From the sequence record PQ671644.1: a DNA stretch of 64,000 nucleotides; one strand, written 5' to 3'. A program made the translations under genes and the position numbers. This document shows positions 1-64,000 of this stretch, in pieces; position 1 is the first letter of the stretch, and each line of letters begins with the position of its first letter. Under the pieces are notes generated by a model. That model saw only the letters and a program-made list of their open reading frames with translations. It made no database searches and was not told the DNA's origin. This stretch comes from Escherichia phage DCP80.

Positions 1-111
1 TGTTCATAATTTTCTCTTTGTGTTTGGTTGATATGATAATGATACACCCTTTTGATGAGGTTGTAAACCCCTTATTGCAAATACATCTGGCATTGAAACA
101 AATAAATGCCA
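1..111. repeat. Exact direct repeat of 30600-30710 (terminal overlap of block 1)
   Basis: Bases 1-111 match 30600-30710, which are followed directly by an N-run. Confidence 0.8.
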
Positions 112-198
112 AATGACAATTGGTAAAACACCAGATGATGAACTGCAACAAATGGTATCTGATTACAAGTGCTTGATTTATAACAAACAGGAAACACC

Positions 199-232
199 AG
201 GTACATCTGGCATTGAAACAAATAAATGCCAG
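199..232. repeat. Perfect hairpin, 12-bp stem ACATCTGGCATT/AATGCCAGATGT with 10-nt loop; partial copy at 84-112
   Basis: Read directly from sequence; not followed by a T-run. Confidence 0.7.
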
Positions 233-715
233 ATGTATGCCAAATGTAATTTCTGCGGACTGTTGATAGTAATTCTTGTTTAGAAAAAACCCATGCAGAT
301 TAATAGTTTAGAGAGCAAAAACAAGCCTTTCAAAAACAGTCACTCGGCTGCAAAACCCTTACTTAATAAGTCAACACCTGGTTCCGCCTTCGGCGTCACT
401 AATACTGCCACTCAATAAAAATCATAAGCGCAGCGACTAAGACAGGGCGTAGCCCGTGCCGAAGGCCTATTGCATGTACTAAGAACAATCAAAACAATAC
501 TGATTAATAATTGTAATGAGCCTTCGGCCACTCACTTCGTTCGTGATTATGATTTGATTAATTGATTACTAGATACAACTTGTATTGATAACAAATTGCT
601 TGTAGAATTGATTCTAAGAAGGTTTTAGATGAGACTAGTAGATTTTACTAGCATTAGAAGATTAGAAGCCCTACGGGCTCCGCAGGAGCTATATGATACT
701 AGTAAGAATCATCAA

Positions 716-1010
716 TACAATTATCATTCGCTTCGCTCATGAGTTTCACATTTTATCTTCTGTGATTGATTGTTCTTAGTAGTAATGAATCTTGTTAGAA
801 CCATTATAACATGTAAATCTTAAAGCAAATAACAAACGCTTTAAATCTTAGTAGTATTAATGAGAACAATTATCATTCGCTTCGCTCATGAGTTTTACAT
901 TTCTTTTTTGTTGATTTGTTAATGATGATTCTTAGTAACCTTGTAGAACCATTATAACATGTAATTTTTGAAGCAATAAAGATTGGATTGTTCTTAGTAG
1001 TATCAATTAG
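716..1010. repeat. Two diverged tandem copies of a ~150-bp unit (about 716-865 and 871-1010)
   Basis: Both copies share AATTATCATTCGCTTCGCTCATGAGTTT and GAACCATTATAACATGTAA blocks. Confidence 0.65.
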
Positions 1011-1259
1011 CACCTGCGGTGCGCCTTCGGCATAGAATTTTTAAAGTCAATTTTATTAGAAGTTTTTACAAGCTATTGATTTGATTAGTATTAATTAATC
1101 ATCTTGTGTTGAAATTGCTGTTGTAAGTTATTGATTTGATTGATGAATTTAAAAACTGATAAAAATATATCAAAAAGGTAAGACGTGTGTCTTAGTGTAC
1201 CAAAATGTGAAGGCCCGAAGGGACTGAACTGTCATCATGTTGTTGAAATTTGATGCTGT

Positions 1260-1267
1260 TATAAATA
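1260..1267 (+). promoter_or_regulatory. T4-type late promoter TATAAATA
   Basis: GTTATAAATAAATAAAAAGAGG then ATG at 1287. Confidence 0.6.
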
Positions 1268-1286
1268 AATAAAAAGAGGAAACACA

Positions 1287-1469
1287 ATGGATATCAAAAA
1301 ACTTTCTGAAGTTGCATTAGGTAAATGGAATCACCCAGCACCGCGGGTGTCAAAGTACGAAACGGATTTGCTGATAAATTCTGTGATGGATTATCTGTCG
1401 TACAGAGGTATCAAGCATGAAGAAATTCATGTTCAACGTTTGAAGAAATTCTTTGAAGGTAAAAAATGA
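1287..1469 (+). CDS. Hypothetical protein, first gene of late packaging operon
   Basis: 60-aa ORF with SD AGAGGA, late promoter upstream, stop overlaps next start (ATGA). Confidence 0.4.
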   Translation: MDIKKLSEVALGKWNHPAPRVSKYETDLLINSVMDYLSYRGIKHEEIHVQRLKKFFEGKK

Positions 1470-1744
1470 AATTTTATATCTACGATTACAAAAACCAATT
1501 AAGAACCAACCAGATTGTTCGTACTGGTGATTTGAACCATCAGAACCCTAACGTTTATTCAATCAAGATATACGGTACGAAAACACAACTTGAACAAAAT
1601 CCGGACCAGCTAATCAAAGCTGCTCTGCGTCGTATCAGCGAACAATTCGTAGATACAACTTACATCATTCCTGAGGTTGAAATCCAGATAACTGGTGGAT
1701 TGAAATCTTATGCTGAAATTTTTGTGAGGACTTATGAACATTGA
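1466..1744 (+). CDS. Hypothetical protein upstream of terminase
   Basis: 92-aa ORF translationally coupled to flanking genes. Confidence 0.4.
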   Translation: MKFYIYDYKNQLRTNQIVRTGDLNHQNPNVYSIKIYGTKTQLEQNPDQLIKAALRRISEQFVDTTYIIPEVEIQITGGLKSYAEIFVRTYEH

Positions 1745-3716
1745 AGAAAATTTGAGTGTTGAATTCCCTGAAGAAGTTGAACAAGAACAATTCAACCCTG
1801 TAGTTGAACGTATGAAAATTAAAAACATAATCCAGAGAGTATCAAAGTATATCAAAGCTCCTGAAGTGTGTAAGCCATCAGAATGGGTTGAGCGTAATTT
1901 GTATTTCCCTGATGGTCCGATGGCTAACCAACCGATGAAGCTTGATAACTTCCAGAAGGGAATGATTGATTCCATCAACGAAGGCAAGGTTAAAATTATT
2001 TTCATGACCTCCGCACAGATAGGAAAGACAACTGTTCTTAATGGTATGTTGTTCTGGAAATCTGCAATCGAAGGTGGAAACGTTGGTATCGCACAGGCAA
2101 CAGGCAAGGAAGTGTCTAACTGGTTGAACAGTAAGATAAGACCAATGATTGAAGTCTCCCCTGTTATGAAAGACCTGGTTGCGTCAAAAGCTGACCGTGA
2201 TAAATCAAACAACGAATCACGTATCGACCTTATGAACGGTGGTACATGGTTCATGATGTCATTAGGTTCCCCTACGCACCTGCGTGGTAAGACATTACCA
2301 ATGATTCTGATGGACGAAGTTGAAGGCGCAGAAGAATCTGAAGAAGGTTCTCCTATTAACCTGGCTGCCAAACGTGCAACGACTTTCCAGGACGAAGCGA
2401 GATTGATTATTTGCTCAACGCCAAATACGAAGTACGGTCCTATCAATAAAGAATTCGAAGCTTCTGATAAACGATACTTCATGGTTGATTGCCCCCATTG
2501 TGGTCATAATCACAGGATTACGTTTAAAGAGTGTATTAAATTCAATATGATACGTGAACAAGGTAAAGAGATTCCTGATGTTGATTCAGCTGTTCAAATC
2601 TGTCCTTCATGTGAACAGACCATAACAGATATCCAACGTACACGTATGATTCATAACGGTAAATGGGTAGCAACTAATCCAAACTCAAGCTCCATTGGAT
2701 TCCATATCTCTGCTCTTTATTCTCCGCGAAACTCCGTAAAAGGAATCGTGGAAGAGTATAAACAAGCGAGAGCATCGTTTGATGTTAAAAGTTTTTACAA
2801 CACAGTTCTGGGTGAACCATGGTCTGACGGAAACGAAAACATTGAGCTGCATGTTATTGATTCATTAAGAGAACCTATTGGATTGGAAAACATACCTGAT
2901 GATGTGTTGTTCTTAACAGCGGGCGTTGACCAACAGAAAGACCGTTTAGAAATTACAATCTTCGGTCACACAAAACATAAGCTGTACGTATTATCACACA
3001 AATCCATCCACGGACAGAACCTTGAATTGCATAACGACCCGGCATACAAAGGACTATATAATTACATAAGATTACCGTTCACAACTTGTACAGGTCGTAA
3101 GTTGACATTAGCACGAGTTAACATGGACTCCGGTAACGGTCGAGCAACGAAGGTAATTTATTCTTTTGCGCAGAAATGGAACAATATAAAGCCTATCAAA
3201 GGTGCATCAAAAGTTGAAGCTCCGTTTATTCCACCAAAATCTTCAACATCAGGTGGTTATGAATTATGGATGATTGGTGTTAACGAAGGCAAAAACAAAG
3301 TTCGTGAAATTCTTGCATCAAACATAAATGAGGCTGATACTCCTGAACTGGAATTGTCATTGTCTGATGATTTACCTGATGATTATGCTGAACAGTTGTT
3401 ATCAGAAGAAGTTGTCAAATCTGGTACAGCCAGACGCTGGGTAATCAGAAAAGGTGGTGGCCGAAATGAGTGCCTTGATACGTTTGTTTACGGATTAGCT
3501 GCTAGATTTCAAGTACTTAATACAAGTAATTGGGGATTCTGGGAAAAACTGAAAGACAAGAATGAAAAAACTGAGCAAATATCTCAAGAAGAAATTGATG
3601 AATCGGTAGAAACAGGTGTTGTTAACTATGTTGATATTAAACCTGAGAAACCAAAAGTTCAAAGACCACAACGTCCGCAAAGACCAAGGCCAACAACACA
3701 AAGAAGGAGATTCTAA
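1734..3716 (+). CDS. Terminase large subunit, lambda gpA-like
   Basis: 660 aa; CPHCGH...CPSC zinc motif, TAGVDQQKDRLE nuclease region and C-terminal FVYGLAA recalled from lambda gpA. Confidence 0.8.
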   Translation: MNIEENLSVEFPEEVEQEQFNPVVERMKIKNIIQRVSKYIKAPEVCKPSEWVERNLYFPDGPMANQPMKLDNFQKGMIDSINEGKVKIIFMTSAQIGKTTVLNGMLFWKSAIEGGNVGIAQATGKEVSNWLNSKIRPMIEVSPVMKDLVASKADRDKSNNESRIDLMNGGTWFMMSLGSPTHLRGKTLPMILMDEVEGAEESEEGSPINLAAKRATTFQDEARLIICSTPNTKYGPINKEFEASDKRYFMVDCPHCGHNHRITFKECIKFNMIREQGKEIPDVDSAVQICPSCEQTITDIQRTRMIHNGKWVATNPNSSSIGFHISALYSPRNSVKGIVEEYKQARASFDVKSFYNTVLGEPWSDGNENIELHVIDSLREPIGLENIPDDVLFLTAGVDQQKDRLEITIFGHTKHKLYVLSHKSIHGQNLELHNDPAYKGLYNYIRLPFTTCTGRKLTLARVNMDSGNGRATKVIYSFAQKWNNIKPIKGASKVEAPFIPPKSSTSGGYELWMIGVNEGKNKVREILASNINEADTPELELSLSDDLPDDYAEQLLSEEVVKSGTARRWVIRKGGGRNECLDTFVYGLAARFQVLNTSNWGFWEKLKDKNEKTEQISQEEIDESVETGVVNYVDIKPEKPKVQRPQRPQRPRPTTQRRRF

Positions 3717-4201
3717 TGGCTGAAATTACAAATCCCGATGTTACCTTATACATCGGTTCTGAACTAACTGTTACTATCAAGGGCTCCCATGGGGCCTTTG
3801 GACGTAATGACGGTGAAACATATGGTTTAGAAAACGGTATAAATAAAATCAATACAGACAATCTGACACCAGGTGTTTACACGTTAGTTGATTATGCTGA
3901 TACAATTGAATTCACACGTTATGCTGTGAAATCTCCGTTCGGTAAACAATCTCAACTTGAACAAATTAAAGAAATGATTCGCGCAATCAGAGCTTGTTTG
4001 TTAGCACGTGTGAACGGTGATGATGCATATCTTCAAAGCATGGCTTCAGATGGTTATACATTTGCTTATGCTTCTGTCATGGAGCTTGAAGAATTGTTAT
4101 CTGCAAACGAACGCAGATTAGCAAGAGCCAAACAAGCAGATGACATTAAGAAAGGTAAATCACCTATGAGAACAATTAAAGCGAGGTTCCGTCATGCTTA
4201 A
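3716..4201 (+). CDS. Head-module protein of unknown function (at lambda W position)
   Basis: 161-aa ORF between terminase and portal, overlapping both. Confidence 0.35.
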   Translation: MAEITNPDVTLYIGSELTVTIKGSHGAFGRNDGETYGLENGINKINTDNLTPGVYTLVDYADTIEFTRYAVKSPFGKQSQLEQIKEMIRAIRACLLARVNGDDAYLQSMASDGYTFAYASVMELEELLSANERRLARAKQADDIKKGKSPMRTIKARFRHA

Positions 4202-5735
4202 TCCATTTAAAGTCTTCAAAAGAAATGGTATAAATAAAGCTATTAAAAAGAAACAACGTGATGAACAAAAATTACGAATCATCAACGATTCACCACGAAG
4301 TCAAATTCGTGCTCTGGCTGTACAGTCTTCACGTTTAACAGAAACATTTGAACAAGATATGATTCGCGGTTCTATTAACCCTGCGATTCGTCTTGGAAAT
4401 CAGGCTTTAATGGACCAGGCCCAAACAATGGCTGTACAATCTGTTTACGGTAAAAAAGCTGTTCAATACAGTATCGACCAGGTTGTTGGTGCAGAGGGAA
4501 TTCTGCCTATGCCGATTGTTATGAAAAATAAAGAACTTGATGAAGCACTGAACGATGAAATCAGTTATGAATTTGATAAGTGGGCACGTAAAGCTTCTAA
4601 ATTTTCAACCAACGGACAAATGAACTTCCGTCAATTCCAACAGCAAATGGAAGCATCAAGATTTATTTTTGGTGAAGCTTTTGCGATTATCGAAGAAGAT
4701 GATTATGGAATTCGTGTTGAGGTAATTTCTCCGCAACGTTGTCGAATGAATTATTCCGAAAAGACCAAAGAAGGTAACTATATCATCGATTCAATCGAGT
4801 ATACCCCTAGTGGTCGCCCTGTAGCTTATTATTTTGAAATTCTTGACGTAATGGCAAACGATTCCATCACTGGTAATAAATTCCGTGTTGATGCTGATGA
4901 TTGTTTCCACTATTTCAAACCAAACGTTCCAGGACAACGACGTGGGATTTCTGAATTCGCACCTGTTATTAAAGAGTTGAACCAGTTGGATGAATTTACG
5001 TTTTCTACAATCGTTCAAAAACGTATGGCTTCTAACAGCATGGGATTCATTACAACAGATGCAAACGGTCACGATTCAATTGATATTGAAATGGACGATG
5101 AAGCTGATGATGTTTATCAAGAGCCGGATATTATCCAAGAATTTGAAGCTGGTACGATGCACCAGTTAGCCGCTGGTCAAGACATTAAACAAATTACAGC
5201 AACACAAGGAGCTGATGATTATGTCGCGTTTAACTCCGCTATGGAATCAAAAATCGCAATGGGTTTTGGATTCTTTAAACAGGGTTTTCTTGGTGATACC
5301 AGTTCAATTAACTATTCCTCTGCTCGATTTGGTGATGCACAGCAACGTAATATGATTAAATCAACACAATCAACTTTGCGTGAATCTGTTCTGGAACCAT
5401 TATATGAGCGTTGGCTTGAGTGGATGTATATGCAAGGGAAATTGGTCAAATCAGACCGAATGGTTGAGTTTATTGCAGTTAATACAGATTGGATTTATCC
5501 TAAATCTGAGAGCATCGACCCAATGAAAGACCTTGATATCGAGATTAAAGCCGTTGAAGCTGGTATGCGCACCCGTCGTGATGCAATTACAAGACTTGGT
5601 GGTGACGATGTTGATGCAACTTTTGCTGGTATCGAAGCTGAACAAGGTTTACGCGTTCCGAAGAATGAACAACAGTTGGCTGCAGTATCTGCTCCTGCAG
5701 AAATCGCCGCCGGGGTCTCCGAAGAAGGTGTATAA
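4194..5735 (+). CDS. Portal protein, lambda gpB-like
   Basis: 513 aa, position directly after terminase; size and sequence character of lambda-family portals. Confidence 0.75.
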   Translation: MLNPFKVFKRNGINKAIKKKQRDEQKLRIINDSPRSQIRALAVQSSRLTETFEQDMIRGSINPAIRLGNQALMDQAQTMAVQSVYGKKAVQYSIDQVVGAEGILPMPIVMKNKELDEALNDEISYEFDKWARKASKFSTNGQMNFRQFQQQMEASRFIFGEAFAIIEEDDYGIRVEVISPQRCRMNYSEKTKEGNYIIDSIEYTPSGRPVAYYFEILDVMANDSITGNKFRVDADDCFHYFKPNVPGQRRGISEFAPVIKELNQLDEFTFSTIVQKRMASNSMGFITTDANGHDSIDIEMDDEADDVYQEPDIIQEFEAGTMHQLAAGQDIKQITATQGADDYVAFNSAMESKIAMGFGFFKQGFLGDTSSINYSSARFGDAQQRNMIKSTQSTLRESVLEPLYERWLEWMYMQGKLVKSDRMVEFIAVNTDWIYPKSESIDPMKDLDIEIKAVEAGMRTRRDAITRLGGDDVDATFAGIEAEQGLRVPKNEQQLAAVSAPAEIAAGVSEEGV

Positions 5736-5738
5736 ATA
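5731..5738 (+). promoter_or_regulatory. T4-type late promoter TATAAATA
   Basis: GTGTATAAATAAAGG about 50 nt upstream of ATG 5789. Confidence 0.6.
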
Positions 5739-5788
5739 AAGGTATAACGGGACTTCTAACGAGGTCCCAAAAAATAAGGACAAAAACA

Positions 5789-7789
5789 ATGTCGCAAACA
5801 ATCAGATTAAAACGTGAAATTTCTGTAGAGAAAATTCAGGCTGATGAAGACGGGATTTATGAAATTGCATTTTCTTCTGAAACCCCTGTTGAACGTCAGA
5901 TTGATACTCGTCACGGTCCACAAATTGTGAATGAAATTCTCATGCACACAGGTCCGGAAAACGCAGATTTAGAGCGTATAAATAATAATGCAAGCTTGCT
6001 GTTTAACCACAATTTCGACAACCATTTAGGTGTTGTTGTTCCTGGTTCAGTACGTATTGACAATGATAAAGTTGGCCGCGCTAAAGTAAAATTTTCAAGC
6101 GTTGGACAATTAGCACAAGAGATTAAAGCCAAGGTCGATGAAGGCACAATCTCAAAAATTTCGTTTGGATACGACATTAACGAGTATGATGTTGTTGGTG
6201 ATGACATGCTTGTTTCTCGTTGGGCACCATATGAAATTTCTTTCGTCACTGTCCCGGCAGATGATAAGGTTGGCCTCGGCCGCAGTATAAATAATATTGT
6301 AATTAACACAAATAAGGAAAAACGAATGAAACGTTACGAAGATTTTGAAATTGAAGACATCGTTGAACTGTCACGTGAAGAACTCGCTGATATGACAATC
6401 GCTGAAATCGAAGCCCTGGCTGAAGATGTACGTGCTAAGCGTGAAGAATTGCTTGACGAAGTTGAAGACGCTGAGAAAGAAGAAAAAGTTACCGATGAAG
6501 AAGATGCTGACTACGACAAAGCTGAAGGCAAAGATGCAGAAGCTAAAGTTGAAGATAAAAAAGCCGAAGGCATCGAAGACGAACTCACTGCTGAAGAGCG
6601 TGAAGAAGAAATCATCGAAATTGAAGAAATCGCTGAACGATACAAAATCGGTCGCGGAGAAGTTCGCAAAGCCATCGCAAGTGGCATGACTGCTCGTCAG
6701 TTCAAACGTTCTATTAAACCATCTAAAAACAAAAAGGAAATTCGTACTATGACTACCTCTATCGCTAAAGATACCCAGAAAAACCTCGAAGCTCGTTTTG
6801 ACCTGGCTGAAGTAACCCGTTCACTTGCTGCTGGTAAAGACATTAAAGGCGCTGCTGCTGAGTACTCTCAGGAAATGACTCGTAAACGTCAGAACGCAGG
6901 TCGTGACATTAACGGTCGTGCATATATCCCGGTAAGTGCTCTGCAAGGTCAGCGCGCAGTAAACACCGTTCCTACCGTTGCAAATATCGAACAGCACTAC
7001 GTTGATTACAACAGCTTTGTTGAATTGCTGCTCAAACCAACTGTAATTGGTAAACTGGGTGTTAACTTCCAGACCGGTCTGACCACTCCTTACGATGTAC
7101 CGAAACAAACTTCCAGCTCTGTTGATGCGTTTGGTTTCGTTGCTGAAAACGGTGACTCTCCTGAAGGCGAAAGCGGATTTGACATCATCAAATTCATGCC
7201 GCACACCTTTACTGGTGGTAACCCGATTTCTCGTCAGGCTCTTAACACCATGCCTAACCTGGCAAGCTTCATCTCTAACCACATCGTAGAACAATCTCGT
7301 TCTAAGATTCAAGGTCTGATGTTTGGTTCTGCTACTGACCCGGTTGCTTCTGGTGCTAACGCTCCGCAGAGCATCATCGCTCAGTTGGTTGCTAAGCAGA
7401 TTGGTATGACCTACAAAGAATTCGTTACCCTGGCTGCTGAAGCTGAAGGTAAAGGCGTTGCAATGGACCGCTTCAAGTATCTGATTGCTTCTGCACTTGG
7501 TGGTGAACTGAAATCCACTCTGCGTGATGCTGCTGTTGCTGGTTACATCATCGATGATGAAAACCGTATCGGTGGTCATGATGTAGTTACCTCTGGTCTG
7601 GTTAAACCTGGTCAGATTCTGTCTGGTGACTTCTCTGCAATCACTGTTGCTGAATGGGAAGGTCTGGCACTGGATATGGACGACACGACCTATCGTAACA
7701 AAGGCGCTATCGTTCCGCGTGTTTGGTGTGATATCGATTGGAAAGTTACTGCTGACGACCGTCTGTTCTTGTTCGAAAAGACAGCATAA
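5789..7789 (+). CDS. Fused prohead protease (HK97/S78-like) - acidic scaffold - major capsid protein
   Basis: N-terminus has LLFNHNFDNHLG and ISFVTVPADDKV motifs like HK97 gp4; central acidic coiled coil; C-terminal ~330 aa capsid-like. Confidence 0.7.
   Translation: MSQTIRLKREISVEKIQADEDGIYEIAFSSETPVERQIDTRHGPQIVNEILMHTGPENADLERINNNASLLFNHNFDNHLGVVVPGSVRIDNDKVGRAKVKFSSVGQLAQEIKAKVDEGTISKISFGYDINEYDVVGDDMLVSRWAPYEISFVTVPADDKVGLGRSINNIVINTNKEKRMKRYEDFEIEDIVELSREELADMTIAEIEALAEDVRAKREELLDEVEDAEKEEKVTDEEDADYDKAEGKDAEAKVEDKKAEGIEDELTAEEREEEIIEIEEIAERYKIGRGEVRKAIASGMTARQFKRSIKPSKNKKEIRTMTTSIAKDTQKNLEARFDLAEVTRSLAAGKDIKGAAAEYSQEMTRKRQNAGRDINGRAYIPVSALQGQRAVNTVPTVANIEQHYVDYNSFVELLLKPTVIGKLGVNFQTGLTTPYDVPKQTSSSVDAFGFVAENGDSPEGESGFDIIKFMPHTFTGGNPISRQALNTMPNLASFISNHIVEQSRSKIQGLMFGSATDPVASGANAPQSIIAQLVAKQIGMTYKEFVTLAAEAEGKGVAMDRFKYLIASALGGELKSTLRDAAVAGYIIDDENRIGGHDVVTSGLVKPGQILSGDFSAITVAEWEGLALDMDDTTYRNKGAIVPRVWCDIDWKVTADDRLFLFEKTA
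6286..6293 (+). promoter_or_regulatory. Internal TATAAATA late promoter inside the protease-capsid ORF
   Basis: TATAAATA then AAGGAAAAACGA-ATG, in frame, at about 6326. Confidence 0.5.
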
Positions 7790-7904
7790 ACCTAATGGAG
7801 AGAGCAATCTCTCCTATGAGTTTGGGCGCAGAAGCTCTTGATGCCGCTCCGGTTAAAAAAAGCAAGAGCGCGTCGGGTTAAATCTACTGACTAACAAACT
7901 ATAA

Positions 7905-7929
7905 GGGAGCCTTCGGGTTCCCTTTTTTG
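7905..7929 (+). terminator. Rho-independent terminator, UUCG tetraloop
   Basis: GGGAGCCTTCGGGTTCCC followed by TTTTTT. Confidence 0.7.
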
Positions 7930-7930
7930 T

Positions 7931-7938
7931 TATAAATA
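7931..7938 (+). promoter_or_regulatory. T4-type late promoter TATAAATA
   Basis: GTTATAAATAAGGTAAAGGAGAAATT-ATG (7955). Confidence 0.65.
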
Positions 7939-7954
7939 AGGTAAAGGAGAAATT

Positions 7955-8350
7955 ATGGAAATAAAAGATTCATCTACAACCAAATTTGTCCAGGAAGCAG
8001 TATTGATTTCTAATAAATCATATGGTCAACGTCGTTTTAACAGTTTCACTCAGAAAGAACAATCATTGTTCACCAAAAAGATGGGGCTTAAAACACGTGT
8101 TAGAGATAACTTTGCACCTGAAACGATTGAAGAAATAAACGCAATCTGGCGTGAACAACGAGAAGACACCGACCTTTCTGTTGGTAGTATGATTTATATC
8201 TTGATAGACGAAGATGATTTCTTTTTCTGGCGCGAGTATGAATCACCTGAAGGAAAATGGTATAAAGCTGGTAATACCACCAAATCTTATAACGGTATGC
8301 TCCGTGTAGAATTATCAATAGGGGAAGCAGATGGCAAGTTCAATTATTAA
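7955..8350 (+). CDS. Hypothetical head-tail joining module protein
   Basis: 131-aa ORF with late promoter and SD GGAG. Confidence 0.35.
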   Translation: MEIKDSSTTKFVQEAVLISNKSYGQRRFNSFTQKEQSLFTKKMGLKTRVRDNFAPETIEEINAIWREQREDTDLSVGSMIYILIDEDDFFFWREYESPEGKWYKAGNTTKSYNGMLRVELSIGEADGKFNY

Positions 8351-8753
8351 TTATCCACCGTTGAGCGTTAAAAAAGGCCTCGAAACTGTTATGAAACAAA
8401 TTGGTATCAAAGTTAACGTTGATTCTTATAAAGCTGATGTTAATGATGAAATCCAAGGTGTAGTAATGGGAATTCAATCCGAGTATCAAGAGCCAACTCC
8501 TATGCAGAAACACCAATTTGTTGACCTGACAGTTAACGTTGGATTGTTTACCAAACGTGATGCATTGCTGTTAGCCGAAGCCGCTGAAGAAATTAAGAAA
8601 ATCGATTTTGCACAAAAACCTTATAATGATTTGGTTGATTTCAAAGTTAACCGCATGTGGGTGTCTTCTGATACGATTGATTTCAGCGAAACAGATTCCG
8701 ATGGTAACGTACAAGCGATAATCATTTTCAATATCCAATACCTCAAAATTTAA
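8331..8753 (+). CDS. Hypothetical head-tail joining module protein
   Basis: 140-aa ORF, coupled to neighbours. Confidence 0.35.
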   Translation: MASSIINYPPLSVKKGLETVMKQIGIKVNVDSYKADVNDEIQGVVMGIQSEYQEPTPMQKHQFVDLTVNVGLFTKRDALLLAEAAEEIKKIDFAQKPYNDLVDFKVNRMWVSSDTIDFSETDSDGNVQAIIIFNIQYLKI

Positions 8754-8759
8754 GGAGCT

Positions 8760-10859
8760 ATGATGGCTGAAGTTTTTGCAGGAACTAAAGTACGTATGGC
8801 TGTTAACGAAGACCTAACTTCTAACAGCCCTATGTACATTGACGCAGGGTATGTACCCTTAGATAATCTGGTTGCATTTCCAGAGATAACCACACAAACT
8901 GAAACATACAAAATGGAATCATATAACGAGGATTATGAGCGCGTTATATTAGGAGCATATGGTTCCGCCCCAGTTACAATCCAAGTTGCCGAAGTTGCCG
9001 ATGATGAAGCACAAGGTATCCTTGACAAGTATCTTAACTCAATGAAAATGTTACGATTCCGTATCATGTGGGTTGAAAAGGAATTACCTCCGGTTGAAGG
9101 TATGCCTGCTGAAGAACAATACAGTGGTCCAACTGCAATCTTTGATGCTTATGTGACTTCTACTCATCTGTCGGGTGGTGAAAACCAAACTGTTATTCGC
9201 AGTTATACATTATCCCCGTTTGGAAAAGTTACACGTGATGTAACAAACCTTGGTGAGTACGTTCGTCGTGGACAATATGGCGTAGGTGGTGGTACAACTG
9301 ATTATCCGGGCCCTACAGACACCAATAGTTATGAAGGTAACCGTTGGGTCAACCTGTCGGCAGCAAGCTCCCAGAACCCATTTGCGGACTCCACAGGGGC
9401 TATGACAGTACAATCAGGTGAGCAAGGTTGGGCATTAGTCGGTTCTTCAACTGGTAACATGATGCTCCGTGCCAGAAACCGTCAGCTATCACGTGTTGGT
9501 GAGTGGACCAAAATCTATACCTCCGCTGAACCACCTACTGCAGCTGAAATTGGTGCTATCCCAACAGTAGGTGATGCTTATGTACAAGGTAACTTGAAAG
9601 CAAACAGCTTCTACGTAACTGATACTGCTGGAACAACTATCACCACGCAGATTAACAAAGACGGTATCACCACTAACGTGTTGAAAATCACAGGCTCTGT
9701 TAACTCTCCTAACTCTAATATCAGCGGCACATCAACGCTTAATATTGTAACGGCGAATAAGTTAACTGCTCAGGAATTGATTTCTCCATTGGCTCGTATT
9801 GATACTGGTACAGTTACAACGTTGGGTTCAACTGATTTCACAGCTTTCGACGCAGTTGTTAATAACAAGTTGGTTGCGAAAGAAGCAGAGATTGATGATT
9901 TAACGATTAACACAAGATTCCACGTAGGTGCAGGTGCTTCGTTCCAGATTGCTGGTAACGTACAATCAGCAACTGTAACTGCAACGGATAAAGTTACAAC
10001 CAAGAACCTTGAAGTACAAGAGGTTGAAAAGGTTGGACAAGTTAACCCTAACCGTGTTTTTATTCACTCTGTAAATGAGACTCCAGAAGCATACGACTCC
10101 ATGAACACAGGTATATCGCCTAAGTTGTCGTTATCCCAAGCAGCAACATTAGTTGGATATGCAGGTGAATTTAAACCAGACGGCTCAACACTGAAAGCTT
10201 ACGAGTTTACAAACAACTTGCAACAGTTAGAAAATGCCAGAATTACCAACTTAACAGTTGTGAATGGAATTGGTGTTAATAACTTATCATTCAGTGGGGC
10301 AATCACAGCTGGTAATAGCGATGCTAAGATTTTGTTAGAAACTCCGGACCAAGTTATTGTCTCAAATGATGCAACTCCTGGAGTAGCTGCAGCTCACTGG
10401 ACTGAAATTCGAGCAGGTGTTATCTACATCGATGGTAAACCAATTTGGCACGATGGTAATATCCCTAACGTTGTACAAATGGGCGGTGTTCCATTAAATG
10501 GTAACTCAACAATAACTGGTGATGTAACTGTTAAAGGCCGTGTTTCTGCTGATTCAATGCGTGTCGGTCCAAACATTTTGATGACAACGGACCTTATAAA
10601 TATTGGTATCGGAACAATCAAAATCGGTGGACAAGAAATTTTCCATCCAGGTAACCCTCCAACTGCTGCACAATGTAAAGCTGTTCCATTAGCTGGTAAC
10701 TCGAGAATGGACGGTGAATTGACAGCTAACAAACTTTACGAGTACAACACTGTTACTTCTACACAAGAACGTGTTTTTAGCCCGTTAAACAGACCAACTG
10801 CAGCAAATGCCGGTGTTATGGTTCTGCTTGGTGACGTTATCGATTTTGGTTTAGAATAA
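8760..10859 (+). CDS. Tail-tube-like N-domain with long fibre-like repeat extension
   Basis: First ~100 aa paralogous to 13211..13705 (FAG, VP..FPE, Y.DNY motifs); C-terminus has repeated G/P/N-rich fibre motifs. Confidence 0.5.
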   Translation: MMAEVFAGTKVRMAVNEDLTSNSPMYIDAGYVPLDNLVAFPEITTQTETYKMESYNEDYERVILGAYGSAPVTIQVAEVADDEAQGILDKYLNSMKMLRFRIMWVEKELPPVEGMPAEEQYSGPTAIFDAYVTSTHLSGGENQTVIRSYTLSPFGKVTRDVTNLGEYVRRGQYGVGGGTTDYPGPTDTNSYEGNRWVNLSAASSQNPFADSTGAMTVQSGEQGWALVGSSTGNMMLRARNRQLSRVGEWTKIYTSAEPPTAAEIGAIPTVGDAYVQGNLKANSFYVTDTAGTTITTQINKDGITTNVLKITGSVNSPNSNISGTSTLNIVTANKLTAQELISPLARIDTGTVTTLGSTDFTAFDAVVNNKLVAKEAEIDDLTINTRFHVGAGASFQIAGNVQSATVTATDKVTTKNLEVQEVEKVGQVNPNRVFIHSVNETPEAYDSMNTGISPKLSLSQAATLVGYAGEFKPDGSTLKAYEFTNNLQQLENARITNLTVVNGIGVNNLSFSGAITAGNSDAKILLETPDQVIVSNDATPGVAAAHWTEIRAGVIYIDGKPIWHDGNIPNVVQMGGVPLNGNSTITGDVTVKGRVSADSMRVGPNILMTTDLINIGIGTIKIGGQEIFHPGNPPTAAQCKAVPLAGNSRMDGELTANKLYEYNTVTSTQERVFSPLNRPTAANAGVMVLLGDVIDFGLE

Positions 10860-10898
10860 AATTAATCGGGGCTTCGGCCCCCTAAATGAGGAATTAAA

Positions 10899-13136
10899 AT
10901 GGCTGACGTACGCGCAAATTCAAAATTTAAATTTCGTAGGTCTCGTAACCCTGGTTATATCCCTAAAGCAGCAGACCTATTAGAAGGTGAACTGTTTATC
11001 AACGTTGCTGATAAAAAATTGTATACAAAAGATGAAGAAGGTGGCGTAATTATTGCTATTGGCGGTGGTTCAGGCGGCGGCGGTGGTGAATTAGGCGGTG
11101 GCGCAATTATCATTCGTCCGGAAGACGCAGTTAACAGCAGCGGCAACTTGATTCTTTCTACAACTAAAGTTGGTGAAGCTTCTTATGCTCGTGGTTTATC
11201 TGGTCTTAATATGAAAATGCAGCAATATATACCAACTGATTCAGACCCAATAAACGTTGACTCGCTTTATCTGGAGATTGGCTCCAAAACCCAACTCAAC
11301 GATGGAGCAGCCAACCCTTATGTTGAAATTCCCGGTAAATTGGCATTTGTTACATCTCGCGGAAACTCATCAGGCGTAACAACTGCATCACCTGGTGCAA
11401 CAGTAATAACTGCAAAACCTGGTGCAACATGGCACCGTGAATTTGGTACCCCTGTTGATGAATCAACACTAAAACTTGGCGACGGCACGGTCACGATTTC
11501 TTCAAAAGACATTATAATTGGTAAGAGCACATCAGATGTTTTTACAAAATCTATACAAAATAATATGGTTTATATTAACAGCCCAAATCTTATTTTAGGT
11601 GGTTCTGTTGACATTTCTGGATTAAAAACTTTAAACGGCGGCGCAACCTCAACAATTGATGTTGGTGCTTTAACTTCACAAGGTAACACAGTTGTTAAAG
11701 GTGACCTTTATGTTGAAGGTGAAATTATTTCTGGCTCCCCAACTCCAGGTCCAAAGCCTTTAGAAGACTTAGCTGGATTAAGTTTAAAATTAACATATGG
11801 TGCAACAGTTGGTACTAATATTGATGCTGGTGGTTATGTTCGTTTAAAAGACGAATTAACTGTTAAAGGTAAACAAAATACAACTGATTACGAATTTAGT
11901 ATCCAACATCGTAATCGTTCCGGTGAAGACTGGGAAGGTAACACAATTTTTTATTCAGAAACTTTCTTAAAATCAACTAATGATGTTTATTTTGTTTCAG
12001 AAATTAATGAATTTACAACTTCTGACCCAACTTATCAAAACATAAGAGCAGCTAATATCCGTGGTAGCAATGGTACCTTTAGTGGTAATTTAACTGGTTA
12101 TTATGGTGGATTCTTTGATAATAATATCACAATCAACGAAAACGGTATTAATTTAGCAAATGATTCTGGTTATTCACTTGGATTAAACTTCTTCAGTAAT
12201 AAATCTGTTGCAATCAGTCTGAAAACTGAAGCCGATGGTGCTGGTCTGGTAACCGATTATAATGCATCTTATACCAAGTTGAAAGATGATGAATTTGTTA
12301 TCGGTACCTCAATTGGTGATGGTTTTAAAGGTGTTACAATCAATAACGTTAAAGAGACAAACGCGGGCGTAACTGTTACTCCTTCCGTTTCTTCTACAAC
12401 TGTTAAACTGATTGAAGCTAACTATGGTAACTTTTCTCCATATATCAGTTCAACGTCCAACAGCATCACTATTGCACCTGATGAACAATCTAAAGTAACT
12501 TTTAGTAACACTGGTGTAGTATTTGGCCGTGAAGTTACAACTCCTGCTGTTCAATTAGGTCAGGCCAGGGTTGAGCAAACTGGTAACATCCTGGGTGGTA
12601 CATGGGGTGTAGACCTTAAGAGTTATATCAATAACCAGATTGCAAATGGATTTGTTAACGTTACAACCAACACTGTACAACTTCCTGATGCATTAATCAG
12701 TGCAGACGGTAACGTAACTGGTGGTATCTGGGGCACTGATAAGACTTTGAAAGAGTATATCGATGCTAATGCAGGCGGTGGCGGCGGTTCAGGTGGTCGT
12801 AAAGAAGCGGTTAAAGTTTGGACTGGTTCTGTATCCGGCGCGGCGAACACAAGCCCGATGACTATTACTTCTACAGAAGATGGTGACTTCCGTTGCGGTG
12901 GAAAGTTAATGCTTAAAGAATCATCTGGTGCTTGGTTAGAGTATGATTTTGATTGTCCAGATTCAGCATCACCTCCGGCTGGCACTGTTCAGTTTAACAG
13001 ACAAATCTTTTCTCAGAACACAGGCGCATCTGATATGATTCTTGCTCAGAACAGCATGTCCGGTACAAAAACTACATGGTCGCTTTACGGTCACGCTCGT
13101 AAAACATACACCGAAGCTTGGTGGCGTCCATACTGA
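10899..13136 (+). CDS. Tail fibre protein with glycine-rich linkers
   Basis: 745 aa; N-terminal GELFINVADKKLYTKDEEG fibre motif; GGGSGGGGGELGGG and GGGGGSGG linkers. Confidence 0.55.
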   Translation: MADVRANSKFKFRRSRNPGYIPKAADLLEGELFINVADKKLYTKDEEGGVIIAIGGGSGGGGGELGGGAIIIRPEDAVNSSGNLILSTTKVGEASYARGLSGLNMKMQQYIPTDSDPINVDSLYLEIGSKTQLNDGAANPYVEIPGKLAFVTSRGNSSGVTTASPGATVITAKPGATWHREFGTPVDESTLKLGDGTVTISSKDIIIGKSTSDVFTKSIQNNMVYINSPNLILGGSVDISGLKTLNGGATSTIDVGALTSQGNTVVKGDLYVEGEIISGSPTPGPKPLEDLAGLSLKLTYGATVGTNIDAGGYVRLKDELTVKGKQNTTDYEFSIQHRNRSGEDWEGNTIFYSETFLKSTNDVYFVSEINEFTTSDPTYQNIRAANIRGSNGTFSGNLTGYYGGFFDNNITINENGINLANDSGYSLGLNFFSNKSVAISLKTEADGAGLVTDYNASYTKLKDDEFVIGTSIGDGFKGVTINNVKETNAGVTVTPSVSSTTVKLIEANYGNFSPYISSTSNSITIAPDEQSKVTFSNTGVVFGREVTTPAVQLGQARVEQTGNILGGTWGVDLKSYINNQIANGFVNVTTNTVQLPDALISADGNVTGGIWGTDKTLKEYIDANAGGGGGSGGRKEAVKVWTGSVSGAANTSPMTITSTEDGDFRCGGKLMLKESSGAWLEYDFDCPDSASPPAGTVQFNRQIFSQNTGASDMILAQNSMSGTKTTWSLYGHARKTYTEAWWRPY

Positions 13137-13140
13137 TAGA

Positions 13141-13159
13141 AGGCCTTCGGGCCTTTTTC
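13141..13159 (+). terminator. Rho-independent terminator
   Basis: AGGCCTTCGGGCCT plus TTTTT. Confidence 0.7.
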
Positions 13160-13164
13160 AGCGT

Positions 13165-13172
13165 TATAAATA
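13165..13172 (+). promoter_or_regulatory. T4-type late promoter TATAAATA
   Basis: GCGTTATAAATAAT upstream of 13211. Confidence 0.6.
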
Positions 13173-13210
13173 ATATTGTAAATTAACCCCAAATAAAAGG
13201 AAACTAAACA

Positions 13211-13705
13211 ATGTCTACATTTGATATTTTTGCAGGTTCGTATGTATCGGTTTTCATGACTGAAGACATCACTAACAAACTCCCGGCTTTCGCAGGTTAT
13301 AAATTTGTTCCAGAAACGGGTGCTTTCCCTGAATCCGGTTCAGAGCGTCAGGTAATCGATGTTCCTAACTACTCTGATAACTATAACCGTAAACTGGTTG
13401 GTCGTGGTTCTGTTCCGGCTATTGACCTTACTGTTAACTACAAAGCTGGCTCTATCCATGATACTCTTTCTAAATTGTCTGATGACGGTAAACGCTTCCA
13501 GATTAAAATTGTATACTGGATGGACGGTACTTATACTGATGGTATCGCAATCATCTATAATGGCTTCTTGAGTTCAGACCGTACAACTGGTTCTGATAGT
13601 TCTGCTGTTCAGAAAGTGTTTACGTTTGAAGTTGATGGTGGCCCGGTTGCTCGTGCTATCGTTACAGGCAGCGGTGAGAAACCTACCGAAGAGCCTATCG
13701 TTTAA
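13211..13705 (+). CDS. Major tail tube protein
   Basis: 164 aa, own late promoter, directly upstream of chaperone pair and tape measure. Confidence 0.6.
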   Translation: MSTFDIFAGSYVSVFMTEDITNKLPAFAGYKFVPETGAFPESGSERQVIDVPNYSDNYNRKLVGRGSVPAIDLTVNYKAGSIHDTLSKLSDDGKRFQIKIVYWMDGTYTDGIAIIYNGFLSSDRTTGSDSSAVQKVFTFEVDGGPVARAIVTGSGEKPTEEPIV

Positions 13706-13710
13706 TGAAC

Positions 13711-13732
13711 GGGACCTTCGGGTCCCTTTTTT
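13711..13732 (+). terminator. Rho-independent terminator
   Basis: GGGACCTTCGGGTCCC plus TTTTTT. Confidence 0.75.
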
Positions 13733-13735
13733 GTT

Positions 13736-13743
13736 TATAAATA
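13736..13743 (+). promoter_or_regulatory. T4-type late promoter TATAAATA
   Basis: TTTATAAATATTGC upstream of the tail chaperone gene. Confidence 0.6.
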
Positions 13744-13776
13744 TTGCTATATAATAACCTAACCAAAGAGGCTGAT

Positions 13777-14133
13777 ATGAACTTAGATGAATTAATGGAA
13801 GCGGTAACCCCTGAAGGGTTGGAATTCCTGGAAGTAAAATTAAAAGACAAAACTTTTAAATTCTATTGTCAACCAATGGACCTGAAAACTTATCAACTTT
13901 TTACAATGAACAGAGACCTTGCTGCTGTTGCTCCTTACGTTATTATGAAAGGGATTGTTGATGTTGACCGTAACCCTATTTTTAAAACAGCAAAACAAGT
14001 AACAAACCTGCCCACATGGTTGCAGAGTGATTTATTCAACTACGTTTTCGCATTTACAACTCGTTTGCCAGAAGACGTTGAGATTGAACAAAGTTTAAAG
14101 CCGATTGGGTCAAAAGATTCCGCTACCGATTAA
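13777..14133 (+). CDS. Tail assembly chaperone, G-like
   Basis: Start moved to internal ATG with SD AAAGAGG (track ORF 13744); precedes frameshift partner and tape measure. Confidence 0.5.
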   Translation: MNLDELMEAVTPEGLEFLEVKLKDKTFKFYCQPMDLKTYQLFTMNRDLAAVAPYVIMKGIVDVDRNPIFKTAKQVTNLPTWLQSDLFNYVFAFTTRLPEDVEIEQSLKPIGSKDSATD

Positions 14134-14144
14134 TTCTTCGTGGA

Positions 14145-14462
14145 TTGCTTCCAGAGATTATTGATAGCATGTCATTGCATGAATTTAAAGAGCTCTATAT
14201 TATGGATACCTATTTGGAACCGCAAGGACCAAACGCAGACGAAATGAGAGCAGCCAGACAAATTCATGCTCAATATATGACATCTCCAAACATGACCGCA
14301 AAAGCTGCTAAGGAAATTAAAGTTACAAACTTTACAATGCTTGGTAAAAATGTGTTCAAAACTCAGGAAGACATCATTGAAGAGAATAAAATCAAACAGA
14401 AAGAGGCTATGGAGCTTCAATTCGGCGACCTTTTGGCCCAAATGAAAAAAGAGGAAAAATAA
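14145..14462 (+). CDS. Tail assembly chaperone T-like segment (probable -1 frameshift extension of G)
   Basis: ORF in -1 frame with no ATG start; slippery TTTAAAG near end of upstream gene. Confidence 0.45.
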   Translation: MLPEIIDSMSLHEFKELYIMDTYLEPQGPNADEMRAARQIHAQYMTSPNMTAKAAKEIKVTNFTMLGKNVFKTQEDIIEENKIKQKEAMELQFGDLLAQMKKEEK

Positions 14463-16877
14463 ATGGCTGGTTCAAATTATAATTTAGAGATTACAGGTGA
14501 TAATAATAAATTTAAGCGTGTTGTCTCCGATTCCATGAAGCAGCTTGATGATTTATCTAAAAAAACCGGTGGTGCTTTTGCAAGCATCTCCGGTCAAATG
14601 GGTAATATGTCAGGACTGTTAAGCTCTATTAAAGGACTCCCTGCGCCATTGATGGCTGTTGGTGCTGCTGCTTCTGCGGCTTCATTAGCTTTTGATGCTT
14701 TTAACAAATCAAGAGACCAAGTTGCTGACCTTAATAAGTTGTCAACTGCAACAGGATTAACTGTTGAAGAATTACAGAAAATAACAAACGCTTTCAAAGA
14801 AACTGGTATTGAAATGGAACAATTCACGGCTATTAACCAGGACACGCTTGATAAGTTAGCAGACGGTGTTAAAGATGGTTCCGGTATTGTACAAGACCTG
14901 AAAGATTATGGAATCGAAGTACAACAATACTCCGAATTTATTAACCAGGCAAATGGTGGTTTAAAAGCTGTTATTCGTACGTTCTATGAAATGCAAGCAG
15001 CTGGTAAATCTCAAGCAGAAATGATTAACATGATGGAAGCAATGGGTTCAGACGCTTCTAAACTGATTCCTATTCTTAAGAATCTGGGTTCAGAACAATT
15101 AGCTCTCCAACACATCAATGGACAATCTGTTACTGTTACTAATGAAATGGCCGAATCTTACAAAGCATATGAAACAGCATTGTCAAAAATGTCAACAGAA
15201 GTTGATGCTCTGCGTAACGATGCAATGGTACCATTTGTTGAAATCATGACGGATATCCTGGAAGATGGTGGAAAGGTAATTCAAATTATTAACTCCATTC
15301 GTACTGATGATTCACAGGAAAACATCAAACGTTTAACAAAAGAATTTGGTGCATTAGCCGAATCTATTAAATTCGTTGCGGACACGTGGGACATGTTAAC
15401 TGGACTGGAACATTGGCTTGATGATGCAAAAGATAAATCCCAATCATGGATTGCAGATGGATTGGCAAGTGCAAGTAACAATGCGTTTGGTACGAATTTT
15501 AAAACAGATTCGATGATTAAATCTAACGCGCAAATTTCTGCCCGTGATTATGATATATCAGGTCCAGCTCCGCAAGGTGATTGGAAACCGGCAGCTCCCA
15601 AAACTCCTGACCCTAATGTCAATATGTATAACAAGGAAGATAACGATAAGGCTAAAAAGGCTAAATCTGCACAAGATGCGGCTAAGAAAGCAGCAGCGGA
15701 AATGGCTAAGCAGTTGGCTGAACGTAAGGCTATGCTTGCAGAAATTAATACAATTAACCAGAGTCTTTATACACAACAAGCATCAACCTTCGCAGCTGAA
15801 TCACAGCAGGCGGAAGCAAACGTTGCTAAGTTGCAGGAATTGCTCAGTAAAGGTATTATTACACAGCAAGAGTTTGAAACTAAACGTAAAGCTATCATAG
15901 ACCAATCAAGCTTCAACCTTGAACAAACTTTGCTTGGTACAACTGATGGTGACCTGTCAACTATCCTGGCTGGTATCAATCAGGTTTATACAGACACTAA
16001 CAATAACTTGAAATCCCAGTTGGAAGCACGTCTGATTACTCAGGAACAGTATAATCAGAAACTGGAATTAAACGAACAGATGCATACAGCAAGGATGTAT
16101 GAATTCCAAGTTGCAAAGGACAACTCCCTCCAGGCTCTTCGTGAATTAGGATTCACAACTGATGAAGAAAACTTCCAGATGGAAATGGAAAAAATGGACG
16201 AACAATTTGAGAAATTACAAGCTGATAACCAAGCTCGTTATGATGCACAGATTATTTCTTATGAAGAATTTCTGGCTTCTAAAGCTCGATTGGAAGATGT
16301 TTATGCAGCCAAATCAACTCAGTTGGAAAATGACCGAATGAAATCCAACCTGGCCGTTGGTGAATCTCTGGCAACTTCTATGCAGGGAATCTTTGCAGGT
16401 GCTTTTGGTGAACAATCTAAAGCTGCTAAAGCCGCGTTTGTTGTATCAAAATCTTTAGCAATCGCTCAGAGTACAATGGACGCTCACTCTGCTGCAACTA
16501 AAGCTCTGGCAACTTATCCACAACCAATGGGTGGAATCATGGCTGGTGCTGCTTATGCTCAGGTTCTGGCACAGGTTGCATCGATTAAATCCACCAACCT
16601 AACTGGTATGGCTCACGATGGCATTGATACCGTTCCAGAAGAAGGCACATGGTTACTCCAGAAGGGTGAACGTGTGGTTGATAACAGGACTAACCAAGAC
16701 CTGAAAGATTTCCTTCGTGATGGTTCCGGTTCAGGTGGTAATCCGATTGAGATTAATGCCCCATTAAATATCAGTGGGAACGTCGATTCTTCTGACAGAA
16801 TGGTAATGGATGCGATTAACCGTTATCCTGAAGAGGTTGCTCGCATGGTCGAGAAAGCACAATCTAAACGCATGTAA
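14463..16877 (+). CDS. Tail tape measure protein
   Basis: 804 aa, Ala/Gln-rich coiled-coil, standard position after chaperones. Confidence 0.8.
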   Translation: MAGSNYNLEITGDNNKFKRVVSDSMKQLDDLSKKTGGAFASISGQMGNMSGLLSSIKGLPAPLMAVGAAASAASLAFDAFNKSRDQVADLNKLSTATGLTVEELQKITNAFKETGIEMEQFTAINQDTLDKLADGVKDGSGIVQDLKDYGIEVQQYSEFINQANGGLKAVIRTFYEMQAAGKSQAEMINMMEAMGSDASKLIPILKNLGSEQLALQHINGQSVTVTNEMAESYKAYETALSKMSTEVDALRNDAMVPFVEIMTDILEDGGKVIQIINSIRTDDSQENIKRLTKEFGALAESIKFVADTWDMLTGLEHWLDDAKDKSQSWIADGLASASNNAFGTNFKTDSMIKSNAQISARDYDISGPAPQGDWKPAAPKTPDPNVNMYNKEDNDKAKKAKSAQDAAKKAAAEMAKQLAERKAMLAEINTINQSLYTQQASTFAAESQQAEANVAKLQELLSKGIITQQEFETKRKAIIDQSSFNLEQTLLGTTDGDLSTILAGINQVYTDTNNNLKSQLEARLITQEQYNQKLELNEQMHTARMYEFQVAKDNSLQALRELGFTTDEENFQMEMEKMDEQFEKLQADNQARYDAQIISYEEFLASKARLEDVYAAKSTQLENDRMKSNLAVGESLATSMQGIFAGAFGEQSKAAKAAFVVSKSLAIAQSTMDAHSAATKALATYPQPMGGIMAGAAYAQVLAQVASIKSTNLTGMAHDGIDTVPEEGTWLLQKGERVVDNRTNQDLKDFLRDGSGSGGNPIEINAPLNISGNVDSSDRMVMDAINRYPEEVARMVEKAQSKRM

Positions 16878-16904
16878 GGGGCTTCGGCCCCCATAAGGAA
16901 CAAT

Positions 16905-17465
16905 ATGATTAACAGTAAAGAAGTTGTCTTAACAGACATGAAACTAAGCGATAACGCTCAGGTGTTTACCTCCCAAACATTTACAGGGAAGGTACAACGT
17001 CGATTCTCCGGGATTCAATATTACACGCTGAAATTCAGTGCTCAGTATAACAAAAAAGATATTGCAGTTGTTAAAAGATTTTTGACAGAGTATAGATTTG
17101 GTAAACCATTTAACCTGCCGCTTCCTAAGTACTCCGGTTCAACTAGCACGGTAACTGGTAACGTTGCTGCTGCTATTGCTGCTCCAGCTGGTTCACGAAA
17201 GGTTAAACTTTCAGGATTCACGGGTCAGCTTGATGTTGGTACGGTTATTCAATTTGCTAACCATAAAAAATTATACCAAGTTGCATCAGATACAAGAGGT
17301 AACGGTGAACTTTCTATCGTTCCTAATCTGCGAGCTGCTGTACAAGTTGGTGAATTGATTAAGTACAGGAACATCGAAGGTAGCTTTATCCTTACAACTG
17401 ACTCTGTAGAATGGCCACAAACCGAACTGCAAACTATTGAACTAGAGGCGACAGAAAACGTATGA
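16905..17465 (+). CDS. Minor tail protein (distal tail)
   Basis: 186-aa ORF directly after tape measure. Confidence 0.45.
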   Translation: MINSKEVVLTDMKLSDNAQVFTSQTFTGKVQRRFSGIQYYTLKFSAQYNKKDIAVVKRFLTEYRFGKPFNLPLPKYSGSTSTVTGNVAAAIAAPAGSRKVKLSGFTGQLDVGTVIQFANHKKLYQVASDTRGNGELSIVPNLRAAVQVGELIKYRNIEGSFILTTDSVEWPQTELQTIELEATENV

Positions 17466-18124
17466 CAATTAATGAAATCAAAGCAGCGTTTGAAAAGCTT
17501 GGCACCAACCCAGATTTTCTGGAAGTGTACAACCTTTACAATGGTACGAGCAAAACATCACTAACGGTATCAGAAGTGCAATCAATTGGTTACGCGTACA
17601 ACATTGTTAAAATTCAGCTCAAACAAGATACATTATATCTAACTGATTGTGGTTATGACATCCTTTATAACGGAAATCTATATCTGGCATCAGGTGATTT
17701 CATGGGAATGGGAGCAATCTCTGATTCTAAAGAAATCAATAACAAAGGACTGTCTGTAACAATGGCTAACATCAAGCCCGAATTTGCAGACCGTGTTACA
17801 AGTGGACAATTTAAAAATGCTCCAGTTGAGTTAAGTATTTGTTTTATAAACCCTAATACTGGTGTTCCTGAAGTTGTTTATTCAGTTTTCTCTGGTTCAG
17901 TTGATTCTGTCCAGATAACGCTTTCTCCAGATTCTAATGGAACAGCTATCAGCAATAGCATTAAAGCTGAGTTAAATAGCATCTGGGAAATTCTGGCTTC
18001 TAAGCCGAGGGCTCATTGTTCTGATGCTGTACATCGTTCAACACCAGGCAATGAGAATGATATGTTCTTCAGCCGAATCGGTAAATGGAATTCTGAAGAG
18101 GTGTGGAAATCAGGTAAACGATAA
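17462..18124 (+). CDS. Minor tail protein, lambda L position
   Basis: 220 aa, overlaps previous stop; cysteines near C-terminus. Confidence 0.45.
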   Translation: MTINEIKAAFEKLGTNPDFLEVYNLYNGTSKTSLTVSEVQSIGYAYNIVKIQLKQDTLYLTDCGYDILYNGNLYLASGDFMGMGAISDSKEINNKGLSVTMANIKPEFADRVTSGQFKNAPVELSICFINPNTGVPEVVYSVFSGSVDSVQITLSPDSNGTAISNSIKAELNSIWEILASKPRAHCSDAVHRSTPGNENDMFFSRIGKWNSEEVWKSGKR

Positions 18125-18186
18125 GAGACCATATGGATACTGAACAAACTGCTTTAAAATTTAGTAAAATGCAATAGCCTAACCAG

Positions 18187-18208
18187 GGGACCTTCGGGTC
18201 CCTTTTTT
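18187..18208 (+). terminator. Rho-independent terminator
   Basis: GGGACCTTCGGGTCCC plus TTTTTT. Confidence 0.75.
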
Positions 18209-18211
18209 CGT

Positions 18212-18219
18212 TATAAATA
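18212..18219 (+). promoter_or_regulatory. T4-type late promoter TATAAATA
   Basis: CGTTATAAATAAAGT upstream of 18261. Confidence 0.6.
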
Positions 18220-18260
18220 AAGTAACAAAAGTTTAGAAATTAAAATAATTCTTAGGGGGA

Positions 18261-18677
18261 ATGATGTACGAAAGACATATCAAAATCATCAACATCATTG
18301 ATAAGTATCGTGGTGAAGAACATGTGTATGGATTAAATGATTGTAATATCCTTGTAGCAGATGTTATCGACGCACTATGTGGAACGGAGTATGCTGATAA
18401 ATTACGTGGAAGTTACGACAGCATAATCTCAGGGATGATTGTTGCAAAGGAAAAGGTTGGATTCTCCAACGCAAGACAAGCTCTTGTTAAACACGGTGAA
18501 AAAGTTGATTATCCGATGAACGGTGATTTCTGTATCATCAAGCACTTGAATGAAGGGAAAACCTTTTACGCAACAACCATTTATTGGAATGGGAAGGTTC
18601 TTCTAGAGAAAGATAATCATTATCAATGGTGTCTTTTTGAAAAAGACAATTACAAAGAATTCTTTAAGGTGGTATAA
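18261..18677 (+). CDS. Tail-associated protein, possible NlpC/P60-like peptidase (lambda K position)
   Basis: 138 aa with GLNDCN cysteine motif; position before tip protein. Confidence 0.4.
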
Positions 18678-18678
18678 A

Positions 18679-21600
18679 ATGGCAGTAGTAGCTATAGGTG
18701 TAATTGTTGCAGCGGCATCAGCAGGTGCTGCAGCGGCGGCCGCTGGTTTATCAATAGCATTATCTATTGGTATCGCCGTTGCAGTTGGTGCGTTAAACGC
18801 ATTAATGACATACAGCATGATGAATCAACAATCAGCAAGCTTCAACTCTCCTGATACTGGTTCAACATTAGGGACAGCAAGTAACCCAAGCACAGTTCTC
18901 CCGTTAGTTTATGGCGAACAACGTGTTGGTTCTATTGCAGTTTGGAAAGCTCTTGACAACCAAGACAGACGTCGCCTGGTACAAGTGTTTGCTGTTGCTC
19001 AGGGTGAAATTGATGGATTCAAACAGCTCTATATGGACAACAAGAAAATCTTCCGTGATGATTTGTTCTTCCGTAATGGCGTTGTGCAGAATGGACAGAT
19101 TCTTGACATCTATAAAAAAGCTGTTGAAGTTGAATTTGGTTGTGGTGGTCCAGGTCAGAAAGCTTCTGTTCTTGCTCAGAAATATCTGGGTAAAGGCGAA
19201 TGGCCAGATACAATGACCGGTAACAACGTTGCATGGTGTGTTATTGTTATGTACAAATCCAACGACCAGTTACAAGACGGTGTTGACATCCTCCAGCCAC
19301 AATCACAAGTTGCTCTGGATATTGTTGGGAAGAAAATCACAGACCTTACAACAGGTGTAGTTGGTCCATCTCAGAACGGTCCATCTCAGGCATACGATTA
19401 TTTCGTAACCCCAACCGGCCGTGGTGGTCTTGGAATCTCTGGTACTAAACTGGATATTGATTCCTTCCGTGAAGCTGCGTTTAAAGTATCAGGAGCCAAG
19501 CTTTATTCCAATGGTACGTTTGACCCGAACGCAACTGCTAAAGAAAACCTGACACAGCTGTGTGGTAGTTTCCAAGGATTTTGTTTAACTCAATTCGGTT
19601 TAATCTCTCTGGTTATTGATGAACCAGCTCCAGTTGCATGGTCTTTTACAGAGAACGAAGTTGAATTAAAAGATGTTTCCCTGAAAGATGGTGAATCGGA
19701 AAAAGACTGGAACGTATTAAACGTGTCTTATCAGGAACCTCGTCTTGATTACTCCAGCCAGATTCTGCGTTATCCTTCTGTTATTACCCCAGAATGGATT
19801 CAAGCAAACGGTGACCCGAAATCAAAAGACATTGAGTACAAATTTGTTAAAGATAAAGCACAGATTGATAAGTTAGCTTCTATTGAACGAAACAAAATGA
19901 GCCTGACTCGTAGCGTTACTTTCAGAACGTTTGCAACTTATACAGTACAAGTTTGGGACGTTATCGAATTTACTTTCGAAGAATTCAATCTTAACAAATC
20001 TAAATGGCGCGTAACTTCTGTTAACCGTGATGCAATCGGTGGTACCTTCGGTGCTGTAACGATTCAAGCATCAGAGTATAACGAACAAGTATACACCAAT
20101 ATGGATTTTGCTAACAACCCTAACTATAACGAATCAAACATTCCTAACGTTGGAGTTCTTCAGCAGCCAACCAATCTTCGTTGTCGTGCTGTAATGGCTA
20201 CTAACTTTGGTACAAGCTTCCTCGCAACATGGGACGCTATCCAAGATTACAACCGTATCGGATTCCGTGTAGAGTACAAACGCTCCGGTTCAAACAACTG
20301 GATTAACGGTGGTACGACTTCATATAATGAATTCCGTATCGAAGGTCTGGTTATGAATGATGGTGAGCTGATTGATGTACGAGTTTGTGCATACGGTTTG
20401 TTCGGTCGTTCAGAATGGGTAACACTGCAAGCTTCACAAGAGATTCCATATGACCTCCCAGGAGTCACAGGATTGCGTCTGGTGAACAATGCCGGTAATG
20501 CTAACACTACACTAGATAAAGACTTTATCTTCGCATGGGACGACCAGGGCGACCAGATACTGACAATTGATGGTGAGCGTGTGAAGTACAACCAAGTGTT
20601 CAGTCATTATCAGATTTATGTAACAGTTAATAACGTTGTACGTACCTACGTTACCAAAGATGTTGGATTCACGATTTCTTATGAAATCAACCGTGATATT
20701 GCTGGTATTGCTAAACGTGATGTTAAGATTGAAGTGCAACCGATTGGTGTACAACGCCGTTCAGGTCCTAAAGTTGGAATGACAGCAAGGAACAACCAGG
20801 CAACTGCGATTCAGAACTTCAACGCTACTCCAGGTTTTGGTTATATCGTTTGTTCATGGAATGACCCGATATCAATTCCAGATTGGGCAGGTACACAGAT
20901 TCAGTTCAGTAAGACTCCAGGATTTGAGACTCCACTTTATGCAACAACTTCCGACCGCTTCCAACAGTTTGTAGATATTGATGATGGCGATTACTATGTA
21001 AGAGCTGGTTGGTTTGACGTGTTCGGTGTTGATAATGAAATGGTTCTCTCCCAACCGATTTTTGTTTCTCTGAAATCGAAGGTGGACTGGACGCAGCAAG
21101 ACCAAGACCAGATTGATGACCTGTTGAACTTAACAGACCGTCTTGACCAGGCGATTGCTGATGCTCTTCTGTTAGCTGGACAACAAATGACAATCATGGA
21201 AAATCGTATCAACGAAACAACTGATGCGAAGATTTTAAATTCCAAAGCAACAACCCTTACTGAAGCTGGTGAGATGATTGCACAGCAGATTAACATTGTT
21301 AACTCTAACATGGATGAAATGTCTGCAACAATCACCAAACTTGACCAAGCTGTAACGTCTCCGACAGGTTCGGTTGCAACGCAGATTAATCAGGTTAAAG
21401 CTGAAATGGGTTCACAGATTGCATCGGTTGACCAGGAATCTAAAGCAAGTATCGATAAGTTAACAGGGGATATTAACTCCAGTTATTCATTAGCAGTTAA
21501 TGCTAATGGTCGTGTAGCTGGTATGAAGTTAATCGCTTCTAATGACCCAACTAAAGATACTGCAATCTATTTCACCGCAGACAAGTTTGCGATTACTTCT

Positions 21601-22437
21601 CAGACAGCTGGTGGAACAACGATTATTCCGTTTGCAGTACAAAACGGTCAGGTGTTTATGAACAGCGCATTGATTGCTAACGCATCAATCGGTTCAGCTC
21701 AAATCGCCAACGCAGCTATTAACAATGCTAAGATTTCTGATGCGGCTATCAACACAGCCAAAATCCAGGATGGAGCCATCACTAATGCTAAAATTGTTAA
21801 CGGTGCGATTGATAACGCTAAGATTGGTCAGTATATAAGAAGCAACGACTTTGTATCAGGTTCTCGTGGATGGAACATAGATAAAAGTGGTTATGCTGAA
21901 TTCAACAACGTAACAGTTCGTGGTAACATCTACGCGAATAATGGATTATTCAGAGGACGTATCGAAGCTACTGACGGTTATTTTAGTGGTACTGTTTACG
22001 CTAACAAAATCGAAGGTGATATCGTTACACCTGAGCGTGGTACAGTTGGATTGGACTTCCGTTGGGAAGGTGACCTCAGTGGTACAAGAAGAGTAATGCA
22101 ATTCGCCGGTGCTGATTATAAACGATTCCTGGATTCAAACTTAGTGTTAAGGATTTATGCTACATGGGAAAACAACGAATTCCGTGTTTATAGTTGTTCT
22201 TCAGCTGGTCATAGAACCGAATTGTTCTACTATCGTAACCCAGGACCATATGCAGGTGTTAAGGATTTCAGACTACAAGGTGTACCATTAGAACAGGCTG
22301 GTAGAGCTGGGTCTAACTGGATTGAAGTAACAAATACGGCGAATAGAAACGCTAGATACGGTTGGTTTACAACTGATGGAACAAGTACATCTTATGTTTG
22401 CGCATATCGTGCAGGTTCACAACGTTTAGTTATATAG
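18679..22437 (+). CDS. Tail tip assembly / central fibre protein, lambda I-J fusion
   Basis: N-terminus has Ala/Gly-rich segment and [12 protein letters not shown] like gpI (LPVLYGEMRVGS); remaining ~1100 aa J-like; start set to ATG after SD AAGGTGG. Confidence 0.7.
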
Positions 22438-22442
22438 TAAAA

Positions 22443-22458
22443 GGGGACTTCGGTCCCC
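22443..22458 (+). terminator. Terminator-type hairpin
   Basis: GGGGACTTCGGTCCCC. Confidence 0.55.
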
Positions 22459-22471
22459 TTAAGGATAGGAA

Positions 22472-22933
22472 ATGGAAGTAATGAGTTTGGCTGCATTTGT
22501 AAAATTAGTTGGTTGGTTAGTAGGAGCAATTGCTTTTGTTGTCGGTTCAATCTGGAGCGTAGGTAAAGGCATAGGTGCTATCAAGGGAAAGTTTATTGAT
22601 AACCCAATCAAGGAAGTTAAAGACGAAGTTAAAGCTTTACAGGATAATCTTTCTGAAGTTGAAAAGAAGATTGAATCTGTGGATATCAAACAGCAAGCTC
22701 TGATTGATTCTATCAAGACCAATAGTGATATGACAATGTTGCATATCGAAAAGATTTCAACACAGATGGATGGTATGAAGGAGTTAGTATTATCAAAGAA
22801 TGATGAAGTAAACCGCAGGCTGGCCGAGACTGAAAAACGTCAACAAGACCAGATTAATGAATTTCTGAAAGCTGCACTGGCTAAGGGAATTTCCAACAAC
22901 GTAAACTTTTCCGGAGACCAACGTGTACGATGA
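22472..22933 (+). CDS. Membrane-anchored coiled-coil protein, possible i-spanin
   Basis: 153 aa, N-terminal hydrophobic segment then charged coiled coil; same size and layout as lambda Rz. Confidence 0.4.
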   Translation: MEVMSLAAFVKLVGWLVGAIAFVVGSIWSVGKGIGAIKGKFIDNPIKEVKDEVKALQDNLSEVEKKIESVDIKQQALIDSIKTNSDMTMLHIEKISTQMDGMKELVLSKNDEVNRRLAETEKRQQDQINEFLKAALAKGISNNVNFSGDQRVR

Positions 22934-22958
22934 GTTCGATGGATTCTAAGAGGTTATT

Positions 22959-23426
22959 ATGAAAGCAATAGAGTACAAACATATGTTATACGAAAGACAA
23001 CATGGAATTTGTCTGCTATGTAAACTTCCGCTTGAAGATGTTAAAAGTTCCCATCTAGACCACGACCACGCTTTAACAGGTCCTAATGCTGGATTCTGCC
23101 GAGGACTTCTATGTCCTAGTTGTAACGTCTTGGAAGGAACTTTGCTGCATAAATTCAACAGAAGTGGATTAAAAAGTAAAACAACCTTTACAGCTTATCT
23201 TAATAACCTGCTATCTTATTATGCAAATCCACTGCATGAAAAGATACACCCTAATTTTATTAGAGATAAGGTGAAGGCTGTTTCACGGATGAGCAATCAA
23301 AGTATCATAGCTGAAATTGAAAAACTGACCTTTAACCTCCCAGCTGATAAGTCAAAGAAAGGACTTGTCAGTTTCTATCGTAAGGCTCTTAAGAAGTCCC
23401 TGGAGGACGTATGTCTGCAAAGTTAA
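22959..23426 (+). CDS. 49: Endonuclease VII-like Holliday junction resolvase
   Basis: CLLC...HLDHDH...GLLCPSCN...HKFNRSGLK...IHPNF closely follows T4 gp49 as recalled. Confidence 0.8.
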   Translation: MKAIEYKHMLYERQHGICLLCKLPLEDVKSSHLDHDHALTGPNAGFCRGLLCPSCNVLEGTLLHKFNRSGLKSKTTFTAYLNNLLSYYANPLHEKIHPNFIRDKVKAVSRMSNQSIIAEIEKLTFNLPADKSKKGLVSFYRKALKKSLEDVCLQS

Positions 23427-23583
23427 AGGTTAATAAAGATTTACTAAAAAAAGTGCTCATGGCGGCCCTGATAAGCTCCTTGGTATGGAATCATATAGTA
23501 TCACCTATAATTCTAATAACCACAGGTGTAAGTATCACGATTCCGATGCATGAAGTACTTCAACCGTTAATGCTATTACTATA
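23410..23583 (+). CDS. Small membrane protein, possible holin
   Basis: 57-aa ORF below track cutoff, SD GGAGGA, one hydrophobic helix; overlaps end of gene 49. Confidence 0.3.
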
Positions 23584-23592
23584 AGGAATGAT

Positions 23593-24144
23593 ATGAGAGA
23601 CCCTAATAAAGGTAAAGCTCGGAAGGTCAAGGAAGACCTTCAAAAGTGGGCGATTAAGGAAGATGACGTTTTCAGTAAGAAATTAACAAAGGCTTCCAAG
23701 CTGGCATCAGTTCAGTTACAGAGATATATCAACGGTAACATCAAAGGAGGTGCAACACCTTTTACACAGAAAGCAGTGGGATTCCAATTTAGATATGATA
23801 AGTTTGGTTCCTGGAACAGAATCTATATAAGAGATGCACAAGCGGCTTATCTTGGTGACCTGATTGATGATGACAAACGCTTTAAGAAGTTTGTACCAAT
23901 CGCTGGCAGGAACACAAACAAGTTCGGTAACATAATTGGTTTAAGGAATTTCAGAAACCTTATTCCCGTTAAACAGATGCATAACGGACGAATGAGAACA
24001 ATTCTCATCAAGCCATCAGCTAAAGGTATAAAAAGATTCGTTGCTGTACAGAAGGAAATTTCCCCACGGAAAACATTAGGTTCATGGAAAGAAATGGAAA
24101 AGAGAATGATAAATAACATTAACAGAGTCATTCACTCCAAATAA
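23593..24144 (+). CDS. Hypothetical basic protein
   Basis: 183-aa ORF, Lys/Arg-rich. Confidence 0.4.
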   Translation: MRDPNKGKARKVKEDLQKWAIKEDDVFSKKLTKASKLASVQLQRYINGNIKGGATPFTQKAVGFQFRYDKFGSWNRIYIRDAQAAYLGDLIDDDKRFKKFVPIAGRNTNKFGNIIGLRNFRNLIPVKQMHNGRMRTILIKPSAKGIKRFVAVQKEISPRKTLGSWKEMEKRMINNINRVIHSK

Positions 24145-24157
24145 ACTAAGGATTAAC

Positions 24158-24457
24158 ATGTACAAGTACAGATATTATAACGAAGAATCATTACTAACGT
24201 TAAAGATAAACGGTGTGAATCCACCAGGTTGTTCATTACCAGAACCAGCTAAAAGTTTAAAGAAATTCCAGAAGGTAAATGATAACGATTACTTTGCTGT
24301 GTCAACTTTGTTCAAGACACCAAAGGTTTCTTATAAGAAAGGGGAAGTTGTTAAACTAGAAGGATTCCCGTTAAGGAGAGAGGCTGTGTGTATCGGTGAT
24401 TTGTTACACACAGAGAAGGGGTACAGAATTAAAAGTTATATCTTCCAATTCTGTTAA
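24158..24457 (+). CDS. Hypothetical protein
   Basis: 99-aa ORF. Confidence 0.35.
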   Translation: MYKYRYYNEESLLTLKINGVNPPGCSLPEPAKSLKKFQKVNDNDYFAVSTLFKTPKVSYKKGEVVKLEGFPLRREAVCIGDLLHTEKGYRIKSYIFQFC

Positions 24458-24464
24458 TTTTAGT

Positions 24465-24776
24465 TTAGTTGAGTTTTTTACAATTAGTTATCAATAAACC
24501 GTTGACATAGAATTCACGTTCCCCACCACGAATCCATGTACCATACATGATTCCATCTCGTTCACGTTTCAGAGCAGGGATTTTCTTCCCGTCGATTTCA
24601 ACAGAACTAGAGCGCAAAGGTGGTGAACGGAATTCCTCTGAACTGAAAGATTCGATAACTGTAACGAACTCCACTTTAATCTCAGGACTGTAACACTGGA
24701 ACTTTTGTACTTCCATTGCATAACTTGATGCAGAGATAAGAAGCAATGATGCGATGATTGTTTTTAAAGTTTTCAT
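24465..24776 (-). CDS. Secreted protein with signal peptide, opposite strand to late operon
   Basis: MKTLKTIIASLLLISASSYA signal-like N-terminus; SD GGAGA before ATG. Confidence 0.5.
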   Translation of the reverse strand: MKTLKTIIASLLLISASSYAMEVQKFQCYSPEIKVEFVTVIESFSSEEFRSPPLRSSSVEIDGKKIPALKRERDGIMYGTWIRGGEREFYVNGLLITNCKKLN

Positions 24777-24868
24777 ATAGTCTCCAAAGTAATAATCTTA
24801 TTTAGTGTTTCAATAGTATAAGATAAGTATAACACATAAATTCTAAAGCGTAAACCTAAGGAGGTTTT

Positions 24869-25333
24869 ATGTCAGAAGCTTTTAACATGCTGATGAAAGA
24901 TGAAGGCATCGAGTATCATCTTTATAAATGCACGCAAGGATACTGGACAATCGGGATTGGTCATATGATTTCCCGTGATAAACAAACAGCTGAACGATTC
25001 CTTAATGAGAAATTTGGGAAGTGTGTAATAAGTAAGGAGCAGGCTATCCAGTTGTTCAAGCAAGATTATAATCATGCAGTATTAGGTGCACAGAGTATCG
25101 TAAGATTAGACACCTACCGTGAATTAGCATTGTCTAATATGGTTTTCCAGATGGGACTTGGTGGTGTACTGAAGTTCAAGAAAATGATAGCTGCACTGAA
25201 GATACAAGACTGGAACGAAGCTTATAAGCAGGCTTTAGATTCTACATGGTATAAACAAACACCTAATCGTGCCAAACGTGTGGCCGAGGTACTAAGAGAT
25301 GGGAAACAAGCATATGTCAAACATTACTCCTGA
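24869..25333 (+). CDS. e: Lysozyme, T4 e-type (GH24)
   Basis: EG..Y.C..GYWTIGIGH, NMVFQMG and WYKQTPNRAKRV match T4 lysozyme motifs. Confidence 0.85.
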   Translation: MSEAFNMLMKDEGIEYHLYKCTQGYWTIGIGHMISRDKQTAERFLNEKFGKCVISKEQAIQLFKQDYNHAVLGAQSIVRLDTYRELALSNMVFQMGLGGVLKFKKMIAALKIQDWNEAYKQALDSTWYKQTPNRAKRVAEVLRDGKQAYVKHYS

Positions 25334-25526
25334 AATGATTGCTGAACTATACGTTGAGAATCATAACTTAAAGCGTCAATTCAAAGCTGCTAACGATTTC
25401 GTCGGGCAGGTAGCCATGGCTCTCCAGATGGATTCTGAAGACTCTATCGTAACTTATGAAGCATTGTCTAACAAGTTAGCTTCCGCGCTCGCCGGGGCCT
25501 CCCAGGGCGTCCAGGAAAAGCAATAG
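25299..25526 (+). CDS. Hypothetical protein
   Basis: 75-aa ORF overlapping lysozyme end; weak. Confidence 0.25.
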   Translation: MGNKHMSNITPEMIAELYVENHNLKRQFKAANDFVGQVAMALQMDSEDSIVTYEALSNKLASALAGASQGVQEKQ

Positions 25527-25534
25527 TTACTTTC

Positions 25535-25554
25535 CGGGGGCCCCCTCCCCGGGA
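25535..25554. promoter_or_regulatory. GC-rich near-dyad element CCGGGGGCCCCCTCCCCGGG, candidate cos nicking site
   Basis: Isolated GC-rich imperfect twofold symmetry in AT-rich region ~200 bp upstream of Nu1-like gene. Confidence 0.4.
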
Positions 25555-25759
25555 TGTTACGCCCACCCATTCTTCTGTTTACCAGAAATTTTTTTGGGAT
25601 AGCTAACACAACTTTATAATTATAAAATATTTTTTAAAATTAAAAATAGTTTTGAAAATAAATTTTGATTTTAAAATTAATTTTACAATTCATGAACTTA
25701 TAAGTTCTTAATTTCTAAAAGATTTTCAAGAGCTTTTCCAAAACTGATGAGGAATTAAA

Positions 25760-26251
25760 ATGTCAACCAAAGACCCGATTTATCTTAACCAAAAACAAAT
25801 CTCCGAATCCTACGGAGTTACGCGCCAGACGATTGCAGAGTGGCAGAAGCGTGAAAATCCAATTCCGTGGATTGCTGGACGGGGATATCCGATGCCTGAT
25901 GCCGGAGTTTGGATTGCAGAAAATTTTATAAAAACTTTAAGACAGAACAACGAAGCACAGGATTTTAATTATCACAAGACAAGGAAGATGGCAGCAGAAG
26001 CGGACATTGCTGAAAGGGAAAACATGCTCGAGGCGCAATCCGTTATCAGAACAGATTTCGTAGAAGAGGAGTTAAGGAATTTTGTTACAAGAGTTAAGGA
26101 AACCCTCCGCGTCATTCCATTGAAGTATGCAGAAGATATTGCTATAAGAGCAACAAGCACATCAGAAGTTAAGAAGGCATTAAGGGAAGCGATTGATAAA
26201 TCCCTGAACGAGATTGACCTGTTGATGTTGTTTGAAGAGCATGAAGAATAA
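25760..26251 (+). CDS. Terminase small subunit, lambda Nu1-like winged HTH
   Basis: KQISESYGVTRQTIAEWQKRE parallels Nu1 KQLADIFGASIRTIQNWQEQG; downstream coiled region matches Nu1 layout. Confidence 0.55.
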   Translation: MSTKDPIYLNQKQISESYGVTRQTIAEWQKRENPIPWIAGRGYPMPDAGVWIAENFIKTLRQNNEAQDFNYHKTRKMAAEADIAERENMLEAQSVIRTDFVEEELRNFVTRVKETLRVIPLKYAEDIAIRATSTSEVKKALREAIDKSLNEIDLLMLFEEHEE

Positions 26252-26281
26252 TCCATTCCCCCAATAAAAAAGGGACCCGAA

Positions 26282-26298
26282 GGTCCCTTACGTCATTC
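26282..26298. terminator. Bidirectional terminator hairpin between convergent genes
   Basis: AAAAAA-GGGACCCGAAGGTCCC. Confidence 0.65.
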
Positions 26299-26532
26299 CC
26301 ACTTAATCGTTGCTACTCGCTCATACACGAGACGTAAATCAATCTTTCCTTTTACGGTATATGTTCTTTGAACTTCCCCTTGTGCTTCCACTGTGAGGCT
26401 ATCAATTAATTCATCGTTTTGATACAATCGATATAGGTTTTTCTGACGGTTTGAAATTGTTAAAGTACGTTGAACTTCTTCTTTAGTATCTTCCAATTTA
26501 TGGAGAGCTTTTAGACTAGTTGATTCGTACAT
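26293..26532 (-). CDS. Hypothetical protein
   Basis: 79-aa ORF. Confidence 0.4.
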   Translation of the reverse strand: MYESTSLKALHKLEDTKEEVQRTLTISNRQKNLYRLYQNDELIDSLTVEAQGEVQRTYTVKGKIDLRLVYERVATIKWE

Positions 26533-26563
26533 AGTTTTCCTTTTTAAAGGGGACCGAAGTCCC

Positions 26564-26890
26564 TTATGCGTATAAGTGTTTTTCTTTCTTACGAAGACAG
26601 TTTTCAGAAGCTGTCAGGAGCTGCAAGTTACTTGGAGCGTTGTTCTTGCGGTTAAAATCGATATGGTCAATGTGCATACCCTCAGGAACTTCAGAATCGT
26701 TATCAAGCATCCACACGATTCGGTGAGCATACTCGTTATTATGAACCGGGTGGAAAACATGGATATAACCAGAAGGTAATTCGTAACCAGCTTCTTTGCC
26801 AGCGTGCTTACCAGTGGTGTAAATCAGTTTGTCATCAACGATTGCATAGTGAGCTTTAACGATGTCGAGAGTAATTTTAGTACGTGCCAT
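26564..26890 (-). CDS. HNH endonuclease
   Basis: HIDHIDFNRKNNAPSNLQLLTASEN HNH motif. Confidence 0.7.
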   Translation of the reverse strand: MARTKITLDIVKAHYAIVDDKLIYTTGKHAGKEAGYELPSGYIHVFHPVHNNEYAHRIVWMLDNDSEVPEGMHIDHIDFNRKNNAPSNLQLLTASENCLRKKEKHLYA

Positions 26891-26908
26891 TTGATATACC
26901 TTTTAAAA

Positions 26909-26957
26909 ATGAAGCACCGGAATTGATGCTTCGCGTTTTCATACTTTTATTTATAAC
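26909..26957 (-). promoter_or_regulatory. Intergenic cassette: TATAAATA, then hairpin with loop TCAATTCCGG
   Basis: Minus-strand reading TATAAATAAAAGTATGAAAACGC-GAAGCA-TCAATTCCGG-TGCTTC-ATTTTT. Confidence 0.5.
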
Positions 26958-26969
26958 AGCTTTTCGGGC

Positions 26970-27152
26970 TTATTCAGAAGTCAGAATAAATTTTTGATAC
27001 TGTTTACCAGTTATCTTGTATCTGATGAAGTTGAACAAATCGAACAAATATCCAAGAGGAATCAGAGCAATCAGAAGTGGTGCCATGATGAACATCAGGA
27101 TTGCTTGGATAACAAACAGAATTGTTTCACCCAGAAATTTTAAAATAAACAT
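26970..27152 (-). CDS. Small membrane protein
   Basis: 60 aa, two hydrophobic segments. Confidence 0.4.
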   Translation of the reverse strand: MFILKFLGETILFVIQAILMFIMAPLLIALIPLGYLFDLFNFIRYKITGKQYQKFILTSE

Positions 27153-27185
27153 AGTTCTCCCGTTGGGGCCGAAGCCCCAGATAAG

Positions 27186-27401
27186 TTAGCGAATTGATTT
27201 TTGTTCTTTAGCGCGATTCTTAATACCAAGTCCTTGCATCGTGGCTTCGATAACCTCGATTGCTTTAACACGTTTTTCATACTCTGCCAGAGTGATTTGT
27301 TTTTTGGCGAATTGTACATAAAGGGCAGACATAGCTTCGTAACTGTTCATAGGATTTCTCTTTAAAGGGAGACACCGGAATTGATGTCTCGTTGTTTTCA
27401 T
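27186..27401 (-). CDS. Hypothetical small protein (true start probably the internal ATG near 27347)
   Basis: Track start lies inside the TATAAATA motif; internal ATG has SD AAAGAG. Confidence 0.35.
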   Translation of the reverse strand: MKTTRHQFRCLPLKRNPMNSYEAMSALYVQFAKKQITLAEYEKRVKAIEVIEATMQGLGIKNRAKEQKSIR

Positions 27402-27418
27402 ACATTTATTTATAACGG
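27369..27418 (-). promoter_or_regulatory. Intergenic cassette: TATAAATA, then hairpin with same loop and covarying stem
   Basis: Stem GAGACA/TGTCTC versus GAAGCA/TGCTTC in the 26909 copy; loop TCAATTCCGG identical. Confidence 0.5.
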
Positions 27419-27422
27419 TCTT

Positions 27423-27713
27423 TTAACGCTTTTTAAAACCACCGAAGAAGGTGCCAGATAATGATTGAGCGATTTTAGAAGCTTCATAGTTGTTTGATTC
27501 AACTTCACCATACTTCCAACCTTTACCAAGGAGTTTCAACCATTTCAATCTAGCGATTGTCACATCATGACCTGCGCAAAGGAGTTCAAATTCTTCCAGT
27601 TCATCATTAAGTAGATAAGCAAGTTTTTCTTTATCCACAGCGTATGTCCAATTGGTACCTTCGAATTCGAAGAAAACTGAATCACCGTGGGTTTCTACAT
27701 TTTTAATCTTCAT
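27423..27713 (-). CDS. Hypothetical protein
   Basis: 96-aa ORF. Confidence 0.4.
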   Translation of the reverse strand: MKIKNVETHGDSVFFEFEGTNWTYAVDKEKLAYLLNDELEEFELLCAGHDVTIARLKWLKLLGKGWKYGEVESNNYEASKIAQSLSGTFFGGFKKR

Positions 27714-27904
27714 TAGATTTCCTTTACAATAAATTTATAAGTTACTTGGGACTCTTTAAAGACAGCTTCCGTTGCCCATTCTTCAGGTTTTTTCGAAAGC
27801 TCTGTGTGATAAAGCATTGCAGCTTCACCCTCTTGTGCTTCCAAAGCTTCTATGTAGCTTCGGCCTTCTTTAAGTTTAATAACACCGCAATCTATGATTC
27901 TCAT
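27713..27904 (-). CDS. Hypothetical protein
   Basis: 63-aa ORF. Confidence 0.35.
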   Translation of the reverse strand: MRIIDCGVIKLKEGRSYIEALEAQEGEAAMLYHTELSKKPEEWATEAVFKESQVTYKFIVKEI

Positions 27905-28215
27905 TTCTTGTCCAGTAGTTGTTGGTAAAATTCGATATGAGCATAAACATCTTGAATCCCGTGTAGGTAATCATCAAAGGTGATGTCCAGGTCTTCAAAG
28001 AAGTTATGATAAATTTCTTGTAGTTTGGTATAACCGTTTTCGTTAGTCATAAGTACCTCGTTGTTTTCATAATTTTATTTATACTGATTAATACTGGTTT
28101 AAATGGCGCCACAACGTGGTTCTGGATATACTATGTTTCTTCAGAACAGATTTCTTATCTTTACGACGAGCATTTTTATACTCGTCTGCAATTTGATTTA
28201 ACTTCTCGTTGGTCA

Positions 28216-28947
28216 TTAAAATTTTACGCATAACAGGTTGTCCAGTTGGTCTTCATGGGTTTCGATTAAGATTTCAGATTCCAGAGCTTCAGCAGCCTGA
28301 ATCATTGTGGCAGTATCACCACCAGCTTTAGCAACGTGAATCACAGTATCGAATTTACGTTTGTAAAGATTTTTCAGTTTAACTTCTTTAGTTTTCTGTG
28401 CAAAGTGTTTTTCAGATTTACGTTTAACTTCAACCAGTTCTTCTTTAACAACTTCAACTTCTTCTTCAGCTTCCTGGATAGCAACGTTTGCTTTCTTCAG
28501 AGCAGCATGTTGTGCACGAATGATTTCCATCATTTCTTCCACAGATAATTCCTCAAGATTGTTGATGTCAAATTTGACAACTTCTTTCTTTTCAACATGG
28601 TGATTAGAATTAACGGTATCGATTTCGTAAATCCAAGTTTTGTCACCGCGACGAGTCATTTCCAGGTTCTGCTGGATATAACCTTTACCTACTTTGTGAA
28701 TCACACGAGCTGAATTCCAATCAGTATGAACTACACAGATTGAATTTTCAAATTCTGCAACAAAGTAATCTCCCTCACCAAAATCAACTGCTTTAGCTTT
28801 AACTGCACGATACAGAGAACGATTAGCTGAACCAATTTCTTGTAACAAAGATTTAACAGAACTAGCATGAATTACTTTGGTTGCATTTTGTACAGACATG
28901 TTGCTTTCAGCTTGGTTTTCGCATTTTTTAAAAAGTTTGATAATCAT
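28216..28947 (-). CDS. Hypothetical protein with C-terminal charged coiled coil
   Basis: 243-aa ORF, no family recognised. Confidence 0.45.
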   Translation of the reverse strand: MIIKLFKKCENQAESNMSVQNATKVIHASSVKSLLQEIGSANRSLYRAVKAKAVDFGEGDYFVAEFENSICVVHTDWNSARVIHKVGKGYIQQNLEMTRRGDKTWIYEIDTVNSNHHVEKKEVVKFDINNLEELSVEEMMEIIRAQHAALKKANVAIQEAEEEVEVVKEELVEVKRKSEKHFAQKTKEVKLKNLYKRKFDTVIHVAKAGGDTATMIQAAEALESEILIETHEDQLDNLLCVKF

Positions 28948-29772
28948 GTGTTTTCCTTTATTTGTTAATCGTGTTATTATTTAGAATTAAAAAGTGATGT
29001 GTAATTCTTTGTTGATTTCAAAGATGACAGTTGCTAATGTCAAGTTGTGTTCTTTACACCAATCAGCACGTTTAGCCGGTGGCAATTTGTTTAACGCACA
29101 GAAGATTTTCATTAATTTAATCTGATAAGAATTCATGGTGACCTCAAGTGTTTCGATGTTTGTTAGGGTTTAAAAAAGAGGTTGTTCACCTCGTCGCTTT
29201 CATACATTTATTTATACACTAATTTTCGGCTCATTAGACAATCAGAAAAGTTCAATCCGGATTCAATCGCGTCAGGAGAATTTCCATGATAATATTTATC
29301 TCTTTATACTCACAAAAAACATTGAAACACATTTTGCAGTTTTTGGACTTTTAATCAAAAAAGGCTGTTTTTGATATTTCCGGGGGGTGCCTATGCCTTC
29401 CGGAGCACTTTTTGAGGCAAAAGTTATAAGAAACCTATTTTAATATATCAAAAGGTAATAACAAAGGCCTTTTTTCCCTCAAAAAACGTCAGAAAAAGGC
29501 TGTTTTTTCAGCTTATTTTGAGCCTTTTTTGAAGGTTCATTTTTGGGACTTTTAATCAAAAAACAAGGGAATTTTTCGGGAGCAGTACAGGGGTACTATC
29601 AGATGATAGGAGCTATCATTTAGAAGGGAGAATTGTGATTACTTATGACCGTTATACGATTGTATCGCGATTATTTGGTCAAATAACGACGAAATAATCA
29701 AAATAAATCATCGAAACACTTAGAAAACAGGCTGTTTTAGGTATAAAAATGGCCCCTTTCGGAGCCTAAAAT

Positions 29773-29979
29773 TTATTTCATACGCAGGTATTTTTCATAA
29801 CTAACTTTTGACAGAGCCAAATAGTAAGCTGCATCTTTTTCTCCCGATAATTTACCTTCAGCAACTGTTGCACAATCTTCTTTGAAAGTTGCTTCCCAGG
29901 AAAATCCATCAAGCCAATCGGAAAATTGTTGTTCGTTCATATTAACCTCTGTAATGTCTGTTGTAATGGTGTACTGCAA
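29773..29979 (-). CDS. Hypothetical protein
   Basis: 68-aa ORF. Confidence 0.35.
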   Translation of the reverse strand: MQYTITTDITEVNMNEQQFSDWLDGFSWEATFKEDCATVAEGKLSGEKDAAYYLALSKVSYEKYLRMK

Positions 29980-30288
29980 TTTCTGTGCAAAGGTCTTCGA
30001 AGACCAATGGGATTATGTTTTCTCGGTAGACAACATAACTGTACTGTCTGTAGGTGTAGACCTCTTTATATTTCTCGAAGAACATAAACAGGTCTTGATT
30101 AGCTGTAACTTCTAACGGGGTGATTTTCCCGGCTGCATCAACTATCATACTTCCTCCTTATTAACTTAATAATAGGCTCCCGCTCAGAAACCTATGATAA
30201 GGTACCACACATGAATTTAATCAAAGGTCTTCACATCACTAAAGACCTTTTGTTAAACACATGAATCAGGTCATCACTCCTGATACTT

Positions 30289-30609
30289 TTATTTATAACG
30301 GGATTTATTCATCCATTCAAATATGCCAGGGTTCCATTCGATGTTACCCATCGCTACATAATGATTGATTGCTTCTCGCAGAGACACCTGGAAGAATTCG
30401 GATTCGTCAAGTAATGAAACAATGATTTCCCCTTGTGCCTGTAAATCATCAACTGTCATCATGGAAAGAATTTCATATGCTGATTGAATTTCGTCTTCTG
30501 TGAAATCTGTGTCGAACCAATCATTAAGGTTATCATCAGATTTGTAATTATTGTAATAAGCCATACCTTCGATAACCAGATTGATAATTTCATTTACGTT
30601 GTTCATAAT
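30289..30609 (-). CDS. Hypothetical acidic protein
   Basis: ~106 aa from ATG near 30609; track ORF 30289..30768 reads through the N-run. Confidence 0.4.
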   Translation of the reverse strand: MMNNVNEIINLVIEGMAYYNNYKSDDNLNDWFDTDFTEDEIQSAYEILSMMTVDDLQAQGEIIVSLLDESEFFQVSLREAINHYVAMGNIEWNPGIFEWMNKSRYK

Positions 30610-30710
30610 TTTCTCTTTGTGTTTGGTTGATATGATAATGATACACCCTTTTGATGAGGTTGTAAACCCCTTATTGCAAATACATCTGGCATTGAAACAA
30701 ATAAATGCCA

Positions 30711-30720
30711 NNNNNNNNNN
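30711..30720. other. Assembly gap (N10), scaffold joint
   Basis: Run of N after the repeated terminal 111 bp. Confidence 0.9.
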
Positions 30721-30839
30721 CTTTGACCTTGACAATAGTTCCAAGGTAAGCGCCATGATACCAAACATCCCAACCCTCTTGAGTAGGTTCTACACAAGCG
30801 CGCAATTCATTAACAATATTCAGCTTATTCATAATTTCC

Positions 30840-31448
30840 TCACTTTAAGATGTTAATAACATGTTGAATGTTTTCAGTTGACATAACGTTGTCAATGTAG
30901 GTATTCAATCCACCCACTTTAACGCTAAATCCCACGTCTGTAAACTGTTTTACTATCTTTTGTTCAGTATTATACGCATGTACGCGAATCTGACCATCAC
31001 GACGAACATCAATCTGTTTTAATGTCTTGACGCGCTTGAACTTCACAATCAGATTGCTGCGGTCTTCTGAAATGCTCTTAAAGTCAATACCAATAGACAA
31101 CAATTGCTCTTTGATATATTCTGCAGTCGCTTCCATTTCATCAGTCACACCGCGTTTTGTTCTTGTCTTCTTCACTTCCAGAAGGTCAGGATTATTTTCA
31201 TTCGCCCAAAGTTCAGCTGCATCCAGAATAAGGTCAACACCCTTTTCTGTAATCATCAAACCATCACCAGAAGCTTCAACATAGTTGTTATTCAACAAGG
31301 TCTGCACACTATCAATTGATGTGTTCTGCTGGTCTAAAACAACCTCTGGACTCACGAAGTTGTTTTTGTATACAAACACCAGAGCATTGACATCAGTCTC
31401 ATGCAGCGCGTTCTGGGAGCATTTAACGATATAATTTAACTTGTTCAC
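30840..31448 (-). CDS. motA: Middle transcription activator MotA-like
   Basis: 202 aa; SGDGLMITEKG and overall layout resemble T4 MotA; next to gene 52 as in T4. Confidence 0.65.
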   Translation of the reverse strand: MNKLNYIVKCSQNALHETDVNALVFVYKNNFVSPEVVLDQQNTSIDSVQTLLNNNYVEASGDGLMITEKGVDLILDAAELWANENNPDLLEVKKTRTKRGVTDEMEATAEYIKEQLLSIGIDFKSISEDRSNLIVKFKRVKTLKQIDVRRDGQIRVHAYNTEQKIVKQFTDVGFSVKVGGLNTYIDNVMSTENIQHVINILK

Positions 31449-31450
31449 AA

Positions 31451-31678
31451 TTATCCCTTAATAGATTTCATATAATTTGATGCATATGATTGTACCACAG
31501 TACGTTTCATATGGGAAGTAGAAACAATCACATCAATCGCTTGTTTGCGTTCTTCTTTAGAATTCGCCAGTTTGAACATATCAAAGTAGTAGTAACAAGC
31601 TTCTTTGTTAGATTTGAATTTAGCGTTGATGTATTCTTGACCTTCATTCTGTTGTGCAGTAAACATTTTATTCTCCAA
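31451..31678 (-). CDS. Hypothetical protein
   Basis: 75-aa ORF; probable ATG start a few codons in, with SD GGAG. Confidence 0.4.
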   Translation of the reverse strand: MENKMFTAQQNEGQEYINAKFKSNKEACYYYFDMFKLANSKEERKQAIDVIVSTSHMKRTVVQSYASNYMKSIKG

Positions 31679-31765
31679 AGTTTTTATGATTCATTGTGTA
31701 ACTCAGTATGGAATCATTATGCCTCATGACCATCTGGTTGTACACTACTTTTTTAAAATAAAAAA

Positions 31766-31783
31766 GGACCCCGAAGGGTCCTA
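31766..31783 (-). terminator. Rho-independent terminator on minus strand
   Basis: GGACCCTTCGGGGTCC then T-run on minus strand. Confidence 0.65.
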
Positions 31784-31875
31784 GTCTTTATCTATCTTAT
31801 TACCAATAAACATACCAACAATCACACCTGCGATTGCCGCAAAAATACAAAGCAATGCAAACTCAACTCCAAAAC

Positions 31876-33255
31876 TCATAGAGCCTCCAAATCATTAAGG
31901 TATTCAGTTTTAACATCAGTTGTCTTCCAGTACTCATGCTCAGCTTTCTTAGCCTTTGCTTCGTCTGCAAGCTTCTTGGCTTCATCAGAGGTCATATGGT
32001 AGATGTTCATTGCCACTAACTTCTCTGCATAATCGCCATATATTTCACTCGCCTGGAGTTCCTCAATCAACTTCTTACGAGGTTTCCCCTGGATAACAAC
32101 CTTACCGTCAATCACTTCTTTAATAAAGAAGACTTTTGCCCGGGCCAGTTTAAATGCTGCTTCAGTTTCTTTAATCTTACTGTCAATTCGCACTTGAACA
32201 TAAGTCTTACGGACATCAACGAAATCGCGAATCAGGTCAAGCGTGTTGGTGTATTCAGCCAGCTTGCCTTTGTGATTAAGCACTGTTAAGTTTTGGGAGA
32301 GCTTCTCAATCAGACCAAAGTCTTTCATGATTTTCTCATGATTTTCTTCTTCAGTACCATCCAGCTTGTATTCTTTGCGGAATTTAATCTTAAACCCAAA
32401 ACCATGCTCGCCGCAGTTATCTTTCCAGGTGATAAAACCTTTCTCTTCCAGCGGGTCCAGGATTTTACTTGTATACTTTTCTAGGTTCCATTGGACCGGG
32501 ATTTCAGTAATTTCCATTTGGGTCCTGGAAGTCATTTTGTACGTGCCATGAAGCTCATACTTACCAGGCTCTTCCAGCTCAACCACTTCACCACGGAATT
32601 CTGGATATTTTACTTTCGGCGCAACCGGCTCACGACCTTCCACGATAGCTTTAACAGCTTCCTTGACGTCCTGGAACGAATGAGGAAGAATATCAGTAGC
32701 GAAGCCAACAGCAATCCCAGAAGTGGCGTTAAGTAATACAGTAGGAATAACAGGAAGATAAAAAGCAGGAGGCTTATGTTCTTCATCAGGATGGACCGGA
32801 GCATATTCTGTATCCTTAAACAAGTTATAAAAGTTCTTTGAAACCCGTGCGAATACATAACGAGCTGATGATGCTTCTGGCACCATTCTGGAACCAAAGT
32901 TGCCTTGTCCATCAAACATGGGGTATTCATTTTTATATGTTGCGACCAGACCAGAAGTTGCTTCTTCCGCTGATGCTTCACCATGGTGATAACCATAATC
33001 AGCTACGCCGCCGGCGATGGATGCAACTTTATGGAATTTATTCTTATCACCGCGCGCCAGGTCTAATGCTCTCGCCATAACAAATCTGTGAACTGGTTTA
33101 AAACCATCAATCATGTTTGGGATTGCGCGACCTTCCACAGTGTAGATAGCATATGATAATGCTTCCACATCAATAATGTCTTTTAGACTGCGTGGGTTAA
33201 GGGTCCCCATTGAATCACTGAACTGTTTGGACATCATACTTAAAACGTCAGACAT
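31876..33255 (-). CDS. 52: DNA topoisomerase II medium subunit (GyrA-like), gp52
   Basis: 459 aa; AIPNMIDGFKPVHRFV and catalytic Tyr region typical of type II topo A subunit. Confidence 0.85.
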   Translation of the reverse strand: MSDVLSMMSKQFSDSMGTLNPRSLKDIIDVEALSYAIYTVEGRAIPNMIDGFKPVHRFVMARALDLARGDKNKFHKVASIAGGVADYGYHHGEASAEEATSGLVATYKNEYPMFDGQGNFGSRMVPEASSARYVFARVSKNFYNLFKDTEYAPVHPDEEHKPPAFYLPVIPTVLLNATSGIAVGFATDILPHSFQDVKEAVKAIVEGREPVAPKVKYPEFRGEVVELEEPGKYELHGTYKMTSRTQMEITEIPVQWNLEKYTSKILDPLEEKGFITWKDNCGEHGFGFKIKFRKEYKLDGTEEENHEKIMKDFGLIEKLSQNLTVLNHKGKLAEYTNTLDLIRDFVDVRKTYVQVRIDSKIKETEAAFKLARAKVFFIKEVIDGKVVIQGKPRKKLIEELQASEIYGDYAEKLVAMNIYHMTSDEAKKLADEAKAKKAEHEYWKTTDVKTEYLNDLEAL

Positions 33256-33396
33256 ATATCACCTTACCAGATTAACGAATGTACTGCCATTATAGCATCA
33301 GAAATAAAAAGCACAACCTGCACTAATGCAAATACAACTCCATAATATAGCGCTACCAATAAGGCAGCAAGGGCTAACGAGTAGCCCAGGATTTTC

Positions 33397-33579
33397 TTAA
33401 TCATTTTTAATCATCTTAAGTAAACCGACAAAAGTAGAAAGAATCCAGCCAATAAACAGAAAACTTAAGAATAGCGGACCAGGGGTCCAGACTCCTAAAA
33501 AGAAGCAGACTGAACAAACCACGGCAATAATAAGTTCGATAAAAGCCAGAATAATCATATTTTCCTCAAGGGCGTCCAA
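33397..33579 (-). CDS. Small membrane protein
   Basis: 60 aa, two hydrophobic helices. Confidence 0.35.
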
Positions 33580-33647
33580 AGACGCCAGTTAATTTAAGAT
33601 TATGGCGATGCCATTGCATCACATGTTCATTATGGAAATTACTCATA

Positions 33648-34097
33648 TTAATAACTCTGCAGAATGAATTTAAAGTTATCAGCAAGCATGCGATTCATTT
33701 CTGAAAGGGTCTGGCAATCAGAACTATGTGAGCGAGTGAACGCCATCGCAATTTGACCTTTACCATAACCAGTTGTCAGGGGTTTCATTTTAGAAACTGG
33801 AACAAACAGGACTTCATAGATAACACCATTGTTCGCCATTGTGCGCGACAGTTGCGAACGCTGTTTGCGGATGTGACTTAATACAGTGTCAAACCCTTGT
33901 TGTGAACGTTGGTTACCAACGTAAAAACGTGCAGCAACAATACGTGATTCGCCTTCACCCTTAACTACAAAATAAAAACCTGGTTGAGTGATAGCTTCTT
34001 TAGTTGGACGCCCTGCAACATAATTACCATTATGGATATAAGCAACAGTGGTAGCGCCAGCATTCAGTACGTCACGACGGGTCATGTAAGTATTCAT
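33648..34097 (-). CDS. ndd: Nucleoid disruption protein Ndd-like
   Basis: [26 protein letters not shown] and MLADNFKF match T4 Ndd as recalled. Confidence 0.7.
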
Positions 34098-34170
34098 ATT
34101 AATTTCCTCAGTAAGTTAAAGTTTTGTGCTCCAGTGGGGTCATTATACTCTGACCCCAAGAGTATGTACA

Positions 34171-34515
34171 CTATTTTTGAAGTTGTTCTAAAATAAATCC
34201 GCTGGTGTAAAGGCTTGCATTATACAGGCGGTCAAGAGACAACGAATCCAATCCATAAGCTTCGCGAATTGCATTGATAGCACTCTCATAACTTGTATAA
34301 TAAACATCGCGATAATCGCGGTCCATAGTCATGCGGAACTTAATAAATTTGTAGAAACCAGTTTCAGGGTCCTGATAGAATGCAAATTCTGCAGACATCA
34401 AATTTTTAAGGTTAACAGCTTTTGTACCACCTGAATAACTTAAATCAAATGCTTCTGATACGCTAATCTGTTTAAAGAACATAATGTTGCGATTACCAAA
34501 AAATACTTTAGACAT
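34171..34515 (-). CDS. Hypothetical protein
   Basis: 114-aa ORF. Confidence 0.4.
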   Translation of the reverse strand: MSKVFFGNRNIMFFKQISVSEAFDLSYSGGTKAVNLKNLMSAEFAFYQDPETGFYKFIKFRMTMDRDYRDVYYTSYESAINAIREAYGLDSLSLDRLYNASLYTSGFILEQLQK

Positions 34516-34530
34516 AATATTTTCCTCAGC

Positions 34531-34776
34531 TTATTCAGGGTCTACTGCGCCATCCCACAAGTCAACTTCTTCTGATGATTCCATCAGTTCATCAACTGTG
34601 AAGCACTCAGTATTATTTTCAATTGCAAAACGCTTCTGATAAAAAGGATAATCCAAACAGTTTTCAGTGCGCACTGGACGCTCGCTGTTATCCATTAAAG
34701 GCGAAATGCGAATCAGTTGTTGACCATTACCCAGGACAAATTTTTCACCAACTGCAACGTCTTTAAAAAGTTTCAT
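34531..34776 (-). CDS. Hypothetical protein
   Basis: 81-aa ORF. Confidence 0.4.
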   Translation of the reverse strand: MKLFKDVAVGEKFVLGNGQQLIRISPLMDNSERPVRTENCLDYPFYQKRFAIENNTECFTVDELMESSEEVDLWDGAVDPE

Positions 34777-34979
34777 TGCTTAGCTCCATTCCAAATTACA
34801 TCAACAACAGACTTCAAACCATTATCCTGGATTTGTGTGAATACTTCAGCAGCAATCCAGACCTGGAAACCAATCATTGCAATGGCACCAATGAAAATCA
34901 GGATAATCATTGCCACAATAAACTTGAACATAAAGTCAAAGCGACGATTGGATTTCTGAAAGTGTGAATTGTAATTCAT
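34773..34979 (-). CDS. Small membrane protein
   Basis: Start moved to internal Met MNYNSHF; homolog truncated by gap at 49790. Confidence 0.4.
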   Translation of the reverse strand: MNYNSHFQKSNRRFDFMFKFIVAMIILIFIGAIAMIGFQVWIAAEVFTQIQDNGLKSVVDVIWNGAKQ

Positions 34980-35132
34980 AATATTATCCTCAAAAGAAAT
35001 AGTTAAAGTAAACACGTACATGGTCAATCATAAAAATAATTGGGAAAATGCTCAGGACAACAAACAATACAAACATGTTCCAAATGGCTTTAAGTAACTT
35101 TTTCATAATCATCTCCAGTAGTTGATAGGTTC

Positions 35133-35161
35133 ATTATACTACAACCACCGGAGATGTACAC
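35133..35161 (-). promoter_or_regulatory. Sigma70-type early promoter (-35 GTGTACA, -10 TATAAT) with conserved leader CTATCAACTACTGGAG
   Basis: Minus-strand AAAAGAGTGTACA-16 nt-TATAAT; same cassette recurs at many minus-strand genes. Confidence 0.55.
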
Positions 35162-35251
35162 TCTTTTATGCAAGTTTCATTAATAATAAACTAAAACAAA
35201 CGCAAATTACTGGAATACACAACATCCAGATAAGACACCAGGTTTTGCTGC

Positions 35252-35518
35252 TCAAAATATCACCTCTTTTATTTCAATCAGACCCCTGTGCAATGCGGTG
35301 CGAAGGTCATAAAGAATATCTATGCCATCAACATTATCCAGTTTTCCATCAATAAGCTTTTTTAAATCATGCTTTGATGCAACTAGCGGGCGAAGAAATT
35401 TACATTCAGAAAGAGACAATTCTGTAGTAATATCATCACCATCACCTGACGCATCATACATGGCAGCAACAACCATACCTGTAACTTTGTGCTTGGCGTA
35501 ATATAATTTAATATCCAT
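35252..35518 (-). CDS. Hypothetical protein, member of small paralog family
   Basis: MDIKLYYAKHKVTG; paralogs at 48689 and 48949. Confidence 0.4.
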   Translation of the reverse strand: MDIKLYYAKHKVTGMVVAAMYDASGDGDDITTELSLSECKFLRPLVASKHDLKKLIDGKLDNVDGIDILYDLRTALHRGLIEIKEVIF

Positions 35519-35762
35519 TCTGTTTTCCTCACGCATAACGATTGTATGTATTTTTACGACAAGCGTAAAATTGACGCTCAGTAACTGCAAAACTTTTTCC
35601 GCGTTGTTGCATTAATTTAAAAAATTCAGTAATATCGCCATTAACTTCAAGGTATAAAGTCATTGCATATTGAGCAGGTTTCATTTTATTCTCCAGTCTG
35701 TTTGGTAACTCAGTATGGAATCATTATGCACTGACTCCATACTGATGTACACTACTTTTTAA

Positions 35763-36038
35763 TTAATTGTGCATTTGTTCTTTAACTTCTTTATATGCGC
35801 CAACTGCATTCACGACCCCAGTAAAATCTGCAGTCCCACGATAGAGATAGAAAGCAATTTCAGTCAGGTGGTAGACTTCAAATTCTGAAAGATAAACGAT
35901 AACGTCATAATATGCAACTTGACCCTGGACTTCGTTGAATGCCACATCAAAAATTTCATGGGTTGGAAAATTGATGTTGTTGTTTTTGAGTGCTTGGATA
36001 AGAATTTGTTTGATGTTGTGAGTAGTAACGTGTTCCAT
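35763..36038 (-). CDS. Hypothetical protein
   Basis: Start set at MEHVTTH after promoter cassette. Confidence 0.4.
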   Translation of the reverse strand: MEHVTTHNIKQILIQALKNNNINFPTHEIFDVAFNEVQGQVAYYDVIVYLSEFEVYHLTEIAFYLYRGTADFTGVVNAVGAYKEVKEQMHN

Positions 36039-36085
36039 GATAATGTCCTCATTTGTTGGTATGAGGACATTATTACACGGTTGGT

Positions 36086-36679
36086 TCAGCTTGTAAACCG
36101 GTGATAGGGAAATTTTTCTTCTGAACAAGAACGGAGGTACCAGCCATCCCCTTGTGACTTCTGCACAAGACCAGACTCAGGAACGAAAGCACCAGGCCCA
36201 GCAAGGAATTTTGGTTTAAATCTATAACCTTTGAGAGTCTCTTTTACATCGAGCATAATCATAAGGTCAGCAAGCTTGTGCTGCATAAAAGGACCAAGAT
36301 TAATCCCGTAACCATGCGGATAATCGCCCTGGTGGCCAGTGTGTACGGATATCCATTTGGAACCAGACTGGTGGGTCTTGACTTCGATTCTTACCCCTTC
36401 CTTCGAAACTACATCAAATGCAAAGGAATAAGGATTATCGTAATCTTCGTCGCCGCCACATAAAAAACCAGAAGTCCATTTAGCAATAGCTTGTTCAGCC
36501 ATTGTAGCAACCATGCATCTTTGCATGACTTGCTCACGGTCCTGACCTGGGTCTTTACGCAATGAATACCGGGTAGTGTCTACAATCTTCTGCAGGGATT
36601 CGGGGTTTAAGTCTTCCTTTGTATAAAGAAAGGAGGGCATCTTTTTCAGATGCTCCCAGGTTTTACTCTTCTGAATCAT
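36086..36679 (-). CDS. denB: Endonuclease IV DenB-like
   Basis: AIAKW, YDNPY, FAFDV.SKEG.RIEVK.HQSGSKWI and GLVQKS.G.GWYLR resemble T4 DenB; sits between rIIB and ndd as in T4. Confidence 0.6.
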   Translation of the reverse strand: MIQKSKTWEHLKKMPSFLYTKEDLNPESLQKIVDTTRYSLRKDPGQDREQVMQRCMVATMAEQAIAKWTSGFLCGGDEDYDNPYSFAFDVVSKEGVRIEVKTHQSGSKWISVHTGHQGDYPHGYGINLGPFMQHKLADLMIMLDVKETLKGYRFKPKFLAGPGAFVPESGLVQKSQGDGWYLRSCSEEKFPYHRFTS

Positions 36680-36932
36680 TTACGACCTCATCGATACCGA
36701 CGATTCCACGGATGTGAAGCTCACCATAATACAAACGGTCATTAGCATCAAATGTATCAGAATCCGGGTCAGGGAATTCCCCAACAACTACTTCATCACA
36801 TTCCAACCAACCATAGTGAACATCACCTTCATGCTTGATGAGCTTACCGCAGTAAACTATTCCTGCATAATGATGACCCCGGAGATTTGAAACTTTGATG
36901 TCACGGTCTGACACATTGAAATGCTTAATCAT
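36663..36932 (-). CDS. Hypothetical protein
   Basis: 89-aa ORF. Confidence 0.4.
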   Translation of the reverse strand: MIKHFNVSDRDIKVSNLRGHHYAGIVYCGKLIKHEGDVHYGWLECDEVVVGEFPDPDSDTFDANDRLYYGELHIRGIVGIDEVVNDSEE

Positions 36933-36935
36933 AAT

Positions 36936-37133
36936 TTATTCACCAAAATAAGAGATACGAGTTGCCAGTACATGAGCATAAGCGCCCATCGCGTCTAACT
37001 GTGCAATCAAAAGACCTTGTTGACGAGCATCGAGAGTTTCAAAAACACCGCCCTTAATAAATTCTTCAAGAGCATTGATTTTCAAAACCAGCTGGTCATG
37101 TTCTTCAACTACACGTGCTTGGAAACCTAACAT
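36936..37133 (-). CDS. Hypothetical protein
   Basis: 65-aa ORF. Confidence 0.4.
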   Translation of the reverse strand: MLGFQARVVEEHDQLVLKINALEEFIKGGVFETLDARQQGLLIAQLDAMGAYAHVLATRISYFGE

Positions 37134-37146
37134 AAAGCCTCATTAG

Positions 37147-37160
37147 GGGCCGAAGCCCCG
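37147..37160. terminator. Terminator-type hairpin GGGGCCGAAGCCCC
   Basis: In the rIIB-downstream intergenic gap where arm 2 carries an HNH gene. Confidence 0.5.
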
Positions 37161-37166
37161 ATTAAT

Positions 37167-38141
37167 TTAGAATTGTTCAGTTACATCATCAAGGACCAGG
37201 TAACCACAGACCCTCATCTTACTATCACCATAATCCACCGGGATACTTACAACATCACGCGGGTGAACTTTACAGGATACGATGCGTCCATCACCATGAC
37301 CAAAACCACTTCCAATATAACCTTTAGAGCAAACATGCAACCCAGTTGAACAAGTTTGTTCGTCATTATCGTTCACACGAGAGCGCGGCATTTTAACATA
37401 TTGACCAGGGCTGTTGTCGAATGTATTTGAGTGACAATCTTTGTAAGTTGCACGAACCATTTTCCATGCGATGAAATGACCGTCTTCGGTGATTTCGATA
37501 TCGTTCGCAACCAGGAAGTCAAACAAACGCTGTACGGCTTTCTCACTCGGGTTCTCAAGGAGATTCTCAAGGAACGGCAGATAGAATTCAAAGTCTTCGC
37601 CATTTTGCATTGAATCAATGATACGAGTAACCAGGCCAGAGCGTAGTTCAATTCCCTGATAGAACAGACTACCACCTTCAATACGCACATCGCCTTTCAC
37701 ATATTTTTGTACTGCAGCTTTGATTGAGATAAACTCGATAGCATCATCAAAACGAGATTCAATCAATGCCTGAATAATATCATTAAAGTGTTTATGGTCT
37801 TTTGTGGCGTTCCAGACTGTGCGACCTTCAGTGATGGAAACGAATTTGCTTGATGCGTTCCATACGATTTCTGGGCGGCTACCGCCGATTGTATCTTCAA
37901 CGACCGGAACTTCAACCATTACTGTCACCGGAGCATTAATCGCCACACCAACAGCTGCTTTCAGTGATGCAGAAATGGTTTTAGATAATTTTGATTCTTT
38001 ATCATTTTTCAAAACACGGCGAATGGTGTCAACCGATACACCGAAATTATCTGCTAGTTCCTGTTGGGTATAATTACCAGTTTTATAAAGAGAAACTACC
38101 TGGTTTTGGTCAAATTTGGATAAAGCTTTAATATTAAACAT
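37167..38141 (-). CDS. rIIB: rIIB protein
   Basis: MFNIK...GNYTQQELA..GVSVDTIRRVLKN and C-terminal HVCSKGYI...VHPRDVVSIP match T4 rIIB. Confidence 0.85.
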   Translation of the reverse strand: MFNIKALSKFDQNQVVSLYKTGNYTQQELADNFGVSVDTIRRVLKNDKESKLSKTISASLKAAVGVAINAPVTVMVEVPVVEDTIGGSRPEIVWNASSKFVSITEGRTVWNATKDHKHFNDIIQALIESRFDDAIEFISIKAAVQKYVKGDVRIEGGSLFYQGIELRSGLVTRIIDSMQNGEDFEFYLPFLENLLENPSEKAVQRLFDFLVANDIEITEDGHFIAWKMVRATYKDCHSNTFDNSPGQYVKMPRSRVNDNDEQTCSTGLHVCSKGYIGSGFGHGDGRIVSCKVHPRDVVSIPVDYGDSKMRVCGYLVLDDVTEQF

Positions 38142-38142
38142 A

Positions 38143-40377
38143 TTATTCCTTATTGGCCGCTTCCACGGCCTTCATGATTTGAGCAACGTTCTGTACTTGT
38201 TCAGTTGACATAGCGTTACGGTTATATAAAAAGTGTGAAACAATCGGGTGATTCTTTTCAAATTCAAAAACCATTTTATCGCTTGTTACCGAAGCGTTTT
38301 TGGTCAGGTCGTCATAAATCTTATTACAAAGGACCAGCGTTTCCTGCATGGTCTTATCAACCGTTCCACTGTTATATGCGTTATAAGCAAAGAACTTATT
38401 GAACTGCATTAGTTCGGCATAGTCAGTATTCACATCTTTCTGAACATCTTTTGCATAAAAATACTTGAACATAAAATTCAGTTCTGCATATTCAGACAGG
38501 ATAGGAATATAATAACGCGAACGGCTTGAAGCGGCAATGTACTGGTCTGCATCAACCGCATCAATCAATTCCACATAACGATTGACTGCAGCTTCAATCA
38601 GACAATCGCACTGCGCCAGCTTGGTAACCTTTTTCTGAAGCTGTGGACGAATAACACAGAATTCATTGATTTCCAACAGATTCGCCAGTTTGCACAATGT
38701 CTGGGTCCCGAAGGTCGTGGTGCCATATTCTTGATTCAACGGGGAAATGCTACTGCGGTTAATGAATACAGCATAACCATCGATTTCCTCTGCATCAGCT
38801 GCACATGTAAATTCTTCAACAGACTGCCAGCGACCATTGGTTTTAGTCCAACGAATCAATGATGGAGTCTTTGACTTAATGCGCGCTTTCGGGTCAGCAA
38901 CCGGAATCCAGTCTTTTACAAGGGCAGTCAGTTCAGACGTACGATAGATATTAACCGTATCGCCTTCAAATCGTTCCTGGAGTTGAACCATCAACCGTGT
39001 CTGAATTTCGCTGGTCGGGTCAACAAACAGTAAACTACTACCCTGACGAGTCGGGACTTTACCAGATGCAATAAGCTTTTTAGCTTTTGCGCTGGTATCA
39101 TACAACATTGAACTGATACCACGAATCATCGCAATTCGCCCTTTAACATCGTCAATAACAATGTTCAAGGTATCATTCTGAATACCAAACATGCTCGTCA
39201 GACTTGCCGTGTTCGAGCTTGAGCTTGAGTTGCGCAGACGTTTCAGACGAGTGTCACGATAGATATCATAGACAACCCCGGCATTAATAAGGTCTTTGTC
39301 CAGCTCGAACATTTCGTACATCTGGTTAAAGGTCAATTGTGATTTCGTAAATTTCGTTTCAGCATTACGAGCTTTCAGAAAATTACGAGCTTCATAATTC
39401 AGATTCTGCAATTCGCGATATGTATGGCGAAGACATTCTGATTCCTGCCATTTCTTACAATCGTCTTCCATGACTTTCTTATCAAGGGCTTCAATACGTT
39501 CAACGATATTTGCGACCGTACGTTTGTCCAGTGATAACGCTTCGCGAGAAGGTGCAATATCCAACGAACCCATCGGGAACTTAATAAAGACAACATCATT
39601 TTTGGCAGTCATCCAGGTTTTCTTGGTGTAACCATCACCAATCGGATAAACAATTCCGCCATAAATTGCATAAAGTCCATAACGTTCTGGACTGCTATAA
39701 TTAATACGCGCTGGAGCATAGTAATCATCAAATTCCGGGAAGTATTCAATTTCGCCAGCGCCTTGCACTTCAGCCAGCCCAGCAAATGGACGCATGATAT
39801 ACGCAATCTCGTAGCGGAACTTACCAAAATCATTACTATCAACCGGGACAACAACTTCAATCCCTGTGCGGTCACCAGGTTTCATTGGTTCACTAAAGGT
39901 TGGCTTAATCTGTGGACCATCGCCGTCCATATAAGCGACATATCCATTAACTTGACCATCATGATATGAAATCAGGCTAAACGTCTCGGTATAACTGAAC
40001 GGAGATTTAGAACCCAGACCAAAGCCACCAATAAAATCGTTGGATTCGGCCTTGGATGATGCAAAGAAACTGTTATACAGACCTGGAGTATTTTCATCAC
40101 CACGAATCTGGAAATCACTCATACCCGGACCAAAGTCACGACATACAAAACGTGGGTCCAGTTCACCAGGAGCTTGCACAATGAATTTATCCTGACATCC
40201 ATTGAGCATATGAGCATCAATCATATTGGTAATCAGCTCACGAACAACCGCGCGCACCTTGTTTGTATAAAGGTCGCTGGTCAGAATCTTAAACACCTTT
40301 GGAGATGCCTGGATTGTGAATGCTGATGCCTTGGCACCATTACCAAGGATTGTTTCCTTTTCAGTTTCTAAAATCAT
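38143..40377 (-). CDS. rIIA: rIIA protein
   Basis: MILETEKETILGNGAKASAFTIQASPKVFKIL...VVRELITNMIDAH matches T4 rIIA N-terminus. Confidence 0.9.
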   Translation of the reverse strand: MILETEKETILGNGAKASAFTIQASPKVFKILTSDLYTNKVRAVVRELITNMIDAHMLNGCQDKFIVQAPGELDPRFVCRDFGPGMSDFQIRGDENTPGLYNSFFASSKAESNDFIGGFGLGSKSPFSYTETFSLISYHDGQVNGYVAYMDGDGPQIKPTFSEPMKPGDRTGIEVVVPVDSNDFGKFRYEIAYIMRPFAGLAEVQGAGEIEYFPEFDDYYAPARINYSSPERYGLYAIYGGIVYPIGDGYTKKTWMTAKNDVVFIKFPMGSLDIAPSREALSLDKRTVANIVERIEALDKKVMEDDCKKWQESECLRHTYRELQNLNYEARNFLKARNAETKFTKSQLTFNQMYEMFELDKDLINAGVVYDIYRDTRLKRLRNSSSSSNTASLTSMFGIQNDTLNIVIDDVKGRIAMIRGISSMLYDTSAKAKKLIASGKVPTRQGSSLLFVDPTSEIQTRLMVQLQERFEGDTVNIYRTSELTALVKDWIPVADPKARIKSKTPSLIRWTKTNGRWQSVEEFTCAADAEEIDGYAVFINRSSISPLNQEYGTTTFGTQTLCKLANLLEINEFCVIRPQLQKKVTKLAQCDCLIEAAVNRYVELIDAVDADQYIAASSRSRYYIPILSEYAELNFMFKYFYAKDVQKDVNTDYAELMQFNKFFAYNAYNSGTVDKTMQETLVLCNKIYDDLTKNASVTSDKMVFEFEKNHPIVSHFLYNRNAMSTEQVQNVAQIMKAVEAANKE

Positions 40378-40384
40378 GTTTTTC

Positions 40385-40594
40385 TCACTTTATGTTACGT
40401 TTGATTAATTCTGCAACTTCAAGAAGTTCATCCTTTGTTGCGGTGTCTGAAGCTATTTTAATACGGATTTCTTTGAAGCGTTCTTTAAACTCTTCAGCTT
40501 CTCTTATATCAAAAAAACGTTGGATAACACGGTATTCTTTATGGATAGCCTTATCAAACAGTTCCATATTAACTTTGAAGTTCGTCATTTCCAA
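40385..40594 (-). CDS. Hypothetical protein upstream of rIIA
   Basis: 69-aa ORF, same in both arms. Confidence 0.4.
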   Translation of the reverse strand: MEMTNFKVNMELFDKAIHKEYRVIQRFFDIREAEEFKERFKEIRIKIASDTATKDELLEVAELIKRNIK

Positions 40595-40853
40595 TCTCCT
40601 GTAATATTTTTCTCATACTACGCATGGTAGCTTTATGTTCTTGGTCATGGTATATCAATGCAAGGAGTGCTTCAATTCGCTCCTCAGGGACCTTCTGGCC
40701 AGCCTTAATTCTCATGGCTGATGTTCTTACAGCTAACAAGTAACTTCGCTTCCTGTCGTTATCTGGGAGCCCCTGCACTTTCCTCAGACCTGCTTCCATA
40801 ATACACCGTGCGACATTTTGCAGATTAACTAAACTTCCGTCAGACATAATCAT
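40569..40853 (-). CDS. Hypothetical protein
   Basis: 94-aa ORF, same in both arms. Confidence 0.4.
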   Translation of the reverse strand: MIMSDGSLVNLQNVARCIMEAGLRKVQGLPDNDRKRSYLLAVRTSAMRIKAGQKVPEERIEALLALIYHDQEHKATMRSMRKILQEIGNDELQS

Positions 40854-40910
40854 ATTTTCACCTCAAAGACATCTTAACACACTTTTTGTGGCTTGTACAT
40901 AATAAAAAGG

Positions 40911-40928
40911 TCTCCCGAAGGAGACCAA
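40911..40928. terminator. Terminator hairpin GGTCTCCCGAAGGAGACC
   Basis: Inverted copy at 42992. Confidence 0.6.
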
Positions 40929-40983
40929 ATTTTATTCTACTTTATAGACTTGACCATACGCCATGAAAGTTTCACCTTCCCAG

Positions 40984-41040
40984 GTTTCGCACGNNNNNNN
41001 NNNNNNNNNNNNNNNNNNNNNNNNNNNNNNNNNNNNNNNN
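40984..41040. other. Assembly gap (N57), scaffold joint
   Basis: N-run; removes 5' end of gene 39. Confidence 0.9.
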
Positions 41041-41044
41041 ATTC

Positions 41045-42793
41045 TTGTTTGGTGAATATAAGTCCGTAAGCTATGTTCCTGGTATTGTAAAACTGATTGA
41101 TGAAATTATCGATAACTCTGTTGATGAAGCAATTCGCACCAGTTTTAAATTCGCCAATAAAATTGATGTTCAAATTAAAGGCAATAAGGTTATCGTTGAA
41201 GATAACGGACGCGGTATTCCACAAGCAATGGTTGTCGACCAGACCGGTGAACAAATACCTGGCCCTGTCGCGGCATGGACTATTCCAAAGGCCGGTGGCA
41301 ACTTCGGTGATGATGCTGAGCGTAAAACTGGCGGGATGAATGGCGTTGGTAGTAGTTTAACCAACATCTTCTCTGTAACATTTGCGGGTGCAACTTGTGA
41401 TGGTGAGAATGAAATTGTCGTACGTTGTTCTAACGGAATGGAAAATAAGAGCTGGAATAAAGTTCCCGCTTCGAAGAAAGAACATGTGAAGGCTAAGACT
41501 GGTACGGTTGTTTCCTTTATTCCCGAATTCAGCCATTTTGAAACTAATGGACTCGACGAGACTTATGACGCCATCACATTGGACCGTCTACAGACTCTTG
41601 CGGTTGTTTATCCGGATATTCAGTTTACCTTTAATGGCAAAAAGGTTGATGGTAACTTCAAGAAGTTCGCCAAGCAATTTGGAACCGAAGTTGTTATCCA
41701 GGAAACTGATACGGTATCGATGGCCTTTACGACTAGCCCGGATGGTTTCCGTCAGTTGACTTATGTCAACAACATTCATACAAAGAATGGCGGACACCAC
41801 GTTGAATGTGTTATGGATGATATCTGTGAACATCTTCAACCAGCCATTAAACGCAAATATAAAGGCATCGAGGTGACCAAGGCACGAGTTAAAGAATGTC
41901 TCACCATGCTTATGTTCATCCGCGATATGAGCAACATGCGATTTGATTCCCAGACCAAAGAGCGATTGACTTCTCCGGCTGGTGAAATTCGAAATCACAT
42001 TAAGATTGATGCTAAGAAAATCGCGCAAGCTATTCTGAAAAATGAACCGCTGATTATGCCGATTGTTGAAGCTGCATTAGCCCGTAAATTGGCTGCAGAA
42101 AAAGCAGCAGAGACTAAAGCGAATAAGAAAGCTTCGAAGGCTAAGGTACAAAAGCATATCAAAGCCAACGAATGGGGTAACGACAAACTTGAAACGACTC
42201 TATTCCTGACCGAAGGGGATTCTGCAACGGGTCCATTTATCAAGGTTCGCGACCGTGAATTGCAAGGTGCTTATCCATTACGTGGTAAGTTTAAAAACAC
42301 ATGGGGTCTGAAAGCTGTTGACGTTATGAAGAACGCTGAAGCCTTTGATGTGTGTGCAATTACTGGGTTAACGATTGGACAACCGGCCAAGAATATGAAT
42401 TACCGAAACATTGCTATCATGACAGATGCGGATGTGGATGGTGTCGGTAGTATCTATCCATCGTTATTGGCGTTTTTCAGTAACTGGCCAGAGCTGTTCC
42501 ATGAAGGACGAATTCGCTTTGTGAAAACTCCTGTTATTATTGCGCAGCTCAAAGACAAACAAGAATGGTTCTATTCTCTTCCTGACTATGAAGAAGCTAA
42601 GGATAAACTTCCGAAGCACACCATCCGATATATCAAGGGGCTTGGTTCTCTGGAAGATTCCGAGTATAAACGCGTATTGCTCGAACCAGTATTCGAAGTT
42701 GTCCAATTGCCTGATAACTGGAAAGAACTGTTCGAAATGTTATTCGGTAAAGATTCACAACAGCGTAAAGATTGGATGAATGCGACGCTATAA
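41045..42793 (+). CDS. 39: DNA topoisomerase II large subunit (GyrB-like), gene 39 with gene 60 region fused; 5' end missing
   Basis: VPGIVKLIDEIIDNSVDEAIRT, EDNGRGIP and GGMNGVGSS ATPase motifs; TOPRIM MTDADVDG; C-terminus continuous. Confidence 0.85.
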   Translation: MFGEYKSVSYVPGIVKLIDEIIDNSVDEAIRTSFKFANKIDVQIKGNKVIVEDNGRGIPQAMVVDQTGEQIPGPVAAWTIPKAGGNFGDDAERKTGGMNGVGSSLTNIFSVTFAGATCDGENEIVVRCSNGMENKSWNKVPASKKEHVKAKTGTVVSFIPEFSHFETNGLDETYDAITLDRLQTLAVVYPDIQFTFNGKKVDGNFKKFAKQFGTEVVIQETDTVSMAFTTSPDGFRQLTYVNNIHTKNGGHHVECVMDDICEHLQPAIKRKYKGIEVTKARVKECLTMLMFIRDMSNMRFDSQTKERLTSPAGEIRNHIKIDAKKIAQAILKNEPLIMPIVEAALARKLAAEKAAETKANKKASKAKVQKHIKANEWGNDKLETTLFLTEGDSATGPFIKVRDRELQGAYPLRGKFKNTWGLKAVDVMKNAEAFDVCAITGLTIGQPAKNMNYRNIAIMTDADVDGVGSIYPSLLAFFSNWPELFHEGRIRFVKTPVIIAQLKDKQEWFYSLPDYEEAKDKLPKHTIRYIKGLGSLEDSEYKRVLLEPVFEVVQLPDNWKELFEMLFGKDSQQRKDWMNATL

Positions 42794-42796
42794 ATA
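42789..42796 (+). promoter_or_regulatory. TATAAATA late-type promoter
   Basis: GCTATAAATAG after gene 39 stop, before SD AGGAGA. Confidence 0.4.
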
Positions 42797-42991
42797 GATG
42801 TGGGAGAATATTCTCCCGCTACTAGGAGACAATATGACTAAATACTGGATTACACTCGCTACCGGTGAATATGGTTTTCTCTGGGCAGAGAAAAAGCCTT
42901 TGTTTGCAGAATTTGTAACAATCACGTGCGAAACCTGGGAAGGTGAAACTTTCATGGCGTATGGTCAAGTCTATAAAGTAGAATAAAATTT

Positions 42992-43014
42992 GGTCTCCTT
43001 CGGGAGACCTTTTT
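42992..43014 (+). terminator. Rho-independent terminator
   Basis: GGTCTCCTTCGGGAGACC plus TTTTTATT. Confidence 0.7.
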
Positions 43015-43064
43015 ATTATGTACAAGCCACAAAAATTGTGTTAAGATGTCTTTGAGGTGAAAAT

Positions 43065-43349
43065 ATGATTATGTCTGACGGAAGTTTAGTTAATCTGCAG
43101 AATGTCGCACGGTGTATTATGGAAGCAGGCCTGAGGAAGGTACAGGAGCTCCCAGATAGCGACAGGAAGCGAAGTTACTTGTTAGCTGTAAGAACAGCAG
43201 CCATGAGCATTAAGGCTGGCCAGAAGGTCCCTGAGGAGCGAATTGAAGCACTTCTTGCATTGATATACCATGACCAAGAACATAAAGCTACCATGCGTAG
43301 TATGAGAAAAATATTACAGGAGATTGGAAATGACGAACTTCAAAGTTAA
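43065..43349 (+). CDS. Hypothetical protein (homolog of 40569..40853)
   Basis: 94 aa, 4 substitutions versus arm 1. Confidence 0.4.
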   Translation: MIMSDGSLVNLQNVARCIMEAGLRKVQELPDSDRKRSYLLAVRTAAMSIKAGQKVPEERIEALLALIYHDQEHKATMRSMRKILQEIGNDELQS

Positions 43350-43533
43350 TATGGAGCTGTTTGATAAAGCTGTTCATAAAGAATACCGCGTTATCCAACG
43401 ATTTTTTGATATAAGAGAAGCTGAAGAGTTTAAAGAACGCTTCAAAGAAATCCGTATTAAAATAGCTTCAGACACCGCAACAAAGGATGAACTTCTTGAA
43501 GTTGCAGAATTAATCAAACGTAACATAAAGTGA
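43324..43533 (+). CDS. Hypothetical protein (homolog of 40385..40594)
   Basis: 69 aa. Confidence 0.4.
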   Translation: MEMTNFKVNMELFDKAVHKEYRVIQRFFDIREAEEFKERFKEIRIKIASDTATKDELLEVAELIKRNIK

Positions 43534-43540
43534 GAAAAAC

Positions 43541-45775
43541 ATGATTTTAGAAACTGAAAAGGAAACAATCCTTGGTAATGGTGCCAAGGCATCAGCATTC
43601 ACAATCCAGGCATCTCCAAAGGTGTTTAAGATTCTGACCAGCGACCTTTATACAAACAAGGTGCGCGCGGTTGTTCGTGAGCTGATTACCAATATGATTG
43701 ATGCTCATATGCTCAATGGCTGTCAGGATAAATTCATTGTTCAAGCTCCTGGTGAACTGGACCCACGTTTTGTGTGTCGTGACTTTGGTCCAGGTATGAG
43801 TGATTTCCAGATTCGTGGTGATGAAAATACGCCAGGTCTGTATAACAGTTTCTTTGCATCATCCAAGGCTGAATCCAATGATTTTATTGGTGGCTTCGGC
43901 TTGGGTTCTAAATCTCCGTTTAGTTATACAGAGACGTTTAGCCTGATTTCATATCATGATGGACAAGTTAATGGTTATGTCGCTTATATGGACGGTGATG
44001 GTCCACAGATTAAGCCAACCTTTAGCGAACCAATGAAACCTGGTGACCGCACAGGGATTGAAGTTGTTGTCCCGGTTGATAGTAATGATTTCGGTAAGTT
44101 CCGTTATGAGATTGCATATATCATGCGTCCATTTGCTGGACTGGCTGAAGTGCAAGGCGTAGGCGAAATTAATTACTTCCCAGAATTTGATGATTATTAT
44201 GCTCCAGCGCGTATTAATTATAGCAGTCCAGAACGTTATGGACTTTATGCAATTTATGGTGGAATTGTTTATCCGATTGGTGATGGTTACACCAAGAAAA
44301 CCTGGATGACTGCCAAAAATGATGTTGTCTTTATTAAGTTCCCAATGGGTTCGCTGGATATTGCACCTTCTCGCGAAGCGTTATCACTGGACAAACGTAC
44401 GGTCGCAAATATCGTTGAACGTATTGAAGCCCTTGATAAGAAAGTCATGGAAGATGATTGTAAGAAATGGCAGGAATCAGAATGTCTCCGCCATACATAT
44501 CGCGAATTGCAGAATCTGAATTATGAAGCTCGTAATTTTCTGAAAGCTCGTAATGTTGAAACGAAATTTACGAAATCACAATTGACCTTTAACCAGATGT
44601 ACGAAATGTTCGAGCTGGACAAAGACCTTATTAATGCCGGGGTTGTCTATGATATCTATCGCGATACTCGTCTGAAACGTCTGCGTAACGCAAGCTCAAG
44701 CTCGAACACGGCAAGTCTGACGCGCATGTTTGGTATTCAGACTGATACCTTGAACATTGTTATTGATGATGCTAAAGGGCGAATTGCGATGATTCGTGGT
44801 ATCAGTTCAATGTTGTATGATACCAGCGCGAAAGCTAAAAAGCTTATTGCATCTGGTAAAGTCCCGACTCGTCAGGGTAGTAGTTTACTGTTTGTTGACC
44901 CAACCAGCGAAATTCAAACACGGTTGATGGTTCAACTCCAGGAACGATTTAAAGGCGATACGGTTAATATCTATCGTACGTCTGAACTGACTGCCCTTGT
45001 AAAAGACTGGATTCCGGTTGCTGACCCGAAAGCGCGCGTTAAGTCAAAGACTCCATCATTGATTCGTTGGACTAAAACTAATGGTCGCTGGCAGTCTGTT
45101 GAAGAATTTACATGTGCAGCTGATGCAGAGGAAATCGATGGTTATGCTGTATTCATTAACCGCAGTAGCATTTCCCCGTTGAATCAAGAATACGGCACCA
45201 CGACCTTCGGGACCCAGACATTGTGTAAACTGGCAAACCTGTTGGAAATCAATGAATTCTGTGTTATTCGTCCACAGCTTCAGAAAAAGGTTACCAAGCT
45301 GGCGCAGTGCGATTGTCTGATTGAAGCTGCAGTCAATCGTTATGTGGAATTGATTGATGCGGTTGATGCGGACCAGTACATTGCCGCTTCAAGCCGTTCG
45401 CGTTATTATATTCCTATCCTGTCTGAATATGCAGAACTGAATTTTATGTTCAAGTATTTTTATGCAAAAGATGTTCAGAAAGATGTGAATACTGACTATG
45501 CCGAACTAATGCAGTTCAATAAGTTCTTTGCTTATAACGCATATAACAGTGGAACAGTTGATAAGACCATGCAGGAAACATTGGTCCTTTGTAATAAGAT
45601 TTATGACGACCTGACCAAAAACGCTTCGGTAACAAGCGATAAAATGGTTTTTGAATTTGAAAAGAATCACCCGATTGTTTCACACTTTTTATATAACCGT
45701 AACGCTATGTCAACTGAACAAGTACAGAACGTTGCTCAAATCATGAAGGCCGTGGAAGCGGCCAATAAGGAATAA
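43541..45775 (+). CDS. rIIA: rIIA protein (second copy)
   Basis: 744 aa, about 8 substitutions versus 38143..40377. Confidence 0.9.
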   Translation: MILETEKETILGNGAKASAFTIQASPKVFKILTSDLYTNKVRAVVRELITNMIDAHMLNGCQDKFIVQAPGELDPRFVCRDFGPGMSDFQIRGDENTPGLYNSFFASSKAESNDFIGGFGLGSKSPFSYTETFSLISYHDGQVNGYVAYMDGDGPQIKPTFSEPMKPGDRTGIEVVVPVDSNDFGKFRYEIAYIMRPFAGLAEVQGVGEINYFPEFDDYYAPARINYSSPERYGLYAIYGGIVYPIGDGYTKKTWMTAKNDVVFIKFPMGSLDIAPSREALSLDKRTVANIVERIEALDKKVMEDDCKKWQESECLRHTYRELQNLNYEARNFLKARNVETKFTKSQLTFNQMYEMFELDKDLINAGVVYDIYRDTRLKRLRNASSSSNTASLTRMFGIQTDTLNIVIDDAKGRIAMIRGISSMLYDTSAKAKKLIASGKVPTRQGSSLLFVDPTSEIQTRLMVQLQERFKGDTVNIYRTSELTALVKDWIPVADPKARVKSKTPSLIRWTKTNGRWQSVEEFTCAADAEEIDGYAVFINRSSISPLNQEYGTTTFGTQTLCKLANLLEINEFCVIRPQLQKKVTKLAQCDCLIEAAVNRYVELIDAVDADQYIAASSRSRYYIPILSEYAELNFMFKYFYAKDVQKDVNTDYAELMQFNKFFAYNAYNSGTVDKTMQETLVLCNKIYDDLTKNASVTSDKMVFEFEKNHPIVSHFLYNRNAMSTEQVQNVAQIMKAVEAANKE

Positions 45776-45776
45776 T

Positions 45777-46754
45777 ATGTTTAATATCAAATGTATGTCT
45801 AAAGCCGAACAAGAACGAGTTGTCTCTCTTTATGAATCTGGTAACTATACGCAAGACGAACTTGCACTCGGTTTCGGCGTTTCGGTTGACACCATTCGTC
45901 GCGTTTTGAAAAATGACAAAGAATCAAAATTAGCTAAAACCATTTCTGCATCACTGAAAGCCGCTGTCGGGGTGGCGATTAATGCTCCAGTGACAGTAAC
46001 AGTTGAAGCCCCGGTTGAAGCCACAATCGGTGGAAGCCGCCCGGAAATCGTATGGAATGCATCAAGTAAATTCGTTTCCATTACTGAAGGTCGTACAGTC
46101 TGGAATGCAACAAAAGACCATAAACACTTTGATGATATTATTCAGGCACTCAAAGAATCTCGTTTTGATGATGCTATTGAGTATATCTCAATCAAAGCTG
46201 CAGTACAAAAATATGTGAAAGGCGATGTGCGTATTGAAGGTGGTAGTCTGTTCTATCAGGGAATTGAACTGCGCTCTGGCCTGGTTACTCGTATCATTGA
46301 TTCAATGCAAAATGGCGAAGACTTTGAATTCTATCTGCCATTCCTTGAGAATCTCCTTGAGAACCCGAGTGAGAAAGCCGTACAGCGTTTGTTTGACTTC
46401 CTGGTTGCGAACGATATCGAAATCACCGAAGACGGCCATTTCATCGCATGGAAAATGGTTCGTGCAACCTACAAAGATTGTCACTCAAACACATTCGACA
46501 ACAGCCCTGGCCAATATGTTAAAATGCCACGCTCTCGTGTGAATGACAATGACGAACAAACTTGTTCGACTGGTCTGCACGTTTGCTCTAAAGGCTATAT
46601 CGGAAGTGGTTTTGGTCATGGTGATGGACGCATCGTATCCTGTAAAGTTCACCCGCGTGATGTTGTAAGTATCCCGGTGGATTATTCCGATAGTAAGATG
46701 AGGGTTTGCGGTTACCTGGTTCTTGAAGATGTGACCGAACGTTTCAATGATTAA
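45777..46754 (+). CDS. rIIB: rIIB protein (second copy)
   Basis: 325 aa; N-terminal ~90 aa diverged from arm 1, remainder near identical. Confidence 0.85.
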   Translation: MFNIKCMSKAEQERVVSLYESGNYTQDELALGFGVSVDTIRRVLKNDKESKLAKTISASLKAAVGVAINAPVTVTVEAPVEATIGGSRPEIVWNASSKFVSITEGRTVWNATKDHKHFDDIIQALKESRFDDAIEYISIKAAVQKYVKGDVRIEGGSLFYQGIELRSGLVTRIIDSMQNGEDFEFYLPFLENLLENPSEKAVQRLFDFLVANDIEITEDGHFIAWKMVRATYKDCHSNTFDNSPGQYVKMPRSRVNDNDEQTCSTGLHVCSKGYIGSGFGHGDGRIVSCKVHPRDVVSIPVDYSDSKMRVCGYLVLEDVTERFND

Positions 46755-47238
46755 ACAAACAATTGCTAAAGATGGCTCGGCTCGTGGTATTGTCCACGGG
46801 CTAGGTCACACGCCTGAATACATTGTATGGATTGGCATGAAAGCTCGGTGTTGCAATCCAACACATATTAGTTATTCTCGATATGGCGGTCGGGGTATCA
46901 CTGTTTGCGATGAATGGCTGCATGATTTTGAAAGATTTTATACAGATATGGGGCCACGACCCACTGACAAACATCAACTTGACCGAACAGATAACGATAA
47001 AGGGTACTCTCCCGATAACTGCAGATGGGTTAGTCCAGGCGAGAATGCTTTAAATAAGCGCCCGTATAATAACAACAAGTCTGGATTTAAAGGAGTCTCG
47101 TTTGATAAACGAGCTTTGAATAAACCATGGCGAGCCACTATTATGCGAAATAAAAAACAAATTCAAGTCGGAGCTTTTGCAACTCCAGAAGAAGCAAATG
47201 AAGCTCGATTAAAATATATGGAAGAACACAATGTCTAA
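46747..47238 (+). CDS. HNH homing endonuclease with AP2-like DNA-binding domain
   Basis: GGRGITVCDEW...LDRTDNDKGYSPDNCRWV then KSGFKGVSF...WRA; absent from equivalent site in arm 1. Confidence 0.7.
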   Translation: MIKQTIAKDGSARGIVHGLGHTPEYIVWIGMKARCCNPTHISYSRYGGRGITVCDEWLHDFERFYTDMGPRPTDKHQLDRTDNDKGYSPDNCRWVSPGENALNKRPYNNNKSGFKGVSFDKRALNKPWRATIMRNKKQIQVGAFATPEEANEARLKYMEEHNV

Positions 47239-47440
47239 AGAAATGTTAGGTTTCCAAGCACGTGTAGTTGAAGAACATGACCAGCTGGTTTTGAAAATTA
47301 ATGCTCTTGAAGAATTTATTAAGGGCGGAGTTTTTGAAACTCTCGATGCTCGTCAACAAGGTCTTTTGATTGCCCAGTTAGATGCAATGGGTGCATATGC
47401 TCATATACTGGCAACTCGTATCTCTTATTTTGGTGAATAA
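47231..47440 (+). CDS. Hypothetical protein (homolog of 36936..37133)
   Basis: 69 aa. Confidence 0.4.
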   Translation: MSKEMLGFQARVVEEHDQLVLKINALEEFIKGGVFETLDARQQGLLIAQLDAMGAYAHILATRISYFGE

Positions 47441-47443
47441 ATT

Positions 47444-47713
47444 ATGATTAAGCATTTCAATGTGTCAGACCGTGACATCAAAGTTTCAAATCTCCGGGGT
47501 CATCATTATGCGGGAATAGTTTACTGCGGTAAGCTCATCAAGCATGAAGGTGATGTTCACTATGGTTGGTTGGAATGTGATGAAGTAGTTGTTGGGGAAT
47601 TCCCTGACCCGAATTCTGATACATTTGATGCTAATGACCGTTTGTATTATGGCGAGCTTCACATCCGTGGAATCGTCGGTATCGATGAGGTCGTAAATGA
47701 TTCAGAAGAGTAA
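47444..47713 (+). CDS. Hypothetical protein (homolog of 36663..36932)
   Basis: 89 aa. Confidence 0.4.
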   Translation: MIKHFNVSDRDIKVSNLRGHHYAGIVYCGKLIKHEGDVHYGWLECDEVVVGEFPDPNSDTFDANDRLYYGELHIRGIVGIDEVVNDSEE

Positions 47714-48290
47714 AACCTGGGAGCATTTGAAAAAGATGCCCTCCTTTCTTTATACGAAGGAAGACTTAACCCCCGAATCCCTACAAAAGATTGTAGACAC
47801 TGCCAGATATTCATTGCGTAAAGACCCAGGTCAGGACCGTGAGCAAGTCATGCAAAGATGTATGGTGGCCACAATGGCTGAACAAGCTATTGCTAAATGG
47901 ACCTCCGGTTTTTTATGTGGCGGTGATGAAGATTACGATAATCCTTATTCCTTTGCATTTGATGTAGTTTCGAAGGAAGGGGTGAGAATCGAAGTCAAGA
48001 CCCACCAGTCTGGGTCCAAATGGATATCCGTGCATACTGGCCACCAGGGCGATTATCCACATGGTTACGGGATTAATCTTGGTCCTTTTATGCAACACAA
48101 GCTTGCTGACCTTATGATTATGCTCGATGTAAAAGAGACTCTCAAAGGTTATAGATTTAAACCAAAATTCCTTGCTGGACCCGGTGCTTTCGTTCCTGAG
48201 TCTGGTCTTGTGCAGAAGTCACAAGGGGATGGCTGGTACCTCCGTTCTTGTTCAGAAGAAAAATTTCCCTATCACCGGTTTACAAGCTGA
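47697..48290 (+). CDS. denB: Endonuclease IV DenB-like (second copy)
   Basis: 197 aa, near identical to 36086..36679. Confidence 0.6.
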   Translation: MIQKSKTWEHLKKMPSFLYTKEDLTPESLQKIVDTARYSLRKDPGQDREQVMQRCMVATMAEQAIAKWTSGFLCGGDEDYDNPYSFAFDVVSKEGVRIEVKTHQSGSKWISVHTGHQGDYPHGYGINLGPFMQHKLADLMIMLDVKETLKGYRFKPKFLAGPGAFVPESGLVQKSQGDGWYLRSCSEEKFPYHRFTS

Positions 48291-48337
48291 ACCAACTGTG
48301 TAATAATGTCCTCATACCAACAAATAAGGACATTATC

Positions 48338-48613
48338 ATGGAACACGTTACTACTCACAACATCAAACAAATTCTTATCCAAGCACTCAAAAACAACAAC
48401 ATCAATTTTCCAACCCATGAAATTTTTGATGTGGTATTCAACGAAGTCCAGGGTCAAGTTGCATATTATGACGTTATCGTTTATCTTTCAGAATTTGAAG
48501 TCTACCATCTGACTGAAATTGCTTTCTATCTCTATCGTGGGACTGCAGATTTTACTGGGGTCGTGAATGCAGTTGGCGCATATAAAGAAGTTAAAGAGCA
48601 AATGCACAATTAA
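48338..48613 (+). CDS. Hypothetical protein (homolog of 35763..36038)
   Basis: Start at MEHVTTH. Confidence 0.4.
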   Translation: MEHVTTHNIKQILIQALKNNNINFPTHEIFDVVFNEVQGQVAYYDVIVYLSEFEVYHLTEIAFYLYRGTADFTGVVNAVGAYKEVKEQMHN

Positions 48614-48688
48614 TTAAAAAGTAGTGTACATCAGTATGGAGTCAGTGCATAATGATTCCATACTGAGTTACCAACCTGGAGAAACAAA

Positions 48689-48952
48689 ATGAAATTTAAA
48701 TTTTATTATATTAAGCATAAAGTTACTGGGGAGTTTATTGCATTTACAACTTCATCCAATAATCAAGGTGATACTTTTACTTCATTGTTCTTATCTAGAT
48801 GGGATTCAGACCAGCCTTATTTGTCCACAAAAGAGCATCTTCAACGTATGGCGAAGGGCGAGCTAAACGATTCTTGGGATAATATTGTGAATAATTGTAT
48901 CAAGAAAGCTATCCAAGAAAATCAACTTGAAATCATTGAGGTGGAATTGTGA
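48689..48952 (+). CDS. Hypothetical protein, paralog family member present only in arm 2
   Basis: MKFKFYYIKHKVTG; arm 1 has an unrelated 51-aa ORF here. Confidence 0.4.
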   Translation: MKFKFYYIKHKVTGEFIAFTTSSNNQGDTFTSLFLSRWDSDQPYLSTKEHLQRMAKGELNDSWDNIVNNCIKKAIQENQLEIIEVEL

Positions 48953-49215
48953 ATATTAAATTATATTACGCCAAGCACAAAGTTACAGGTATGGTTGTTG
49001 CTGCTATGTATGACGCGTCAGGCGATGGTGATGATGTTATTACAGAGTTATCTCTTTCTGATTGTAAATTTCTTCGCCCGTTGGTTGCATCAAAGCGTGA
49101 TTTAAAAAAGCTTATTGATGGTAAGCTGGACAATATTGATGGTATAGATATTTTTTATGACCTCCGCGTCGCATTGTCTGATGGATTGATTGAAATCAAA
49201 GAGGTGATATTTTGA
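48949..49215 (+). CDS. Hypothetical protein (homolog of 35252..35518)
   Basis: 88 aa. Confidence 0.4.
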   Translation: MNIKLYYAKHKVTGMVVAAMYDASGDGDDVITELSLSDCKFLRPLVASKRDLKKLIDGKLDNIDGIDIFYDLRVALSDGLIEIKEVIF

Positions 49216-49486
49216 GCAGCAAAACCTGGTGTCTTATCTGGATGTTGTGTATCCCAGTAATTTGCGTTTGTTTTAGTTTATTATTAATGAAACTTGCATA
49301 AAGAGTGTACATCTCCGGTGGTTGTAGTATAATGAACCTATCAACTACTGGAGATGATTATGAAAAAGTTACTTAAAGCCATTTGGAACATGTTTATACT
49401 GTTTGTTGTCCTGAGCATTTTCCCAATTGTTTTTATGATTGACCATGTACGTGTTTACTTTAACTATTTCTTTTGAGGATAATACT

Positions 49487-49633
49487 ATGATAGTTATGAA
49501 AAAGTTTAAAGAATATCATTGCTATGAATGTGGCAAAAAGATTGATTCTATTCATTCATTAAACGTCTTTTCTTTTGATAATTTAAACTATGCACACATT
49601 TGGTGCCTTCGTGGAATGACTAAATTTAACTGA
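49487..49633 (+). CDS. Small Cys/His-containing protein, possible zinc ribbon, arm 2 only
   Basis: HCYECGKK...HIWC spacing; absent from arm 1. Confidence 0.3.
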   Translation: MIVMKKFKEYHCYECGKKIDSIHSLNVFSFDNLNYAHIWCLRGMTKFN

Positions 49634-49790
49634 GGATAATATTATGAATTACAATTCACACTTTCAGAAATCCAATCGCCGCTTTGACTTTATGTTCAAG
49701 TTTATTGTGGCAATGATTATCCTGATTTTCATTGGTGCCATTGCAATGATTGGTTTCCAGGTCTGGATTGCTGCTGAAGTATTCACACAA

Positions 49791-49800
49791 NNNNNNNNNN
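49791..49800. other. Assembly gap (N10), scaffold joint
   Basis: N-run; truncates arm 2. Confidence 0.9.
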
Positions 49801-49831
49801 TTTACAATTGAGTTAACTCCCAAGGATTAAT

Positions 49832-50143
49832 ATGCAAGCTCCAGATATTTCTCAACTGACCGATAAGCAGATTGAAGAAGCACAGGAACGTCTCGAAGAA
49901 GCGAACGCACTTGAAGCACGCAGTCAAGCAGCGAAGATTCTGAAAAAGAATGCTCGTGAAATTGCACGACTGAATAAGCATGCTCAAGGGGCAGTGCTGG
50001 AAAACAATTTTGAAGCATACAAATATGCTTTAGTTAAACTGCGTGGAATTTACCGCCAACCAGTTACGGAAGACCTGATTAAGTTGATGTGGGAAACTAC
50101 TCGCAAACAAATTTGGGAAATCGTAAATGGCATTAGTAAATAA
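49832..50143 (+). CDS. Hypothetical coiled-coil protein
   Basis: 103-aa ORF. Confidence 0.4.
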   Translation: MQAPDISQLTDKQIEEAQERLEEANALEARSQAAKILKKNAREIARLNKHAQGAVLENNFEAYKYALVKLRGIYRQPVTEDLIKLMWETTRKQIWEIVNGISK

Positions 50144-50554
50144 ACCGTTTAAGCGGCTTCGTGTAGGGGCCGCTTTCAGATTTCGCTCATATGGTGATAT
50201 CTGTATCAAGCAGACCGAAACCGAATGTAAGCTCCTTGGCCCTTATGGTGTTCCAAAAGGTATTGTTAAAATTGAGCCGACATCCAAAGTTTGGGTGGAT
50301 TCACACCAACTTAAGAAATGGTGGCAACGATGATAACATGGACAGCAGGCTAATGAAAGACGAATACGAAAAAGTTTAAGAGGTTGTATGAATGACGAAT
50401 TCGATGGATTTTGATAAGATTAAATCTGACAAAAATGAGATGTTGCTTAAATTTGAAGCCGCTCGTATTAAAGCAGAAAATGAAGGTACTATTACCTATA
50501 AGCCTATCAAGTTCAGGTCTTCTCATGAACCTCTGTATGGTGTATTAATTGGAA

Positions 50555-50577
50555 AGGAAGCCTAGTGCTTCCTTTTT
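50555..50577 (+). terminator. Rho-independent terminator
   Basis: GGAAGCCTAGTGCTTCC plus TTTTTT. Confidence 0.65.
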
Positions 50578-50762
50578 TGCTTTATATTCGGGATGATAAA
50601 ATGAACCAACTGAGGAGAACATATGGAATTATTTTTAGGATATGTCGTGCTATTCATGGCATTCTATACATTCACACGAGCTTGTTGGATAGGATTCTTT
50701 TCCACTCCTGACGGGTTCATTTCAATAATTTTATTTTGCATTGCGATAACGGTGCTTGGCTT

Positions 50763-51782
50763 ATGAAAATTTTAAATTTAGGTGATTGGCACTTGGGTGT
50801 CAAAGCTGACGACCCATGGGCTCAAAACATTCAACGCGATGGTATTTTACAGGCGATTGCGTATTCCAAAGCGAATGGGATTAAAGTCTGGATTCAATAT
50901 GGCGATATTTTTGACGTCCGTAAGGCCGTAACGCATAAGACGATGGAATTCAGCCGTGAGATTATGGAACTCCTTCGTGAAGCAGGAATTACTATGCACA
51001 CGATAGTCGGGAACCATGACATGAATCTGAAGAATAAGATTCATCCTAATGCTATCACTGAACTCCTGAATAAGTATGACCATGTTAAAATCTACGACAA
51101 GCCAACGACTGTTGATTTTGACGGTTGTCAGATTGATATGATTCCATGGATGTGTGACGAGAACGCAACTGACATTCACCAACATATCAAAACTTCTGGT
51201 GCTGAATATTGCATCGGTCACTGGGAATTAACCGGGTTTTATTTCTATAAAGGATTGAAATCCCACGGACTTGAGCCTGATTTCCTTAAGAAGTACAAGC
51301 AAGTTTGGTCTGGTCACTTCCACACAATTTCAGAAGCTGCGAACGTTAAGTACATAGGAACACCATGGACATTAACAGCAGGTGATGAGAACGACCCACG
51401 CGGGTTCTGGGAATTTGATACCGAAACCGAAGAGATGAAATTTATTCCGAATGAAACCACCTGGCATCGGAAGATTTTTTATCCAAACGAAACTATTAAC
51501 TACGACGACTTCAAAGACTTATCAGTCCGTGTTATTGTAGAAAAAGTCGATAAAGACCTGACCAAGTTCGAATCCGAATTAGAAAAGCGTGTGCATGAAT
51601 TGCGTGTTGTCAATAAGGTTGATAACAGTGTTGATACGACTGACTCCGAAGAAGAGTTAGACATAAAACGCTTAACTGATATGATGGCAGAATATATTGA
51701 TGCATTACCTGACACCAATGAGAAAGAATCAAAAGCTCTTAAAGCATTGGCCAACAAATTATATCTTGAGGTGCAACCGTGA
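50763..51782 (+). CDS. 47: Recombination endonuclease subunit gp47 (Mre11-like)
   Basis: MKILNLGDWHLGVKADD, YGDIFDVRKA, GNHD and GHFH phosphoesterase motifs match T4 gp47; start moved to MKIL. Confidence 0.85.
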   Translation: MKILNLGDWHLGVKADDPWAQNIQRDGILQAIAYSKANGIKVWIQYGDIFDVRKAVTHKTMEFSREIMELLREAGITMHTIVGNHDMNLKNKIHPNAITELLNKYDHVKIYDKPTTVDFDGCQIDMIPWMCDENATDIHQHIKTSGAEYCIGHWELTGFYFYKGLKSHGLEPDFLKKYKQVWSGHFHTISEAANVKYIGTPWTLTAGDENDPRGFWEFDTETEEMKFIPNETTWHRKIFYPNETINYDDFKDLSVRVIVEKVDKDLTKFESELEKRVHELRVVNKVDNSVDTTDSEEELDIKRLTDMMAEYIDALPDTNEKESKALKALANKLYLEVQP

Positions 51783-52042
51783 AACTTTATGATTTTAATG
51801 AAGCGGGGCTTGAACATATCCGCGAATGTGATGTGGTTGACGACGATAATCAACCGAATACTATTAAGTATTGGTTTGAAGCTATCACTGACCGGGAAAC
51901 CGGTCAACTTATCAAAGTCTATGTAGTCACCGATTGGGCCGTAGAATTTAGTTTTAATGTAATGGAAGATGATACTCCAGAAACATTAATTCATATGGCT
52001 GAATCATGCATCAAGGATGCTTATAATGATGAAAATGTATAA
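51779..52042 (+). CDS. Hypothetical protein
   Basis: 87-aa ORF. Confidence 0.4.
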   Translation: MKLYDFNEAGLEHIRECDVVDDDNQPNTIKYWFEAITDRETGQLIKVYVVTDWAVEFSFNVMEDDTPETLIHMAESCIKDAYNDENV

Positions 52043-52241
52043 ACATGATTTTCATATTGGCGATGGCTGGTTCGGTAATGTAGAATGGGACGTGGATGGT
52101 TCTTGGTATACCGGAACTATGTATGTCACTTCTGAATATTCTGAAGGTGTTTCATGGGCCATGGAACTTGACGACGTGTTTGCTTCTTCCGAAGAAATGC
52201 TAGAATATGCTGAACAAACAATTCGTGAGAACAATACATGA
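52017..52241 (+). CDS. Hypothetical protein
   Basis: 74-aa ORF. Confidence 0.35.
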   Translation: MLIMMKMYKHDFHIGDGWFGNVEWDVDGSWYTGTMYVTSEYSEGVSWAMELDDVFASSEEMLEYAEQTIRENNT

Positions 52242-53920
52242 AAACGTTTAAGCTAAAGAAAGTAACGTATAAAAATATTATGTCTGTAGGCCAGCAGCCT
52301 ATTACAATCCAACTTGATAAGGTCCAAAAGACCTTAGTCACTGGTAAAAATGGCGCTGGTAAATCGACATTCCTTGAAGCTGTTACTTTTGCTTTATTTG
52401 GTAAGCCTTTTCGTGATGTTAAGAAAGGGCAATTAATTAACTCAAGTAACAAGAAAGACCTTTTGGTCGAACTGTGGATGGAATATGATGGAAAAGAATA
52501 CTATATCAAGCGCGGGCAAAAACCCAACGTTTTTGAAATCTCTTGTGGCGGTGAACGTCTTGATGAATCTGCCAGCAGTAAAGACTTCCAAGCGGAATTT
52601 GAACAGCTCATCGGAATGTCCTATGCGAGCTTCAAACAGATTGTCGTACTCGGCACAGCTGGATATACCCCTTTTATGGGCCTATCCACTCCTGCAAGAA
52701 GAAAACTTGTCGAAGACCTTTTAGAGGTTTCTGTACTGGCCGATATGGATAAGCTGAACAAATCTCTTATCCGTGAAGTCAATAGTCAAATCCAGGTGAT
52801 GGATGTGCAGCATGACGGGATTGTTCAACAGATTAAAATCTATCAGGACAACGAAGACCGTCAAAGAAAATTATCAGGCGATAATCTGTTGCGACTGCAA
52901 ACGATGTATGATGAACTTGCCACAGAAGCACGTGGAATCAAGGCAACTATCGAAGAAGCAACGACAAGACTGACCGAGATAATCTTGGGAGAAGACCCTG
53001 AGCACGAACTCACAAAGTTAAAGCAGGAATCATTCCTGATTAAATCGAAGATTGACGATTATCGAAAGGTTGTTGGTCTGTACGAGAAAGGTGGTTGTTG
53101 TCAGACCTGTGCTAGTCAGTTGCATCCAGGAGACCCTATTGTCGCCAGGATTGAGTCAAAGATTGAAGAATGTAATGCATCGGCTGATAAGCATAAAGCT
53201 CGCCAGAATGCTGTTCAGGAGCAATTTGATGCGTATACCAAGGCAAGACAAAACCAGCGTACAATAGCTCAAGACATTCAAACCAAGAAACAAACCTTAG
53301 TCCAGACTGTCGAAAAAGCTAAAAAGGTTAAAGCATTAATCGAGCAAGCCAAGTCAGAATTCATCGACCATGCAGCAGACATTAAAATGCTTCAAGACCA
53401 GCTTGATAAAATAGTCAAACAGAAATCTGACCTTGTGATGGAAAAATATCAACGTGGCATCCTAACGGATATGTTGAAAGATTCCGGTATCAAAGGTGCG
53501 ATTATTAAGAAATATATTCCTATCTTTAATAAGCAGATAAACGCTTACCTTAAAGTTATGGAAGCTGATTATAGTTTTACGTTAGATGAAGAGTTCAACG
53601 AAACGATTAAATCTCGTGGACGTGAAGACTTCAGCTATGCATCATTTAGCCAGGGTGAAAAAGCTCGTATCGATATTGCATTGCTGTTTACATGGCGTGA
53701 TATTGCTGCGAAAGTATCTGGTGTTAATATTAACACCTTGATTCTGGATGAAGTTTTTGACTCGGCCACCGATGTAGAGGGTGTTAAAGCAATTGCTACC
53801 ATCCTGAACAAATTGGAAGACACCAACATCTTTATTATCAGTCACCGAGACCATGACCCGGAAGCATACGGGCAACATCTCCAGATGAAAAAAGTTGGTC
53901 GATTCACTGTTATGGAATAA
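52238..53920 (+). CDS. 46: Recombination ATPase gp46 (Rad50/SbcC-like)
   Basis: Walker A TGKNGAGKST, central coiled coil with CxxC hook (CCQTC), signature SQGEKARIDIA and Walker B LILDEVFD. Confidence 0.85.
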   Translation: MKTFKLKKVTYKNIMSVGQQPITIQLDKVQKTLVTGKNGAGKSTFLEAVTFALFGKPFRDVKKGQLINSSNKKDLLVELWMEYDGKEYYIKRGQKPNVFEISCGGERLDESASSKDFQAEFEQLIGMSYASFKQIVVLGTAGYTPFMGLSTPARRKLVEDLLEVSVLADMDKLNKSLIREVNSQIQVMDVQHDGIVQQIKIYQDNEDRQRKLSGDNLLRLQTMYDELATEARGIKATIEEATTRLTEIILGEDPEHELTKLKQESFLIKSKIDDYRKVVGLYEKGGCCQTCASQLHPGDPIVARIESKIEECNASADKHKARQNAVQEQFDAYTKARQNQRTIAQDIQTKKQTLVQTVEKAKKVKALIEQAKSEFIDHAADIKMLQDQLDKIVKQKSDLVMEKYQRGILTDMLKDSGIKGAIIKKYIPIFNKQINAYLKVMEADYSFTLDEEFNETIKSRGREDFSYASFSQGEKARIDIALLFTWRDIAAKVSGVNINTLILDEVFDSATDVEGVKAIATILNKLEDTNIFIISHRDHDPEAYGQHLQMKKVGRFTVME

Positions 53921-53954
53921 TGCTTTAAACAAGGATGTTATAATAGAGGCTATT

Positions 53955-54146
53955 ATGGCTGACTTCTTAACCGGGCAGCATTTACTGGCTGTCCCTGAAA
54001 TTAAACGGTATGTGTTAGTTAATACCTTTTCGAAAGATGAACACCTTGTTACTGAACGTGACTTACAAAACGCTTTCGGTGAAGAATATGTTAAAATAAT
54101 CGCGAACAGACACAATGCCTGGTTCGCATATGAATACTTTGATTAA
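53955..54146 (+). CDS. Hypothetical protein
   Basis: Start at MADFLTGQ. Confidence 0.35.
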   Translation: MADFLTGQHLLAVPEIKRYVLVNTFSKDEHLVTERDLQNAFGEEYVKIIANRHNAWFAYEYFD

Positions 54147-54578
54147 TTGATAATGAATAGAGAGAATATTATGAACAACGTAACTGCTAAAGATATCCAA
54201 GTTAAAACCATCCGCACCGACGCTAACCCACATAACCAAAACCGCATCCGCAAATCCTGGGTCCTGGCGTGTGATGAAGTATCTGCCACCCGTCTGCAGT
54301 CTCTGCCGCAAGAAGTTAAATTCATGTTGTATGGTGTTATCGATACTGATGTATCTGATAAGTGGATTGAACTGATGCAACGTCATTACAACGATTCACT
54401 GGCTGCTGGTGCTAAACTGGTTATCGACCGTGACGGTTCCGAACGTCTTGAAGATGATTACTGTGTTAACTCTGACGACCATCTGGTGCAAGCTGGTTCT
54501 ATTATTGCTGCGCAACTTCCAGAGTATATTGAATCTCTTCCGGAAGCTATCCACAAACAAATGGCAGTTGTTGCTTAA
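54147..54578 (+). CDS. Hypothetical protein at T4 rpbA position
   Basis: 143 aa between 46 and 45; assignment positional only. Confidence 0.35.
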   Translation: MIMNRENIMNNVTAKDIQVKTIRTDANPHNQNRIRKSWVLACDEVSATRLQSLPQEVKFMLYGVIDTDVSDKWIELMQRHYNDSLAAGAKLVIDRDGSERLEDDYCVNSDDHLVQAGSIIAAQLPEYIESLPEAIHKQMAVVA

Positions 54579-54608
54579 TTAATTTTGATTTGAATAAAAG
54601 GTAATTAA

Positions 54609-55304
54609 ATGAAATTCTCTAAAGACACTATCGCAGTTTTGAAAAACTTCACCTCCATCTACTCTGGCATTATGCTTAAACCAGGCAATACCATCCTGAC
54701 TCGTTCTGTAACTGGAGCGTCATATGGCGAATCCGAAATCAATGATACAATTGACTTTGAAGCTGCGATTTATGACCTGAACGGCTTCTTAAGTATCCTG
54801 GGCCTGGTAACTGACCAAGCTGAAGTATCTCTGGCTGAAGACGCATCAAATATCATTATCAAAGACCAACGTTCAACGATTCACTGGCCTGCGGCTGACC
54901 CGAGCACTATCGTGTTCCCTGCTAAGAAGATTCCTTTCCCGGTAGCTAAGGTTATCTTCGACCTGAAAGGCAGTGACCTGCAGCAGCTTCTGCGTGTGGC
55001 TGGTGGTTTGTCTCTGGACACTTTTGCAATCACCAACAAAGACGGTAAGATTGTTATCCATGGTTATAACCAGCTCGAAGATAAAGAATTAGCGCGTCCA
55101 TTGTATTCCCTGGTGTGTGGTGATTACGAAGGCGATGCAGCGTTTAAATTTATCATTAACAAACTGAACATGAAAATGATTCCGGCTGATTACCGTGTTA
55201 TGCTTTGGGCAAAAGATGATAAATTTGCTACGAAGTTTGAAGGCACACAAGCAAGCTATGTGATTGCAATGGAACAAGGCTCTAGCCACGAATTCCAAGA
55301 TTAA
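54609..55304 (+). CDS. 45: Sliding clamp gp45
   Basis: MKFSKDT.AVLKNF....SGIMLK, AIYDLNGFL, WPAADPST and QQLLRV match T4 gp45. Confidence 0.85.
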   Translation: MKFSKDTIAVLKNFTSIYSGIMLKPGNTILTRSVTGASYGESEINDTIDFEAAIYDLNGFLSILGLVTDQAEVSLAEDASNIIIKDQRSTIHWPAADPSTIVFPAKKIPFPVAKVIFDLKGSDLQQLLRVAGGLSLDTFAITNKDGKIVIHGYNQLEDKELARPLYSLVCGDYEGDAAFKFIINKLNMKMIPADYRVMLWAKDDKFATKFEGTQASYVIAMEQGSSHEFQD

Positions 55305-55309
55305 TAAAT

Positions 55310-55323
55310 GGGGCTTCGGCCCC
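55310..55323 (+). terminator. Terminator-type hairpin GGGGCTTCGGCCCC
   Basis: Directly after gene 45 stop. Confidence 0.55.
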
Positions 55324-55360
55324 ATGGAGTACAAAGTAGAAACTAATATGAGGAAAATAT

Positions 55361-56320
55361 ATGTTAACGGTTAATGACAAAGAATTCATGTGGGAACAAA
55401 AATACCGCCCAGGTACATTATCAGAGTGTATTCTCCCGGCTCATGATAAAGAAACATTAGAGGCGATTGTTAAAAAAGGTTTGATTCCTAACTTGATTCT
55501 GGTCAGTAGTTCCCCTGGTACTGGTAAGACAACAGTTGCAAAAGCTATGTGCGCAGATACGAATTCTGATATGCTGTTTGTTAACGGCTCCGATTGCCGA
55601 ATTGACTTTGTGCGTAATGAATTGACTCGCTTTGCATCATCCAAATCAATCGAAGGTCGCCGTAAGGTAATTGTTATCGATGAGTTCGACCGTGCAGGTC
55701 TGGCAGAATCACAACGGCATCTTCGTAGCTTTATGGAAGCTTATTCAAGCAACTGTTCAATCATTATGACCGCGAACAATATTGATGGCATCATCACTCC
55801 GTTGCAGTCTCGTTGTCGCGTCATTAAGTTTGGTGAAGCAACTCCGGCTGACCAGACTACCATGATGAAAGAGATGATTCATCGTGCAGTCGCGATATGT
55901 AAAAACGAAGGCGTTGAAATCGAAGACCTGAAAGTTGTTGCTGCTTTGGTTAAGCATAACTTCCCGGACCTGCGTAAGACAATTAATGAGCTTGACCGTT
56001 ACTCTGCAAAGGGTGTTATCGATTCCGGTATTCTAAGCATCGTGACAAACAATCGCACGCCAATTGATGATGTGATTGATGCCCTTAAGGACCGTAACTT
56101 TAAAGTTCTCCGTGGTCTGGCTCCTAAGCATGCAAATGATTATTCAAGCTTCATTGCAAAGCTGGCTGATGAAATGTATGGCAAACTGACTGGTGCAAGT
56201 ATTATCCGCATGTATGAGATTGTAGGTGAGAATAATCAGTATCATGGCATTGCAGCCAATACCGAAGTTCACTTGACTTATCTGTTTGCTCAACTGGCTG
56301 GGGAAATGAAATGGCTGTAA
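55361..56320 (+). CDS. 44: Clamp loader large subunit gp44 (AAA+)
   Basis: EQKYRP, Walker A SPGTGKTT, DEFDR and SRC motifs. Confidence 0.85.
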   Translation: MLTVNDKEFMWEQKYRPGTLSECILPAHDKETLEAIVKKGLIPNLILVSSSPGTGKTTVAKAMCADTNSDMLFVNGSDCRIDFVRNELTRFASSKSIEGRRKVIVIDEFDRAGLAESQRHLRSFMEAYSSNCSIIMTANNIDGIITPLQSRCRVIKFGEATPADQTTMMKEMIHRAVAICKNEGVEIEDLKVVAALVKHNFPDLRKTINELDRYSAKGVIDSGILSIVTNNRTPIDDVIDALKDRNFKVLRGLAPKHANDYSSFIAKLADEMYGKLTGASIIRMYEIVGENNQYHGIAANTEVHLTYLFAQLAGEMKWL

Positions 56321-56742
56321 GTCTCTTTGATGATGACGTTCAATTAAACGAACATGAGGTTGCGTGGAAATCACGCGACTTTAACAAAATTCAGGAATTG
56401 TCCGATTCATACAAAGAGAAAGCAGAAAATGAATTGTTCGCGATTCTTAACGACATAACCGTTAGCAAAAAACCACGGAACCTGATTCAATCGGAAAACT
56501 ACAATAAATTCTGGCTGGACAATGCCTTGAGTCAACATGTCGATTGCATCATGCAGGTGAACGTGATGAACTTAATCGGTTCTGGATTAACAGACCAACA
56601 GCATTATAATTATTTGCTGCATGCGGTTCCACAAGGCAAGCGTTATGGCAAATGGGCGAAGGCTGAACCGGATGTAGTCAGCGTCCAGCTTGTGTTAAAG
56701 CTTTTGATGAAATATTATACAATTAATGCAGATGATGCTTTG
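56311..56742 (+). CDS. 62: Clamp loader small subunit gp62, 3' end lost at gap
   Basis: LFDDDVQLNEHEVAW...KEKAENE...NLIGSGL...VPQGKRYGKWAK matches T4 gp62; downstream of N-run is unrelated. Confidence 0.7.
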
Positions 56743-56760
56743 NNNNNNNNNNNNNNNNNN
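56743..56760. other. Assembly gap (N18), scaffold joint
   Basis: N-run; T4 synteny and strand break here. Confidence 0.9.
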
Positions 56761-56911
56761 ACGAATCTGACGTTTAGTCGGTCGCGCAACGTAAGCTTGT
56801 GTAGTTACTCGTCCAAAAACACCATACTTAGGCGAAGGAGTATCAATAAAGACTTCCCACTGGCAAGAGTAGCTATATATTGCTTTAGAGAATTGGGTCA
56901 AAACAAACATA

Positions 56912-57271
56912 TTAACCTCGCTTCATGAAGGCATTAAAAATCTGGTCATCAATATCAGTAGGCGGTTCTTGAGCTTTGACCCAAGCCCCTTCCAGAATGT
57001 CATTCGCTTCAGTAGATAACATGACCCCAATTTCGGGGTTTCCCGTTATCCAGGCGGCGCAATCACGTACATTCTTTTTATCAAATGGATAGCCACGAGT
57101 ATCTTCATAAGGTCCATTCATTACCAGGAATGAGCGAGCCTTTATGATAATATCATCTTTAACGATAATATAACCAATCGCTTGATTAAACTGAGGGTCG
57201 CGGAATTCATAATGAGCATTACCATCATTATTGCTCGCCAGTTCAAAATTCAGAAAATTGTAATCATTCAT
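56912..57271 (-). CDS. Hypothetical protein
   Basis: 119 aa; C-terminal DDQIFNAFMKR shared with next gene. Confidence 0.4.
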   Translation of the reverse strand: MNDYNFLNFELASNNDGNAHYEFRDPQFNQAIGYIIVKDDIIIKARSFLVMNGPYEDTRGYPFDKKNVRDCAAWITGNPEIGVMLSTEANDILEGAWVKAQEPPTDIDDQIFNAFMKRG

Positions 57272-57272
57272 A

Positions 57273-57706
57273 TTAATCTCGCTTCATGAAGGCATTAAAA
57301 ATCTGGTCGTCAACTGAATATACAGGGGTTTCCAGAAGTTTCAAAAGACTGTTTTTGATGTACTTACCCGGGATACCCTTAACAATACTGTCATTCAACT
57401 CATTATCAGGGTTGATGTCTTTAAATTCAAACCCGTCAAACTCAACCTTGTCAGGAATACCGTCAGCGAAAAAATAAACCAATTGGTGCATTGTATTGCG
57501 CGAAAATAATTTAGACTTGACCGCAATAAGTTCTTGCCAATGGTTTAATTCTTTGTTAAGAAGTTTATGAGCAAACGTAATTCTATTATCACTATCAACA
57601 AGAAAATAACCCAGGTATTGAATCTCGTCGCTCCAAAACACCCTGTATGCCTGCGCATTTGGATTTTTACAACGAAGTTTTTTGATAACCAAATTTCTGT
57701 TAATCA
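57273..57706 (-). CDS. Hypothetical protein
   Basis: Start moved to MINRNL after SD AGGTGA (track ORF extends to 57842). Confidence 0.4.
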
Positions 57707-57708
57707 TT

Positions 57709-58002
57709 TTATTCACCTGTAACCCATTGAACAATTTTGCTATTGTCAAATGAAGCATCGCAATACAGAATATAGTTATACTGCATAACGTCACCAGAAG
57801 ACAATTGGTCAGATACTTCTTTAACCATATCAGGGCGGTCACGTTTGGTTATGTTCATGATATCAGCACGAATCTGGGTTTCAACTTCAGATTGCTCTGC
57901 TGTCATAGACCATTCACAAAGGTTTTTATCAAGCCCAGCAGTAACTGGAGCTGTACCACATGATGCTACGGTAAGAATTGCTGCAATAATTAACTTTTTC
58001 AT
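57709..58002 (-). CDS. Putative lipoprotein
   Basis: MKKLIIAAILTVASC signal and lipobox. Confidence 0.5.
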   Translation of the reverse strand: MKKLIIAAILTVASCGTAPVTAGLDKNLCEWSMTAEQSEVETQIRADIMNITKRDRPDMVKEVSDQLSSGDVMQYNYILYCDASFDNSKIVQWVTGE

Positions 58003-58266
58003 AATGTTCTCCTCAGTAGTTGATATGGATAATATACTGCATTATCCCTTTGATGTAAACTGTTATTTTTCGTTAGAACGATAATCACATTCAAAAACTT
58101 TATTGCCATTAACAAAGGCTTTAACCAGCGCATTATTCACTTCTGCATACTGCACTGTAACCCATTCAATCATATTTTTGTCACTGACATCCAGGGCGGT
58201 TTCTTTGGTAAACATATTACCATTTTCAAACCAACCAATAAACACTACGTTCTCTAATTTATACAT

Positions 58267-58584
58267 TTAGATTTCCTCACAAAACGCCCAAGCGGCGTGA
58301 TAAACTGTTGCGCCTTTAGTATCATTTAAACAAACCACGTCAACAGGTGCAATCACACGATAAAGACGGGGTTCTCCTCCATATGAGCGAGCTGCTCTTC
58401 CTGCATAGATACGCGCCAAACCAATATCTTCAGTAAAAAACACACGCCCTAAATTTTTCTTACGTCCAACTTCTGACAGAACACCAGTTGCATCAGGAGG
58501 ACAAAGCATATTTTGGATTCCAGCATTAGAGCTTGACCCATGATAATAAACTTTGTATTCTGCCTTGCAATCAATGGTTTTCAT
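58267..58584 (-). CDS. Hypothetical protein
   Basis: 105-aa ORF with early promoter cassette upstream. Confidence 0.35.
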   Translation of the reverse strand: MKTIDCKAEYKVYYHGSSSNAGIQNMLCPPDATGVLSEVGRKKNLGRVFFTEDIGLARIYAGRAARSYGGEPRLYRVIAPVDVVCLNDTKGATVYHAAWAFCEEI

Positions 58585-58627
58585 TTTATTCTCCAGTAGT
58601 TGATAGAGTCATTATAACATAAGAAAA

Positions 58628-58642
58628 AGGGGCTGTAAGCCC
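58628..58642 (-). terminator. Minus-strand terminator
   Basis: GGGGCTTACAGCCCC then T-run on minus strand. Confidence 0.6.
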
Positions 58643-58652
58643 CTTTGTTCAC

Positions 58653-58955
58653 TTACGCCAACTCATAGTTGTGCATAGTCAGACAACGAATTTTCCCAGT
58701 AGTTGGGTGCATAACAGTCACACTAATTGTGTAATCATCACACACGTTAACAAAAGGTTCAGCGATAACATATACTGCCCCACCCGCCAACAGGTATTCA
58801 CGAAGAGAGCTGCGAACAGATGAAGGTTGAACATCGCTTTTGAGCTTTATTAATTTACCAGTTTGAATGCCTGATGCGATAAGAGCAGCACAGTTTTCAT
58901 CACGGCGAGCGAATTGTCCAAAATAGTAACGATTCATGTCGGTTTGATTAAACAT
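58653..58955 (-). CDS. Hypothetical protein
   Basis: 100-aa ORF. Confidence 0.35.
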   Translation of the reverse strand: MFNQTDMNRYYFGQFARRDENCAALIASGIQTGKLIKLKSDVQPSSVRSSLREYLLAGGAVYVIAEPFVNVCDDYTISVTVMHPTTGKIRCLTMHNYELA

Positions 58956-59033
58956 ATGGTTTTCCTTTTAACAGTTGGTTTATTGTGTAACTCAGTATGA
59001 AATCATTATGTCCTAAGACAAGGGGCTTGTACA

Positions 59034-59282
59034 CTATTTTAATTCATTAATTAAATGAAAATCTTGTGCATTGAAAGTAATGAAAAAATAATCATTCCCT
59101 TCAACTGAAGCATGACAGGCAACACTACACCAGCGCCTTGCTCTGTTCAAGGAGCAATCCAAAATTTTAAAAGGCTTCAGACCAACAATGGCAGCTGTTC
59201 TTTTATTATGCTCACAAATATCAGCATACTTTTGGAGAGCTTCTTCAGATTTGAACTGGTAATGCACATTAACTAATAACAT
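59034..59282 (-). CDS. Hypothetical protein
   Basis: 82-aa ORF. Confidence 0.35.
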   Translation of the reverse strand: MLLVNVHYQFKSEEALQKYADICEHNKRTAAIVGLKPFKILDCSLNRARRWCSVACHASVEGNDYFFITFNAQDFHLINELK

Positions 59283-59372
59283 TTTATTATCCTCATCAGT
59301 AGTTGATGGGATAATAGTACACCCTTTTTATGGTGATGTAAACCTCTAAAATGAAAAAGACCCGAAGGGTCT

Positions 59373-60812
59373 TTAGAATTTCATTTGAGCAGCAAGGTCG
59401 TCCAGGTCGCTCCTGTTGACCCTGGTTTGTCTATTCATTTCAGCCTGGCGATTCATCTCACCGGTGGCTTCTTTAACCGTAGGGCCTTGTTTAGGAGCTG
59501 AATCATCATCAACCTCGTACCAGCGCTGATTACCTTTCTTAACACCCATCTTGAATTTATTATAGTAGTTCTTATCGCCATAACGAGACTTAAGCTGTTT
59601 GATTAACTGCAGACCCATTTGAGCGAATTCTTCAGTCTCAACAACACCCAACATAAAGTCGGCCGTGTGAGCAATACCAAAGGATTCTGCGATGTCAGCC
59701 ATATCAATCTCAGCTGCAACGTTCGCGCCCCTGGTTGTCTGTGCTGCAGTCCACAGGACCACATTTTTCTCAACAGCCAGACCACGAAGTTCTTCTGCAA
59801 CCATCTTAATCAGGCCGTAACTGTTTTCGGTAAACGTTTTCAGTCTTGAGCTTGCACAGATTGCCAGGTAGTCAACAATAATCACATCCGGCACAAACCC
59901 TTGCTTCAGTTTGTATTCATTCAATAATGCACGGAAGGTATCTGCATGAGCACCGCCAGTTGGATATTGTTTTATCTTCAGAGTCCCAAGAGTCCCTGAT
60001 GCCCGCCATTTTTCCATCTTAGCTTTGTATTCTGCCCATGATATATGACCTTCATCAATATCATCCAGAGACACATCCAGCAAGTTGGCATCAATACGTT
60101 TGGCACATACTTCTTCAGCCATTTCCATGCTTATATAAAGCACGTTATGACCAGTCTGAAGATAGTCGGCCGCTAACGAACAAAGTCCCAGAGATTTCCC
60201 GACGTTTGTCCCGGCCAGTAAAACGTTCTCTGTGCCGTACTCAACTCCACCCTTCGTAATTTTATTCAGGATGTTAATACGGAACGGAACCTTCTTCGAT
60301 TTGTTCAGATAAGTCTGGAATCGAGCTTCGTAATCGTTTAACCAGTCATGGCCCAGTGCAGAGTCAAAACAGATAGACAATGCATCGCGCATGATATCAG
60401 GGATAGCACCAATATCTGGGATTCGTTTATCACGTTTATCTTTCGGAAGTTCGGCATTACTCTGGATTTCGATAATCCTGGATGTGGCATTGAACATCGC
60501 AGACTTCTGTACATACTTCTCGGTTTCTCTAACCAACCATTCCTGGTCTTCTGGAGTATCAGCCAGAACTCCTAAGAGTTTCTTTGTGCCTTCATATTCG
60601 ACTTCAGAAAGGTCAGAACTGTCAAGCGCAATATCAAGTGCAGTCTTAGTTGGTACCGCTTGATATTCTTTTACGTGTTCGTTAATCGTATTAAAAAGGG
60701 TCTTTGCAGGACCCTTTTCAAAATATGTGTTATTCAGATATGGCCAGACTTTAACAAAATATTCCTTGTTAAAGAGTAGCTGGGATAAAATAGTTTCTAC
60801 CACTTCCACCAC
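59373..60812 (-). CDS. 41: Replicative DNA helicase gp41 (DnaB-like)
   Basis: Walker A GTNVGKSLG, VLYISMEMAEEVCAKRIDAN, IVDYL and LWTAAQ motifs match T4 gp41. Confidence 0.9.
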   Translation of the reverse strand: MVEVVETILSQLLFNKEYFVKVWPYLNNTYFEKGPAKTLFNTINEHVKEYQAVPTKTALDIALDSSDLSEVEYEGTKKLLGVLADTPEDQEWLVRETEKYVQKSAMFNATSRIIEIQSNAELPKDKRDKRIPDIGAIPDIMRDALSICFDSALGHDWLNDYEARFQTYLNKSKKVPFRINILNKITKGGVEYGTENVLLAGTNVGKSLGLCSLAADYLQTGHNVLYISMEMAEEVCAKRIDANLLDVSLDDIDEGHISWAEYKAKMEKWRASGTLGTLKIKQYPTGGAHADTFRALLNEYKLKQGFVPDVIIVDYLAICASSRLKTFTENSYGLIKMVAEELRGLAVEKNVVLWTAAQTTRGANVAAEIDMADIAESFGIAHTADFMLGVVETEEFAQMGLQLIKQLKSRYGDKNYYNKFKMGVKKGNQRWYEVDDDSAPKQGPTVKEATGEMNRQAEMNRQTRVNRSDLDDLAAQMKF

Positions 60813-61141
60813 CTCTTTTTCATTTTAATTTTATCAATTTCATCTTGTATTTGCATTGTAACACACTTTTCTACATGCACTGCAAGCTCCGCTTTGCGGT
60901 CTTCAGAAGGGGTGCCGAAATCAACTGAAACTTTTCCAGATGGTTCAATTTTAATTCCGGTTACGTACACAATGTGACTGGACCCATCAGGGAGTGATAA
61001 CAGAATTTCCTGCCGTACAGTTCCCATGGATTGCCGGATAATCTCCAAACTTTTTTCGTAGTAAGGTACAGAAGGAGCCTTAGCTCCCTCCGCATCTTTC
61101 TCGAAATTATCTAAATCAGATAAATCGATATCATTCATCAA
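60797..61141 (-). CDS. 40: Gene 40-position protein
   Basis: 114 aa between uvsX and 41 as in T4; positional call. Confidence 0.45.
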   Translation of the reverse strand: MMNDIDLSDLDNFEKDAEGAKAPSVPYYEKSLEIIRQSMGTVRQEILLSLPDGSSHIVYVTGIKIEPSGKVSVDFGTPSEDRKAELAVHVEKCVTMQIQDEIDKIKMKKRWWKW

Positions 61142-62309
61142 GGTCTTCCATCATATCTAAATCGTTTTCGATATCTGCCGCAGACGGTTTTGTCTTACCT
61201 TCAGGAGCAGTGTATTTTTCAACCTTGGAGGCAATAAGCGCATCAACTTCGGCATCAACAACAGCATTGCTATCGATTGCACCCAGTTGGTAATGGCGTT
61301 TGATTGCATCACGGAAAGGTTCGTGCTTGAACAGCGGGCCCCAGAATTCGGTGCAGTTAGTATCTTTTGCGCGCCATGATTTTTCTTCGCGGACCATTTC
61401 ACCGGTCTCAACATCAAGATATTCACGGTTATACCAACCAACTTTTGGTTTCACCACAAATCCGATTTCCATTGCCATATCAAGCAGGCCAGAATACGGG
61501 TCAATCCCACCATCGAATTTTACATCAATGAAGAATTTACTTTTCTCTTTGACCATACGAGATTTTTCGGCGTTCAGAACAAATTGGAAGCCTTCAAGTT
61601 CTTTACCAGTTTCTTTAATCTGGCGTTTGCCGATAATGAATACGGTGTCCGCAGAATACATAACACCTGTACCGCCGGTCATAACGGTTTTACTGTACAT
61701 CTCAATCGTCTCGATTGTATGGTTAACCGCGACACAAGGAATATCCTTGATGCTAAAATACGGGGTAACAATACGGAACAGAGATTTCAGGGATTTGGCA
61801 CGAGTCATATCACCAACGACTTTTTCGTTCATCGCATCTTCTGTTTCTTTTTTCGACGCCATGTTACCGATTGAGTCAATAAAAATAATGACTTTTTCAC
61901 CACGCTCAATTGCTTCAAGCTGGTTAACCATATCAACTTTCAATTGTTCAACCGACTGGATTGGTGTATGGATAACACGTTCCGGGTCAACTTTCATTGC
62001 ACGAAGATATGCTTCTGTGATACCAAATTCTGAATCATAGAACAAACAGATTGCATCGGGGTATTTGTTCATATATGCAGAGACCATCGTTAAACCCATA
62101 TTGGATTTAAAGTGTTTTGACGGACCAGCAAAAATAGTCAAACCTGACTGCATACCACCATCTAGTGCACCGCTGATTGCAATGTTCAGCATCGGGATTT
62201 TTGTACGAACTACATCTTTACCATTAAAGAACTTGGACTTGGTAAGAGTCGCGGTCATTTTGGATGTAGAAGCTTTAATCAAACGGGATTTCAAATCTGC
62301 AATAGACAT
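61131..62309 (-). CDS. uvsX: Recombinase UvsX (RecA-like)
   Basis: SIADLKSRLIKASTSK, Walker A AGPSKHFKS and PYFSIKDIPCVAVNH are near identical to T4 UvsX as recalled. Confidence 0.9.
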   Translation of the reverse strand: MSIADLKSRLIKASTSKMTATLTKSKFFNGKDVVRTKIPMLNIAISGALDGGMQSGLTIFAGPSKHFKSNMGLTMVSAYMNKYPDAICLFYDSEFGITEAYLRAMKVDPERVIHTPIQSVEQLKVDMVNQLEAIERGEKVIIFIDSIGNMASKKETEDAMNEKVVGDMTRAKSLKSLFRIVTPYFSIKDIPCVAVNHTIETIEMYSKTVMTGGTGVMYSADTVFIIGKRQIKETGKELEGFQFVLNAEKSRMVKEKSKFFIDVKFDGGIDPYSGLLDMAMEIGFVVKPKVGWYNREYLDVETGEMVREEKSWRAKDTNCTEFWGPLFKHEPFRDAIKRHYQLGAIDSNAVVDAEVDALIASKVEKYTAPEGKTKPSAADIENDLDMMEDLDE

Positions 62310-62886
62310 TCATTTTTTCCATAGGCACCATCATATTTTTCTCACAGGTTTAAGATAGGATAATTATATCACTGTATTTTTAGAGCAATTAACGATTGAA
62401 TCCACGATTAATTGCACGTTCAACAATCTTCCGGGTCTGACGTTTGTCCCACCAGTACATAAACCCAATACCAAATGCAGACAACAGCCATAAGCTAATC
62501 AATAACATACCAATCATAATATTCTTCTCACAGTTCAGGGAAATTTAGTAAACGTTACCACGTTTCCAGTTTTCTTCAGCCAAATGCTTATTACGCTTTT
62601 CTAATAGCAACAAACCAATTACTGTTACAACAATCAGAAGTAATAATAACATCAGTTAATACCTTGGCGTGCTTTCTCTTTAGCTACACATTTATTAATA
62701 TAGCTCAGACGGTTTTGAGCAGAACGCTGATACATATCACGATACTCATTAGCTTTTGGAGAACCCGTCTCCGCTGCCTGATAAGCTTCCGCGCGCATGA
62801 TGTTTATCTGCATATTGATGTATGACATGCAGACCTGCGAAATCTGGTTAACAGTATCCAGGTCATTTTGTCGCTTGGTTTCTGCT

Positions 62887-62940
62887 NNNNNNNNNNNNNN
62901 NNNNNNNNNNNNNNNNNNNNNNNNNNNNNNNNNNNNNNNN
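62887..62940. other. Assembly gap (N54)
   Basis: N-run inside ORF 62652..63104; frame-preserving length. Confidence 0.9.
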
Positions 62941-63093
62941 AGATTGGTTGCAAGACTGTGCTCACCAACAAGCCATAATGAGTATGTTTGAACATCCAGA
63001 CCATAATTTCTGTCTTTATGAACTCGTACACCCATTACTTCAAATTGTTCACTCGCCTTTTCTACTGCATCCAGGAAATCATCTTTAGTCATG

Positions 63094-63531
63094 TTAGACC
63101 CCAAAAGTTGCTTTAATCAGTGCAATGACTTCTGCTGCATTTTTGTGATTGACTTGCACATGAATGGTTTGAGTATCAACATCAGGAGCATCACCATCAA
63201 CTTCCAGGAAGTGACAGAATTCCCATTCAGCGAGTTCAAAGTACTCATCAACATCACCCATACTATTCAGGATGGTGCCATCTTTCATTTCAACTTTTTC
63301 AACAAAATAATCACCTTCAATATAACACATATCCAGGACTTTGAAGGAATTGCCATGTTGTTCCATCAACTTGACCATGCACGAATTATCATCAGGACTA
63401 CCAGCGATGAATTGTTTTTTAGCAGCAGGGTCTAATACGTAAAATTTACCAGTTTCCATCATTTTAATTTCCTCATTTTTGTTGAGGGAACATATTATCA
63501 TGTTCCCGTTGGTTTGTATATTAAGCTTCAA
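63094..63531 (-). CDS. Hypothetical acidic protein
   Basis: 145-aa ORF; C-terminus related to partial ORF at window end. Confidence 0.35.
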
Positions 63532-63748
63532 TCAAATTCATATAAAATTTAGCGTCTTCCGGGTGCATCCCTTCGCAATATTCATTTTGCATAAAGCGGG
63601 TAAGGTCTTCAAGAGGACCTTGAACTTCAATTTGAATACTAAAGAATTGGGTATCTTTAATGTAAGTCATACACAAAGAAGGATACCGATTACGAATAAC
63701 TTCGTAAGTGTATTCAAAATCAACGATATCAATATTAACCTTAGCCAT
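63521..63748 (-). CDS. Hypothetical protein
   Basis: 75-aa ORF with early promoter cassette upstream. Confidence 0.35.
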
Positions 63749-64000
63749 TTTATTTTCCTCATGTAGTTGATAGGTCTATAATAACATAATCATAGACCCG
63801 TTGTAAACTGCTATTTGAAAGCTTTTTGCAGAAGTTCAATGATTTGGTCGACGTTATTAGCATCTACAACACAATTAATAGAAACCGCCCCCGAAGGTGT
63901 TTTTGTATAATTGGAGTATTCACGGAAGCAATAAAACTCTTCTTCACTAAGTTCAAAATAATCATCACCCATACCATCATCATTATAGATTGCACCATTA

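Follow-up and report, generated by a model that had tools for sequence, protein, structure and literature searches.

Two versions of the denB-ndd locus

The window, which is the whole stretch of 64,000 nucleotides that was analysed, contains two versions of one phage locus, carried by the segments c2 and c3 (Table 1). The locus is the gene 39 - rIIA - rIIB - denB - ndd region of a T4-type coliphage similar to VR7, SP18, and phage 212. Segment c2 encodes rIIA.1, rIIA, rIIB, a denB.1-like gene, a DUF7418 gene, denB, ORFs of 91, 51, and 88 amino acids, an ndd.4-like ORF, and a DUF7248 gene, followed by an ndd.1-like ORF, a 114-aa ORF, ndd, gene 52, and motA. Segment c3 starts with a 5'-truncated gene 39 and continues with rIIA.1, rIIA, rIIB, an HNH endonuclease ORF, the denB.1-like gene, the DUF7418 gene, denB, and ORFs of 91, 87, and 88 amino acids, after which the ndd.4-like ORF, a 48-aa ORF, and a 3'-truncated DUF7248 gene complete the segment. 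The genes rIIA.1, rIIA (744 aa), rIIB, the denB.1-like gene, the DUF7418 gene, denB, and small ORFs are thus common to both copies, where they lie in opposite orientations. A 582-aa ORF with a TTG start codon at positions 41041-42793 on the plus strand is an artefact of the contig start, and corresponds to gene 39 without its first 101 nt. Gene 39 encodes the large subunit of topoisomerase II, which is annotated with 617 residues in phage 212 and with 609-610 residues in other relatives.

A repeat search of the 28-56 kb part of the window identified an inverted match between positions 34833-40993 and 42925-49790, with lengths of about 6.2 and 6.9 kb, which is composed of six blocks with identities of 91-99%. 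Pairwise BLAST of the two copies agreed with the repeat search. Three segments within the match are replaced or extra, and are located after rIIB, after the 91-aa ORF, and after the ndd.4-like ORF. The differing segments are unrelated to each other in sequence, and each contains an intact ORF that recurs in other phages, which rules out frameshift artefacts as the cause of the differences, so that the interpretation of replaced segments stands.

Table 1. Positions of the segments, joins, ORFs, repeats, and promoter elements in the window
Feature	Position	Strand	Remarks
Segment 1	1-30710		No match in phage 212
Contig c2 (arm 1)	30721-40993	-	Bounded by N runs; phage 212 47394-36660 as reverse complement
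51-aa ORF	35529-35684	-	In c2, same slot as the 87-aa ORF; no family match
47-nt N padding	40994-41040	.	Join between records; flanks at 36660 and 34776 of phage 212, oppositely oriented
Contig c3 (arm 2)	41041-49790	+	Collinear with phage 212 34776-43222 (forward), 95.8% identity; match stops at 49489
163-aa HNH(-AP2) ORF, putative free-standing endonuclease	46747-47238	+	c3 only; phrog_374, E 8e-59
PeSL-like element 1	48612-48688	+	c2 copy 35685-35762, minus strand; conserved in both contigs and all related loci
87-aa ORF	48689-48952	+	phrog_2390; paralogous to the following 88-aa ORF; slot has four alternative states
88-aa ORF	48949-49215	+	phrog_2390; shared by both contigs (c2: 35252-35518, minus strand); its first codons are the right edge of the swap
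PeSL-like element 2	49296-49353	+	Upstream of the ndd.4-like ORF 49354-49476; c2 core 35132-35162, minus strand
Left 17-nt direct repeat TGAGGATAATACTATGA	49474-49490	+	Stop codon, SD, ATG; family D8
48-aa CxxC...HxxC ORF	49487-49633	+	phrog_25572; absent from c2
Right 17-nt direct repeat TGAGGATAATATTATGA	49631-49647	+	c2: single copy 34976-34992, minus strand
10-nt N padding	49791-49800	.	Following segment maps about 32 kb from the c3 end in the reference
Segment 4	49801-56742		Phage 212 4309-11266, forward; gene 47/46/45 region
Segment 5	56761-62886		Phage 212 22586-16112, reverse complement
Segment 6	62941-64000		Phage 212 63499-62727, reverse complement

The slot after the 91-aa gene has alternative occupants

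The segment between the 91-aa and 88-aa genes is replaced, and comprises positions 48695-48949 in c3 and 35518-35678 in c2. The ORF that occupies it in c3 had been described in the original prediction as an extra paralog, and the 87-aa and 88-aa proteins are indeed 34% identical (E 9e-14), with both matching phrog_2390 from end to end (E 1e-37 and 6e-35, respectively). The 51-aa ORF of c2 does not align to the 87-aa ORF and is therefore unrelated to it, as had been proposed, with the predicted coordinates displaced by 3 nt. In the PHROGs database the small ORFs match only families of unknown function, and Pfam contains no family for the 87-, 88-, 51-, 48-, and 91-aa ORFs.

The exact 87-aa protein is encoded on 19 contigs from other samples, and in the ten that were displayed it is always at the same position of a single-copy locus. 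The exact 51-aa protein occurs in 112 blocks of the collection, including the complete genomes of phages TH55, UPEC01, RZ, and MN01, and has the same position in the places displayed. Near-identical copies of the 51-aa ORF are present in 15 phage records. The 51-aa ORFan also has a homolog with 53% identity in Escherichia phage C1 (NC_054651), the 46.7-kb genome of which is far too small for a T4-type phage, and this suggests that the gene was transferred between unrelated phage groups.

The 87-aa and 51-aa ORFs represent two of four states of the slot, which may also contain a 71-aa ORF (locus L024; surveyed loci are denoted by L numbers) or be empty (L023 and L025). All four states are located between the same Shine-Dalgarno (SD) sequence with ATG and the start of the 88-aa gene. 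The states diverge from the SD and ATG onward, and the promoter and stem-loop upstream are conserved in all of them. The 51- and 71-aa states rejoin the common sequence at the junction TGAGGAAAAnAnAATG at the start of the 88-aa gene, and the 87-aa state rejoins it at an overlapping GTGA at the same start. No promoter element separates the 87- or 51-aa ORF from the 88-aa gene.

The 48-aa ORF is bracketed by a direct repeat

The 48-aa ORF of c3 contains Cys12, Cys15, His37, and Cys40, and alignment of the two copies confirmed that this Cys/His-rich ORF is missing from c2, as had been noticed in the original prediction. The extra unit with the ORF has a length of 157 nt when one copy of the flanking repeat is counted. 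On both sides, the ORF is flanked by copies of a 17-nt direct repeat, TGAGGATAATAYTATGA, with the structure of a stop-SD-ATG junction and the pattern TGAGGATAATA(C/T)TATGA. The two repeat copies match in 16 of 17 positions in c3, and form a perfect 16-nt repeat around the same ORF in L018, L022, and L024. These three loci, of which L022 is that of phage MN01, and phage VR26 contain near-identical copies of the 48-aa ORF. In the eight loci in which DUF7248 directly follows the ndd.4-like ORF, there is a single copy of the repeat, and in four loci a third, different ORF is located after the same junction. The 48-aa ORF has no promoter of its own; the nearest promoter element lies about 140 nt upstream, with one ORF in between.

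The interval from the ndd.4-like to the ndd.1-like ORF constitutes a second slot with multiple states (L005-L025), which begins after the invariant junction TGAGGATAATATTATG. The junction is followed by DUF7248, by the CxxC-containing 48-aa ORF and DUF7248, or by a different ORF starting with MGNRIYK. Another, unrelated 48-aa ORF is called near this slot in phage 212, L005, and other loci.

An HNH endonuclease ORF is inserted after rIIB

The third difference between the two copies is located after rIIB, where c3 has 502 nt containing the HNH ORF, whereas c2 has a GC-rich hairpin spacer of 41 nt (37134-37174, minus strand). The C-terminal match of the ORF to AP2 is weak, with 21.9 bits compared to the Pfam cutoff of 33.3. 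The ORF is present in c3, L008, L022 (MN01), and phage 212, and is absent from the other loci that span the site. The HNH domain, the intergenic insertion, and the presence or absence among relatives are features of free-standing homing endonucleases, to which the product of the ORF probably belongs. The start of the HNH ORF overlaps with the stop codon of rIIB. Where the ORF is present, the last codons of rIIB are different and the denB.1-like gene is longer by four codons.

Repeated promoter and stem-loop elements

The ORFs of the locus are accompanied by repeated elements that resemble the promoter/stem-loop cassettes (PeSLs) of T4-type phages. Element 1 comprises, in this order, an upstream stop codon in an AT-rich stretch, a -35 box TGTACA, a 17-nt spacer, a -10 box CATAAT, the SD sequence GGAG, and an ATG, so that positions 48612-48654 read TAATTAAAAAGTAG-TGTACA-N17-CATAAT. 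The -10 box is enclosed in a 14-bp stem-loop with a predicted folding energy of -24.3 kcal/mol (z = -4.95). Element 2 contains TGTACA-N16-TATAAT at positions 49306-49333 and has a folding energy of -26.2 kcal/mol (z = -5.2), and a third copy of the element at positions 31690-31770 has a weaker stem-loop (z = -1.9). The core AGTGTACA-N16/17-YATAATG has seven matches in the window compared to zero expected, all of them in the T4-like contigs and on the coding strand. Four copies of the element are located in c2 within about 4 kb, from denB to motA, each preceding a small ORF on the coding strand. A generic sigma-70 scan of the sequence did not identify any enrichment over shuffled sequences (11 matches compared to 10.2), and the specific repeated motif alone is significant.

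The combination of a predicted early promoter, a stem-loop, and repetition upstream of ORFans, with the SD and start codon at the end, makes it probable that the elements belong to the PeSL class. In the published model, the SD and start codon form the 3' end of the PeSL, and most differential ORFans adjoin a PeSL (PMC2839356). In the exchange model of Arbiol et al. from 2010, a differential ORF has a PeSL on both sides, and the empty allele retains one, chimeric PeSL. Flanking of this kind was not found among the swapped units of the locus: the slot with the 87-, 51-, or 71-aa ORF has a PeSL on the left side only, and the 48-aa ORF has a PeSL at neither edge.

The window is composed of separate contigs

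The window contains five runs of N, at positions 30711-30720, 40994-41040, 49791-49800, 56743-56760, and 62887-62940. All five end on multiples of 60 (30720, 41040, 49800, 56760, and 62940), for which the probability by chance is about (1/60)^5. The N runs are evidently joins between separate records, each of which was padded with N to fill a 60-base line of the FASTA file. The closest complete genome, that of Escherichia phage 212 (PQ765507, 171,007 bp), was used as a reference for mapping, and the segments between the N runs match scattered positions of this genome in different orientations (Table 1). Furthermore, the lengths of the segments descend from at least 30710 nt to 10273, 8750, 6942, and 6126 nt, as in the output of an assembler. 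The positions of the N-run ends, the scattered mapping, and the length order together indicate that the window is a concatenation. The five N runs divide it into at least six independent contigs in order of descending length.

Short N runs can in principle be masks over real sequence, which would make the window one continuous molecule and the inverted repeat genuine. This is the only point in favour of such a reading, to which we assign a negligible probability. The flanks of the N runs map to distant or unrelated positions of the reference in differing orientations, and gene 39 lacks its first 101 nt, for which the gap of 47 nt is too small. The mapping to phage 212, together with the ends of all the N runs on multiples of 60, led us to reject masks over continuous DNA.

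The ends of the inverted repeat abut the N runs 40994-41040 and 49791-49800 on both sides. The original prediction had regarded c2 and c3 as two rII arms of one molecule, but the arms are separate contigs, and the N runs at the ends of the repeat are joins of records. The placement of c2 and c3 side by side and head to head results in a false inverted repeat, which is a product of the order and orientation in which the contigs were written out. Features that span the N runs are artefacts, including the rII inverted repeat and the apparent divergent layout around gene 39.

The first segment of the window encodes a terminase, a portal protein, a protease-capsid fusion protein, a tape measure protein of 804 residues, and a J-type tail fibre protein of 1266 residues. 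It has zero nucleotide matches among 50,697 phage records, and its terminase shares about 30% identity with those of the nearest sequenced phages, Ralstonia phiRSP and Wolbachia WO. The segment is a contig of an unrelated phage or prophage, and it may represent a poorly sampled phage lineage. The presence of an unrelated phage in the same assembly indicates that the sample was mixed.

The two versions of the locus probably originate from two strains

Read in gene orientation, c2 begins with 111 nt that match positions 42925-43035 of c3 without a difference, and the very next base is a mismatch. Similarly, c3 ends with 111 nt that are shared unchanged with c2, just after the last mismatch at position 49679. 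Identical overhangs of this length are the signature of a branch in a de Bruijn graph, from which we infer a k-mer size near 111. As in other strain-variant de Bruijn branches, the two contigs overlap the shared sequence by exactly 111 nt, with the left flank retained in c3 and the right flank in c2. The pattern is compatible with a strain bubble, and also with a tandem duplication in one genome.

In the latter case, one phage genome would carry two diverged copies of the rIIA.1-rIIA-rIIB-denB region, in tandem or inverted, the assembler would have broken the sequence at the repeat, and the differences in cassettes would have arisen within the genome. Two versions of the locus are present in one assembly, c3 has a normal left flank (gene 39) and c2 a normal right flank (ndd, gene 52, and motA), as a tandem arrangement predicts, and the boundary of a repeat would also generate the identical overhangs of 111 nt. 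Nevertheless, we regard the duplication as very improbable. None of the 143 phage records with matches to the 16.5-kb query covers at least 80% of it in one place, so that this architecture is found in none of the related records. The cassette ORFs are single-copy in essentially every record: the 87-, 51-, and 48-aa ORFs are each found at one position in a given record, and of the 620 records matching the 87-aa ORF only one is an exception. No uninterrupted sequence joins both copies and their unique flanks, and the sequences flanking the N runs are contiguous in no relative. The inverted adjacency of the copies stems from the N padding and the length-ordered concatenation, and the unrelated phage in the same assembly points to a mixed sample. 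T4 packages its DNA by a headful mechanism, and an additional 6.9 kb would exceed the usual terminal redundancy, which also counts against the duplication.

The relationships of the two copies to loci from other samples provide additional evidence against a common origin within one genome. In all four segments that were compared, c2 and c3 are each nearer to loci of other samples than to each other, which argues that they are not duplicates of one another. The rIIB gene of c2 is 97.5% identical to that of L005, but only 91% identical to that of c3. In the stretch from the 88-aa to the ndd.4-like ORF, c3 shares 98.9% identity with L011 and c2 shares 98.3% with L020, compared to 93.7% between c2 and c3. 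There are 33 mismatches between c2 and c3 in the first 150 nt of rIIB and zero in the preceding 150 nt. Such patchy divergence is expected of two mosaics from one population. A sharp mosaic boundary is located at the junction of rIIA and rIIB (45775-46071 on the plus strand and about 37846-38141 on the minus strand), where the 5' end of rIIB is far more diverged than the 3' end of rIIA. A genome that acquired a second, diverged rIIA.1-rIIA-rIIB-denB region from a relative and kept it, with different accessory cassettes in each copy, is a variant of the duplication that we also consider highly improbable.

We conclude with high confidence that the window consists of independently assembled contigs, that c2 and c3 represent the same locus in two assembled forms, which most likely derive from two strains present together in the sample, and that the differences between the two forms are genuine and allelic, within the denB-ndd hyperplastic region. 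The swaps that the original prediction had placed between two arms of one genome are therefore differences between separate contigs.

Proposed exchange of cassettes at short repeated junctions

The variability of the locus was surveyed in 18 loci identified through the exact 87- and 51-aa proteins, three loci identified through denB in IMG/VR, and phage 212. The cassettes assort freely across the 21 other loci, c2, c3, and phage 212. Cassettes of the c2 and c3 types occur in all combinations in the 21 other loci, which are single-copy; for example, phage MN01 (L022) combines the HNH, 51-aa, and 48-aa ORFs. The junction motif TGAGGAWAAYAWWATG, with one mismatch allowed, has ten matches compared to 0.06 expected, and marks most of the gene boundaries in the stretch.

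In our reading, small early ORFs of the denB-ndd hyperplastic region are gained, lost, or replaced as ORF-precise cassettes. The points of exchange are the short repeated junctions composed of a stop codon, an SD sequence, an A/T spacer, and an ATG, and the left junction of the slot after the 91-aa gene is the 3' end of a PeSL-type promoter/stem-loop. The cassettes could be moved or deleted by recombination of co-infecting relatives within the homologous flanks, by slippage between the repeats, or by recombination at their short homology. Each cassette would keep a working ribosome-binding site and would be transcribed from the early promoter upstream. We infer the involvement of recombination from the anatomy of the breakpoints. 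The SD-ATG junctions are alike for functional reasons, and their position at the cassette edges could therefore result from selection for viable products, and not from recombination at these bases.

In the classical form of PeSL-mediated shuffling, recombination between two flanking promoter/stem-loop cassettes excises or inserts ORFs, possibly via mini-circles. The repeated PeSL-like elements with stable stem-loops, which are seven compared to zero expected, and the element directly preceding the first swap are in agreement with this process, and in the published model the SD and start codon belong to the 3' end of the PeSL, and most differential ORFans adjoin such an element (PMC2839356). 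However, neither of the swapped units has two flanking PeSLs. The promoter and stem-loop of the first slot are conserved in its four states, which diverge from the SD and ATG only, and the right edge of this slot, before the 88-aa gene, has no promoter element. The 48-aa ORF, which lacks its own promoter, is bracketed by the 17-nt stop-SD-ATG repeats instead. We therefore consider shuffling between pairs of PeSLs unlikely, and favour exchange at the stop-SD-ATG junctions.

The original prediction was thus partly right about the kind of process, wrong about its setting, and imprecise about the breakpoints. It had placed the swaps beside early-promoter cassettes, which is correct for the exchange of the 87- and 51-aa ORFs directly downstream of element 1, but the breakpoints are outside the promoters and the 48-aa ORF is separated from the nearest one. 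The repeated regulatory elements to which it attributed the shuffling exist as a promoter/stem-loop family; the edges of the exchanged units, however, are the stop-SD-ATG junctions.

Relation to known phages

Insertions, deletions, and replacements of small early ORFans next to PeSLs in hyperplastic regions have been described in closely related T4-type genomes (Arbiol et al. 2010, PMC2839356; Comeau et al. 2014, PMC4122927). The interval from denB to ndd in the window is a classical hyperplastic region of this kind, with four elements within about 4 kb, one of which adjoins a swap. It differs from the described system in that the breakpoints are at the SD-ATG end of an element or at promoter-less stop-SD-ATG junctions, and in the absence of bracketing by two PeSLs. 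The -35 box TGTACA differs from TTGACA in RB49 and phi1, and is nearer to the TTTACW form of the PST/T4 pair (PMC4122927).

The VR7/SP18-like coliphages 212 (PQ765507), MN01 (MT129652), TH55 (MT446421), UPEC01 (MW233709), VR26 (KP007362), and fDHCT2 (OR427838) contain the same locus with 92-96% nucleotide identity, and encode the same cassette ORFs with 98-100% protein identity, annotated as hypothetical. Unlike the window, they have one copy of the locus per genome. Segment c3 is collinear with phage 212 as far as position 49489. Look-ups of exact proteins found no record of the c2 and c3 rIIA proteins, and the exact combinations of cassettes are likewise not on record. Scans of viral, genome, and metagenome contigs for exact sequence patterns of the window gave no match. 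The neighbourhood corresponds to the denB-ndd region of T4 (denB.1 and ndd.1 to ndd.6), and homologs of denB.1, ndd.4, ndd.2a, and ndd.1 are present here. In contrast, the family of the 87- and 88-aa ORFs, the 91-, 51-, 48-, and 114-aa ORFs, and DUF7418 are missing from T4, in which ndd.5 and ndd.6 are present instead.

Implications for T4-type phages

Because the window is a concatenation of contigs, interpretations that treat it as one molecule, such as an rII inverted repeat, divergent arms, or a central gene 39, are invalid. Both versions of the locus are single-copy in many VR7/SP18-like coliphages and metagenome contigs, in every combination, which makes it most likely that the swaps are polymorphisms between strains in the denB-ndd hyperplastic region. 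The phenomenon has already been described, and every cassette is present in GenBank phages as a hypothetical protein. The locus nevertheless provides a clean example of an ORF-precise cassette polymorphism between closely related T4-type phages, which probably co-occurred in a single sample. The positions of the breakpoints at a repeated stop-SD-ATG junction of 16-17 nt rather than at promoters, in genes and arrangements that are already in GenBank, are a slight refinement of the published picture of PeSLs.
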